This document shows, piece after piece, positions 1 to 64,000 of a stretch of 64,000 nucleotides of DNA. Both the position numbers and the translations under genes were made by a program. Position 1 is the first letter of the stretch, and each line of letters starts with the position of its first letter. Under the pieces are notes generated by a model. That model was not told where the DNA came from, did not search any database, and was given only the letters and a program-made list of their open reading frames with translations. The DNA comes from Rhynchobatus australiae (Eukaryota). Where the stretch lies: positions 87,203,441 to 87,267,440 of the forward strand of contig JAUZTB010000087.1 in the NCBI GenBank assembly GCA_034780895.1, in the 5' to 3' direction.

Positions 1-1945
1 GTGTATTTAAGGTTTAGGAAGCAAAAGTCAGACAAGGCTTTTGAGGGTTATAAAGGTAGCTAGGAAGGAGCTCAAGAAGGGACTTAGAAAAGTTAGAAGG
101 GGACATGAGAAGGTCTTGGCAAATAGGGTTAAGGTGTTCTACATGTATGAGAGGAACAAGAAGATGACTAGAGCGAGTGTAGAACCGTTCAGAAATTGGG
201 GGGGGGGAGGAAACCTNNNNNNNNNNNNNNNNNNNNNNNNNNNNNNNNNNNNNNNNNNNNNNNNNNNNNNNNNNNNNNNNNNNNNNNNNNNNNNNNNNNN
301 NNNNNNNNNNNNNNNNAGATGACTAGAGCGAGTGTAGAACCGTTCAGAAATTGGGGGGGGGGGAGGAAACCTATGTCTGGAGGGGAAGGAGGTAGGTGAA
401 GTCCTGAATGAATATTGTGCTTCAGTGTTCACCAGGGAGGGACTTGGACGAATGCGAGGTTATTGTAGAACAGGCAAATATGTTGGAGCACATCAAGGTT
501 AAGAAAGGTACTAAAAAGCATTAGGATAGACAAGTCCCCGGGGTCAGACAGGATATTTCCCAGGTTACTATGGGAAGTAAGGGAAGAGATTGCTGGAACG
601 TTAACGATGGTCTTTGCGTCCTTCCTGTCCACAGGAGTGGTACTGAAGGATGGCAAATGTTGTTCCATCGTTCAAGAAAGGTAAAAGGGATAACATCGGG
701 AATTATAGACCAGTGAACCTTACATCAGTGGTGGGCAAATTATTGGAGAGGATTCTTTGGGACAGGATTCATCAGCATTTGGAGAAGCTGAGTCTTTAGG
801 GATAGTCAACATGGCTTTGTGAAGGGTAGGTTAAGCATCATGAGCCTAATAGAGTTTTTTGAGGAAGTGACAAGACAAATTGATGGAGGTAGTGAGGTGG
901 ATGTGATGTATATGGATTTCAGCAAGGCATGTGACAAGGTTCCCCATGGTAGGCTCATTCAGAAAGTCATGAGATCCACAATTGTGGATTCCAAATTGGC
1001 TTGCCTACAGAAGGCAAAGGGTGGTAGTAGAAGGGAAGTATTCGACCTGGAGGTCAGTGACTAGTGATGTTCCGCAGGGATCCGGTCTGGGACTCCTGCT
1101 CTTTGTGATTTTTTTTTTTAATGACTTGGATGAAAAAGTGGAAGGGTAGGTTGGTGGTGTAGCAGATAGTGCAGAAGGTTGTCATAGTTGCAATGGGATT
1201 TAGACAGGATGCAGAGCTGGGCAGAGAAGTCGCAGATGGAGTTCAATCTGGAGAAGTCTGAAGTGATACACTTTGGAAGAACGAACTTGAAGGCAGAGTA
1301 ATGATTAATGGCAGGATTCTTAGCAGTGTGGAGGAACAGAGATCTTGAGGTCCAAGTACATAGATCCCTTAAAGTTGCCACACACGTGGATCGGGCAGTT
1401 AAGAAGGCATTTGGTGGTGTGCTGGCCTTCATTAGCCGGAGGAGCCGAGAGGTAATGTTGCAGCGCTACAAGACTCTAGTTAGACCACACTTGGTATATT
1501 GTGTTCAGTTCTGGTCATCACATTATAGGAAGGATGTGGAAGCTTTGGAGAGGGTGCAGAGGAGATTTACAAGGATGCTGCCTGGATTGGAGAGCATATC
1601 TTATGAGGAGAGGTTGAGCGAGTCAGGGCTTTTCTCTTCAGAGCCACAGAGGATGACAACAAGGAGACTTGAGAGGTACAAGATTGAGAAGCATAGACAG
1701 AGTGGACAGCCAGCATCTTTTCCCCAGGGCAGTAATGGCCAATACTAAAGGTCACCCTTTTTTTAAAAATATACAGGGGGGTGGGGATCGAGCTGATATG
1801 ATAGGGTCATTTAAGAGACTATTAGATAGGCAAGTGAACAAAAGAAAAATAGAGTGTCATGGGAGGTGAATAGAGGGGGGAGATAGATTGAATGGGGATA
1901 AGCACAACATTGTGGGCCGAAGGGCCTATACTGTTCTATGTTCTA
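1..1945 (+). mobile_element. CR1-clade LINE, decayed ORF2 (RT) through 3' end
   Basis: Fragmented ORFs carry CR1 motifs (VDVMYMDFSKACDKVPHGRL; YKTLVRPHLVYCVQFWS; LERVQRRFTRMLPGL). The 3' tail is gggccgaagggcc...gttctatgttcta. Many stops and frameshifts. Confidence 0.93.
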
Positions 1946-2464
1946 AAATGGAAACCAGCATCAAAATAAAAAGAAGGTGAATAAATTTAGGCAATACTTT
2001 TAAAACACTCTAGTCGAATGACAAATGACCAAACCTAGTACAAAATAAATTTCAACAAATAAATCAGGAAATTAAAGTAGTAACTGTTCAAAACCCAAAA
2101 GAAAAAGAGTACAGCACTGATACAAATGCTACTGACCCAATGAAGTAACAATGACCTATATAACAGGAATGTAAGGGTTGCAATAAGGATAGTGATAAGA
2201 ACATTCCTCCAGTATAACAAAGACTAGAGAATTTGGTGTTCTTTCTGAAAAAAAAGCAATGCAGCTCTGAAACAAAATGAGTAATTTCTAATTTAGTCAC
2301 TAAAAGAGGATTATACTAAGTGTTCAAATTTATATAGTGCACTGAATCCCTAATAAAATTTAAAAGGCAATTAAGCAGAAATAGTTTCTAAAATAAAGAT
2401 ACTCATTACCAACATACGAGCAGAGCTAGATGGGCCATTTGCTAGGGTGATGAGACAAGAAGAT

Positions 2465-2960
2465 GTTCACATACAAATACAGGCCACTCAGCCCCTCAGC
2501 CCGGCTCCACCATTTAAGATAATGGCTGGTGTGATTCTAACCTCAACTCCACATTCCCATCTACCTCAGTATCTCTTCACCTTATCAAGAATCTATCCAT
2601 CTCTACCTTAAAATATTCAAAGCTTCTGCTTCTACTACCCTTTGAGGAAGGAAATTTCCAACACCCATGACCCTCAGCAAAAAAAAAGTTACCTCATCTG
2701 TCTTACAGTGACCTTAAGTCCCCTCTCAATCTAAATTCCAGTGGATAAAAGCTTAATATAAAAACAAAGTGCTGTAAACATTCAGCAGGTCAGGCAGCAT
2801 CTGTGGAAAGAGAACACAACTAACATTTCAGGACTGAGAATCAAGCCTTGCCTGTCCAACCTTTCCAGGTATTCGTCTGGTAAAACTTTTCTGAACTGCT
2901 TCTCATGAATTCACATCCTTCCTTACACAAGTACTTCAAAGCAGTCTCACCAATGCCTTA
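2465..2960 (-). mobile_element. Old CR1 3' fragment containing a Penelope-like short repeat (~2762-2835)
   Basis: Reverse-strand CR1 3' signature (ggccactcagcccctc...ctatccatctctaccttaaaatattcaaag). The insert reads tgctgtaaacattcagcaggtcaggcagcatctgtggaaagagaac. Confidence 0.6.
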
Positions 2961-5599
2961 TATGGCAGAAATACAACCTCCTTTTGTATTAAACACTAGT
3001 AAGATTCCAAGGATTGAAAGCAAGTTACTAAGGGGCAATTTAATAAACTTGGACAGCCAAAATGATCCTCATCCACCAACTCAGTGGATGATTATGGATG
3101 CTTAAATTCCTGAAAGTCAGCCCAGAAACAAAAACTCAAGTTCCTAATGCCTGTTCGGTATCTTAGAAATTATCTATACAGTGCCAACATTTCAAGTGCA
3201 CTATTTCTGGACCACACCACATCAAATGCATTCATTTAGCATCAACAGACCTTCCTATATAGTAAATACGAGGGACCTCTATGTAATAATGTAAAACGGC
3301 TTGTTGGACTTGGCAGAGGAAGATGCTGGTTGAAGTTCCTATAGATCCAAGACATGGTACATTACCAGAAGCTTGTGATGGAAGTTCCACATGACAAATC
3401 TTTTTAAAAGAAAATCAGAAAGTATCAAACTAGGTTAGCCAAAAAAAGTACTAATGGAAATTTGAATGAGGGAAGATGTTGAATGGAGTACGACAACATC
3501 CACTGCTGCTTGTAATCTACATTAGAAAATCCTAAATTAATTCTTAGAATTTGCTCTTGGAGAGTGGAACTTAAAGAAAATCTCTTTAGGTAGTGTGGTA
3601 TTCAGGATTTAGTGAGTTGATTTGTAACCTTTTGAACTATTAAAAAGCAACAATTGCTTCCTATGGCAATAATAGAGTTAACTTTAATGATACATCCCTA
3701 TTTTCTCAAAGACTTGAATTTATATTTTCAATGATAGCATCAAAAACTCACTATGTGGGAATATATGGCCACAAGGCTATATAGATGTAATCACCATACC
3801 ATTCCTGTAACTAGGATTTCTGCATAAAGTGAAATAATCCTCTTAACATTGACAATGCCATATTATATAGACACCAAGTAATAGGGTNNNNNNNNNNNNN
3901 NNNNNNNNNNNNNNNNNNNNNNNNNNNNNNNNNNNNNNNNAATGCTGTAAATATACTTGGGAGTCATAGTTCAAAGTTCACTATTACAGTTGATGTGGGT
4001 TTCCTCTGAAATACCTTGAAGATGACTAGGCTCACCACATCCACATTCTAAACTTTTTTTTCAGCTCTCCTAACCAAATTGTTGTCAGCAGGATCGAGCC
4101 AACAGGAACTGAATCATTCATAATTCTTAAATACTAAATATTCATGTCACTCATGTTAAAATTACTGCACAGATGCCCAAAAGTCCCCAATTTATTTGTG
4201 CTGATTCATTTTCCCCTATTACATGTAGAGAAGGATCCTGCCACATTTCTACTAAAAAGGCAACACTAACTTGCCAGCAAGAAACATCTTTTCAGTGGTG
4301 TGACTGAATGGCCATCTGGCTGCAGCTGCTCAGAAAGACTAGCATAGCCAACTACACTGAATAATTGGTTAAGATTTGCCCCAAATTATGAGAAAAAGAT
4401 TAGGATCCCTTCATACAGATAAGGAATATTAATTCCTAGGAGAGATGGTCCCCTCCAAATGGATCTGGTTCAATTATGATTCAAATACAAACTGATTCAT
4501 TCTGATTAATTTCTGGAATGGGAACCAAGATGCAATGATTCGTTATTGGAAATAGCATACATCCTAAATAAATGTGTTCAGCATGTCAGCAAGTAAAACA
4601 AAAATGTTATGATTCCTTCCTCCGTCTGTAGGATTAGAATCAGATCAAAAGAATTTTCAAATAATCTTAAAATTAGCAAGATTAAGTAGGATGATGCATT
4701 TGTGAAAATTATTTTAAAGCAAATTGAGTTTGCAAACTTGTTTAGCAAAAATGCTAGACAACTTTCTAATACCATGCAAAATACTCTGATAGTGGAAATG
4801 TGAAGAAAAGTGTCTATACACAACAGGTGAGTAGCATCTGTGCAGAGAGGAACAGTGTAACATTTCTCTCATTGCTTGAGTGCCAACTATTTCTAGCATT
4901 TTCTGTTTTGATTATAATTTTCTAAGCTGATTGGACTAGATTTTTTCCAAGTTTTTGATATTTTGACTAAGTGTACCTGGATGAGGAACTCCCATGAGTA
5001 ATATGCGAGAATATCCCACCATTATTCTCTCAATATCCAATTTTGTTTGGTCAGATAAAAGATCATTATGCAATATTTCAACAACACTGATTGACCACTT
5101 CCCTTTTTCTATTTTAAGAGTCGAGACCCCACCCCCCTCCCAACCAATAAGACCGTAAGCCAGCTATTGGATGGACACTCTTAAAGTTATCATTATATCC
5201 TGTATCCAAATTTAATAAACGTCTGCTTTTAGAATCCAAGTATAGAGACTAGATTCATGCAAGTGTCATGGTAGATTTGCTTGGTTTAAGCTAGAGAATT
5301 AAAATGAGCCTCTACTTTTCTATGATGTTATTAGTTGGCACAAAGTTCTAAGAACCAACTGGTGCTCCAGCAGTTAATGAGATGGTAACAACCTTTGAAT
5401 TGCTCAGACCAGCAGGGTTCTCAGTTTTGAAAGCTGGTCTGAAGGTAGTGAGTTGATTCCAGACTCTGGATAGCATTATTTCTATTGATCACTGTCCCAG
5501 CCCACGGAGGTAGGAGATGGTGGAGGAAATTCTCAAAAGTTTCAGCTTTGGATGCCATGTTCCTACCCTACTATGAAATGAATAAAATCATGTCCTGAT

Positions 5600-7350
5600 C
5601 TCATACAACCATTTCTACTTCAAATCTTGCTGATCTCTATCCCAATTTTCTACTAGATCCTCCCTAAGATTCTGCACAGTGCAAACAGTTCTGCTAACTA
5701 ACTCCACCTGACACCTTAAATGTTTTGCCTGCCTTTGCTCACTAAATTTTTGACAATAAAGCTGCCCAGTTGTTACAAAACTCCCCAGCTGGTTCTGTCC
5801 TTTCAGGAAATGATCTGGACTTAAATCCCTAGCAAATCATTTAAGACATATTAGGGACAGACGATGAACGATTAAAATCTCCTGCGGTTTCTTATGAACT
5901 TGATCATAGGCAAGGCATAACCATCACCACTCACTTCCTGGTATCCTTCTGAACTTATAAACTCCTTAACAGCTTCCAATGCACTCATTGTCCTCTGGAA
6001 AAGTATTCTCCATACCATTCACAAATGGGCTTCAAATTCCCTTCCAGAACTCCATCCAGTGCTATTGGGCATTTTTCTTTTAAATTGCATATTATTCCAA
6101 ATGCTATCTTGGGTTTTTTTCTCCATAACAAATCATCCCCTTAAATTTCTCTTCACTGATGGACTCTGACTTCTTGGTTACGAGAATTGGAGACACCTGA
6201 TCAACAACTTCTTCCCCCACCTCTAAATCTCTTATTCCATCCTCTGAAAATTACTGGCCACAAACTCTTCCTGTTACTTTGCAATTTTACATTGCACATT
6301 GTTTCTTCTCATTAGATATTCCTTTGAATACCACTGTCAATCATCCGCTTTGTTACAAACAAACCTGGCACTTGTCTTCAAAAATGACCAACTGTATCCC
6401 CAACCTACCTCTTCCAAAGACTATACCCTTTAAATCCACACCATTGTTCTAAAGATCCAATAGATTTTTATCCCTAGCACAACAGGAACTGAACAGAACC
6501 CTCTCACCACAGCTCACCAAACACCCCCACTCTGCAGCTGTTTAGTCAAGCACAACATCCACTTTCAACACTTCCTCTGCAGTTTCGTCCAGTGGGATTG
6601 TCATTGCTTTAATCCAACCTAATTTCAAGCATCTCCAGAAATATCTTTCCATCCCACACATATACTTCTTGGGCACCGATATTGCCGCACTGGGCCCATA
6701 CTTGCCCACCCTATTCAATTGCAGTCTTTTTGTTATAACCACTCAACTTCTTTACATTGCAATCTAATCTCCCTCTGTGCCAACAGCCTTGAACTGCTCC
6801 AATGCCTGTCAGACAACTCAACCCCAGCTATTATAACAAGCTGAAGCAGTTTACTTGTGAACCTTATCTGATTGACTGCAACTGTGGCCCCTCAATCCAC
6901 AATTATAAAGACCATCTGCAATAGCACCTGACACCTCTATTACAACTAGTCTTCTGCTGAGGTCACACCAACTTACTTCATCACTTACAGGTTAAAGAAT
7001 ACTAGAGTTGTCCCAGCCCATCTGTCTTCCTAAACTCCAGACCACGACAACACCTCTGCTGTCCCATCTCCCAAGTCTCAATTCAGCCATTACTTTAAAA
7101 TGGAACTCAATTTAAATCCTTTCAGGCTCACCTTCAATATTTAATGCCTCATCCACCCAGTGATCTTCCATGAGCTCTCATTTCACCCCTCACTCTACAC
7201 ATTCACTTCTTTTCCAGCTCACCATCAACAGATGTGCCTGCATCCTAAGTGCATTTCCCTCCTTCAAACCTTCTGCCTTGCTACCTTCAAGAATTTCATT
7301 TCAAATTGTTATGCCTCTGAATCATCTTGCAATGTTTCTGTACATTAATG
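5600..7350 (+). mobile_element. Highly decayed L2-like LINE
   Basis: C/T-rich, G-poor composition with L2-like 3' phrasing (caatttaaatcc..., ccttcaaaccttctg). No intact ORF. Confidence 0.45.
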
Positions 7351-8559
7351 GGGTGTTACACATGCACGTTGAGTGAAGCATGCTCAGATGGTATGTCCCA
7401 TGATAGAACCTGATCATCCCAATTGTTATGTTGAATTTTGGACATGAAGAGGACTGACTGCAGTACCATGAGCTAGACTGAGCCCCTTCTGTGAAAGTGA
7501 CAAAGGTTATTGCAAAAAAAAAGTTTTGTTCAAGACTGCAAGCTAGAGAAGTTCAATAAAAAGCAAGTCTTGAAAGAGGCTTCCAAAAATTGGCAAAAGG
7601 AAGCAGTAGGTGAATGGGAGACAACAGTTTACTAAGAAGGGTCATGAAGGGAGCTTTTGCTTTTCACATTGACATAATCAGGTATCAGTTTTAGCAACAT
7701 TACAAATTTGCAAACTCTAGATTCATTTATACAAGATTGTGATAGGTCACCTGGTTGGATCAGCAACAGTTAGCACCTGTCAAGAGTTGTGCTCAAGTCA
7801 ATGTAAAAAGTACAACATTTTGCTCAAATATGTACAGAGACAGTTTATACAGAAATGTGGTGAACCATTAAAATTCAAAATATTTAATTCATGGCGAGTC
7901 AGTAACTGCCCCAATACTGAGTTACTCAGCTTTCAATGGCAAAAAGCATCTCTGGATGTGGCTTGTGGTACAGTGTTAGGGACTTTCTGACAAAGTTCCT
8001 TGGCATGTTTTAACCAATATTTATTTTTAACTTTTTTTTGGTTCTACCTGCTCAATACTGTACATTCTGCTCCTGACAGAAGAGTGGGACTTACAGTCCA
8101 GAGACAGACATTTCTCATCAGTCAATCCAAATCTGGCATTTCAGCATTATTTTGCTCCTCAACAATGAGCAAAAGGTTGTAGTAAAAGTAATGGAATTAA
8201 AAATTATATTGGGATAAAGACAGTAAAATTTACCATGAAGGGCTGACTTTATGCAGACTTAACCAGCTCAAGAATATCCCTGATCAGCACAGTTATTAAT
8301 GCAACCTAGTTTCTCACTTCTAGCAGATCTCAATGAATGATTAAAATAGTCATAGGCATTGTCTGTTGTGTGACAAGGGCCAAAAAAAATGGCACTTGTC
8401 CAGGGAATCAGATTAGATTTGTATTTACTGTTCTGAATTGCAGGCTCATCCATCTACAAATGACAAATATCAATGAAACACACTCACAGGCGTTACATGT
8501 TTGGGGTCGGGAGGGGTGGGGGGCGGCAGGCAGCAGGCCGTGCTGCTGCTGTCTCATAG

Positions 8560-8860
8560 CTCCAGCAACCTGGCTTCAGTTTTGATCGCCAGTACTGGCT
8601 GTTGAGTTTGCACATTCTCTCTGCAACCACATGGGTTTCCCCCAGGTACTCCAGTTTCCTCCCACATCCCAAAGACATGCTGGCTTCTGTAAATTAGCTG
8701 TAGTACAAGAGGGTGATAGGAGAATGAAGGTGGAGCTGATGGGCATGCAAATGTAGGTTACAAGGAACTAATTACGGGAAATGGGATCGATTGAAATGCT
8801 CAGAGCTGGCAAAGACTCAATGGACCACATGGTCTCCTTCCATTGAAATATAATATGGAA
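8560..8860 (+). mobile_element. tRNA-derived SINE (HE1/V-SINE-like)
   Basis: Core gagtttgcacattctc...tgggtttccc ccaggtactccagtttcctcccacatcccaaagac, repeated elsewhere in the window. Confidence 0.8.
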
Positions 8861-8964
8861 AGAATGTAGTAGTTTGCCAAAATAGTGTCATCATCTAATC
8901 TGACACCAGTGCACAGAAAATATGATGTGTAAGAACTGAGTAAATGTTCCCATCCATTCCACCT

Positions 8965-9535
8965 GAATGTGTCGACACAGGTGGATGGGGTATCGAAGAA
9001 GGCATTCACACGCTTGTCATCATAGGGCAAGGCATTGAATATAACAGTTGGGACGTCATGTTATAGCTGTACAAACATTGGTTAGGGCATTTGGAGTATT
9101 GTGCAGTTCTGGTCACCACACTACAGGAAGGATGTGGTAGCAATAGTGAGTGCAGAAGAGATTTACTAGGATGTTGCCTGGAATGGAGGACTTTGCATAC
9201 AAGGAGAGATTGGATAGGCTGGGTTTGTTCTCACTGGAACAATTTATAAAATCGAGGGGCATAAATAGGGTAGATAGAGTCTTTCTTGTAGGATGGGGAG
9301 TCTAGAACTGAAGGGCACAGGCACACAGAGGGTGTTGGGTGTATGTAATAAGCTGCCAGAAGAAGTGATAGAAGCTGATACAGTTACAACATTTAAAAGA
9401 CATTTGGACAGGTACATGGGTAGGAAAGGTTTAGAGTGATATGGGCCTAATGCAGGCAAATGGGATTAATGTAGATAGGCATCATCATGGTCAGCAATGG
9501 AGGAGTTGGGCTAAAGGGCCCATTTCTATGACTAT
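8965..9535 (+). mobile_element. CR1 LINE 3' fragment
   Basis: Similar to 1380-1940 (gacacaggtggat...ggagtattgtgcagttctggtcaccacactacaggaaggatgtg). Confidence 0.88.
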
Positions 9536-9559
9536 ATCTAAACAGATTTCTGAAACAAT

Positions 9560-9890
9560 TGGGTGGCACAGTAGAGTTGCTGCCTCACAGTGCCAGATAC
9601 ACATGTTCAATCCTGTCTGTGTGAAGTTCGCACATTCTCCCTGTGACTGTGTGCATTCTTCACCCCCCCCCCCCCACCACCACACACCAATGCTCCCATT
9701 TCTTCCCACATCCCGAAGATGTGCGGTTTGGTAAGTTAACTTGTTGTTGTAAGTTGTCCCCAGTGTGTAGGTGAGAAAGGAGCTGATGAAAAAAAAAGGA
9801 TTAATGTAGGATTAGTGTAAATGGGTGGTTGATGGTTAGCATGGACTCAATGGGCTGAAGGACCTGTTCCCATGCTGCATCTCTGTGACT
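9560..9890 (+). mobile_element. HE1/V-SINE-like SINE
   Basis: Head ggtggcacagt, core gcacattctccctgtgactg...tcccacatcccgaagat, CR1-like tail atgggctgaaggacctgtt. Confidence 0.82.
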
Positions 9891-12800
9891 GTTAGAAACA
9901 CTAGTAACATGAATTGGTGAGAGAACATTTGGCAGCACCATGTTCTCTTATGGGCCAATGTAGGCAAGCACACTCTTGGTGGGTCCTCCAGTTTTTACAA
10001 GCAGTAGATGAGAAAGTTAAAATGGGATGTTGGATAGTTAAAGAAACCAGAAATACTGTACAGAATTTAAGAAAAATGCCATAAAATCTTAGTCATGTTA
10101 AGTTGTGTACAGCTTCTTTAATGATATTACATTTCCCACAATGAAAATCCAAGTTGACCAATTTTGCTACCAGCATTTGATGACCAAGATCAGGAGCATC
10201 CAGATAGGAGATTCTGGGAATAAGTACACATCTCATCACTCCATGGCTTCAGACAAAACAGCTACTGAAAGGATCCATCCAGTTACAAGTGTAATACCTA
10301 CTCCAGTTTTAATTGCTTACTTTTTAAATCTCTACCAGAAAAAGGAGTTCATTAGGAATGTGCTGGATCACCATAAAACCATGCTAGAACTAAATCTGTT
10401 ATTACCTTTGTATGCAAATGTTAAGTTATTGTTTAACAGCTGCTAATTCTGAATGTGCAGGTCACCGTCTCAACAAGGACTTATGCCATTACTCCACGAC
10501 ACTGCATTTTCCTTAAAATGAAAACTAGGAAATTTCAAAGTAATAACCATTTTAACCCTTCAGGAAAAAATATCAACTGAATTTTATTAGGCAATGATAT
10601 CACAGATTACAATTAGAAAAAAGGGTAGTAACAAGGCAAAAAATACATCATGTGCTTTTCCTCGTGATGGAGGTAACTCAGTGCCACAAGAATGATGAAG
10701 TCATCATTATTTTAGCCAAAGTTTCTCTCATCCTCCTCAATGTCTCATTGATTGACTTGGCTCTGTACCTCAGTGTGGGAAGAACTAATATTTCCACCCA
10801 TTAAATTCAGCCCCAATCCTCCCACCAGCACCAGATATTCTGCAGAGCATGATTGGTTGTGTAGGAAGCCCTTCCTCCACAACTCCATGATCAACAATAA
10901 TAAATGGAGAAAATTCAGTTCACATGAGGCCCCTCCAAAGGTTGAATGTAGCGGGTATAAAGAGAAAAAAAATCTAAAAATTTTATTAAGGATAAATGCT
11001 AATTATATACATGTTGAAACCTTGAATTAAAAACATACAAGCCTTTATAATGATGAGATTATAAACGTGATTAATATCAACATCCTTGGGAACTTATCGA
11101 TGTAGCTGACTCAGTCTGGCTGTGCAGCATTCCCAAGGGCCTGTGTGCAACTTCCTGTGTGCAGCTGATGCCTGAAGCTGCAAGAGGATGAGATCTACTA
11201 GTTGGCAATTGGAGCCTTGGAAATTAAATAGCTTCAGTCACTTACAGCATTCACAGAAGTAAATTACTGCCTCTTAAAATGTTTCACTTATTCAGTACTG
11301 CTTCCACATGCACCACCCTAAATTCATGCCCACTTACCAGAGACTCCAAAGCAAATCAGGAATGCAAGCTAGTCTAATAATGGTAGATACTCCCAGGCCC
11401 TTGTGGTGACCTACCTGCTCTGCTTATCAGCTCTTGTGTAAGGTTGCAGGCATTAACATTCTTTTTCTTTGTGATTTTCATGGTTCCATGAAACTTCTCT
11501 GGTGGGTTTTTCTTAGAGATGAAAGGAGTAGAATTCTGTACCCTGGATTATATGGCCAATTCTGACAATTCTGGGCTAAATCTGGTAGAATTGCCACAGA
11601 AACCTGGCCTACACAATACTAATCCACAAAACTTAAGTTAGCTCACCCATTTTTGTATCATGGGGTCAGTTATGAAAGAACTGCCAAAAATAGTGCACAC
11701 ATTTTCACCTTCTTCAGGAGCCTGTTCATACCAAAAATCAAGATTGAGGGAGTATAAAGTGGGTGTATTCATAAAGTGGGGGTAATATTAAACTTATCCA
11801 AATCATTGGGTGTGCTGACTTTGGAAACTTTACATTAGGAAAGCATCAAGACCAAGGTACAACAAATCTATTCCTGGCACCAGGGCTAAAGTTCAAGGAA
11901 GCTTTAGTGATCTAACCTAAAAAAACCTTTCCAAAAATGTCCTACTTAACTTAGAAAACTGAATTCAATTAAACACCAAAACTGGATATTGGAAGCTGAT
12001 AGGTTGTTTGGACAAGAACTACCCAATGAAAAGCAGTGGAACCAAAAATAATTTTCAAAAGAAAGTGAAACAGGAGGTGAAAAAAATGAGTTAAATGGAT
12101 AGTTCTTCCCAAAGCTTATAATGTGATTCTATACCTTAAAAATTTGAGTTCAATATAGTTTAAGGTAATCAATACATAAAGCTATTGGCCTGTGAAAATC
12201 ATGGAAACTATACCAACAGACTTATCCCATGTCACAGATAATATCAAGGAACTGGTGGTGTCTGACATGCCTTCCAGTTTACATGTCTTTCTGCCATGTA
12301 TTACCAAAGTACAGAATGCTGCAATTCCTGGATCTTGCAGTTTGATGCTTATGCAATTGTGTGGGTGTCAAATTGAGAGAGAGCAGGGAAATAAGCATCA
12401 TCAACATGATGATTAGGGCCCAACTATCCAGTTTCTTTGTCCTAATAAATAGGAGCTATTTTGAGCTTTAAAATAAAAATATTTGCTGGCAAGAGACATT
12501 AAAAAAAAATCAAAATTTAAATAAAAGGCTCACTAGCTTTGCTCCTGAAGGTTTAGGGATATCAAAAATGGTTCCCTGCCATGAAAAGTTGTTTTAACTC
12601 ATCCTACTTGTCTTGTCATCTGAAATGTCCATGACTACACGTATTTATGGAATGCAGTGACCCAGATTTTGCCAACAGTTCCTATCTGTGTACTGCTGGT
12701 GGATTCCCCAATTGAGTCCAGTGGTGCACTGAGAACTTCATCACTATTTATACTATAAATCTATACTTGCATTCAACACAAAGTTAGAAATATTGCAGGT

Positions 12801-14066
12801 ATCCACCAGCCCATTGATTTGAATGGGGATTGTAGGGGTGTACAGAGGACAAGTACATTCTTTTCAGTGATTATTTTGTTTTATTTTGAATGATTTTAAG
12901 GATTTTATTTTCAACACTTTTAAAAAGTGTCAGAATATCAGAAACTCTCAAACATTTAAAAACTTTGACAGCATTGGCACATGGCAAAGCTGTGGGCGGA
13001 GCATTGCTGTTTGTCAAAGTCTCACAGAGGGGTTTTGGGAGCAGGGTTTGTTCCGACCTACCTCCTACCCACATAACTCATTTACATTGTCTCACCATTT
13101 AACTTCAGAATCATCTAGTTGGGCATTCCAGATCTGGAGAAGGAAAATTCAGGGCAATTTTGGGTGTTGCTAGCAGGAAGCATGTCCTACCTTAGGAACT
13201 CAGGCCAATTATTCTCATTCCAGATGGCAAAAACTGGATGGCTCTAGAATGTTACCTGTCTGCAGTGAACTGGCCAGCACTCCTTTTCCTGGCAATGACT
13301 GCCAGTCTGCAAGGGTGTGGCAATTAGACTTTCACACAAATTGAAAACCAGACCCATTGGACCACACCTTTAATAAGTATGGAAGGAGTTGTTGGCGCCA
13401 GGGCCTCAACAGTTTCTGCAATAGTTGTTGGGAACTCCACCCTTAATCATCAGTCTTATCTTTTAAGTTTTTATTGCTGCTCCTTTATTATTATTTTCCT
13501 GTTCAACACTTCAAAATATAGGTATTAGGCTGCATGCAATTTTTGTTTCATTTTGACCCCAGTCGTGCTTTCTAGTTGCCCTCTCCTCTGTCCCACCACC
13601 AAATATCCTTCAATTGAGTGCAAGCTTTACAAGTGCCATGCAATAACCTTCCAGGAACTGAAGTCTACTAATCTGAGGCAGTTACAATTTTCTCTCACAC
13701 TTAAGTGCTGCAAGATTCTTTTAAGCCTCTGATTTTGTAACATTCAGCATTATCAAATTGATATGGAAATCAATCAAAACAAAATCATAAGGTTTTAAAT
13801 ACATCTAATCTGAAACGTAGTACCCAAATAATTTGTAAAAGGCAGTCTGACCAACCCACATCAAAGATAGCAGAGTGCAAGTTAACGCCAGCACTGACTG
13901 GCAGTTTAAACATTAACAATCCACTACAATAAAAAACATTCTCCCCGCCCCTTTTAATATTCCCATTCAAATTTATACTATCAATTTATAAACAGCATGA
14001 TTTAATACAATATTTCCAAATGATTCATTGAAGAAAAGAGTGATTAGACTGTTTTTTCTTACTCAC

Positions 14067-14274
14067 CGGTCTGATTAAGTCATCGCTATGATCAGCATTC
14101 TTTCATCAGTATTTCCTCATGGCACCACGCTGCTGCTGTTAGCTGGAAGTCCCCTCCATTACACTACTGCTTTTTTTTGGGAAAAAAAATCTTTTAAGCA
14201 AATCTTGTTACGGGATGCCACTTCTGTCAACCGCTGACACTTGAGCTCTTTAGAGAAAGTCGCTATTTCACCCC
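14067..14274 (-). other. Non-coding 5' leader exon (or 3' part of first exon), 208 nt, uORF-rich
   Basis: Acceptor actttctgtttctttttgttgaacAG at 14275 and strong donor CCG|GTGAGTAAG at 14066. Five AUGs, all closing within the exon. Confidence 0.75.
14075..14159 (-). other. Mini-uORF cassette: MEGTSS* (14139-14159), MRKY* (14106-14120), MKEC* (14092-14106), MLIIAMT* (14075-14098)
   Basis: Direct translation of the minus strand. MRKY*/MKEC* share a TGATG stop-start overlap. Confidence 0.6.
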
Positions 14275-14477
14275 CTGTTCAACAAAAAGAAACAGAAAGT
14301 ACATGAGCAGAAAAAAAAACTCAGACCACACATGTCGCTGCTGGTGTTTTAAAGAGTATTTCTTCTTCCTTTCACAAGAGAATACAATTTAACGTGCCGT
14401 TTAAAGCGCGTTACACTCGGTAGTCCAGGTCCGAGGCGCTTCAGGTGCCCACTTATTGTTGTGGCCAGTCGCAGTGA

Positions 14478-14513
14478 TCATGCTGCTTGTTGCCACATGA
14501 CTGTCTCACTCAT
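14478..14513 (-). CDS. Candidate conserved-peptide uORF MSETVMWQQAA* (PTP4A/PRL-type, inferred)
   Basis: ATG AGT GAG ACA GTC ATG TGG CAA CAA GCA GCA TGA. First AUG after the predicted TSS, with A at -3 (caaacATG). C-terminal motif shared with the uORF at 35204-35293. Confidence 0.65.
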   Translation of the reverse strand: MSETVMWQQAA

Positions 14514-14569
14514 GTTTGTTGGTGCTTGCGAGAGCCGGAGAGAAGCCGCTGGTAGCAGCGGAGGAGGGC

Positions 14570-14665
14570 TCCAGGCAGCTCAGAACATAGACGCGGCTGC
14601 TCTTATAGAGGAAGCGCCAAACCCCGCCGGCCAATGGCTGACTCTCACAATCACATGACCAACCC
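14570..14665 (-). promoter_or_regulatory. Proximal Pol II promoter
   Basis: TATAAGA at 14607-14601 (minus), GC box GGCGGGG 14622-14628, CCAAT 14631-14635, M/E-box GTCATGTGA 14651-14659. Local CpG enrichment 14390-14780. Predicted TSS ~14577. Confidence 0.75.
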
Positions 14666-15959
14666 CAGGACAAAAGTTTTGTATCGGGGCTAGGCTGGGG
14701 TTAGGAAGAGGGCATTCATTCAAAAAAAACAGCAGCAAAACAGGCAGAAAACGCCCGGGCTGTGCCTACAGACGCTTCGAGCAGGAAATATCCCTGCCTT
14801 ACACACAAGAGGACTGGCCTTCATCCAAATAAGGGAAACGTCTGGTGCTCTTTAAACGATCCCCCACACTGGGGAGTGTATCCTGAAGTGGGCCTACAAC
14901 TTCCAGTGCAGCCATTCTCCCTTTCCCCTCCCCCACTCCACATGAAAGACAACCTGGCAGAATTATTTAATATTATTGTGACAAAGACCTGGCGTGTTAA
15001 CTAACACTGAGAAGGATATACAGTGAAACTGACCGATTATCAAAACAAATGGATCTTGTGTTTTGAAACATTTAATGTATGAATGGTAGAACCCTCCTGC
15101 AACTGTTCCCCGATTGAGACCACAAATAAAAATGTACACCTTAATTTTATAGTTACCCCATAATAAAAAAGTTAGTCAAGTTTGTAAATATATAGTCACT
15201 GACAATTTTTAACAGTTGTGTTATCAGAGTCCACAATGCTTGCATTGACTAACAGATAATTTTAACCTAATTATGAATTTACTTAAAATATGGCTGATTG
15301 TCCCATGCCATCATTGTGTTACAGGCCACTAATCAACAAATCAGCAGGTATTTGAATATTTTACTGCAACACTACAAACTTTTCCACTCCTAAATACCAG
15401 AACAACACTAAGGCACCTGATCATTTCAAGCACGACAGTGATATTCAGATCCCATTAGCCTTAACTTATACCCACAGATAGATAGTTAATGAACCCACTG
15501 TTCTGTTACAAATATATTAAACCTTTGTGTTATTTAGCAGCTATATTGAAACTTACAGAGATTTTGCAAAAACACTGACTAAGAACTCAGCATATAACAT
15601 AAAAGTAAACACATTTGTGTAGATAAAGTTTCCTCAAATTAAACATTTATAAAGTACAATCAACAGACAAAATTCATTATGATGTTACTTTGCCTTCTAA
15701 ACAGAGTCCATTGATATAAGCAGGTGCTTTTTCCTACATGCTGTCCTGCTTTTACTTTATTCTCTTAGGATAGTTTTTGTCTGAGGACAGGAAGACAGGG
15801 AGTGGTGATGACTCACAGTCCTGCCTGAGTTCCAAAGGTTTTTTTGGGGGATGTGGAGTGTTGGACAGGATGAATTATTAATAATTTATTTCAAACACCA
15901 AGGACTATGATAATTAAAAAATGACACTTTACCACAAAGAGTCATCAAAGCCACTTCCA

Positions 15960-16145
15960 CGCAAAATGCTGCAGGGAAATAAACAGTCGACATTTCGGAT
16001 CGAGATTCTTCATCAGGACTGGAAAGGAAGAGGGCAGAAGCCGGAATAAGAAGGTTGGGGAAGGGGGAGGAACACATGCAGGCAGGTGATCGGTGAGAGT
16101 GGGAAGGTAGGAGGGTGAGAGGTAAGAAGCTGAGAGGAGATAGAT
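15960..16145 (+). repeat. Penelope-like element terminal fragment
   Basis: aaatgctg...aaacagtcgacatttcggatcgagattcttcatcaggactggaaaggaagagggcagaagccggaataagaagg, a common elasmobranch repeat end. Confidence 0.55.
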
Positions 16146-17099
16146 AGAAGCCATTTGCTGTTTTAATCCTAATGATGCCATGTACAAATGAAGTGATGAT
16201 CCATCATAATATCTATTTCTTTCATTAATTCTATTTTTCTTTCTTAATATGCATATAAAAACTTTTTTGTCAAACTCTCTTTTAAAAAATAATGAAACCA
16301 GAACCAGAGAAAATATCCTATGAGTTTACAAATCTGGCAGATACTGAATACAACAAACAAAATCTTTAAACACAACTGCTTATTAGTGTTAGTTCCAACT
16401 ATTCAAACAAAAGACAAATACACTATTTCTGGAATCAACATTGGTACGTACCAATCTAATTTAAATCCAGGTATCCATACGGTTTAAGCATAGCTTCCCT
16501 CATAGCTGCCTTTCCCCCCTACACTTGAGCACTGATGATCTGCTGAAGACATCACACTGCCACTGCAAACTTCAGATGGAGTTAAAAGGTTTACTATCAG
16601 AACAGGCGTAAACAAGAGGGGGCTGCTTCTGGGGGAGGGAGTAGGCAGAGCCTGAATCATGTGTGATGTGTCACTGAGGTTTTGAGGCAGATGGAGTGTT
16701 TTTCATGCAATAGAGTTTGTTTTGCTGTAGGCCAAATTAAGTAAAGATGTCAGAGTAGCATGAATCAGTCTAATTACTCCATATAGGGTTGTGCAGTATA
16801 TTACACTGCAGTTACCACGGAACTTGCTAACTAGACAGCCAGAATGGAACAAATCATGAGATTCACAATTACAACTTAAAAATATATGATCTCTATAGAA
16901 AATCAACTGTGCTAGAAAAGCCATGAATCGTTGTAGCCATTATGGTCAATATAGATTTATTTAAAATTAATTTATCATCACATCATGTGCTTGCTTACAA
17001 ACAAAAAAAATCTGTTAAATTCTTCCCCTTAAAGTGGTAAGTTAATAAGCAAATTATTCTGAAAAAGTTAAAGCAATGAAAAAATTATTTTCAATACAT

Positions 17100-17400
17100 T
17101 GGGACAGCTAGTAGAGCTGCTGCTTCGCAGACCCAGGTTCAATTCTGACCTCATGTGCTCTCTGTATGGAGTTTGCACATTCTCCCTTGTGACCATGTGG
17201 GTTTCCTCCAGGTGCTCCAGTTTCCTCCCACATCCCAAAGGCATACAGGTTTCTAGGTTAACTGGCCATTGTAAATTGACCGTAGTGTGCAAGTAAGTGG
17301 TAGAATCTGGGAAGAACTGTGGATAAGGATGTAGGAAGAATAAAATTAAGATTAATGTAGGATTAGTGAAAATGGGTGGACTGAAAAGAGTCTGTGTCTC
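17100..17400 (+). mobile_element. HE1/V-SINE-like SINE
   Basis: B-box-like ccaggttcaattc, then core ggagtttgcacattctccc...gggtttcctccaggtgctccagtttcctcccacatcccaaag. Confidence 0.85.
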
Positions 17401-19254
17401 TCTGTGATTTCATGGTAGCTTGAGCGTACCCCTCTCTTGATTACAGGTGGATAGTTAGGATCAAAGCTGTCTTTAGAGATAGTGAATATCAACAAGCCAT
17501 AGGGTACAAAGGGACCAGTCTTGGCCTCTTAATTTCTTTACATTTCCATACATATCCAATTTTGCAGAGAAGGCTGGATAGCAAATAAAACAGGAGCCCC
17601 AGGAAATTACCATTTTCTTATCCAACATGTCTAGCAGGAGTTAATATTTAAACTCCAACTCAATTCAGTTGACTTGTAACAGGTTGGGGATTGAACCTGG
17701 ATATTTCGATAACTTAGCACACCTTTGACCACCAACAGAATCAATCTCACATTAAAGATCACCAGTAGCCTATGTCCAGAGAACCCTTATGAGGAGAAAA
17801 ATGTAAACTGATAAATTATGAAATTAAAAACTCTTCACTGTTATTTATTTCTTGCAATGCCTTACATAATTTCCTAAGCTCACACATAGATTTAGCTGTT
17901 CAGGCAAGATGGCCTAAAAATTTCAATAAGCCATTTTGGTGAGACTTAAGAACATTTTATCTTTTTTTTAAGAAGAATCAGAAGACACTGCTTGTGGAAT
18001 TAAAATAGAAGAAATTTCCTCTTTGGTATAATATGTTAATTTGCATATTTGGTATCTTAACCTCAGAAATGTTCTTCCTTCATCAATGAATGCATGTAGG
18101 CTTCTGCAACACAGCTGTTTGTAGCAAGGCAAATTAAGGTGGTTTAATTACATATAGGGATGAATCCTTGTCACACATAATCACGTGTTTTGCAATAGTT
18201 TACTATAGTTCCAATATTTGATCTCCTACCCCTGTCCTCTGCAGAATACATCATCATATTATGTGCTTTCAATTTAGCTGTTTATAAAGTTTTATCAGCA
18301 CCTATGAGTACCCAAGATGGGTCATTTAAGAGAGTTCCATTTATCATAATTATAAACAAGACAGACTATCTTGATTGCTAATTGGGCTGTGAAATGTTCC
18401 AAAAATACTTACAGCACTGTTGTACACCATTAAAAAAGCCACCTTTCATGATTGATACCAAACATTATTGACAGGTTTTTCACCTGTGGATGAAAGTTGG
18501 GGCTGGTTTCAAATTAGAGGGGCAGGTTTGGTTCAGCATAATAAAAGATGATCCTATGTTGATATACACCAGCTGTGATCAGAAATGGGACTATAGATGA
18601 CTCCTCTGAATTAGTATAGAGACTTGTGTCAATATCCAAGTGAAATCACCAAACTTAACCCAAATCTCCAATTAAACTCACCATCTTTCAGGGCTGAATG
18701 GCTCTGAACCAAGTCAATGAGCACAGAGTTATGTATTGAGCTAATTCAACTCTGCTGATGCCAATTCCATTGATTCCAAGGTACTCATAAAAGAAACATT
18801 AGGCAGTGTTTTTGTGAAATTAAAACTCCCTTGGGTATTCATTGTTGCTGACCACTTAGGTACCAGAACAACTAAACTTATGCTTTGGTTCAATTGCCAG
18901 AGGCAACATAGTTAACATGAAACCTGACAGCTGATTACATAGATATGACAGGCATGATTTTAAAAATGGCAGGATTAAGCCCAGCAAATGAGAAGGTCTT
19001 TTGGAGATTGCAGATGTTCCCATTTAGCTATCCACATTTTATCACACAAGAGTATTTGGTTGAATTTGAATGGATATCTAGATGTATATACATACCCAGC
19101 AAGAGTGGGGTGAAGACAAAAAAAAATGTACTTGCCCAAACTGGCCAGTTGAATTTGACCTTTTTTACTTAGTCATCACAAAGTGATATTAATAGCACTG
19201 TGGAGACATCTGGAACTCCAGGCAGATGCGATGAAAGATTATTGAACTTAATTT

Positions 19255-19312
19255 CTGTTTCTCCCTTTACAGATGCTGACTGGCTGGCTGAGTATTTCCA
19301 ACATTTCCATTC
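19255..19312 (-). repeat. Penelope-like short repeat
   Basis: tctgtttctccctttacagatgctgactggctggctgagtatttccaacattt, reverse complement of the 2762 and 57841 copies. Confidence 0.55.
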
Positions 19313-22300
19313 TTATTAAGGACATAGTCAATCTTGCTACTGCATTAAACAGCTACCATAACCAACATAACATTACATCTCAAAGGCCTCGGTGAGCTTA
19401 GAGCAAGAAGCTTCCAAGGAAAAGTAGGCAAAAAGATATATTGGGCCAATAATCAAGTGACAAGCTAACATTATGCCAGCACCTTTCCTGAATATTTGGT
19501 TTAATTTAAAAATGAACAAAAAAAAGTACAGAGCAGGAACTGACCTGAAGTATCAAATGAAGAGAAATCAAACTATATTTTAAAAGATTGTGTTATAACA
19601 TAACTGTTCCTGATGAATTCATATTGGAAATGTTGTCCAAGTCTTTAAAAAGCTCCCAGTTTCTCTTTGGAAGATTTTTTGAAATGTAAAGTGGCTAGGA
19701 GCCATAAGCATCGAAAAAGAAATGTTAGGGAAAGCTTATACAGCAGAACGTACATCTCCAATTATTAAAATTGTTTAGACTTTATATTTTTTTTGAAACT
19801 GAGCTAAAGCTTTGTAAATTTTGCATTTGATACAATCAGATATAAAATTATAAAATTTCATTAATCCCCATTTTGTGGTCTTGTGTGCGTACGACTTCCT
19901 TTTCAGCTAAATTTGGTCCAACACATGATTAATCAGTAGTCTAAATTGATCTGAAAGTTCCATAAAATGGATATGATCCACTTGAGAATGAACTGAAGTT
20001 CTGACCACGTCTCACTGAACTGCTGATGAACTCCTTGAAGCTTATCACATGACTTCTTTAAGAAAAAGAGACAGTTTACCAAAAGTCTAAAATAGAATCC
20101 TTATGACAACTCCTGATCTGGCTTAATTGAGGGATATCCTGTCAGCGCATAGCATGAAATCTTATATGTTGTCCAGTGGTCACCTGATGACATCACTCAG
20201 TCCAAATGCTCACATGCAGGTTATGGGCCATCTGTTATGATTCGAAATCTCACAATAAGAATGAAACTGCAGAAGTAACAAATTCTCAAGTCCCTACTAC
20301 TAGGTTTTTTTAGTCAATACCATAGATTTTGGGCAATTGTCCAGGACCAGGTCACAGTATTTCCTCTAGGCTAAATAAGGTCATATCTACAGAGTGGGGA
20401 ATGTGCCACACCTTACCAGGACCCACATGGGTCCAACGCTAGTACTACCCAATGTTCATTGTTCCACAGACTTTAAACTTAGAAGCTTAATAGAGGAGAT
20501 AAAATACATTTCTGTTATTTATAGATGACATATCTTTAGTGAAAAACATTGCTACCACTTAAATTGTTTTTTTTTAACAGCAAGATTGAATGTGCTCTGA
20601 TTAAGAGCAGCTATTTTTAAAGATACCAAAAATAGCAGAAATAGTCACAATTCAAAATATTTACAAAGTGAAAATACCATTTTTTTTAACAGAACTTGAA
20701 TGACCCCAAATAAGTGATGGTAGTTTAGTGGAAGGGGGCCTTCCATTATATGGAAAATTTAAATAGAAATGTTATTCTGTCAAACAAGGAGTTTGCCTCC
20801 AAGAATACAGGCAAGCAGTATCTACAGTCCACATTAATGGATAGGCAGTCATGGAAAACCTGACTGACAACACATTCAGACATTACTCAAGACTTTTGGA
20901 TGTTTTAAGCTTCTGCGTTTAATACATTACTAACATTCTCTTCCGCTTTAGACAGCAAAATACAACATTGCTTGTTTTTGGTGTTGGGGGGGGGACTTTC
21001 TAAAAAAAAATTCCCTTGAGGCTGGGTTACCAATTTACTCAGACCAGTTTCAATTTCAATTAAAATATTTGTCAGATTGTGTGCATTTTCAGAGCAAGAC
21101 AGTTTCTGACATATCTTGTGATTGTGCAATGCTAGAAATGCTGTCTGAAAAAATGATGCTCACTGACTTTGGAAACAACTTAGTCAGATACTTTAACAGA
21201 GTAAGATAATCAACACATTTCATGGGTGTTTCTTTTCCTACAGAATTGTCCAGAAGGAGACAGGGGAACATAACTGAACCCTGGAAATTTAAGAAAAAGA
21301 AATAGCTTTGAATGTTTGGCTGCAGTCTTTCATCGGAAAATGGGAGCATGTTCTGATAATAGGTCAAACCCAAGCTAAAATATTGAACCATCTTTCACTT
21401 TCCAATGCAGATCAACATATTGCAGATCATGATTTCAACCTGGTGATCTGTAACCCAGAGCTTCACCTGAAGCTGCCCCATGGAACCTTTCGTAACAATA
21501 GCCTTCTTGTATCTTTTACACATTTTTAATTGCACAAATATTTGAGATGATTTCAACTGGGACTGATCAGCTTCTGGAATTCTGTCTTTTATTCTGGTTC
21601 TTGCTCCATGTTATTAAAGAGAGGTTTAACTCAGAATTCTCTGCACTTTTTTTTGGGGGGGGGTGGGGCATTCTCCCTGTTTGACCTCTGCAACTAATTG
21701 CTGACATATTTCCTGCCAAAGGGGAGATCTGAACAGCTCAGTTAGAATCACAAAAACCTGCAACACAGAAAGAGGCCATCAAGAGACTACCAAGCAAGTC
21801 CCACACCTCGGCATTTCCCCCGTACCCTGTGCTGGTTCTCTGCAACGACATGCTTAATGGCCTATTAAAACTTCCAATGGAATCCAATTTCACATTCTCG
21901 ATTCTTCCATTTGCTGGCAGCACTGCCAATCACATCTCACAAGTTATGAGATTCAGTTAGCACAAGATGACGAGTGCCAGCCATTATATTCCCAGTGACA
22001 AAATACCTCAACTTCAGTTCATACTTAAAATACATTCACACGTGAAACAGGTGGGAAGTGAATTGATAAAGCAGACAGTCTTGAGAGATGAGCAGCTGTT
22101 GGTGGGAGGTAAGGTACTGATTCTTGCAAGGCATAGCTTGTGTAATTTCTAAGTCATTTTGTTTTAAATACAAGGCCATTCAGGGATTTTGTATGCCCCT
22201 AGTCAACTTTACTTCTGTATATTTTTCAGGAAGAATCACAGCATTAAATTGCTCTAACCTTTTCAAGTTAAATAAAAATAATATTGCCTAGATAGAATTG

Positions 22301-25300
22301 GGCAAAGACACAGAATTTAAACTGCAGACTTCCTAGTTACAAAGCAAGTCGTGGGCTGTGTCTTTAAAAGGTGTCATGGGAAAGGCAGCTGCAAAAGTAC
22401 AATCTCCACCCACTGTCGCTCACCACACCAGCCCACGCAATGCAGCACACCCTGCATCCTGCAGGACACAACCCCTCTATTAGGTGATGGAAACTCAGGA
22501 TACAAGACCACAGTAGACCCCGAGAAGCCCCTGGCTAACTGAACACGCAACTATTCATTGACCCCTGCCTAGTTAGTCTCACTTCCCCCTGCGTATCCTG
22601 TGAGTGGGCTGGCAATATTTCTCAATGCTTTCCATACCACCACCAGAATGCAGCAGCCACCCTTATCCTGGAAATTACAAGTCTGATCTTTTAAACATTC
22701 CATTCTACTGCAATACCGACAGAACTTCCTGCTAATACACTCCCTTTTATGACAGGCCTTTCACTTCCAGCCACCAATTTCAGCTGTTAAACAACTCAGA
22801 ATAGGTCAATGTGATCACAATTTTAACTCTTGAGATGCCAATTATATGAAGAAGACCTGAAAAATTCTGAATGGCAAAACATATCAGTTTTCAGCAATAA
22901 CATGGATACTTTCGTTTTTTTTTTGTTGTTGGTATTAATCAAACTAGGAAAAGGATTATCTAAAAAAAAGAAAAGCAGTGGTAAAGCTCCACCCTGTCTT
23001 TCCAGATAAGGAGGACGAGATTTCTGATCTTTGTGACTCCAGTTGAAAAATGTTTGTGTGAGAGAGAGGTGCGTGTGCAACAGTGCACGTGTATTCATGA
23101 TTGTGTGTGTGAGAGAGAGACAGAGAGAGACAAGAGTGTGAAGGCTCCATTTCTCAGCTTTATTATGCATATTCAACATCTTGGATAACATATTTCCTGG
23201 TTTTAAAATGGCTAGTTCAGAGCTTTAACCAGTCAAATAGTTCTCATAGCATTTCTAGAACATGGAAGAGTCCCTCATGCCTGTGTTACAGTGCCCAGAA
23301 CTCTACATTGTACCCCTGGTGAGGTATGTTGAGGACACCATGCAGTTTCACTTAATACCTGGGGCTCTATATTATTCACTGAGTCCTCATTTGCTTTGAG
23401 ATTTTTTCAGGTGTAACATTCAGAAATCTACCTGTCATTGATGAATACTCAAAACACATTGATCTTTAATATCATGAGGAGAAATATGATATCTGGGATG
23501 CCATATCCTCATTATCATTTTGATATTGTTTTTGATATTGCGGAGTTAATAACTGGTAGTTTGCTTTCATTCTTTTTTTCTAAATCATCACAATCTCACG
23601 TTGGTTTTTCAAGAGATATAGCCAACGCAACTAGACAGACAGCTGAGAGCAGTGAAGCTTAAAAGACACAGTGAGAATACCATTCCAATATTGCCAAATC
23701 AATTGCAGCACCAAAGATATCATTATGCTATTTTTTTGCCATCAAGTTTTGTGTCAATAAGTCCTTTAATAAATCTTTCACTACTTTACTGTACAAAGCA
23801 CAATGAATTAATTATAGATCCAGGTCACTTCTGTTAAGCAATGGACTTGGGAGTGGAAGGTGTACAGTGAGGAAGCTTCTCTCTGATAGACTGCTTGGTA
23901 CATTCCATGAAATGACTATTGCGTCATGAATGTGGTTCTTACCCAATTCCTTCCTCTGCTATTTCAGTGGGTATTTAAAGTATGTTTAGCATCTCTCTGA
24001 AAGTAACAGAGCAGGCAGTGTCATGTACGATCACTATAACATTAGCAGCAGTTATTTTGGCCCAATAGCGAGTTTAGTAGGAATCATATTTCATTAATGC
24101 CAAAGGGATAATGATTTCTGTATGGCAGAGGGTTCATTTGGATGCAAGCTCATCTGAATCTGCCAGCTGGTTAATTTCTGATTGTTCCAAGTTTCTTTCC
24201 ATGTGAAATGTCTCAGTCTGAGAACCATATTCGGGTCTTTTGCTCCATATAAAATGACATCTGGTAGTCCAAGTGCCCGTCTATCCAAATACCACCACCA
24301 GGAGTTTAAGCAGTTGATATTAATTAAGAAATTAATGTTGAAAAAAAAGCTCCAAAAATTCCGATTGGAAAGTAATAATGCTCGTCTCCTCATGAGGTTA
24401 AGTTTGTAGGAGGATTTGGACGGTCTCTCTGACACCACCGGAACTGAAAGGAATAGAGCAGGCTGAATAGAGAACACTGTATATTCTCACTGAATGCAGT
24501 AGGAGAATGAGCAATGCCTTAAATGCGAGTATCATAATCTGTGACTTTCCTTGAACTGTAGGGTCCTCTTGAATACTTGTTTTTTTTTAAATGATTTAAA
24601 TTTACAGATGAACAGATGTCATTGTTCCTAAATTTATCCGAGTTACCCTCTGCTCCATATGTCAAGACACAATTTGGATCAATAATAAGGCTTAGAAATT
24701 ATGAAGTTAAAGCACTTCATTTTTTCAGACCAGTGCATTAGAAAGTTGACCTCTTCTGGAGTGGAACAAAGCTCGAATCACACACACCAGAAATATGACC
24801 CGGCACTTCCCTTCAAGATTCACTCTTGCTCATCTGACACCACTTTCACATTGGATATTACTCCAATGACATCAATCTCCATGTAACATTGATTTTGGAA
24901 TTCATATTGACCTGACTGTTATCAGCCAGTCCTGGTTAATTGGGCATTTCTTGTTCATTCATGTTTTCATAGTGCTATTCCAGTCTGAGGCTCCATATTT
25001 GGGAAAGTCCAAGTGGTATCTCTTCCTTCAGGTTCTCCCATGAAGATCCAACCCCTCCAACCACTGATTTCACCTCCTGACCCCTCCCCTCGCACCTCAC
25101 GATTGCCCTCAGCCTTTACCTCCCTGAACCCCAGGTCTAGGATCTCTATCCCTTATCCCTTGACTATTTCAGGACCCTCCAGTCAGTTCTGATGTACATC
25201 TGCCATGCCTGCATGGCACAATCATCCCCATCCCCAGGATTCATTCAGCTCCTCACACTCTGCCCATCTTGACTTCTGAACCTCAAGTCTGGTCCCAGAT

Positions 25301-26489
25301 GGTCCCATATTTCCTTTTACTCGCTGGGACTAAGGCAGGCCCATAATCAGATGAGTCATTGGTATCCTGCAAAATTACCCTACAGCCCAGCCTTTAGGGT
25401 GCACCACAAGTTCCTGACCAGTAAAATGTAAAATAGTCTGTCAAAATCACTTAATTGTGTATATATTTAGTGGATTAAATAATTAGATAAAAGGTGGAGT
25501 GAATGAATCCTGATTCTATAGGTCATGACATGTAGAGGAATATCATTAGGTTTAACTATGTGCTCTCACACATATGCTTCAGAGTCTTATTAAAAATTAC
25601 CAAATAAATTCCACAAACCTGTCTGGCAAGTTAAACATTACCACAGGCAGAGAAGAATTAAATGAGTGGAATTCCTAAACCTACAAACACAAGCTAAAGA
25701 ATAACTAAAAGGTCTTGGACAAAGGGAGCCCAGTCCTTTGTTTTTAGTCAATGGCTTGTGGAGATTCAACTGCTCTGGTGATGTCTATATTAGAGAGCCT
25801 TGTCCATACACAGTAATCAGTGTCAAGGCTGCCAATCTCCGGACTACCCAGGAAAAAGACCAATGAGCCTTTGTGTCTGAGCACACCAGTTCTTTCAGTG
25901 TGCCCAGTGTCCAGGTTATTACATCCTCATTGTCTACTGAATAATCCAATGAATCCTAAGAGGCACCCCGGCAGACCAATTGCTCCTCCTGGGGCTCAAA
26001 ATCAAATGTGGTACTCTCTCAGTGATCAAGATATCAGTCATTGACAGTTTAACCACTACTAGGTAAAACACCTGATTCCCCAAGAAGTATTTCATTCTTT
26101 CTATGGTCCTTTAAGAACTACGCTGGCATTTTACTTGCTATCTGGCAACTAATCCAGATTGGTTAATACCCTGAATGTCCTCGACTGACCGACTGATCTT
26201 GCATTTTGTTTATCAGATTGTTGCTTGCTGTACAGTCACTATGTTCAGTACAAGAGCACAAATGATTTGAAAAGACAGAATTAGCCTGGGTTCTGCAATA
26301 TGAACAGCAGAGGCTAAATTTGGTAGCCCCCAAAAATAGGTCCAGAGATTGCAATGTGTAATTAACCCATGCCTGTCAATCACACTCAGTCAATACACCA
26401 ACTTTTTTTTTTCTGTTCATCATGAGTACTGTGTGTATAGTGAAGACCTGGGAGATAGTGAAGGATGGATTAATATGGGAGAGTGTGGA

Positions 26490-27950
26490 ATCTGTTTTTT
26501 GAGGCTGCATTGAAGATCATGGTGGTGGAGGTAGAAAGTTACAGAGATATCCTGTGTACACAGCGGCCAAGAGAGGCATTCAGAGCCGATATAAAGGAGG
26601 TCATGCCAGACTGAAAGCCCGGGGACCTGGACGTGCAGCTGCAGAAAGTTCGACAACTTTACCTGAGTAGATAAGGTCAAATGCCATAACCAACTTATCT
26701 GCTGCAGCATTTCCTGCTCAAGGCATTGCATGTATCAGTCAACAACAAATTCATACACTGCATTCACTTGCATCTCTTCTTCACTACGCACTACTACAAC
26801 CTTTGCGCTGAATGCCTTTCATATACTACTAGGTATTCAACCACAAGCAGGCATGATACCCAAACACAAATATACTGACGCACTTCCTTCACTCTTGCAT
26901 AACCAGAAACAGCAGAGGATTCCCTTGTAGTTCAATCACAATAGGGTTGTTACCAGACTTTACTGAAACCCTGTTAAAGAAATCCATACCAAGTTGCCAT
27001 AGGGCTTTGAGAAGAGCTTGGAGCTCATTTATCCATCGAGATACTGCTTGACAACATCAGTGGCACAACCATGGATCCAACTGTGACATGGCACCTCACG
27101 ACTTCCACTGCAGCAAGTGGGTGCTGCCCAAGGGCTGCGTNNNNNNNNNNGCGTGCTGCCATGAACGCCTAGCCTGCTGATGAGCGAGGTCCTCTTGCAG
27201 CTTCACAAGCTAAACTCAGTCTGCTGGCATCACTTGCTGTGAACTTCAGAGCACGAACCGATTTTGAGACGCTGGAGCAGTTGGGCAACTTGTCCCAAAC
27301 AGGTTGTTGCTGAGCTGCCTCCTACGGCAGTGGCAGTAACTTAGTAGTGGTTGGAGATGCTGTCTGCTCTCAGGAATCCATCATCTGGCCCCTGTCACAT
27401 GCTCTCTGTGGACAGCTGCCGCCAAGCTGAGATGGTGCTGCACGCTGCCGGTCCTGGTGCCAGACCATCAGCAACTACCTCCACGAGGTGGGCAGCACCG
27501 AGCAGGACAGCAATAGCGAAAGGCACACAGACTCCAGGTGCAGAAACTGACTTTGCCATGCGTTGAAAACATTGTCCAGAGTCTTTAATGTTATAATGGC
27601 TTTTATTTTTGCATTGTGGCCAAGTAAATGCTGTGCTGATCAGATTTATTAGATGGACAGAGTATGAGACAGCTGGTGTTTGGGGAACTGAGTCACACGT
27701 TTAGATTGGTCCTTTGTGCAGCAAGGCAGAAGCTTTGGTTTGCCTTCCCTCTTCCGCTCTTGTTCTTCCTCCATCGTCTCCTCCTCATTGCCTGAGCTGG
27801 TTGCTATGGAGCTGCTGCAAGGGTTTCTCCTCAGGGTGGCAAGGTTGTGCAGCACGCAGCAACCAACTGTAATCATATCACCCACTTTGTCAACTGCTGC
27901 AAGGATCCTCCAGAGTGGTTAATTCTGGATGTAACCAGCCACCGGCCTGC
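26490..27950. mobile_element. Decayed PIF/Harbinger DNA transposon: Myb/SANT-like gene (+) and transposase C-terminus (-)
   Basis: Plus strand 26495-26670 reads FEAALKIMVVEVESYRDIL...TWTCSCRKFDNFT (Myb/SANT-like). Minus ORF 27649-27885 reads ITVGCCVLHNLA...EEETMEEEQE (HARBI1-like ACCxLHN motif plus acidic tail). Confidence 0.7.
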
Positions 27951-28989
27951 ATATAGTTGACACTCCCTTTAAATGTGCTGGTAGCTTGGGGGAGTCAGGA
28001 GTAAAGTGGTTTCCTCCAACTCCATAACATGTGCCCTACTGTGCAAGGTAAGTGATATCATTGGCAAGAGTACCAAGTTCTATAATTGTGCTCAAATCAG
28101 GATAGCATGCTGATTGATATTGTGACCTGCCTTCCTACAACTGCTTCTGATGGAGATTAGAGAGCATCTGGAGTGATTTGATGCAAAAGCATTAATGCCT
28201 GCACTGACACCCCACTTTGGTCCACACTTGCAGCACCCAAACAATGATATTATTCATCCCAGATAATGCATCTTCAGAACTTACATGGCAGATCACTTTG
28301 ATGCAGGCAGGAGAAATTTGACAAGCTAAAAATGGCCTTATCAAAAAGAACCTGGTCTCCATTATAGATGGGCTGCCTGGTGGCTAAAATTCATTAGATC
28401 AATATGGGATTAAGATGCATTTCTAGCACAGAAAGTATGACCAATTGCAGCAGTAAATTGGGACCTCTGACATAGTTTTACTGTCCTAAATAGTTTTTTG
28501 TAAACTGAATTTTTCCTACTTTATTAGAGTAATTAATAATTCATTTTAATATACATTGAGGAATTCAATTCCAACATTTTGCACAGAAACTTTACCGTGT
28601 TACCTGAAAGCTAAAGTGAGTGCAACCCTGAATTTATCCATCAAATTCCACATAATGTTTTCCAAAATTGACAAATTACCACCTGCCACAGGCAGTGTGT
28701 GGGAGCGGGGGAGGGGGAGGATAATATATTCAGGTTTAATCACTATCTGCTAGCAGAATTTGGAAGGCATTCATTCTCTTGGTGCTAAAGAAGTGGGAAG
28801 CTCAAATCGATGCAAGCTGTACAATGCAGAAAAGTCCCAGCTTGAATCTCGAATTCATGCTCAGTTGGGTGATCATGTTTAAAATCCTGATGGGGCTCTG
28901 GCAGCTGAACAACACTCCTGACCGAGGAAGACGGTGAAACAAAGGGTCAAGCAGACTTCCGGCCTGCCCTCCATCATTATCCTATGGCA

Positions 28990-29535
28990 TCTGTTGGTAA
29001 TTGGTTTATTACTGTCACATGTACTGAGGTACAGTGAAAAACTTTGTTTTGCATGCCATCCATACAGATCATTTCATCACAACAGTGCATTGAAACAGTA
29101 CATGGGAAAACAATAACAGAATGCAGAACAAAGTGTTACAGGTACAGAGAAAATGCAGTGCAGGCAGACAATAAGGTGCAAGGCCATAATGAGTTAGACT
29201 GTGAGGTCAGAGTCCATCTTATCGTACTAGGGGACTTGTTCTATAGTCNNNNNNNNNNNNNNNNNNNNNNNNNNNNNNNNNNNNNNNNNNNNNNNNNNNN
29301 NNNNNNNNNNNNNNNNNNNNNNNNNNNNNNNNNNNNNNNNNNNNNNNNNNNNNNNNNNNNNNNNNNNNNNNNNNNNNNNNNNNNNNNNNNNNNNNNNNNN
29401 NNNNNNNNNNNNNNNNNNNNNNNNNNNNNNNNNNNNNNNNNNNNNNNNNNNNNNNNNNNNNNNNNNTACAGTTACAGAGAAAGTGCAGTGCAGGCAGACG
29501 ATAAGGTGCAAAGCCATGACCAGGTAGATTGGAAG
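28990..29535 (-). mobile_element. Rex1/Babar LINE 3' end (gap inside)
   Basis: Reverse complement of the 3' tails at 44830-45030 and 52590-52820 (ggtttattactgtcacatgtactgaggtacagtgaaaa). Confidence 0.75.
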
Positions 29536-29904
29536 GGTGCATGCAAGACCAGGATCCCTTTGCACCACAAAACATTGCAGGCAGGGTTGGGTCTGGCTAT
29601 GCTGCTCCCTCATGACTACAGATTTCAGCCCAACTTCTGCTGCCTGATCCTGCATTCAAAGAATGGACACCTGGATAAGTTGCCTGAGCATTTCCACACC
29701 AATGGAACTGTTTATCAACAGTAAGCAAGAGAGAGGACATAAACAGTGGCCAGGAAGAGGTGGGAAGGTTGGAAACAAAGAACTTTCGCAGACCATCATT
29801 GGAAGACCTGTATCCACAGTTCTGGGGGTGGGGGTGTGTGGAATAAAAGAATGGAGAGTGTCTCAGGAAGGTGACTAGCGTTATTAGTGTTTTTTGTTGA
29901 GATG

Positions 29905-30890
29905 TCACCTAAAACCAGGCCAACGGGGCAGAGAATTCCAAAGATTCACCATCCTCTGTGTGGAGAAATTTCTCCTCATCTGGCTCCAAAATGGCCTTCT
30001 CCTTATTCTGAGACAATGACTCCTGGTTTCAGATACATCAGCCAAAGGAAGCATCCTCCTTGCAGCCATCCTGTTCTGTCCTGTAAGAACTTTGTAAGTT
30101 TCAATGAGGTCTTTTCTCATTCTTCTTAAGACCAGAGAATGCAGTCCCAGCCTACAAAATCTCATATATAGCAAACCTGCCATTCCTAGAACTAATCTAG
30201 TAAATCTCCACTGCACTTCCTCCAAGGCAAATGCATTCTTTTATGGGTATGACTGAGGCCCTTTAGAACTACTGGAAGACATCTTTACTCCTGCACTCAA
30301 ATCTTCTTGTAAGGCCAACATGCTATTTGCTGTCCTAATCACTTGATGCACCTGCACGTTGGTTTTTAGTGACCTGTGCAGAAGAATATCAAGGAGCTTT
30401 AGGATATCAACATTTCCCAATCTCTCTTCAATTTTTTTCCACATTGTATCATCCCCCATGTTCTTGCCCACTCACTCACCTTGTCAATATCTTGAAGCCT
30501 CTTTACATTCTCCTTCCCACTCACAATCCCACCTAGTTTCATATGGTCAATGAACTTAAAGGAATGACAATTGGTCCTGTCGGCCAAATTGTTGATGTAG
30601 ATTGTGAACAGCTGGGGCCAAGCACTGATCCCTGGGGTTCCCTACTAGTTACAGCCTGATAAACTGAGAAGGATCCATTTATTCACACTCTTTGTTTTCT
30701 GTCTGATAATTAATTCTCAATTCATGTCAGTGGAGTGCCCTCAACTCCATGTGTTGTAACATTGTTGGCCAACCTCTCACGTACGACCTTATCAGAGGCC
30801 TTCTGCAAATCAAAATACACTGGTTCTCCTTATCTATTCTACAATTCACATCCACTGGATTAGTCAAATATGATTTTCCTTTCATAATTT
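29905..30890 (-). mobile_element. CR1 LINE fragment
   Basis: ORF 29905-30225 EEVQWRFTRLVLGM...TRSHCLRI...FSTQRMVNLWNSLP. Confidence 0.88.
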
Positions 30891-31384
30891 ATAATTTGTA
30901 GATCATAATTTGCAGCCAACATTGCCTGCTCCAGAATTCTATTGTGCATGTGGCCAAGGGTGACATGAGCAACAGAACAGGCTGTGCATGTTTAATGTGC
31001 TTAGAGACCTTTCCTCAATTTGCTTCACTTTTGCAGCATGAGAGAAGGAAACAGGCAGATCACAGCTTGTGGTTTGGTGGGGTGGGGTTGAGAGAGGCCC
31101 AGGAAGTGGTCTATGAAGCATTAGTAAGGGAGGTTGGGAAAAGATGGGACCTGAAAGATTTGGCCAGGAAATCAGGGGGGTGTGATTGGCTGCAGGTATG
31201 GTTGCTCCACAGTCAGGTTGGGATGGTTGTTTGAGTTCAGGATATGGTGTTGAGATTCAGGGTCAGGATCAGATCTGGGTACAATACTGGGCAGCCTGAT
31301 GGAGAGCCATAGTAAGGCAGCTCCCTACACCTGCTCCCAAGCTGCCAACATCTGCTGGGGCATGCTCAAGCAGGTCCCCTTTAA

Positions 31385-32205
31385 CATAAAACATAGAATA
31401 CAGGAGCAGGCCCTTCAGCCCACCATGGTGCCAATGTAAACTATTCCCATCTGCTTGCACATAGTCCATATCCCTCTAATCCCTGCTTGTTCATGTGTCT
31501 ATCTAAATGCCTCTTCAACATCTCTATTGTATCTGCTTCAATTACCACCACCCCCCATGTGTAAAAATAAACATGTAAACACTAGAGGGCATAGGTTTAT
31601 GGTGAGAGAGGGAAGGTTTAATGGAGATGTGCTCCAATTATCTACCCTATTTATGCCTCTCAAAATCTTTATATACTTCTGTCAGGTTTTCCCTCAGCCT
31701 CTGATGCTCTAGACAAAGCAATCCAAGTTCGTCCAACCTCTCCTTTTCACTAATACACTCCAATCCAGGCAACATTCTGATAAACCTCTTCTACACCCTG
31801 TCCAGGGCCTTCACATTCTTCTGATAGTCTGGTGAGCAAAATTAGACACAATACTCCAAATGTAGCCAAACCAAAAAGTTTTATACAGCTGCAGCACAAC
31901 TTCCCAACTTTTATACTCAATGCAAAAAACAAACTGCTGGAGGAACTCAGCAGCTCAAGCAGCACATGTGAGGGAGAAAGGAATTGTCACGTTTCAGGTT
32001 GAGACGATTTGTTTTTGCTCCAGGTTCCAGAATCTGCAGCCCCTTGTGTCTCCATTTTATACTCAATACCCAGACCAATGAAGGCAAGCATGTTATATGC
32101 CTTCTTTACCACCTTATCCACTTGTGTTGCCACTTGCAGGGAGCTATGGGTTTGAACCCCAAGATCCCTCTGTACATCAATGCTCCTAAGAGTCCTGCCA
32201 TTTAC
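31385..32205 (-). mobile_element. CR1 LINE 3' fragment with nested insertion and small internal inversion
   Basis: ORF 31987-32307 VQRDLGVQTHSSLQVATQVDKVVKKAYNMLAFI. Tail aacatagaatacaggagcaggcccttcagccc. Confidence 0.88.
31922..32054. mobile_element. 133-bp Penelope-like palindromic insertion with 13-bp flanking direct repeat
   Basis: TTTTATACTCAAT at 31909-31921 and 32055-32067. Internal inverted ends gcaaaaaacaaa / tttgtttttgc. Confidence 0.75.
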
Positions 32206-32596
32206 TTCAGAAAAGCGGGGAAGAATACTAGAAAAAGAACTCATTGCTTTGCTGGATAACAGGTTGAGAAAGAGACCATTTTTAAAGTTTCCAACAGAGA
32301 TAATCATTGCATAGACTTACAGAGGAACTTCCAACACACATTCTTTATTCGCTCTGGTTGCTGGCAAGTTTGGCTGTAGACCAATAGTTTTAGTCAGCTA
32401 CTGGTCTGTCTTGTGATGCTGCAGCATTATTTTAAGCTCCACGTTGCACGTATTACCCACATGCAGAATTGTTTTCATTTAGTCTCAACTGCACTAAATT
32501 TGGTGGGATAACATAGGGGGGCATGGGGTTTTTACAAGTTGTCCCACAGCAAATGTCCTTTTATCCCACATCTCTTCCTGCTGTACTTCATGTACT

Positions 32597-32610
32597 CCTC
32601 TAGGGGGCAC
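32597..32610 (+). promoter_or_regulatory. CTCF-like motif
   Basis: CCTCTAGGGGGCAC resembles consensus CCASYAGRKGGCRS. Confidence 0.4.
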
Positions 32611-33099
32611 TATTATGAAGCTCCATTACCTTGAATAACTTCATTAAAACTGAGCCTCTGCTGACATTTACAGTTCACTGTCCTCCCCTCCTGTCTCTGA
32701 AGTCTACAGTTTATCCCGTGTGATCATATTGACTTTTAAGTATGCTGCTGAAATATTACCTGTACAACAGGTCCATTAGCAGACACCTAGTCCACAATGC
32801 TGTTTTCAACTTTAGTTAGCACCGCAGACCACAGAGAATTGTTTTTATTTGTTGCTGGTCTACGCTTCTTGACTGATTTAATTTGTATGACACAGTTACA
32901 AGTAAACAACTCATCGACTGGTGATTCTCAACCAAGCAATGACATCAGTTCTAAGCCCAATGGTAGGAAATCAGGAAGTACTAAAGGTACTTCTTTCCTT
33001 AAGCAATTGGTCAGCATTGTTTCATGAATTTGAGAAACATTTTCAGTATATTTCTTAGCTGAATCCCAGCTCCTGAAGGTGTTCCGCACCATCCGTAGT

Positions 33100-33410
33100 C
33101 AGAGTAACACAGCATGGTTATTAGGCCCCTTGGCCCACTGAGTCCACACCAGCCTTTAAACACCCATTGCATTAATCCCTTTTTTTAAAAATTCTCTTTG
33201 CATTCCCATCAGTTGCTACCAGATTCCACCACTCATCTGCACACCAGGGACAACTAAACAACCTAGCTGCATGTCCTTGAGGTGTGGGAGGAAACTGGAG
33301 CACCCAGGGGAAAACCTATGCAGTCACAGGGAGAATGTGCAAACTCCACACAGAGTCCCTGGAGAACAGGATTGAACCCATGCCACCTACTAGCTGCGCC
33401 ATTGTGCTAC
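33100..33410 (-). mobile_element. HE1/V-SINE-like SINE
   Basis: gtgggaggaaactggagcacccagggg...cacagggagaatgtgcaaactccacacag (reverse core). Confidence 0.82.
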
Positions 33411-34239
33411 CTCAGCTGTGCCGTTGTGCTGCCCGTCCAACAATACACGATGAATTTACATCAGCTGATGACGCCGGCAAGAGCATTCACATCCCTTCCC
33501 TTGTTATACTATCACATATGTCGTGAACTTTGTTCAAATGGCCATTCTTAAATGGTGATCCCCAGATGGCAACGCGACCCAAGATTTTCATTGCTGATCC
33601 CACTTGGTCCTAAGCTGGCTTCTAGCCAGAACATCAGCAAGACCCAGGGAAGCACGGAGCCTCTCTCAACACAAGCTGCACTGACAAACGTGGTACTGAG
33701 AGCAGCAAGGACCTGCCCCCTCCCTGGTACACCAGCTGTTAGAATTAAGTGTTTGTGACTGTCTTTTAATTTTTATGTTCAAAATCACTCAGCACCAAAG
33801 GTTTAATGTAAAACATTAAAATTATTTTTAAAAGTTATGTTAAAAGATTTAGAAACACATACACTTAAAACTTTTAAAATATTTTAATTATATCAAATAA
33901 AACTCATGCCTTTCTCCCGACAGCCAATTTTTCTTAAGGATTTCGATGGGCCTACAGTACTTGTGCAGATTAACTTGGTGCATGTTCAGCAGCTGAGAGC
34001 TGGGAATTTTGCGGAATCTTGCACTGCTCTACTGGACTCTTGCTTGGGAATTACCCAGTTATGGGCTTGTCTGGAAGCAGCCACAAAACACAGGGTCATT
34101 TGCTCCATTATATTATTTCTAATATCAATTTTGACAAATAACAACAGAGTATTAGAGACCCAGGGGAGTCCAGGATCCCAGGGTTGATTGACCACAATGC
34201 AGCAATATTATTAATAAGCATAGTAGGCAGGTTCATGGT

Positions 34240-34590
34240 ACATTGGTTCATGGCCAGAAGGTTCAAGCTCTACTCTGGGTATTTGTACATAAAATCTTCA
34301 ATGCATATTGATTTGAAACTGTATCATTGGAGCTATTAATCTTCCTTGACTGGATTTAAAAGTCTATCAAGATGCTGGATGCAGAGGAGTTCTCCTTGTT
34401 ATCCTGTGCAATATCTACCTAAAACAGGATTAGCTAGTCATTATTACATTGTTGTTTGTAGCACCTTGCTGTACTCGAATAGGCTAGAGAAATCCTGCAT
34501 TATCACAATGATTACCTAATTAGCAATAAAGTGTTCCGGAATGATCTGTAGTCATGAACAATGTCACATAAATGTATGGCTTTCTTTGCC
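34240..34590 (+). mobile_element. Ancient Deu-domain SINE (SacSINE1/AmnSINE1-like)
   Basis: ggagttctcc...tcctg.caatat...aaaacag.atta.ctagtcattat.acattg.tgtttgt...ttgctgt matches my recollection of the Deu core. 3' end ataaatgtatggctttcttt. Confidence 0.65.
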
Positions 34591-35091
34591 ATTTTAAAAC
34601 ATGAATTTGAAATACACCTATGAATGCAATGCAGAAAAATCATCTACACCTCCTAAGGCATAATCACTATTTTGAACTAGTTCCAAAGATTTCCTGCTGG
34701 TGTAGTTAAAGGTGAACAAATTACACTATTGCAGTCAGATCAAACACTTCTATAAAGAGGCATTCCACATTAATTTCACCCCAAACACATTTTCAATAAA
34801 ATTATTTTACCATTAACACGAGGCTCACCATCTACACATGCGCTGTCATCAAGTTCTACAATATAGATCATTAGTTTGCTGTCACAACATCCAGAAAGGC
34901 ACATCAGTCTTTACACTGACACTTTGAGACAATATTAAACAATAAGTGAATTTAATTATTGAAAAAGGCTCACTTCAAACAATACCAAGCGAACATACAT
35001 AAGAAGCACTGAGTTGTACAAGTGAACAGCAAATTCCAGGAGTAATACAACTTAAATTTCAAAAAATCATTGCTGATCTCCCCACTCCTAC

Positions 35092-35480
35092 CTGCAACCT
35101 CCAGTGTCTTCAGTATAAGTCCTGCATGCGATAAGCCAACATCATATGATCACCTGACTAATGCTCAAAAAATCAGCTGACTTCCCTTGCAAGCTTGCTT
35201 CAGCTAAACAGCTTGTTTCCATAGCACTCTGTCATGTGAGCTGTGACAGCACCAGCTGTCATTTCTAATGAAGAAACTGGGCCCCATACTCATTCTCTTT
35301 TCTTCTTTCTCAGCCTCACTATGGATTAACGTACTTCCCAAGGAAAGTCACAGTCTAAAACACACAAGAAATCTCTTCTCACATTTTCACACTGTTCCTA
35401 CGAAAGCAAACTTAGCAACATCTTTCTCAGTGTGTAAGAACTCTTGTGTGTGAAAGAGAGTGTGTGTGAGTGAGAAAAAA
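35092..35480 (-). other. Candidate distal alternative first (5'UTR) exon; 5' boundary approximate
   Basis: Donor CAG|GTAGGA at 35091. Unique sequence with a CT/CA-rich start region, upstream CACCC and CATTCC motifs, and a uORF carrying the shared W-x-Q-A motif. Confidence 0.55.
35204..35293 (-). CDS. Candidate conserved-peptide uORF MSMGPSFFIRNDSWCCHSSHDRVLWKQAV*
   Basis: Open 29-codon frame from agaATGagt to TAG. Last 7 aa VLWKQAV align with VMWQQAA of the proximal uORF, with stops in register. Confidence 0.55.
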   Translation of the reverse strand: MSMGPSFFIRNDSWCCHSSHDRVLWKQAV

Positions 35481-36687
35481 AGAGGGGGGGTGGGTGTGCA
35501 GAGAGGAAGGAAAGCTCAGCATTCCTGAACACTCAGTCAGTTTTGCTAGGCTCCAAGACTATTTCCAGTCACAGAACATAAACTGCATTAGTCAGAGCTA
35601 AAGACCACACACTTTGTACTCCTAACATACCCACTTGCAGCCCGTGCTAAATGGCAGGAAGAACAGAATTACAACCAGTTCTGCTTTTTTTTTCAAAGAA
35701 ACACAAAATAAAACACAAAAGTGAACCAATGAAAAATAAGTTTTAAATAAATTCAGTAAGAAAGCAGAACTTTCAATGTAGAACACATGCAAGTTTGCTA
35801 ACAAACTGTTGGATTTTGGTTTTTAACAAACCTTTCACAAGGATCCCCTAAACCAAAATGCCCCATTCTGGGGCCGAGACATTATTTAAATCAGAGCTTC
35901 AATCTCCCTGGTGGTTTATACTATAGGAAATAATGGCTCTGAAAAAAAATGAAAGTATGATTCAAATTCTCCAAAACCACATACTCTCACTTCTAACCTG
36001 TGTTAGTCTTGTGGTTCTGTTTTCAATCCAGCGAGGAATGTCTCACAATAGTACCCACTGCACACATAAGTTCCAAAAATAAATCCACAATAAAGCTGGT
36101 AAAATAGAAAAGAAAAAGAACTTTTCAATATAATCCTCACAATCTAATTCAGAGTTCATCAGATCAGCATGTCCTGTGCCTTTTTCTGCTGGCCAGAGGC
36201 ATTCGCACTCAAGTATTTCTTCACTGTTCAGGAGGAAATGCCACTTATTAGACTCTTCCGTTAAAAAGCATATGTTGTTGCCCATTCACATCGGTATCAC
36301 ACACTACTCCCTCTGACACTATCCATGAAACCCCCACTCTCAGCAGGGACTGTCCCTTGTGGAGCTGCCGTGCAGAGAGAGGTGATAGCAGAAACCAAAT
36401 GGCATGCCACTTTGCACTGGAATTTCAGCTAGGAAAGTCCTCGCTGTAAATGTGAAAGCCTGATATTAATCAGTACCAGGAAGATCTGGTCTCAGTTTCA
36501 TTCTGCCTGTTTTTGCTAGTCAGACCTCAAGTACCACGCAAACGCAAATGCTTGCTCTACTCTGAAAGTCAAGATCATGGCCACAGTCACTGTCAGAAAA
36601 TTTGCCTCAGGATCCTTGCAGGTTGTCTCCCTGAGATATGCCACACTTAACACTCTGTTGGTCTCTGCTGCACTGAAGAAGTCAAGA

Positions 36688-38260
36688 ATCAGAATCAGAT
36701 TTATGATCACATACATTTGACATGAAATTTGTTGTTTTGCAGCAGCGGTACAGTGCAAAGGCATAAAAATCTATAAATTACAAAAATAGTGCCCAAAAAA
36801 AGGAATAATGAGGCAGTGTTCATGACTTCATGGATCGTTCAGAAATCTAATGGCGGAAGGGAAGAAGCTGCTCCTGAATCGTTGAGTGTGGGTCTTCAGG
36901 CTCCTGTACCTCCTCCCTGATGGTAGTAGAGAAGGGGGCATGTCCCGGGTGGTGAGAGTCCTTTATGACAGATGCCATCTTCTTTAGGCACTGCCTCTTG
37001 GAGATGCCCTCACTGGTGTGAAGTGTTGTGCTAATGATGGAGCTGGCTGAGTCAAAAGCCCTCTGCAGCCTCTTGCGATCCTGTGCATCGGAGGCCTTGT
37101 ACCAGGCTGTGATGCAACCAGTCAGGATGGTCTCCATCGTACATCAATGGAAATTTGTAAGGGTCTTTGGTGACATACCAAATCTCCTCAAACTCCTAAT
37201 GAAGCAGAGCTGCTGGTGTGCCTTCTTTGTGATTGCGTCAATTTGTCAGGCCCAGGATAGATCCTCAGAGATGTTGACACCCAGGAACTTGAAGCTGCTC
37301 ACCCTTTCCACTGCTGATGCCTCAACGAGGATTGGTGTGTGTCCTCCCGACTTTCCCTTCCTGAAGTCCACAATCAATTCCTTGGTCTTGCTGATGTTGA
37401 GTGTGAGGTTGTTGTTGCAATGTCACTGAACCAGCCGATCTATCTCACTCCTGTACACCTCCTCATCGCCATCTGAGATTCTACCAACAACATTAGTGCC
37501 ATCGGCGAATTTATAGATGGTGTTTGAGCTGTGCTTAGCCACACAGTCATGAGTGTCGAGAGAGTAGAGCAGTGGGCTAAGCACGCATCCTTGAGGTGCG
37601 CCTGTGTTGATTATCAGCGAGGAGGAGATGTTACTATTGATCTGCACTGACTGTGGTCTCCCGATAAGAAAGTTGAGGATCCAGTTGCAGAGGCAGGTAC
37701 AGAGGCCCAGGTTTTGAAGCTTGTTGATTAATACTGAGGGAATGATAGTGTTAACCGCCAAGCTGTAATTGATAAACAGTAGCCTGACGTGTGTCTTGCG
37801 GTTATCAAGCTGCTCCAAATTGGAGTGAAACGCCAATGAGATTGTGTTTGCTGCAGACCTGTTGTGGCAGTAGATCAATTGCAGTGGGTCCAGGTCCTTG
37901 CTCAGGCAGGAGTTAATTCTAGCCATAACCAACCTCTCGAAGCACTTCATCACAGTAGATGTAAGTCCTACTGGGCGATAGTCATTGAGGCAGTTCACCC
38001 TGCTCTTCTTGGGCACTGGAATAATTGCTGCCCTCTTGAAGCAGGTGGGAACCTCCAACTGCAGCAGTGAGAGGTTGAAGATGTCCTTGAACACTGCAGC
38101 CAGTTGGTCGGCACAGATGTTCAGCACCCTGCTAGGTACACTGCCGTGGCCTGACATCTTGCGAGGGTTCACCCTCTTAAAGGATGTTCTGACATCAGCC
38201 TCTGAGACAGAGATCACAGGGTCATTGGATGCTGTGGGGATTCACATAGGTGTAGTGCTG
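36688..38260 (-). mobile_element. Rex1/Babar LINE, 5'-truncated, RT largely readable
   Basis: ORF 37423-38217 CLNDYRPVGLTSTVMKCFERLV...GAPQGCVLSPLLYSL...YKFADGT. Downstream ILTGCITAWY. (aatctg)n-like tail near 36690. Confidence 0.93.
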
Positions 38261-39859
38261 TTCTGGTGGAATAGCTCCACTGGAATGTGGAGACTATCTA
38301 GCTTTGATAAATGTAATTTTTGCACTCAAATCTGTAAGGGGCAAGAGGTTGCAGTATAGGGCTTGCAAAAGTGGGAGCATTCAATGAGCATATACCTGTT
38401 CTTAGAATCTCTATGGAAACATCCTGCCATGAGTGCCATCCCTTTGGTCGGATATTTTTCTTTATTTTTTTGGCTCATGTCTGATGAACATGGAACCACT
38501 TCTCTTTTAGCATGATTTCTTCTTGCATTTCTGGTCACTTAATTTTGAAAGGGAGCCTTTTGAAATGACTTGGGATCCCAATTTGTGTAGCCTACAGAAG
38601 AATTGTGTTGCATTCTACTTATGCTGGCAGAGGAGATGCACCTGGCCCTTTGAATAACACTTATGTTGAGCCTTCAGCATTATAAGAAGTTGGCCTTCTT
38701 TCTGTAAGAGAACTGTGCCAGTTGCAATTCAGACCAATGTTGTTGAAAATCTCACCAGAACTGTACTTTGGGCATTTGGGCAAGTTGCATGCTAGAGAAA
38801 GACTGTTACAACACAAAAAAAAAGTCCTGTACCAACATGGTCATCCTTATTAATGACCAGCATTAACTGACTTAGATACATGTGCAAGATTGGTTAATGT
38901 AAGTTTCCTTTCCATAATGCCTGTGTTTTTCAACATTGCACAGATTAATTTCTACTCCTATGTTTATCTTCTTTGCAATACAACATATTTTTGCAAAATG
39001 CCTAAGAATGCATAAGAGAAAGATTTTAAAGGGTCACACTCTTTTGGAATAAAATTCTTCAGTGATTTTTAATGTAACTTACCTTGCTGCACAATTGCAT
39101 AACTAATAATCCCTCATTCATTATGTATTTGAACATAAATTGTTTCTCAAGAGTATTATTTCAGTAACACATTAGATACAAGTTATTCAATAAACAGGTC
39201 ATTGCTAATAGCATATTAAAAGAATCCATCAGCCAAACAATGTTAACATCATAGTTGAATGACTGATGAGTTTTCAGTTCATAATCTGGTACTGATTCTA
39301 ACATTAATATCATGAAATATATTATTATTATTCAGAGAAAATTAAAGTTAAATGATAGCATTGTTTAAGTGTGGGGAGACTGGGGCAAAATTACAATCTG
39401 CTAGATTGTAATGATGGCAACTGTGGGGGTAGAAAGCATTTAGAATTTGCATGTCAAGCAGAATAAATCTGAAACATGCTTCAGGATCAAGCACCAAATA
39501 AAGTAAAGCTAAAATTATGTCAGGAAAAAAATCAGTTATGAGAACAAATAGCAATACAGGTTAAGTTGTTTTTCAAAAGATCTAACCCAGTAAGGGTGCG
39601 GAATATGTTAAGACCTGCTTATTCTTGAAGCATTTCTAAAGGAATAAATTTGCAGGGAACTGATGGACTGACAAAAATCTCACCCAAGATTAGCATCCTT
39701 TCAAACCTTGCCCTTATCCAAATTCATTTATCTGACTTCGATGTTGACAGTCAGCATTGTTGACAAGTTATTCAATTATGGAGAATATAGGCCTGAACAT
39801 TGTGACTAATGATAGTGAAGCAGTCAATGTTCAGAGCTACTACATTGAAATTATATCTC

Positions 39860-40115
39860 ATTTAATATGGACATGAGGAGGAATTTCCTCTCTTGAAAAG
39901 TAATGAATCTTTAAAACTCTCTACCCAGAAAGCAGAAGATGCTGAATCATGAAGTATATTCAAGGCTGAGTTGGATGGATCTTTGGAATCAAGAGTTATT
40001 TGATCAGGCGAGAAAATAGAGTTGCAGCCAATGATCTGATCAACCACAAACTTATAGAATGGCGGGGTGGGGTGGTTAAAGGGCCATGTGATTTGATCCT
40101 GCTTCCATTTCCTAT
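39860..40115 (+). mobile_element. Old CR1 3' fragment
   Basis: atgaggaggaatttcc...aaactctctacccagaaagcag...tattcaaggctgagttggatgga...cctgcttccatttcctatgtt. Confidence 0.7.
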
Positions 40116-40651
40116 GTTGTGATATGAAGCTAACAGCAAGTTTAGGATCTTTCTGTATTCATTGTTTAACATGGAAATCATTAGGTTGCTGTCAGCAGTT
40201 CCTCCACAGAGTGCACAGTTTGGCAACCTGCTTCATGGTAAACAAAATAAATCAGCGATTTACAAAACTCACTGCAAAATACCATGAAAATGTTACACAT
40301 TTTTTGCAGAAAGTGGGTTAACTTCCCTTATGTGGCCCGAGTATGGTACACTAAAAACCCTTTTGGTTGTGGGCTCAACCATAAGAACATTACACATTTT
40401 TCTTAGCTCCTCCTGATAGCTGCTGATACTAGCTCAATTTACAGCTTTTAATCTGAACCAAGAGTATTAAAGCCAAGGAATTATGATGTTTGGATGAATA
40501 TCACCTGATATCTCAAAAGGTGGTGACACAGGCAAAGGGGCTGATGGCACACTCCCATTTTCATCTCTCTAGTTATGCTCTTTCGTTATTTATTCATGGA
40601 CTCTAAATGCCACAAATCTGTTCTAACTACTTTGTGCTTTGGCCTAAAGTA

Positions 40652-40790
40652 AGAACAGAAAATGCTGGCTGGAAATGTGAAATGTTAATCTTGTTTCTCA
40701 CTCCATTGATGCTGCCTGACTTGCTGAGTGTTTCCAGAATTTTTCTTTTTTATTTCAGATTTCCAGCATCTGCAGTTTTATTTTGATTTC
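40652..40790. repeat. Penelope-like palindromic short repeat
   Basis: aacagaaaatgctgg ... gatgctgcctgacttgctgagtgtttccagaattttt...ttcagatttccagcatctgcag. Confidence 0.6.
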
Positions 40791-41045
40791 CATTCCCTTG
40801 TGATTTGGCCTGCTTGACCCAAATGTTGACTTGAAGCTTTACCTTAAAAAAAACTTGAGGCACACTAGGAGTGGAGAGGAATACAGGGACACTGGCACCT
40901 CCCACTAAAGTAGATGAAAAAGAGCAGAGAGACAGGTGAGGTTTTTTGAAGATAGACTTGATTAGACTTTCAGGTTTTTTAGCTCAAATTTTTTCTGTTA
41001 AATATTTTTAAATTCTTAAAAATTTAAAAAAAAAAATTATTTAAA

Positions 41046-41126
41046 GCGTGGTAACAGGCCCTTTCGGCCCAACGAGTCCGCGCCGCCCATTTTAAACCCT
41101 CATGTTAACCTACCCGTAAGTCTTTG
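41046..41126 (-). mobile_element. Short, young SINE 3' fragment
   Basis: gcgtggtaacaggccctttcggcccaacgagtccgcgccgccc, with CpGs retained. Confidence 0.6.
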
Positions 41127-42129
41127 AAATATATGCAACTTAACCAAATTGAGGGGAAAATACTTTGGGGGAGGGGGTGGTGGTAAACTTTTAGCCCAGT
41201 TATGAATCACTTCATCTTACGGTAGATGATGGTTTCAATTTCTTATCATGGTTTCATTTGAATCACCACAGTTGAAAGAAGGGAAGGCCTGAAACAAACC
41301 ATCGGAGCAAACGACAGGAAATGATTACCACCGGGAGTTCACCTTGCTGGCCACAACCTTTCACTAATTTGCTAATTCATACTATCCAGCTTTCTGAAAA
41401 TTGCTCTTATTGCATTTAATGACTGTTGGTGCTTCCAGGGATTTATGGGGCCATTCCATCACAGGGGAATTCACTGAAAACTGAGAAGGGGAAATCTTTC
41501 CAACCTACTTAATTTTTTCCCAGAAAATACCTATTTTTCCATAAAGGGAAAAAGTTATGACAGTATAATGATTAAGGAGGCGGCCTGAAACTTATTTAAT
41601 ACCACATTAAATCATTATAACAATACAGCAACTCCCAATTTCTCTTGAACAACGTGCCAATAGTAAAGAATAGCAGATGATTTACTGGATGTAGAAGAGG
41701 TGTGGGTTGGTGTTAAGCACGTGGATCCACACTGCTGATTGGATGGCCTGCATCCTTGGGGGGTCATACCCACTTCCCTTCTGCCTTGTTCCTAGTCCAT
41801 GGCAACTACCTTCAATATGCAGATTTTCCGAGCTCCTCCTGCAACTCCACACCCCACTTTCCTTATCTCTTCCTACCTTCTACTCTCCTGCAGTAGACGT
41901 TTGTCTGTCCTCCAGAACGAACTTTTGTTTCTGATCATCATCTTGCCTCATTCCTCCCCACCAGCCAATCACAGATGTTTCTTTTTGAGCTTGCCCCATC
42001 TTCCACTTCTCAGTAATTCTGTAAGTGCTTGAGAGCTATTTACATGATGCTGCTAGATGTGATGATAGGTCATTGGCCTGGAGATAACTTTGCTTCCCTC
42101 TCTACAGATGCAGGTTTACCATTTTTATT

Positions 42130-42950
42130 CCATCACTACAAGATATAGTCATTGTTGGCAAGACCATCCCAAAATGCCTTCTTCAGTTGCTGGTGTCCTT
42201 CTGGTGAAGTATTCCCAAAGTGCTGTTGGGTTGGGAAATTCCAGAATTTAGATCCAGCAATAACGAAGGGCTGGTGATATATTTTCAGGACATGATGGTG
42301 TGCAACTTGGAGGGGAACCTGCAGGTAGTGGTTGTAGAGTCATAGAGTTATACAGCACGGAAACAGGCCCTTTGGCCCAACTTGTCCGTGCCGACCAAGA
42401 TATCTACCTGAGCTAGTCCATCCCATTTTCCTGTGTTTGGCTCATATCCCTCTAAATCCTTCCTATTGACATGCCTGTCTAAATGTCTTATAAACATTGT
42501 TATTGTACCCCCTCTACAGATTCCACTGGCAGCTTGTTCCATTTTACTGACCACCCTCTGTGCGAAAAAGTTGCACCTTAGGTCCCTTTTAAATCTTTCC
42601 GCTCTCACTTTAAACCTATGCCCTCTAGTTTTAGGCTCTCCTCCTTGGGAAAAAGACTGTGACCACCACCTTATCTACACCCCTTATGATTTTATATAGC
42701 TCTACAAGGTCACCCTTTAACCACCTATGCTCCAGGGGAAAGAAGTCCCAACCTATCCAGCCTTTCCTTACAGCTCGAGCCCTCTCAGTCCTGGTAACGT
42801 CCTTGTGAATCTTTTTTGCATCCTTTCTAGCTTAAGGACATCCTTCCTGTAGCTGGGTGACCAGATGTGCCCATGTGCCTACTGTCCTTGTCCCTCTTGG
42901 GTTTAGAGGTTAGTAGACTTTTGAGGCGATGTTGCAGAAATTTTGGCAAG
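42130..42950 (-). mobile_element. Older LINE 3' fragment (42130-42332, 42866-42950) interrupted by CR1 (42335-42865)
   Basis: CR1 ORF 42348-42608 RFKRDLRCNFFAQRVV...RHLDRHVNRKDLEGY. Host flanks (gcaggtagtggt | tgtgcccatgtgcc) read as one continuous repeat. Confidence 0.75.
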
Positions 42951-43099
42951 TACAATGAAATCCACAATTTAGCCCTCTTGATTCTTTGACTTCTGGACCT
43001 TCAGAAAGCATCTCCCACCTGGCTCCAGTGTAGTCTTCTTCTAAATTGATAACACAGGGTTCATTGGTTTTTAACTGCATTTCCTTGAGATTGCTGGAT

Positions 43100-43730
43100 T
43101 GCTTCGAGGGGGAATTTCACACTGCTCCAGTCAAGTTGAAATATCATGTGTTGCCCTTGCATCGATGGCTTGGTGTAGACACATGTTACTTGTGTTTCTT
43201 CTATAGAACTAACCTCATTTTGCATCAGCTGTATTATGTTTAATGGGTACTCTGAAGCTAATGCTGTTCAGTTCATTGATGGCCCTTGGAAACTTAAAGG
43301 AGGGTTTGCCAGATCTGGTGTCACTGAGGTGCTGGTCACAGACAACTCACAGCAGACAATTTTGTGAGATTTTCTAAGGACTAGTAGTTTGCCAAAAAAT
43401 ATTATCACCTCGTTTGGCACAGATTAAAAGAAAGTGGCCAAGAAACTAGAGAAGGCTGCTAAATCATCACAATCAGAATCCTATTTGAGCATCCCATCCT
43501 ACCACAAAACCCCATCCCAAGGATTGAAGAGTAAACTTATGAGTAGATCAGCTAGAATTCCACAAGAATTCCACTCCCAATTACAGAAAGGCTACTAGCA
43601 GCAGAAGTGCAAAGAGACAACTAGAGGCAACCAGAAGAAGACATGCTCACTAATAAAGAAAGGTGTCAAAAACTTGCCTTTGATAACAGTTGGAGACCAA
43701 GTGAGGATGAAGCCCACATCACACTGAACA
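43100..43730 (+). mobile_element. Ty3/Gypsy LTR retrotransposon integrase remnant
   Basis: ~43290-43355 translates KLKGGFARSGVTEVLVTDNSQQ (cf. LKxIFARHGIPExLVxDNGPQF). Upstream LPLHRWLGVD, downstream GDQVRM. Confidence 0.6.
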
Positions 43731-44389
43731 TGCCAGANNNNNNNNNNNNNNNNNNNNCACCACATTGCAGATGGCCCTTTATCTTTATATGCATTTGGCA
43801 TTTATCATTCTGCCTCAGAGAATTTTAAAATGATTGGAGCAGCAGAGAATTTTAAAGTACCACTGTGTTAGAAATTGGTCTGCATTGTACACATATGTTA
43901 AGTGTTAATATCTGTACAAAGCTTACCAATTTAGCATTGCCTTATGGTTGATTCCTGGTATTAAACCTGTGAGGACTTTTTTTAAGACATGTCTTAGGAA
44001 CATACCTAAGAATGAAAAGCGATAGACTAGCACCTGTTAAAAAAGCTATTAACATTTGCCAGAAACAAATAAGGCAAAAGTTTGGCCATCCTTGTTCAGG
44101 ACTCCTAAGTGGTTCTGACAAGTACTAACCAGAGGTAAATGATAAGAAGAAACCCTTTCCTTGCAACAGACCCTCCCCAGTTCATCTATGTGGAAATCTC
44201 TTGGGAAAATAAGATTCCTTCAGACTCTGTAGGCACTAATCTTAATTTGTATCAATTAAATTAGATATTTAATCCCAACATTTGTACAGNNNNNNNNNNN
44301 NNNNNNNNNNNNNNNNNNNNNNNNNNNNNNNNNNNNNNNNNNNNNNNNNNNNNNNNNNNNNNNNNNNNNNNNNNNNNNNNNNNNNNNNN

Positions 44390-45032
44390 CCCAACATTTG
44401 TACAGATATTAACACTTAACATATGTTCCAGGGAAAGAACATCACCAATAGCTTGTCCTAGTCCAAGCAAGTAGACGCCACAGCCAAGAAAGCTCACCAG
44501 CGCCCCTACTTCCTCAGAAGGCTAAAGAAATTTGGCATGTTCCCTTTGATACTCACCAAGCTTTATCAATGCACCATAGAAAGCATCCTATCTGGATCCA
44601 TCATGGCTTAGTATGGCAACTGCTCTGCCCAGGACTGCAAGAAACTGCAGAGAGTTGTGGACTCTATACTTCTCGCTACCTCGGTAGAGCAACCAGCATA
44701 ATCAAAGACCCCACCCACCTAGGCCATTCTGTCTTCTCCCCTCTTCCATCAGGTAGAAGATATAAAAGCCTGAAAGCACATACCGCCAGGCTCAAGGACA
44801 GCTTCTATCCTGCTGTTATAGACTATTGAACGGTTCCCTAGTATGATAAGATGGACTCTTGACCTCACAATCTACCTTTATTATGACCTGTAGCTGTGAC
44901 ACTTTACTCTTCATTCTGTGTTGTTTTACCCTGTAAAACCCCAATGCACTGTGTAATGAACTGATCTGTATGAACGGTATGCAAGACAAGCTTTTCACTG
45001 TACCTTGGTACAATTGACAATAATAAACCAAT
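44390..45032 (+). mobile_element. Rex1/Babar LINE 3' fragment
   Basis: gccaagaaagctcaccagcgcc...tgcaccatagaaagcatcct. ORF end SPLPSGRRYKSLKAHTARLKDSFYPAVI. Tail acaataataaacc. Confidence 0.88.
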
Positions 45033-45214
45033 TCCAAAGCAGAATTTTTACAAAAAAATACTAATTTCACAAGAATGTAAAAGTAGTTACCAATCAAACA
45101 TCCAGTGAGTTGTTTATGGAAAGTGAAAGCACCTGGAGATGGTATCAATGGATTAAAGCATGCAGAGTATTAATGGATCAAATCTTATATGTTGCTCATT
45201 TTTGATAATGAACC

Positions 45215-46130
45215 ATAGAGTTATGTAGCACGAAAACAAGTCCTTTGGCCCAATTTGTCCATGCTGACCAAAATACTTATTTAAGCTANNNNNNNNNNNN
45301 NNNNNNNNNNNNNNNNNNNNNNNNNNNNNNNNNNNNNNNNNNNNNNNNNNNNNNNNNNNNNNNNNNNNNNNNNNNNNNNNNNNNNNNNCCCAATTTGTCC
45401 ATGCTGACCAAAATACTTATTTAAGCTAGTCTCATTTGCCTGCTTTTAGCCCATCTAAAGTTTAGATATCTCTCTAAACCATTCCTATCCATGTACCTGT
45501 CCAAATGTAGTTTAAACATTGTAATTGTACCTGCCTCTACCACTTGCTCTGGCAGCTCATTCCATATATCCACCACTGTGTGAAAAGATTGCCCCACAGA
45601 TCCCTTTTAAATTTTTCCCCTTTCCTATGTCCTCTAATTTTAGTCTCCCCTACCCTGGGAAAAAAGACTGACTTTCTATCCTATCTATGTCTCTTATGGT
45701 TTAATAAACCTCTATATGGTCGCGTCTCAGCTTCCTTTGTTCCATGGAAAACAGTCCCAACCTGTCCAATCTCTCCTAACTGAAGCCCTCCAATATTTTC
45801 TGCGTCCTCTCTCCCATAACCATATCCTTCCTGTAGTGTGGTGACCAGAGCTGCACACAGTACTCCAAATGTGGTCTAACCAATGTTTTGTACAATTGTA
45901 ACATGATGTCCCAACTCTTGTAATCTATGCCACAGCCAATGAAGGCAAGCATGCCATATCACTCTGTCAATCTGTGTTGCCACTATCAGGGAACTATGTC
46001 CCTGTTCCCTGAAGTCTCTCTGTTCAACAACACTCTTCAGAGCCCTTCCATTTACTGTGGGTGTCCTACCCTGGTTTAAATTCCCAAAATGCAACATTTT
46101 GCACGTGTCTGTGTTAAATTCCATCTGCAG
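45215..46130 (-). mobile_element. CR1 LINE 3' fragment
   Basis: ORF 45876-46124 MEFNTDTCKMLHFG...VNGRALKSVVEQRD. Confidence 0.88.
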
Positions 46131-47299
46131 TTCTTCCGCTGTTGCTTAGTTTGTGTAGGACCACTGCCATCAGAAACATGCCCTCCGTAATGCTGCCAGT
46201 TAATCTGGTAAAGTTGCCTAAAATCATCCCATAATCTCAAGGAGTTGTTATAACAATGGACTTTGGAGCTTCTCACATAATTCTAAGACGATGTGACGGT
46301 GCCTGGTCTTTGTAGAGCTGAGTCTCTTCTTAAGTATTACATTTATTAGTGTATGTAGTAAACAGTAAAGAAATAACACAGATATTTGAATCTGGAAAGG
46401 CTTCCATGCCTGCCCTGTCTGCTTTGGATCATTGTCACGTTTTCAACCACTAATCTCCGTTATCATCTCCTGCCAGCACTAACTCCATATTTTTATACCT
46501 AATTATTAATTTAAGATGCCCTTTTCCATCATTATTTAGGTAAAATGCTCACAAATCTCTGGTGCATTAATGGAATGATGAAAACTAGGATAATTTAAGC
46601 AAAGATTAAAAATACATCAAATGGAGCCAGGAGTAGGTCACACAGCCCCTGGGGTCTGCTTGGCCATTCAATAAGGCCATTCCCATGGGACAAGTCCATT
46701 TTACTGAGGTCACACAGCACTCCAGCAATCAGTCCTCCAGCAGAACATTACACAAGGGTTCCATGCAATATTAAATGATTGCTGGCTCTCAGGAGGGCAG
46801 CTATTTCCACTCTAATGTTGCTTTAGTCAGCAAACTTGGACATTGTGAGACAATGCAGCAAACTAGGTCATTGTGAGAGAGTGCAGCTTGAAGGCAGGCT
46901 GACAGTGGTCACTCTTCATGGTCATCTACAACCATCTGCTCTGCAAGGGACCCACCATCTCCTGCATGGCTGCTGCACTGGAAGGGAACTGCACAAAAGT
47001 ACTGTGGTTTGCAAAGGCGATTCCAAGAGGGGTACAAAGGGAATTAACAAGAGAAACTAGTCAATTACTCAATGTTTTTCATTTTAATACATTTTGATTG
47101 GTTTTACATACTGTTTGGCACATTAATTTTCTTGGTTCTAGCTTTCATGATTTACACAGAAACTGACACTGAGATGATCAGTAATGAAGAGATGTTGGCA
47201 TGGGAACAATCACCATGGAGATTTAGGTTTCTCTTCATTCATTATCACAAACAGGTGGAGGATGTTACTGGGGTGGGGGGGGGGAAGCATTATTACTCC

Positions 47300-48010
47300 T
47301 ATGCCTAAGTACTGTTGAGGGTATGATATCCTTCTTTTCTGACCTGTTGCAGTGCTGTGTGAAGGGATCTCTGGCATTGTTATCATGGGAGCAGTTTCAA
47401 TATCATAAATGCTGACACTCAGGAAAGGAAAAATACATTTCCGAGTCTGGAAGTTGTTTGTCTTGGAGTTCACATTGTAGGTGTTAATGTACCCAAGCTC
47501 AGCTGTCCTCATCTTCCAGATGGTACAAGTTATGGCTGCAACGGTAATCGGGAGGAAGCTTTGATAAGTAGCTGGCATCCTTTTGGTATATGAAGCGTAC
47601 TGAAGGCATTTCATCAGTGCTGGACTGTAGTGTAAGCTCAAGTTATCTAATGAGATCAGCAAAGCAGTGAGCAGCTTTGCATCAATTGAAGAGCTTTCTT
47701 CAGTGTTTTTGGAGTTATGGGGAGCTTACTTTGTAATTCTGAGTGAAAGGTAGAACACCCTCACAAAATAAGGAGTTGGGCAACTCACTATCTCTGTCAA
47801 GATCAAGATGTGCCTGGTCCATGTCATTTTCTGGTAAGTGTTAATTCCCAGGATAATGGTGTTGTGTAAGTGGGAGTTGGTAATACTAATGAAGTCAGGG
47901 GGAAGTGGTGAGACTTTCAATTGATGCAGTTGTTCATCGTCAGGCATTGGTCTGGTCTAATGGTACCTTTGCTTCATCATTCCACATCCGAATTGTGGCA
48001 AGATCTTGCT
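47300..48010 (-). mobile_element. Old CR1/L2-related LINE 3' fragment
   Basis: TIILGINTYQKMTWTRHI resembles the RT thumb motif (LGVTIDxKLxWxxHI). Related to the 42130 host family. Confidence 0.5.
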
Positions 48011-49439
48011 GTATCTAATCACAGACTGCATCTCTGTTTGTGCTCTCAACTGCTATGTTGGGAAACCCAGTGAACCTTCAAATCATAAGGCATACACTGA
48101 CACAACTTCCTACCACCTTCTTCCTCCTTCTACATCGTAGGTAATGGCTGTGGCATGATTGTCAAAGAGTGCAGCAGACAGCAAATGATGATGAAGGAGA
48201 CTCTTTGGAGAAGATTGCAGGGTACATCTGTACTCCAGAAATCATATCTTGAGGACCCCATAGACCTAAGCTCATTATACCTGTCGTCAGAATTGTGGTT
48301 TCCTGTTTGACTGGGTGCCTGGGCTGGACTGAAGAGGCAAGGATGTAGATTTGGTTTCCCTGGAGTCATCTGTCTGTCAGGTGTGGTAGATAAAATACAG
48401 AGGACGCAGTGCCTTAGAATGAATGAATAATTCAAGTTTGTGGATGTAAAGTGTTTACAGAGTATTTTTGAATGTTGATTTCACAGTGAGGATATTCAGG
48501 AAATGATCAGCTTTGTAGACGATGAGAGCTCTGGGTTGGTGTGCGGAGCTCAGGAATTGGTCATTACTCCCTGTGGCTATCCATTTACTTCCTATGGTTG
48601 CTGACTCAACTTTGCTCCACTCATCCATCAGAATTCCTTTCATATCCTTCACTATATTGGTTGCGTGCTCTTCACATTCCACAAACCAGTCTGTGGCATC
48701 TCTTGGCTCCTTTTAGCTGTTCACTAAAGCAAGTAACAAGGATACAGCTACTAACAAAACATCTTTCATTGAAGGCAGTCACCACTCAACAGCAGTGAGT
48801 GGTACAACCATGCATCAGCAGTCACACTACATGGTACACACAGTTTTTAAGGATACAATCACATTTATTTCTACATTGCTTCCTCTTAAAAAGAAACAAG
48901 GCCATTCAAGTGTCAAAATATTAAATTATATAAATAAAATTTACATAGTAAAGTTATTAACTAATTGTTTACTGAGACGTGTATATGCTTGTCATGTAAA
49001 TCCAATTACAAACCCTATCTGATAAGACAAACATAATGTCTCTACTGTATCCATTCCAGACACTGTTACTTCTCCAAACAAGCTTCACACATACTAATTT
49101 TGCATTCCATACCTTAATTGCCTACTTGAATACGACCATCAACACAATGTATATTTTCTAAACATGAACTGTAATATTAAACTTAACACAGTTAAATTAG
49201 ACATTGTTTCCAGTATACTACTAGATAACATAACCTTAACAATATTATTTTCTACTTTGATCCCTTCTTTAGGCTACTCATCAACCTCTGTTCTTACTCA
49301 CTCTCTTGTGGACAGAAGGAAAAGGCTATTCAGCCTATCGGGTCCAGTACACCAATCCCAACAGCCTCTTCCCATTTTACCTTTATGCTCTGCAGTTTAT
49401 TCTCTCTCATGTGACCATCAACTCTTCTAAAATTATTTT

Positions 49440-49725
49440 TGCCTCTTAAGGGGTAACTTACAATAGTCAAGTGATCTATGGGACGTGGGAGGAAAATGGA
49501 GCACCCAGCAGAAACCCATGTGATCACATCAATGATGAAAAAAAATCCTATTCNNNNNNNNNNNNNNNNNNNNNNNNNNNNNNNNNNNNNNNNNNNNNNN
49601 NNNNNNNNNNNNNNNNNNNNNNNNNNNNNNNNNNNNNNNNNNNNNNNNNNNNNGACAAGGTTGGGACTAAACCCAAGTCCCTGGAGCTGTGAACTAGCAG
49701 CAACAACTGCTGTATCACTATGTCA
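49440..49725 (-). mobile_element. HE1/V-SINE-like SINE (gap inside)
   Basis: gggacgtgggaggaaaatggagcacccagcagaaacccatgtgatcac...ccctggagctgtga. Confidence 0.75.
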
Positions 49726-50264
49726 CCCCTTGACTTTACCTGACCTTGACTTATTGTGGACACTGAACCTTTGCTCTTTCCTGATGAATCAGTTGAAGTT
49801 AGATAGGCATCACCTCTGACCTCCTCTCTTTGAATTACTTCCAATGTTTGCACTTTGGCCATGACCTTTTTCAACCTCTCTTGATGCACTTTGAACTCAC
49901 TACATTGAGCTGACATCACTAGGGAGAATATAACATCACTCACAGGATTTTTGAAATTTTTCAAGTCATTCACCTGACGACACTCGATTCAATTGGAGCT
50001 TGGTTCAATCACTTTCATTTCTCTGCAAACAACAAAATTGCTGCAGATACACTCATTCCCAAGACTAATGCAGTGTCATCCTTGAAAATGGTATACATCT
50101 TACGTGACTTCACCATTGAATTTCATGCTCTTTTTGCCTGTTTTCATGCCTGTAGATCCTGCAATCACTCTTCTGCATAGCTCACCTGTTCCACCCTGCT
50201 TGCCCCTCCTATAAAATGATCAATTTCCCCCAAGCTTCACCCACATTTCTCACCAATACACTAG

Positions 50265-50580
50265 AGTATAAGAAATAGGAGCAGGAGGATCTCAACCTTG
50301 AATATATTCAGTGACTGCCTCCACACCTCTCTGAGGTAAAGAATTTCAAAGGGTCAAGATCCTCTGAGAGAAGAAGTTCTCCCTCACTACCACCTCAATT
50401 AGTCTACCTGTTATTGTTAAACTATGCTTCCTAGATCTAGATTTCCACACAAGGGGAAACATCCCCTTTCCTTCTACCCAGTCAAGCCCCTCAGATTTCT
50501 TTATTTTTCACAAAGGTCAAGGTTAAACTTGCGCAAGCTCAGCCTGAACAACTAATAAGACAATCCCTTCATTCTCGGAA
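50265..50580 (-). mobile_element. Old CR1 3' fragment
   Basis: ataagaaataggagcagga...ccttgaatatattcagtgact...aaagaatttcaaag...gagagaagaagttctccctc. Confidence 0.65.
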
Positions 50581-51109
50581 TTAATGTGGTCTCAGGTTCT
50601 TCACTAAGCAGTGGATCATCACTGATGATCTGAGCTGCCTCTATTACTAGCTGCTTCTTTGAATTCACTCACCCTGAACTCCTTTAGCTTCCCCTCCGTA
50701 TTCTCTAATTCGTATTTACAATGGTGAAGTCTTTGACTTTGTCATTCTTCCAACTGCACTTTCTTCTACACCATCCCTGAAAAATCATCTTCCTTCAACT
50801 TATTCACTGTTCTCAACTGCTTCTTCTTTGAACCCATCTCCATTACCGAAAAACCTATGTAGCTGCCCATTACTTGATTAATATTTCACCTCCCTCTTTT
50901 GATGTGCTTGTGCCTTGGAAACCTTGCACAATGGCACTTCCTATTCAGAATTCAGTAGATCTTTCACATTTTCATATGTTTCTCATAACCTGTGATCATT
51001 TGGCCCATTCAGTCTGTGCTAGTCTCAGACCAATCCTGCTCTCCCACCTATTTCCAGGTAACCTGTTCTCCCTCACATACACGTCATCTCCACCCCAATT
51101 CTCCTACTA

Positions 51110-51300
51110 TCTCCCTAGGGAAAATTTACAGTGGCCAATGAACCTACCAACAGCACACCTTTCGGGTGTGGGTGTAATTCAAAGTACCTAAAGGGCATCC
51201 ATTCAGTCACAGGGAGAATATGCAATCTCTGCACAGACAGTACCCAAGGTCAGGATTGAACTGGGATCTCTGGAGCTGTGAAGGAGCAGTACTGCCCTGC
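51110..51300 (-). mobile_element. HE1/V-SINE-like SINE
   Basis: aatttacagtggccaat...cagtcacagggagaatatgcaatctctgcacagac...ggattgaactggg. Confidence 0.75.
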
Positions 51301-51919
51301 TACAATTAGTTCAGCAGCCCATCAACACATCATCCCCTAGAGGAGCTCAGTCTTCTTTGCCAAAACAGTTGAAAAGAATAAATGATGCAGCTTGTTTTCA
51401 TTACTAACACCCTCTTTAGAAACCCTTCTTTCCCAGGCTTTGATTCCCAAATCTAACAGGTGCCTTAGCTCATTAGCTCCCTAGGACACCTAAATAAACA
51501 ATGTTGATGTCACCCACCCTTCTCTGAGGATGACTGCATTGAGAGCCTGCCATGACTCATATTTGATTCAGTGGTGTCCATAATAATTGAGTAACCCATC
51601 CTCCTCCAAAGCTTCTCCCCAGCTGTTTAGCTTGATCCCACCCTGAGCTACCTGACCATAACGTGACCACACTCAACAATATCTTTGTTAGTTTTTATCA
51701 TATTGGAAGTTCATCTGTTCATGTCCCTCCAAAACTCTGGCAACAGGCTGAGTAACCGACTAACCAATAGCCTGTCTGTTGAACAGATCTGTAAAGTTGC
51801 CCCTGTGTCAGGCCATTTAACACTGATGCCCAAAGTCCATTCCATTGTTTTCTCTATGTGATAATTCTTTAAGAAACAGGGAATAGAAATTGATTTGTCT
51901 GTTACTTTGATGCACTAAA

Positions 51920-52925
51920 AGGTGCAACTATTAGAGCTGCTGTCTCACTGGTCCAGTGACCCGGGTTTAATCCAGCACACTCTGAGTGGAGTTTGCACAT
52001 TCTCCCTATGATCGCATGGGTTTCCTCCAGGTGCTCCCACATCCCATGTGGGGAGAAACAAAACTGACTTGAGGAAACAGGGCAGAGTACATACCCTGTC
52101 TGTACAAATGGTGCTGAGGTGAGATGGTTGAGAACTACAAGCTCCTAGGTGTAAAGTCACCTGTCCTGCTCCAACCATGTAAATGCTATAGCCAGGAAAG
52201 CACACCAGCACCTTTACTTCCTCAGAACACTAAGGAAATTTGGTATGGCCCTGGTGACCGTCACCAGTTTTTACAGATGCACCATAGAAAGCATCCTATC
52301 CGGATGCATCACAGCTTGGTATGGCAACTACTCTGCCTAAGACCACAAGAAATTGCACAAAGTTGTGAACACAGCCCAGTCTTTCACGAAAACCAGCCTC
52401 CTGTCTGTTGACTCTGTCTGCACTTTCCATTGCCTGGAGGAAGCAGCCAACATAATCAAAGGACCCTTTCACCCCAGTCATTCTCTCTACTCCTCCCTTC
52501 TATAGGGCAGAAGATTCAGAAAGAAAAACTCGTGCCACCAGGATCAAGGACATCTTCTATCCCACTGCTCTAAGATCCTTGAATGGACCTCTTGTACGAT
52601 AAAGGTGAACTCTTGATCTCACAATCTACCTCACCATGGCATTTTCACCTTATTTGCCTACCTGCACTGCACTTTCCCTGTAACTCTAACATTACATTCT
52701 GCATTGTTATTGTTTTCCTTCTGTACTACCTCGATGTACTTATGTTTGGAATGATCTGTCTGAATGGCATGCAAAACAAAGCTTTCCCCTGTACCTTGGT
52801 AGGTGTGACAATAATAAACCCATTATCAATGAGATGATTACAAGATTAGTGCAAATTGTGCTTGAAGGTTGGTGCAGACTTTATGGGCTGAAGGGCCCAT
52901 TTCATAGCTGTATGATTCCATGACT
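51920..52925 (+). mobile_element. SINE (51920-52050, 52840-52925) split by a Rex1/Babar 3' fragment (~52055-52820)
   Basis: SINE core ends at ctcccacatccc, Rex1 sequence follows (gcaccatagaaagcatcct...gtgacaataataaacc), then SINE tail atgggctgaagggccc. Confidence 0.8.
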
Positions 52926-54062
52926 AAATGTGTACTGCGGTGAGCACAAATATCAAATCTGAGTTTATCAAAAAAAATTGCGGAATTGGAACATCCTTGA
53001 TTTAAGAAGGGGTCAGTGGGATTTGCATGCATTAAACAAAGGTAAATGGCAACCTTTACTTTTTACGCAGACCACTGCTTGCTGGGCTAATTGCAGCGAT
53101 AACTGTGCACTGAGCAGGTCAATGCTAATTAAAGAGCTCGCTCCATGGCAACCACACAGGCTGCCACGGGTTGGGAAGAGAAGGTTAAGAAGGCTGGGAA
53201 ATAGAGTGGGAGGACAGGTAATCAAGGTGAGGATTGAAAATTGGGGAGGGAGGACATTGAGCTGGATGGGAATGGGGTGGGGGGAGGGATGGGGGATTTT
53301 CCAATGGTGCATCATAGAAGTAATGGTTGGACAGAGGGGACCAAGAACCATGATCCTGAGGAGGGGGCAGGGTGCTGGGAATTGTGTCTGGGGCGGTGGA
53401 GACCAAGGAATGAGCGCAGCAATTACACCAGGGATGAGTTGGGAGCTGTGATCCCACTTCTTCCCTCATTTTTATTTAAATGAAATTTAGTTGAAATTGC
53501 GTCTGCATCATTAAATATAAATGAGTCATCCCACTGCAGTCCCTTTAAATCTTACGGGTGTCACTACTTTCCACATGATGTACTCCTTGTTGAACTGCGC
53601 TAAAAATACATTATAAATCTTTGCTCAATTTAGTACAATTTCTGCCATTCAATAAATTAAATGTACTGCCCGAGTTGATTCCATCTTTATGTGCATGAAA
53701 TGAGGTGAGGAAGAAAGCAGGCATGTGGCACTCGTAGAAGATAGCTATAATTGTATTGAATGGTGGAACAGGCTTGAAGAGCCAAATGACTCAATTTGCT
53801 GTTCCTATGTTTCGATGTTCTTAAAAGTTTCTATATTCCTAAATGTAATGGAGAAATTACATTGGCATTGGCTGAATCACACCAGGAAGTATCTGATCCA
53901 GCTTCCTGATGGCTGGACTTTCAACAGCAAGTGTGAGCTAACACTGTAAAACATGGCATGCTATGTGCTATTAGCACGTAAAACAAGGCACAACTGGATT
54001 TTCTCTATTCCAGTCTCTAGTCAAACATTCCTGTGAGAGGTGTTGTGATTGTATTGTTAGCA

Positions 54063-54078
54063 ACTCCCTCTAGTGGTC
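54063..54078 (-). promoter_or_regulatory. CTCF-like motif
   Basis: Minus strand GACCACTAGAGGGAGT is close to the CTCF core CCACTAGAGGGCGC. Confidence 0.5.
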
Positions 54079-54419
54079 GGATGACGCTGAAAATAACTTG
54101 TACACAATGTACTTGGTGAAAAAAGCTGCTCAACTGCGAATGTTGTTTACTAAACGGTTGCATAGTTTGACCAGTGCCATTTTCATACTCTGGAGCTTCC
54201 TATTCCACTCCTTGGCTGCCCCTTCATCTTCCACTTCTGTAAGTTACAACTCATCAAACAGTTCAAAGTCTGTGTCCCATCTTGTACTCTCCATGTTGAC
54301 CATCACCCCTGTACTCAGTGACTTTCACCAGATTCCCATTCAGTAACATTTCAAATTTTACTTTAATATCCTTATACTTAATTCCCTTCCAGGCCCTGGC
54401 CTTTCTTGCCTCTTACCTC

Positions 54420-57400
54420 CTACCGAAAAGACAGGCAGGTGGGCAGGGGGGTGGGGTGGCTCTGCTGGTAAAAAATGACATCAAATCCTTAGCAAGAAGT
54501 GACATAGGAACAGAAGATGTAGAATCCTTGTGGGTAGAATTAAGAAACTGTAATGATAAAAAGACCCTGATGGGAATTATATACAGGCCTCCAAATAGTA
54601 GCCAGGATGTGGGGTACAAATTACAACAGGAGATGGAACAGGCATGTAAAAAGGGCAATGTTACAGTGGTCATGGGGGATTCAATATGCAGGTAGATTGG
54701 GAAAATCAGGTTGGCACTGGAACCCAAGAGAAGGAATTTGTAGAATGCCCACGAGATGGCTTTTTAGAGTAGCTTGTGGTTGAGGTCACTAGGGAAAAGG
54801 CAATTCTGGATTTGGTGTTGTGCAATGAACCAGATTTGATTAGGGAGTTTAAGGTAAAGGAACCCTCAAGAGGCAGTGATCATAATATGATAGAATTCAC
54901 CCTGCAGTTTGAGAGGGAGAAGCTAAAATCAGATGTATTGGCATTACAGCTGAGTAAAGGTAACTACAGCGGCATGAGAGAGGAGCTAGCCAAAGCTGAT
55001 AGGAAGGAGACCCCAGCGGGGATGATGGCAGAGCAGCAATGGCAGGAGTTTCTGGGAGTAATTCAGAAGACGCAGGATCAGTTCATCCCAAAGAAGCAGC
55101 AGCATTCTAAAGGGAAGATGAGGCGACTGTAGCTGACAAGGGAAGTCAAAGACAGTATAAAAGCAGAAGAGAGGGCATACAATGTTGCAAAAATTAGTGG
55201 GAAGCCAGAGGATTGGGAGCTTTTAAAAACCAACAGAAGGTAACTAAAAAAGCAATAAGGGGAGAAAAGATGAAATATGAAGGCAAGCTAGCCAATAATA
55301 TAAAAGAGGATAACAAAAGCTTTTTCAGATATATAAAGAGTAAAAGAGAGGCAAGAGTGGACATTGGACTGCTGGAAATGACACTGGAGAGATAGTAATG
55401 GGGAACAAAGAAATGGCGGACGAACTGACTAAGTATTTTGTGTCAGTCTTCACTGTGGAAGACACCAGCAACATGCCAGATATTCAAGAGAATCAGTGGG
55501 CAGAATTGAGTGTAGTTGCTATTACTAAGCAGAAGGTGCTTGGCAAGCTGAAAGGTTTGAAGGTAGGTAAGTCACCTGGACCAGATGGACTACACCCCAG
55601 GGTTCTGAAAAAAGGTAGCTGAAGAGATTGTGAAGGCATTAGTAGTGAGAGTTCAAGAATCACTAGAGTCAGGATTGGTTCCGGAGGACTGGAAAATCAC
55701 AAATGTCACTCTACTCTTTAAGAAGGTAGGGAGGCAAATGACAAGAAATTATAGGCCAGTTAGCCTGACTTTAGTGGTTGGTAAGATGTTAGAGTCCATT
55801 ATTANNNNNNNNNNNNNNNNNNNNNNNNNNNNNNNNNNNNNNNNNNNNNNNNNNNNNNNNNNNNNNNNNNNNNNNNNNNNNNNNNNNNNNNNNNNNNNNN
55901 NNNNTCTGGATTTGGTGTTGTGCAATGAACCAGATTTGATTAGGGAGTTTAAGGTAAAGGAACCTTGAGGAAGCAGTGATCATATTATAGAATTCACCCT
56001 GCAGTTTGAGAGGGAGAAGATAAAATTGGATGTATCAGCATTACAGTTGAGTAAAGGTAACTACAGAGGCATGAGAGATGAACTGGCCAAAGTTGATTGG
56101 AAGCAGACCCAAGCAGGGATGACAGTAGAGCAGCAATGCAAGGAGTTTCTGGGAGTAATTCGGAGGACACAGGATCATTTTATCCCAAAGAAGAAGAAAC
56201 GTTCTAAAGGGAAGATGAGGCAACTGTGGCTGAAGAGGAAAGTCAAAGACAGCATAAAAGCAAAAGAGAGGGCATATAATGTTGCTAAGATTAGCAGGAA
56301 GTTAGAGGATTGGGAAACTTTTAGAAACCAACAGAAAGCTACTAATAAAGCAATAAGGGGAAAAAAGATGAAATATGAAGATGCTAGCCAATAATATAAA
56401 AGAGGATACCAAAAATTTATTCAGATATAAAAAGAGTAAAAGAGAGGCAAGTGTGGACATCAGACTGCTGGAAAATGATGCAGGAGAGGTAGTAATGGGG
56501 AACAAAGAAATGGTGGATGAAATGAATAAATATTTTGTGTCAGTCTTCACTGTGGAAAACACCAGCAATGTGCCAGAAATTTGAGAGAGTCAGGGGACAG
56601 AAGTGAGTGTGGTTGCTATTACTAAGGAGAAGGTGCTTGGGAAGCTGAAAGGTCTGAAGGCAGATAAATCACCTGGACTGGATGGGCTACATCCCAGGGT
56701 TCTGAAAGAGGGAGCAGAAGAGATTGAGGAGGCATTAGAAATGATCTTTCAAGAATCACTAGTCAGGACTAGATCCAGAGATTAGAAANNNNNNNNNNTC
56801 GGTAGTGAGGAAGGCAAATTCAATGTTAACATTCATTTCGAGAGGACTAGAATATAAAAGCAAGAATGTAATGCTGAGGCTCTGTAAGACATTGATCAGA
56901 CCAAATGTCTTACAAATTTGGAGTATTGTGAACAGGTTTGGGCCCTATATCTAAGGAAGGATGTGCTGGCATTGGAGAGGGACCAGAGGTTTACAAGAAT
57001 GATCCCAGAGATGAAAGGGTTAACATAAATACGAGCATTTGATGGCTCTGGGCCTGTACTTGCTGGAGTTTAGAAGGATGAAGGGGGATGTCATGTAAAG
57101 CTTCCAAATATTGAAAGGCCTGGAATAGAGTGGATGTGGAGAGGATGTTTCCAGTAGTGGGAGAGTCTAGGACCAGAAGGCACAGCCTCAAAATAGAAGG
57201 ACGTTCCTTTAGAACCGAGATGAGGAGGAATTTCTTTAGCCAGACGGTGGTGAATCTGTGGAATTCATTGCCACAGAAGGCTGTGGAGGCCAAGTCATTG
57301 GGGATATTTAAAGTGGAGGTATTTAGGTTCTTGATGAGTAAGGGCATCAAAGGTTACAGGGAGAAGGTAGGAGAACAGGGTTGAGAGGGAATAATAAATC

Positions 57401-57475
57401 AGCCACGATTGAATGACAAAGTAGACTTGATGAGCCGAATGGCCTAATTCTGCTCCTCTGCCTTGTGGTCTAATC
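54420..57475 (+). mobile_element. CR1 LINE ORF2 (endonuclease to 3' end); two diverged overlapping segments across gaps
   Basis: GGGVALLVK...VESLWVELRN...GIIYRPPNS...VVMGD (APE). AILDLVLCNEPDLI. KSPGPDGLHPRVLK. NYRPVSLT. RRNFFSQTVVNLWNSLP. Confidence 0.94.
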
Positions 57476-57789
57476 TTATCTGGCCCCACAACTGGTTACA
57501 AACACTCTGTTTCTCTGGATCTTGGTTCTTGTGCATTACCTGCCTCCTTAGGTTGCATATTTCCTATCTGTGACTTTGGACACCCTCAATCCTGGAGTTC
57601 AATTTCCACCTAACGTGCCTCTGCCTCATTCTCCTTTGTTATGATCTTCTGTAAATCCTGGTCTGGTGAAGCTTTTGATTACCACTACGAATAAATCCTT
57701 CTTTGGTTTTGAACCTCGAAAATGTTGTCTAAAAATGAAAAACCAAATTGTGTAAATCCATCAAATCTGCACCAGAGTAAAATTTAAAG

Positions 57790-57940
57790 CTGAAAATCAA
57801 AAAAAGATTGCAGGCGCTGGAAATCTAAAAAGAAAAAAAAAACAGAAAATGCTGGAAGTACTCAGCAGGTCAGGCCGCATCTCTTGGAAGAGAAATATTG
57901 ACACTGTTTCTCTTCCCAGTATTTTCTGTTTTTATTTTAA
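57790..57940. repeat. Penelope-like palindromic short repeat
   Basis: Inverted pairs aacagaaaatgctgg/ccagtattttctgtt and ggaagagaaa/tttctcttcc. Confidence 0.6.
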
Positions 57941-60900
57941 AATATAAAACTGTTGCTTTCTCATTCTATTATCCGACCATTTTAAAATAATTCATCTGCT
58001 GTATTCCCTTTTTCCTCCGAGCTGTTGTCTATTTGCATGTTCTACCATCACAGGACACTCCCCCACACTTGTAGCTTTCCTCTTGCAATCCCACTCCTCC
58101 ACCCACCCTTCATACTTTGAAAGGTGTGCTCTGTTTCTTCTTGCTGCGCCACTTCCTCCCACTCATCTGCCCATTTCCTCTCCTGACGCTGTCTCTCACT
58201 GCCAGACTTCCTCCAGTCATGTCATACCAGACCTTGCTACTTTTCTCATTACTGAACTGTGACTGGAAGTAAAATTTCACCTGCTAGTGTAAGCATTTTC
58301 CTCTTCCCCTAAGGTGGGATACCCCCTCTGAATTAACCAGCTATGAGGCCAAAACCTAGAGCCAATGAGAAACAATAACTCTGACTTTTGATCTGCAGTG
58401 GGGCTTTTAACAAATTGACTGGAAATTCAGATTTAAAGGTGAAGATTCTCATCAATGACACCTTCTTCACGATGATGTAAATAATCAAAATGAAACATTA
58501 GAAATCAGGAACATTATTACATCTTTGATTATTCTGAAACAACAATTATCCATAAAACAAAGAAGCTACAATTATGCAGAATAAGAACTCGTCACTTTCA
58601 AATCAGATTGGAATAAGAATATCTTTCATTAAAAATCTCAACAAAAATCCATAGATTTTCCAAGTCTGATAGAATTTTCAAATAATAGAAATTTGCAGAA
58701 AGTCATATTTAAAAAGCAACTTAAAGCTCCACTGATGCTTTGGTGAGATACCGTGATGAATAATGTGAAACTTAATCACAAGGTCTAATCTCTGCTATGC
58801 TGAGTTAACCACTTTAACTACAGCATTAGTATGCCATAACATGTTAACCTGAAGTAGGAGAGCACAGAAATCAGCTGGTCTTCCGACCCTGACTGGTAGT
58901 CAATGACACTGGCTTTATGTGGCTGGGACAGGCCAAGTCAACTGATCATCAACACTCACCCACTATTGAATAGCCAACTAAAATATGTTGTCAGGAACAG
59001 CATGTGAAGAAAGGCATGCAATCACACAAATGACTTTGTTATCATTTGAGCATAAAGGGAGAAGATTCTAGCATGAACAAAATCATTTCTGAAGATCTGA
59101 TAAATGCCTTTACCAATGGTGAGTTCAGTACACTCAGCTCACAACTGCAGATGCAAATGGCTCTTACAGAGAGTGCCAGTTCCTTAAAACAGGGGTCAGG
59201 AATTAGAGAATGCTCATCCTGAAAGTGTCATATTTAAGGTAACAGAATGAGCCCATATCCAATACTTTAGCATGCACAAAAAGTCCCATTCATTGTAAAT
59301 TGATTAAAAATATTCACTCACCTTTGTTATTCTGGCCACAACTATAAGTGGGAGGAATTTGTTCATTACAATTTTGTGAAAATTGCAGTTAAATCGGCAT
59401 GTGCCTGTGTGCATGTGTGCTGCAATCTCTTCAAGGAGCAGGCAGTCTGAACACAGCATGATTCACGAGCAACCTTTGTTGATTAATTTCATTAAAACAT
59501 TCCAGATACAGTAGGGATCATATTAGAAAAGCAGAATACAACAATTTGAATGCTGTGTACATAATATTATCCCATTCATGTTCTACACTTTTTATTTGGT
59601 TCAAAAGCACAGAGTTCCATTCTACTAACGAACCATTATATAACTCAATTATGAGGTTGTTCCATAAAATGCCATCTATTTCACCGTATATGAACACACA
59701 TCTGAACTTCACTGCAGTTACTTTAAAAATGTTATTACCACAAAGTCTTATGCAGGGCTACATGGAAAGGCATGGAATGGATTTTAAAAATTACCATATT
59801 TCTTGGTGTAGCCTTTGCAGCTGAGCCTCATCAGATTCAGCTTCTGATCTAGGTGTGCAACCGTCCAAAAGCTGGTTGATTAGAACACACAAAGTGCTAT
59901 TAGACACAGCATTAAGATTATTCCCAGTTTCAACAGATTAGCACAACATGCTCGCAGGGTTTTCATACAGCTCTGTAAATAACCAGTTTGTTCAAGCCTT
60001 ACCTGCACTTCAACATGCCAGTTTGTAGGGAGTGACTTGTCAGCTCTGCAGCAAATGAGCAAGTTCAGTGACGCTGCACCCTAATGCATAGTCGCCCACC
60101 CTGGAGCCTCTGGAAAAAAAGGCTTTTGAATGCCTTATCTCCTCTATCCCAGTGGCAGTAACTGACCACCTGCTGGTAGACACAGCTAACCTATAGTGCA
60201 ACTCCCACCTCTTTGTCACATGGAAGAGTAAATTGCTGCTGCCTACACACCAGCATAGCATAATCCACCCACGCTAGCAACCTGCCTCACAGATACTGTC
60301 ACCTGACCACATTCACTCTACAGCCAGCCCACCTGCCTGTGTGCTTAGCACAAAGATCAAGGTACTTCAAGCTGCCGTATCCTTTCCTGGAGTAACTACG
60401 TAGGCTGTAATCAAAACCTATCAATAGACAAATCTAGACAGCATCCTTTGACATATATTTTAACTAACTTCAAAAGATTAACATGGTATCTGTGTATTGT
60501 AACTAAATTTCATGTAATAACTTCGAAGCTAAATTTCTGAAGAGAAAAAAAGCAGCCTTGTGTTGCTAATATTTCTGCTCCCAATCTATATTGCTCCCAA
60601 TTGTCTGTGAAGAGTGCATTAGTACTTCGTATATTTTTTTGCATGGCTACTTACACTTAACATCAGTGAGGTTAAAACATGAATATGTCTCAGTCTGTTG
60701 AGAGGCAGTTAAACAGAAAAAAATCTGATTAAATTTTTTTTTAATGTCAAATAGCAGCTCTCTCAGAACACTTAGGTAAATAAGACAGGATTTTGCAACA
60801 CGAAGACTCGAATTGAAAGCCTGTGGAAGGAACTATTTGGTTTTTAAAGAAATCAGGAAACCATATTTTTTTAAATGATTGCTTACTCTGTGAATAAAGC

Positions 60901-61777
60901 CTAAATATCTATTGCACGAGTAAGGTTGGGTGGAGGTACATNNNNNNNNNNNNNNNNNNNNNNNNNNNNNNNNNNNNNNNNNNNNNNNNNNNNNNNNNNN
61001 NNNNNNNNNNNNNNNNNNNNNNNNNNNNNNNNNNNNNNNNNNNNNNNNNNNNNNNNNNNNNNNNNNNNNNNNNNNNNNNNNNNNNNNNNNNNNNNNNNNN
61101 NNNNNNNNNNNNNNNNNNNNNNNNNNNNNNNNNNNNNNNNNNNNNNNNNNNNNNNNNNNNNNNNNNNNNNNNNNNNNNNNNNNNNNNNNNNNNNNNNNNN
61201 NNNNNNNNNNNNNNNNNNNNNNNNNNNNNNNNNNNNNNNNNNNNNNNNNNNNNNNNNNNNNNNNNNNNNNNNNNNNNNNNNNNNNNNNNNNNNNNNNNNN
61301 NNNNNNNNNNNNNNNNNNNNNNNNNNNNNNNNNNNNNNNNNNNNNNNNNNNNNNNNNNNNNNNNNNNNNNNNNNNNNNNNNNNNNNNNNNNNNNNNNNNN
61401 NNNNNNNNNNNNNNNNNNNNNNNNNNNNNNNNNNNNNNNNNNNNNNNNNNNNNNNNNNNNNNNNNNNNNNNNNNNNNNNNNNNNNNNNNNNNNNNNNNNN
61501 NNNNNNNNNNNNNNNNNNNNNNNNNNNNNNNNNNNNNNNNNNNNNNNNNNNNNNNNNNNNNNNNNNNNNNNNNNNNNNNNNNNNNNNNNNNNNNNNNNNN
61601 NNNNNNNNNNNNNNNNNNNNNNNNNNNNNNNNNNNNNNNNNNNNNNNNNNNNNNNNNNNNNNNNNNNNNNNNNNNNNNNNNNNNNNNNNNNNNNNNNNNN
61701 NNNNNNNNNNNNNNNNNNNNNNNNNNNNNNNNNNNNNNNNNNNNNNNNNNNNNNNNNNNNNNNNNNNNNNNNNNNNA

Positions 61778-62740
61778 TCATATTTGCCTCCATCACCACC
61801 CCTGGCAGCACATTTCAGGCATCCACCACTCTGTGCAAAAAAAAATTGCCTCACACATTGCCTTTGAACTTACCGCCTCTCATCTTAAATGCATGCCCTC
61901 TAGTGTTAGACATTTCGACCCTGGGATAAAGATACCAGCTATACTCTATCTATGCCTCTCATAATCTTATAACCTTCCATCAGGTCTCCCCTCAGCCTCC
62001 GCCGTTCCAGAGAAAACAACCCAAGTTTGTCCAATGTCTCCCGCTAATCCAGGCAGCATCTTGGTAAAGCTCTTCTGCAACCTCTCCAAAGCCTCCACAT
62101 CCTTCCTATGATGGGGAAACCAGAATTGAATGCAACTTTCCAGATGTGTCCTAACCAGAGTTTTATAGAGCTGCAACATAACTTCCTGACTCTTGAAATC
62201 ATTGCCTTGACTAATAAAGGCAAGCATGCCATATGCCTTCTTTACCACCCTATCAACCTCTTCAGCCACTTTCAGGGAGCTATGGACTTGAACCCCAAGA
62301 TCCCTCCATACATCAACAGTGTTCAGGGTCCTGCCATTAACAGTGTACTGTCCCATTACACTTGATCTCCCAAAGTGCAACACTTCATGCTTGGCTGGAT
62401 TAAACTCCATCTGCCATTTCTCTGCCCATATCTGCAACTGATCTATATTCCGTTGTATCCTTTGGCAATCTTCTACACTATCCACAACACCACCAACCTT
62501 CGCATCATCTGTGGACTTACTAACCCACCCATCCATGTTTTCATCCAAGTCATTTCTATATTTTTCACAAAGAGCAGAGGTCCCGGAACGGATCCCTGCA
62601 GAACACCACTAGTATAGGACCTCCAGCCAAAATAAGTCTCATCAACTACTACCCTTTGTCTCCTATGGGCAGGCCAATTCTGAGTCCAAATGGCCAGGTC
62701 ACCATGGATCCCATGCATCTTGATCTTCTGGATGAATCTC
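61778..62740 (-). mobile_element. CR1 LINE RT/3' fragment
   Basis: ORFs 61967-62748: SGVLQGSVPGPLLF, STDDAKVGG, WAEKWQMEFN, LYKTLVRTHLESCIQFW. Confidence 0.93.
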
Positions 62741-63781
62741 CGCCACACCTAAAGCAGAATTAAAAAATGAGTTTGAGTATCAAGTTGTGAACAGTCAACC
62801 CACTTAACCCGTATTTCATATTGGAAGATGAAGAATGATTTTCCTTTGGTACAAGGTAGAATTAACTGTCTGTACTAATGACATTTGAGCTCTGTGCTTC
62901 AGCCAATCAGAGAGAATGTATATGATTCAAATTCTGGAAAATACTTTGTTCTGGAAACCCATCAATGCTCTCTCATTCTGTCATGTGTGTTCCACACTGG
63001 CATGGCACCAATTTAAAACTACGATGCTGGAGTTCATCCCGTGTCTGATTGAATTTGAGCTGAACTCTTTGTCTCCTGGCTTTGGGGACCCCATCGTCAC
63101 ATGATGGTGTCTATACTGGCCACTTGCCTATATTTTGTAACATGTAATTTGGAATTACATGTGAAGAGATCAATCTCCCTGATTCACAATTATGAAACCT
63201 AGTAGAATTTAAAGTACATCTGTGCATTTTATTATTTTGAAGCTAAAGAGTTTTCACAAATATAACTAAACCCCAAGCTCTTGGAGTTTTGTAGGTCAAT
63301 TAATTTATCTGACTGGTTCCCAGAGTGGCCATGATGAATATTTCAGCTACATAACTGCAGTATTAGTCTTGAGAAGATTACATTAACAGAAACTTATTGT
63401 TCTTCTCAGAGAGATAACTGCCTTTAAGAGAATTGACTAAAAATGTTAGAAATAATTTTAGCAATGTATTGAAAGGATCAGAGCCTTTATACATGGCTTC
63501 TTGATTTACTGACTGCCACTGAAATAAAATTGTACTTTGAAGCTATTTTTTAGCCATCTTCAGTTTTTATATCAGATTTCAAGCATCTGCTCTTATTTTT
63601 TTATTTTAATTTAATGCAGTGACTAATTTTATTGATTAAAAGGAAGTGGAAATATTCAAAAAGAATCAGAACAAGGCAATATGTCTTATATTAATTGATC
63701 AAACAACGCCAGTGGGTATGAAAAATAAAGTGGGAACAATTTTAACCTAAACTGTTCAGTGGAAAGCAAATGGGGACTCAC

Positions 63782-63954
63782 TTAGAATTGCGCAGATTGT
63801 CAGCCCACCCTGGAGATGATGGTTCTTGATTGAGACCCGTCCAACTGAGTAGGTGTCAACCCCAAAACAGCCAAGGATTTTTATTGCGTATTACATGTTC
63901 ATTTAGCGTCCTGATGATGTCATTGGGATTGAACTGCAGTTTTAACTTGGTTGC
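63782..63954 (-). other. Candidate non-coding internal exon (173 nt)
   Basis: Acceptor ctcctttgtggttttctgttcAG (63955) and donor TAA|GTGAGT (63781). Stops in all three frames. Contains abutting mini-ORFs MTSSGR* and MNM*. Confidence 0.45.
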
Positions 63955-64000
63955 CTGAACAGAAAACCACAAAGGAGTATCAGAGCAAGAGAGAAATTTG

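Follow-up and report, generated by a model that had tools for sequence, protein, structure and literature searches.

Within a 64,000 nt stretch of the Rhynchobatus australiae genome (contig JAUZTB010000087.1; hereafter the window), two short open reading frames (ORFs) on the minus strand end in closely similar peptides, which raises the question of what transcript carries them and whether their likeness reflects selection on the encoded peptide. An earlier note had read them as upstream ORFs (uORFs) in alternative first exons, possibly of a PTP4A/PRL phosphatase gene. Copy 1 translates as MSETVMWQQAA-stop (11 aa), and copy 2 as the 29 residue peptide MSMGPSFFIRNDSWCCHSSHDRVLWKQAV-stop, with the C-terminal end DRVLWKQAV-stop. 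Both frames exist where that note had placed them, both lie in unique DNA as it had held (0 bases repeat-masked), and they are the only frames in the window reading V[ML]WxQA[AV]-stop. Coordinates are collected in Table 1.

Table 1. Features of the locus; plain positions count from the start of the window, L002 and L037 positions lie outside it
Feature	Position	Strand	Remarks
Proximal promoter-like elements	14601..14660	-	TATA-like TATAAGA (14607-14601), GC box, CCAAT box, E-box, all presumed
Proximal exon 1, miR-221/222 host transcript	14415..14586	-	Contig X1 covers 14560-14414; 5' end probably near 14586
Copy 1 ORF	14478..14513	-	AUG with A at -3; inside proximal exon 1, on spliced contig of relative A
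Second ORF, 60 aa, spliced	14159..14481	-	Starts at an AUG overlapping copy 1's stop
Intron 1, 140 nt	14275..14414	-	Joint in contig X1
Exon 2 (shared exon)	14067..14274	-	Several tiny AUG ORFs; splices on to exon 3
Exon 3, 67 nt	L002:8515-8449		Outside window, 5.5 kb before first hairpin; mapped from contig X1
Two mir-221-family hairpins	L002:2999-2919, L002:1054-971		Same strand, downstream of exon 3
Candidate distal exon (first or internal)	35092..35442	-	Ends at donor CAG/GTAGGA, 112 nt after copy 2 stop
Copy 2 ORF	35204..35293	-	In candidate distal exon; 29 aa
Copy 3 ORF	L037:489-415		179 kb further upstream than copy 2; same strand, AUG-led, unique, splice sites flanking; candidate exon

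The proximal exons very probably belong to the host transcript of miR-221/222, the orthologue of human MIR222HG. Two of the three mir-221-family hairpins found in the genome sit downstream of them on the same strand, and the start-to-hairpin distance is 21.6 kb here versus 23,140 nt in human (PMC5737680). An exon of a FAM69/DIPK-type kinase follows downstream of the hairpins. We take the neighbouring genes, by the names and order they have in human, to be DIPK2B and KDM6A. Among 150 of the 313 minus-strand open frames of at least 60 aa in the 164 kb downstream, none gave a Pfam match over the cut-off, and a metagenome scan for the orthologous exon 2 of other vertebrates found it in 0 of the 80 stretches examined out of 99.

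Extension leftward, downstream of the exons, gave the miR-221/222 cluster where the earlier note had suggested PTP4A. As a candidate downstream gene PTP4A was rejected: its first coding exon occurs three times in the genome, once each on C2, C68 and C135 and not on the contig of this locus (C87), and no phosphatase motif occurs in 150 kb downstream. A conserved Mg2+-sensitive uORF is described in PRL-1/2 leaders (PMC10083557), and the suggestion that the ORFs seen here are its counterparts fails as well: by eye, two of the three PTP4A copies of this genome carry a common 21-codon leader ORF whose sequence is unrelated to the motif peptide, the third being only partly visible. The two systems have no more in common than that a leader carries a conserved ORF; contigs and peptide differ. 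For this locus the PTP4A reading is refuted.

The splice path of the host transcript is visible in contig X1, which omits the GT..AG intron between exons 1 and 2, joins exons 1-2-3 of one relative (relative A), and then ends, with the hairpins absent from it. Exon 2 is covered by all three contigs examined (X1 whole, X5 in part, X8 unspliced), whose RNA origin is presumed as a guess; X1 and X5 both break at the exon 2 donor, and no placement was found for the loose end of X5. The donors (14067 and 35092) and acceptor (14274) named previously were all found in the sequence, but the copy 1 exon does not reach 14067 as had been supposed: it has its own donor at 14415, followed by the 140 nt intron of the relative's contig. 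The promoter-like elements upstream, presumably of the kinds named in Table 1, adjoin the window's sole CpG-rich patch. A search of exons 1-3 yielded no main ORF, the longest ORF being the spliced one of 60 aa, so that the label 'uORF' is unproven. Synonymous changes in the 60 aa ORF, counted post hoc, number 4 of 8 in relative A (p 0.14) and 6 of 10 in relative F (p 0.03). Copy 1 has one listed change in these two close relatives, the non-synonymous Q9K, a rate (1 change in 36 nt) compatible with that of its flanks (9 in 111 nt, p 0.45).

Like human MIR222HG, the transcript begins 21-24 kb before the hairpins and has a short intron near its start (140 nt here, 132 bp in a human isoform; PMC5852960), and by eye its 5' end, exon-2 blocks and donor match the human RACE sequence. 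A difference is that the human RNA is reported to be non-coding, on the strength of PhyloCSF and ribo-seq (PMC7566567). By eye, the human RACE sequence holds no AUG-led motif ORF, its only look-alike being a frame with no AUG, R-V-I-W-N-K-D-V-L-stop. Spliced human MIR222HG is monosome-associated and partly cytoplasmic, with a RACE-mapped 3' end at ~1.3 kb (PMC7566567). In the literature listings searched there is no peptide from MIR222HG and no report of the motif; the human Ribo-seq ORF catalogue (PMC10032668) has no MIR222HG row, and MIR222HG is absent from the 9 of 16 supplementary files searched of a conserved-sORF catalogue (PMC4568590). No match turned up among the human exons tabulated in PMC4561498, though that table may stop short of the relevant rows or use other coordinates.

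The two copies in the window form the top-scoring of 208,753 same-strand ORF pairs in its unmasked DNA (score 27), with two runner-up pairs at 25; alone, the pair is weak and little beyond chance. The case for a motif therefore rests on copy 3, a 24 aa ORF ending EHVIWKRAL-stop, found outside the window by a scan of held-out DNA. Among the 7,396 ATG ORFs scanned it scored 24.5 and the next best 17.5, for a chance expectation of 0.02 if an AUG is required and 0.12-0.2 without that requirement. Its strand, the acid at -9, and its good acceptor and donor were outside the selection criteria; an acid at -9 has a background of 6%, and of 27 further pattern hits inspected just 1 has it. A 10-codon pattern has 7 hits genome-wide, of which copies 2 and 3 alone combine a good donor with an AUG in frame.

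The three ORFs, spread across 200 kb upstream of miR-221/222, have in common [ED]-x-V-[MLI]-W-[QK]-[QR]-A-[AVL]-stop, and no two of them use the same stop codon. Their similarity looks to be at the level of the peptide and anchored on the stop, and the earlier claim to that effect appears upheld by a third copy in held-out DNA and the use of three stop codons; the common C-terminal pattern stands, though it spans nine residues, the first of them (-9) being E or D, and not the eight codons proposed. The N-termini share nothing and the lengths vary (11, 24, 29 aa) while the C-terminal end is conserved. When the copies are compared in pairs, third codon positions account for 18 of the 37 base differences, a pattern that is partly circular in that the copies were chosen by peptide score, and nucleotide similarity from exon to exon is marginal, being reached by 14, 17 and 50 of 300 shuffles. 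We consider selection on the motif as a peptide probable.

That conclusion must be weighed against an absence of peptide selection, in which chance and DNA motifs (E-box or RFX-like, at promoters or enhancers) would mimic codons. The weakness of the copy 1/copy 2 pair alone, a genome-wide pattern count of 34 close to the 26.5 expected, and the absence of the ORF from the human RACE sequence all fit such an account, as does a match of copy 2 at 12 of 14 positions, and of copy 1 at 10 of 14, to an RFX-like consensus. Copy 3, however, matches that consensus at only 8 of 14, and nothing in a DNA motif would preserve the strand, the reading frame, the AUG or the stop; same-strand shifted frames score 2-17 against 22-27 for the motif frame, with one reverse frame attaining 15-25. 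We regard this account as somewhat unlikely.

High scores are 2-3 times more frequent in the tail than the model allows, in part from a common repeat reading W-K-Q-A-L. Copies 2 and 3 might be decayed retroelement tails, (V-I)-W-K-Q-A-L, in which mutation turned a TGG or CGG codon into a stop. Such tails are abundant (43 copies in 1.01 Mb), and they account for several of the near-miss frames and of the pattern hits genome-wide. A profile of the 43 matches 6 of the 31 stretches tested, whereas it matches none of the three ORF copies, the flanks hold no remnant, and the nearest repeat is >1.3 kb off, making this origin very improbable. Searches beyond the three copies were negative: no fourth copy was found in a further 200 kb upstream on C87 (best score 20.7), no motif ORF in 200 kb around the paralogous hairpin of C127 (top score 15.5 among 3,590), and no Rfam match either in 240 kb of upstream DNA or at 9 pattern loci.

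Copies 2 and 3 lie in exons that are predicted. The distal donor at 35092 is within the top 1.4% of GTs by a crude score, and the possible acceptors (35354 and 35442) rank only in the top 9-12% of AGs. The idea of alternative first exons is in keeping with the human locus, which uses several 5' ends (PMC4561498, PMC5737680), up to 100 kb away. The description of the distal exon as a promoter-adjacent first exon is not supported by the DNA around its ORF, which has a CpG o/e of 0.17 and lacks TATA, GC-box and YY1 matches. A possible CpG-rich promoter lies 16 kb beyond the copy 3 candidate exon. The one spliced contig that uses the exon 2 acceptor comes from the proximal exon. We infer that the distal (35 kb) and far (214 kb) candidate exons are alternative 5' routes splicing into exon 2. 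It seems likely that each predicted 5' end of this host RNA, which is regarded as non-coding, has retained a short control element that is translated.

How such an element might act can be proposed tentatively, as a mechanism that taken whole we hold to be plausible rather than probable: the fate of the spliced host RNA would be set in cis by a nascent peptide anchored on its stop codon. The 5' exons of the miR-221/222 host would each carry a short AUG frame ending in the nine-residue pattern, the predicted distal and far exons joining exon 2 as alternative routes, and the copies would stem from an old exon duplication and then have been retained by selection on the peptide. A ribosome on the spliced host RNA would pause at termination with the motif in its exit tunnel, and the pause would tune decay of that RNA, or access to ORFs behind, under any promoter. 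The motif ORFs stop 63-112 nt short of a donor. Any effect on mature miRNA output would be indirect, because the hairpins are cut in the nucleus. A conserved C-terminal end with a free N-terminus and length fits arrest peptides acting at termination (PMC7038982), and nascent peptides with a regulatory role typically have 20-30 aa, with a 6 aa case on record in the same paper. Copy 1, at 11 aa, is shorter than that usual range.

The same motif statistics also fit a small peptide acting in trans, in the manner of miRNA-encoded peptides (miPEPs), with a C-terminal amphipathic two turns binding a partner and a version for each 5' route; miPEPs from pri-miRNA 5' regions are described in plants and in a few human cases (PMC13686912). 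An 11-mer would hardly be stable, however, the N-termini have nothing in common, and no family was recovered: phmmer with the 32 aa distal frame gave 7 hits, all to its N-terminal part and none over the motif (the 3 inspected are all repetitive sequences), and an Atlas search gave no usable match. We think a trans-acting peptide improbable. We give a similarly low chance to a transcript that continues through the hairpins, which would then be intronic, into the DIPK2B-like gene, so that the ORFs would be true conserved-peptide uORFs regulating the protein of that gene. Exon 3 does end in a good donor, and 55 kb on there is a same-strand DIPK2B-like first coding exon with an acceptor that ranks among the best 1.2% of AGs and precedes the AUG by 187 nt; against this, the junction is seen on no contig, the leader would hold more than nine AUGs, and the human spliced RNA has its own mapped 3' end.

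The preferred cis-acting peptide would resemble sequence-dependent uORFs (fungal arginine attenuator peptide, hCMV gp48/UL4 uORF2, AMD1 MAGDIS) in being a short ORF in a 5' exon with C-terminal constraint anchored on the stop. It differs in having three dispersed copies in one locus, no terminal diproline and no main ORF found, with stalling and effector hypothetical. The motif may also be loosely like the end of the arginine attenuator peptide. With miPEPs (miPEP133, miPEP155, plant miPEP171b/165a) the locus shares a short ORF in miRNA host 5' exons upstream of hairpins, found for copy 1 and predicted for copies 2 and 3; none is reported for miR-221/222 in the literature searched. No miPEP is known to be repeated across alternative 5' exons.

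In its boldest form, which we rate as rather unlikely, the proposal is a triplicated stop-anchored ribosome-arrest peptide, one per alternative 5' exon over 200 kb: a uORF-type sensor without a main ORF, through which the state of translation would bear on what becomes of the miR-221/222 host transcript, whichever promoter fires. Should the motif be only chance, a useful annotation of host-gene exons in a distant vertebrate remains. The cluster is a much-studied one linked to growth and cancer, with a host RNA that passes for non-coding. Because a single locus holds the motif in three diverged copies, they can be aligned with one another to show which residues to mutate, and this makes it testable whether short ORFs in animal miRNA hosts act via their peptide, and whether in cis or in trans.

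Copies 1 and 2, two minus-strand ORFs in unique DNA, read as the earlier note had stated when translated from the window sequence. No other V[ML]WxQA[AV]-stop frame occurs in the window. The pair tops 208,753 same-strand ATG-ORF pairs ranked in the unmasked window DNA (7-residue BLOSUM62 score of 27; two runners-up at 25), although taken alone this likeness is only modestly unusual. A pattern drawn from both has exactly two genome matches, these copies themselves, where about 3 are expected by chance (reversed-pattern control, 1 match; genome-wide searches covered 2.2 Gb, the window's contig 117.6 Mb). The window also contains 11 N gaps.

A third copy lies 179 kb further upstream. When the last 7 residues of 7,396 ATG ORFs (414 kb) were scored against the peptides of copies 1 and 2, copy 3 stood out in held-out DNA, with 24.5 vs 17.5 for the next-best. 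Its chance expectation is 0.02 among ATG ORFs outside the window, or, dropping the ATG demand, 0.12 for 550 kb and 0.2 for the whole 1.01 Mb; in the tail, the actual scores exceed the chance model 2-3-fold, partly because of a repeat. Features outside the scoring lend copy 3 extra weight: E or D at -9, found in all three copies (background 6%; 1 of the 27 other pattern matches examined, of 31), and flanking candidate splice sites, an acceptor at 214576 (top 1.2% of AGs) and a donor at 214337 (top 3.7% of GTs), by a crude score that ranks the RNA-shown proximal donor at 40% and gives 18% of random places such a donor within 120 nt. No fourth copy emerged from 614 kb (35,549 stop-ended frames): scored with a profile built from themselves, which inflates their values, the three reach 33-35, and the runner-up 22.7. 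Genome-wide, a 10-codon pattern that allows only TAA or TAG stops finds 7 loci, of which just copies 2 and 3 combine an in-frame AUG with a good donor. The ORF-pair observation is real and better supported than at first report; the PTP4A assignment attached to it was wrong.

Features of the locus and its surroundings (window-relative unless a locus or contig is prefixed; values below 1 or above 64000 lie outside the window)
Feature	Position	Strand	Remarks
Exon 1	14415 to about 14586	-	
Intron 1	14275-14414	-	
Exon 2	14067-14274	-	
Exon 3	L002:8515-8449	-	exactly 67 nt, AG..GT bounds; 5.5 kb ahead of first hairpin
mir-221-family hairpin 1	L002:2999-2919	same strand	Rfam; 7.0 kb left of window
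mir-221-family hairpin 2	L002:1054-971	same strand	Rfam; 8.9 kb left of window
DIPK2B-like first coding exon	-56139 to -56326 (L007)	-	strong acceptor 187 nt upstream of its AUG
Copy 1	14478-14513	-	MSETVMWQQAA-stop
Copy 2	35204-35293	-	ends DRVLWKQAV-stop
Copy 3	214415-214489 (L037:415-489)	-	ATG ORF, MNFTTFSIPLNANVVEHVIWKRAL-stop; unique DNA
60-aa spliced ORF	14481-14159	-	AUG overlaps copy 1's stop
19-codon ORF	214561-214490 (L037)	-	in frame with copy 3, upstream by one TGA and four codons
Isolated CpG-rich spot	230700-230950 (L038)	-	YY1-like, E-box and CRE-like motifs; without assigned coding gene
Upstream neighbours	287-456 kb (L116, L120, L133)		DUF4174 protein, nucleotide-sugar transporter, reduced-folate-carrier family gene
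Paralogous mir-221-family hairpin	G000:C127:64605812-64605895 (L057:812-895)	+	third in family, single
Presumed broken LINE-type reverse-transcriptase fragments	37426-38241; 54300-56391; 61970-62608	-; +; -	

The three copies share the consensus [ED]-x-V-[MLI]-W-[QK]-[QR]-A-[AVL]-stop, ending in TGA, TAG and TAA. Of 37 pairwise differences across the last ten codons, 18 fall at third positions, and synonymous pairs make up 10 of the 30 codon pairs; when as many changes were placed at random, 0.02-0.1% of trials preserved frame, stop and score, a test that is partly circular because the copies had been picked by peptide score. Chance or shared DNA motifs, without peptide selection, we consider somewhat unlikely as the source of the likeness. 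Across whole exons nucleotide likeness is marginal, and an RFX-like consensus fits copies 1, 2 and 3 at 10, 12 and 8 of 14 positions. Counting against peptide selection, relatives A and F show a single listed substitution in copy 1, Q9K, and this rate among listed differences (1/36 vs 9/111 flanking bases) is not significantly different (p 0.45), with 17 differences falling outside the listing. Descent from a repeat is very improbable; a common repeat tail that reads W-K-Q-A-L occurs 43 times in 1.01 Mb, but the profile built on it matches 6 of 28 pattern loci and none of the three copies. Protein searches with the distal frame found no protein family for the peptides. In the 60-aa spliced ORF, listed changes in relatives lean synonymous (4/8 and 6/10), the listed internal indel spans 3 nt in both A and F, and in organism C two losses of 1 nt each occur near the ORF end.

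The proximal exons very probably belong to the miR-221/222 host transcript. Past the two hairpins lie FAM69/DIPK-type kinase exons (Pfam PIP49_C), presumably of DIPK2B, and JmjC exons, presumably of KDM6A; the DUF4174 protein upstream is presumably CCDC80-like. Region 13800-14900 was compared with contigs from 4 of 14 listed runs, and contig X1 (organism A, putatively of RNA origin) covers 14560-14414, jumps a 140-nt GT..AG intron, resumes at 14273-14067 and extends 67 letters further, into a sequence whose one genome location is exon 3. The start lies 21.6 kb from the hairpin, and the longest ORF in exons 1-3 is 60 aa. Contig X5 (organism B) leaves exon 2 at 14065 for sequence without a mapped location here, a candidate alternative, or more diverged, exon 3. 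The hairpin on contig C127, among exons we assume to be F8-like, BRCC3-like and MAO-like, is a retained paralogue of the cluster; 200 kb scanned there held no ORF like the three copies.

PTP4A, which the earlier note had expected downstream, was rejected, 150 kb downstream of the window being without a phosphatase motif; its N-terminus pattern matches three places, on contigs C2, C68 and C135 (the window is G000:C87:87203441-87267440). Mg2+ sensing, which PMC10083557 mentions for PTP4A/PRL leader uORFs, has no basis at this locus. Two PTP4A paralogues (L019, L020) share, by eye, a 21-codon leader ORF, MEFLKGS…ADK, a few hundred nt upstream of the PTP4A start and without the W-x-Q-A end, a candidate conserved-peptide uORF; its 3' part is apparently present in the partial sequence of a third.

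For human MIR222HG, the miR-221/222 host lncRNA, published sources place starts 23,140 nt (proximal) and 104,431 nt (distal) from pre-miR-222 (PMC5737680), three spliced transcripts beginning 25-100 kb upstream (PMC4561498) and a 132-bp intron in one isoform (PMC5852960). The human RACE sequence (excerpt of the PMC7566567 supplement) has a 10-mer match at 14441 and, by eye, matches the start at 14586, two exon 2 blocks and the donor. By eye, AUG ORFs in its first 200 nt (27, 16, 4 and 5 codons) lack the motif. An R-V-I-W-N-K-D-V-L-stop frame in the excerpt, with an in-frame stop between it and its AUG, is a lead only; by eye, this no-AUG frame agrees with that of the 60-aa ORF at A-P-R. On the strength of PhyloCSF and ribo-seq, the authors of PMC7566567 judge the RNA to be non-coding, and describe it as mostly monosome-bound and part cytoplasmic.

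For copy 2, the proposed place in a promoter-adjacent first exon is uncertain: its candidate exon lacks clear promoter signals and could be either a first or an internal one. The sole spliced contig over the exon 2 acceptor comes from the proximal exon, not from those of copies 2 or 3. A strong donor at 230853 accompanies the CpG-rich spot, a possible far promoter; copy 3's candidate exon would then be internal.

That miR-221/222 has several starts and that pri-miRNAs can yield peptides is already known (PMC13686912). A full-text search, with most subscription papers outside its reach, brought up neither a MIR222HG peptide nor the motif among the papers listed, and two sORF catalogues gave no entry for either, the second being covered through 9 of its 16 files. 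The three ORFs resemble a conserved-peptide uORF or a miPEP, and are candidates for either class. That the peptides act in trans as micropeptides seems improbable; equally doubtful is that the copies are true uORFs of the DIPK2B-like gene, although the strong acceptor before its AUG suggests that this gene may have upstream non-coding exons. Termination-acting exit-tunnel peptides include hCMV gp48 uORF2, AMD1 uORFs and the fungal arginine attenuator peptide (PMC7038982, PMC9648851). Like these, the copies have a conserved, stop-fixed C-end and a free N-end and length, which leads us tentatively to favour a brake that acts in cis on the spliced host RNA, each functional step of which we infer. 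The nascent peptide of each copy would act inside the exit tunnel at termination, the brake would set decay of the spliced host RNA or use of ORFs behind the copy, and every 5' route of the host RNA would bring its own copy of the brake.

Follow-up and report, generated by a model that had tools for sequence, protein, structure and literature searches.

The magnesium-sensitive uORF of PRL-1 and PRL-2 (PTP4A1 and PTP4A2) is said to have its primary report in Hardy et al. 2019. According to later papers, the leaders of PRL-1 and PRL-2 carry a uORF that is conserved and causes ribosomes to stall when magnesium is normal; the magnesium response is lost when the coding sequence of this uORF is rearranged (PMC11855589, PMC10083557). 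The PTP4A1 uORF is also described as repressing in a sequence-dependent way (PMC7530721). As for its size, the translated uORFs of resistant mRNAs, PTP4A1 included, are all given as longer than 20 codons (PMC4383229), and the set from which the PTP4A1 uPEP was drawn was restricted to 20-99 codons (PMC1402274). This uPEP is kept down to fish and corresponds to uORF number three in the human leader (PMC3914846). The PTP4A2 uORF has been annotated as coding on the grounds of its conservation and carries an identifier from a Ribo-seq catalogue (PMC13275300), a catalogue that admits only ORFs of at least 16 aa (bioRxiv 10.1101/2021.06.10.447896). The accessible parts of PMC9057581, PMC11347596, PMC8894207, PMC9082881, PMC10659439 and bioRxiv 10.1101/2022.02.10.479744 give neither sequence nor length for a PTP4A uORF, and the PTP4A uORF papers found by text search do not mention the word shark.

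Two other systems were used for comparison. In plant AdoMetDC, an overlapping short uORF occludes a longer one, and in mammalian AMD1 the MAGDIS uORF, very short and close to the cap, encodes a peptide by which ribosomes are stalled as they terminate (PMC2811004). Against this background we examined an 11-aa ORF in a stretch of DNA of 64,000 nucleotides, the whole of which is called the window here.

A short uORF and its overlap with a longer one

Two reading frames on the same strand are central to the comparison:

14478..14513, minus strand: uORF1, the finding under study, 11 aa, MSETVMWQQAA*, with its AUG at 14513
14401..14481, minus strand: uORF2, 26 aa, MITATGHNNKWAPEAPRTWTTECNAL*, with A at -3

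The initial annotation, which names no strand, had reported the 11-aa ORF and an A at -3 of its AUG, and both points were borne out. Translation of the 36 bases gave MSETVMWQQAA* from 14513 to 14478 on the minus strand and no AUG ORF on the plus strand of 14478-14513. The start context is acaaac-ATG-A, with A at -3 and with A rather than G at +4, and can be called adequate. uORF1 contains a further in-frame AUG at 14498, whose -3 base is G. On the upstream side a stop closes the frame at a distance of 22 codons, and between this stop and the AUG of uORF1 there is no strong in-frame start, only a CUG in a weak context; an N-terminal extension initiated at a CUG was considered and dropped on account of this poor context.

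AUG ORFs of exactly 11 aa number 81 in the window, and 21 of these have A at -3. When the predicted first exon described below was shuffled 2000 times with dinucleotides preserved, A at -3 was found at the first AUG in 27% of the shuffles, and A at -3 together with a frame of 8-15 aa in 7%. The amino acid motif proposed in the initial annotation was matched once in the window, by uORF1 only, and in 0 of 100 shuffles. Because the motif had been written around the uORF1 sequence, however, its uniqueness in the window is a circular test.

The UGA stop of uORF1 and the AUG of uORF2 share the four nucleotides AUGA at 14481-14478, and each of the two AUGs is flanked by A at -3 and at +4. The stop of a first ORF overlapped a second AUG in 545 of 4860 shuffles, and in 56 of 4860 the overlap was present, the second ORF was 20 aa or longer and a purine stood at both -3 positions, these criteria having been set after the sequence was seen. 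Neither uORF2 nor the splice acceptor at 14274 considered below is in the initial annotation.

As in the tiny/small pair of plant AdoMetDC, the stop of the short uORF here overlaps the start of the longer one. The dimensions are different, the plant pair having a tiny uORF of 2-3 aa, a small one of 48-55 aa and an overlap of usually 1 nt, whereas here the lengths are 11 and 26 aa and the overlap is the 4-nt AUGA. The upstream AUG is also the weaker one in the plant pair (PMC2811004), whereas the two contexts are similar here. The likeness to MAGDIS concerns the class of very short uORFs close to the cap, but MAGDIS has 6 aa and lies 14 nt from the cap (PMC2811004), whereas uORF1 has 11 aa and would lie at about 65 nt, and the two peptides are unrelated by inspection.

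A predicted promoter and first exon, and a possible bypassing splice acceptor

The surroundings of the pair contain the following features:

14600..14660, minus strand: predicted Pol II core promoter, from a motif scan
14658-14651, minus strand: E-box-type TCATGTGA, upstream of the CCAAT box, from the motif scan
14635, minus strand: inverted CCAAT, from the motif scan
14628, minus strand: GC box, from the motif scan
14607, minus strand: TATA-like TATAAGA, from the motif scan, failing the canonical TATA pattern
14067..14578, minus strand: predicted non-coding first exon of about 510 nt, from the uORF map and three-frame translation, its 5' end placed by TATA spacing
14274..14310, minus strand: 3' splice-site candidate with a branch-like CTCAT, a pyrimidine tract and CAG, the first exon base being 14274
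14075..14159, minus strand: cluster of five short uORFs, some of them overlapping, with lengths of 6, 4, 4, 7 and 2 aa, at the exon's 3' end
14058..14069, minus strand: predicted 5' splice donor CCG/GTGAGT, ranking 6 among 3460 minus-strand GT sites, with the intron from 14066

The promoter motifs are found in the right order and orientation, pointing into uORF1, and the TCATGTGA element at 14658 resembles an E-box of the M-box/CLEAR type. The promoter/uORF1 region is the top CpG stretch among 1175 stretches of 300 nt scanned, with 17 CpG versus a median of 2 and with a CpG o/e of 0.76 versus 0.19 for the whole window. The remaining 49 kb of the window showed no comparable promoter upstream of uORF1. 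Transcription was predicted from TATA spacing to start near 14576-14582 (about 14578), and this places the AUG of uORF1 63-69 nt from the start. In the initial annotation it is the first AUG and lies about 65 nt from the predicted transcription start; the distance agrees, but it comes first only in transcripts that begin downstream of 14588. Just upstream of uORF1 there are two other AUGs, at 14588 (a 2-codon ORF) and at 14656 (an AUG followed directly by a stop, within TCATGTGA), and with the start predicted at about 14578 both would therefore fall outside the mRNA.

The predicted first exon contains 10 AUGs against 7.3 +/- 2.0 expected, and 15% of 2000 shuffles reach 10; the AUG density is not clearly above chance. 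Three-frame translation showed that none of the 10 AUG frames in this exon is open through the donor. The arrangement is therefore that of a predicted non-coding first exon with an intron behind it. This intron appears to run for more than 14 kb, to the edge of the window, and Pfam and motif scans of the 14 kb after the donor found no recognisable coding exon. uORF1 is very likely an upstream ORF at the head of a predicted non-coding first exon. The cluster of five uORFs at the other end of the exon includes a TGATG stop-start overlap at 14108.

Splice sites were scored with a rough matrix, and on this matrix the acceptor at 14274 ranks 14 among 4266 minus-strand AG sites. Together with the donor at 14066 it delimits an exon-like unit of 208 nt that has neither uORF1 nor uORF2, and splicing at this acceptor could accordingly drop both uORFs from the transcript. 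With scores of 7.3 and 6.9 bits the two sites form one of the highest-scoring acceptor-donor pairs that the window has on its minus strand, and this speaks for the possibility that uORF1 is incidental and controls nothing, the mRNA entering at the 14274 acceptor or starting further downstream, or the transcript being non-coding. The non-canonical TATA box and the lack of any host CDS found in the window point in the same direction. However, there is no good donor between the predicted start and the acceptor, and therefore use of the acceptor needs a first exon further upstream, of which none was seen. The sole strongly CpG-rich stretch of the window, with its CCAAT, GC and TATA-like boxes, moreover sits just upstream and points into uORF1, with no equal in the remaining 49 kb. 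We consider it improbable that uORF1 is incidental.

The interpretation we prefer, although we hold it with a little less than even confidence, is that uORF1 is a genuine positional uORF at the head of a long first exon with many uORFs, in a vertebrate gene, and acts by its position and not by its peptide. It is favoured because of the context of the ORF, the ordered promoter motifs in the top CpG stretch, the strong donor on the same strand, the lack of any frame open through this donor, and the coupled arrangement of the two uORFs, whose full form arose in 56 of 4860 shuffles. Set against it are the exon AUG density, which 15% of shuffles reach, the 81 window ORFs of the same length, and the acceptor that could bypass the pair. 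That the action of uORF1 is independent of its sequence is our default assumption.

What we observed is the anatomy of the sequence, and transcription start, splicing, translation, reinitiation and occlusion are read from the general scanning model. On this model, many of the scanning 40S subunits would initiate at the uORF1 AUG, which they meet some 65 nt from the cap, while the in-frame AUG at 14498 would capture some of those leaking past the first one. Termination would follow after 11 codons, at the UGA overlapping the uORF2 AUG. Ribosomes that finish uORF1 would be unlikely to begin uORF2, but may resume scanning, the shortness of uORF1 permitting reinitiation, whereas subunits that leak past uORF1 would initiate at uORF2. 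For occlusion of this sort the plant AdoMetDC pair is a precedent (PMC2811004). The pair and the later small uORFs would then hold translation of the main ORF low and make it sensitive to initiation conditions. An ordinary uORF would matter little, because about half of human mRNAs have one (PMC3914846). It is the AUGA-coupled pair with its bypass acceptor that deserves attention, as a case in which the gating of a longer uORF by a short one can be studied.

The RNA of the exon has no significant structure overall. The fold of 14380-14580 gave a z of -0.81, and z was below -2 in 3 of 23 sliding windows. The lowest of the 23, at -3.1, belongs to a hairpin over the pyrimidine tract (14320-14261). 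Rfam gave no match at the gathering cut-off over 9000-64000, and four matches around the exon with E of 1.7-9.4 were judged to be chance.

Candidate genes and relatives of the peptides

According to the initial annotation there was no CDS in the window, and this was supported by a Pfam search in which none of 491 non-repeat frames had a match. These were stop-to-stop frames of at least 42 aa, chosen outside one short stretch and not mostly inside repeats; frames of 40 aa or more number 725 in the window as a whole, and exons under 42 codons or lacking a Pfam domain would escape such a search. As a control, two of five repeat-derived frames did match. The phosphatase motifs of PTP4A had no real match in the six frames of the window, only two chance matches of four letters, and rough exon predictions in the window produced nothing recognisable. 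Any PTP4A CDS would lie beyond the edge of the window. In sequencing runs of other organisms, 14 rows from 6 studies share words with the exon (2 with at least half of them), these being unaligned matches, none of them recorded as RNA, that speak neither for nor against an identity.

The gene had been assigned to the PTP4A/PRL family, and uORF1 proposed as its arrest peptide. uORF1 would then be a conserved ORF whose nascent peptide arrests ribosomes under ample magnesium, PRL being produced once magnesium is low. In human PTP4A genes, several hundred leader bases share an exon with the start codon. The exon at 14067..14578 instead ends in a donor without a CDS, and whereas the published uORF precedes a PTP4A CDS, no linked PTP4A CDS or coding motif is found in the window; both points argue against the proposal, as do the 13 chance matches to the motif described below. 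The known element likewise starts with AUG, belongs to a long vertebrate leader that has several uORFs, and is positioned to repress the main ORF. In favour of the proposal, a long AUG-rich leader suits PTP4A; the resemblance of the peptide itself is put forward by the initial annotation alone. Leaders of PRL-1 and PRL-2 do have the magnesium-sensitive conserved uORF whose coding sequence matters (PMC11855589, PMC10083557, PMC7530721), and conservation of the PTP4A1 uPEP as far as fish (PMC3914846) is also consistent with the proposal.

The length of uORF1 is more difficult to accommodate, since its 11 aa fall short of the more than 20 codons published for PTP4A1 and the at least 16 aa for PTP4A2. 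Two of the three sources of these lengths have cut-offs that hide an 11-aa ORF. Arrest peptides are often conserved at the C-terminus only, and a relative could have a shorter N-terminus. Length therefore weakens the PTP4A claim without refuting it. The identification of uORF1 as the PTP4A arrest peptide is unproven and somewhat weakened by this length, and we regard it as unlikely; that the gene is a PTP4A, a view taken over largely from the initial annotation, seems to us possible but somewhat doubtful. uORF1 would work like a repressive leader uORF and is not assignable to the PTP4A uORF family. If it were the arrest peptide, it would join the orthologues of an element already published, extending the range to (probably cartilaginous) fish with a mechanism already known; such an orthologue would be useful for alignment and unsurprising.

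The published lengths would be satisfied by uORF2 with its 26 aa, which in this respect is a better fit than uORF1. Perhaps, then, the gene is a PTP4A in which uORF2 is the published arrest peptide and uORF1 a short shield, so that ribosomes translating uORF1 pass over uORF2 and reinitiate, whereas those leaking past uORF1 stall in uORF2. The A at -3 and the overlap with the uORF1 stop are consistent with such a role, and shielding of this type is the logic reported for the plant AdoMetDC pair (PMC2811004). uORF2 also starts from the third AUG, and in the human leader the PTP4A1 uPEP comes third among the uORFs (PMC3914846), which may be a coincidence. However, the upstream AUG is weaker in the plant model and has here the same A at -3 as the second, and searches for uORF2 in Pfam, PDB, the Atlas, the exact protein look-up and paper text were all blank, each of them a weak test for 26 aa. 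We therefore hold this arrangement to be rather unlikely.

A two-step switch can be proposed by analogy, in which a permissive uORF1 shields a conserved 26-aa arrest uORF2 and splicing at the 14274 acceptor drops the switch altogether, in a vertebrate gene that is possibly a PTP4A. This is offered as speculation and is improbable. If it were true in PTP4A, reading of the magnesium signal would consist in part of a selection between two start codons in overlapping frames, and the sensor would be older than the split between cartilaginous and bony vertebrates.

Searches with the uORF frames brought no relatives to light. The 33-aa frame containing uORF1 had no match among 1.84 billion representatives, and for a 101-aa antisense frame there were nine candidates, none at an E of 10 or better. 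A 21-aa uORF was absent from the exact protein look-up, as was uORF2. Pfam at E 10 matched none of four queries, PDB gave no match for either of two queries, and peptide words from uORF1 or uORF2 were not printed in the paper texts searched. The best Atlas score, 0.80 for uORF2, came with low recognition and was taken as noise. Such blank searches are weak evidence because peptides this short are seldom annotated.

The motif of the initial annotation was matched at 13 metagenome loci, 11 of them ending in a stop. These were rejected as homologues and attributed to chance, as none of their flanks is similar to the exon (best E 0.41). Six of the 13 have one identical sequence (L003, L004, L006, L008, L009 and L011), with flanks unrelated to the window. 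The motif was found in no viral contig, and a stricter version of it in no prokaryote genome.

Repeats and setting of the window

The window looks like methylated vertebrate DNA, with its low overall CpG o/e of 0.19, remnants of LINE-type reverse transcriptase and no recognised host exon, and its repeats are, we assume, typical of sharks and rays. The LINE remnants lie at 37426-38241 (minus strand) and 54300-54692 (plus strand), with RVT_1 at E 4e-17 and a weak match to an endonuclease that stays under the Pfam cut-off. Sequence repeated inside the window amounts to about 8.5 kb. The repeated LINE stretches at 54805-55686 and 55905-56780 flank a gap of 100 N and have the same peptide text on either side, possibly as the result of an assembly duplication. 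The stretch at 27000-27900 is comparatively rich in GC (0.51), is unrepeated in the window and contains frames of 50-101 aa without a Pfam match; it is perhaps an old mobile element.
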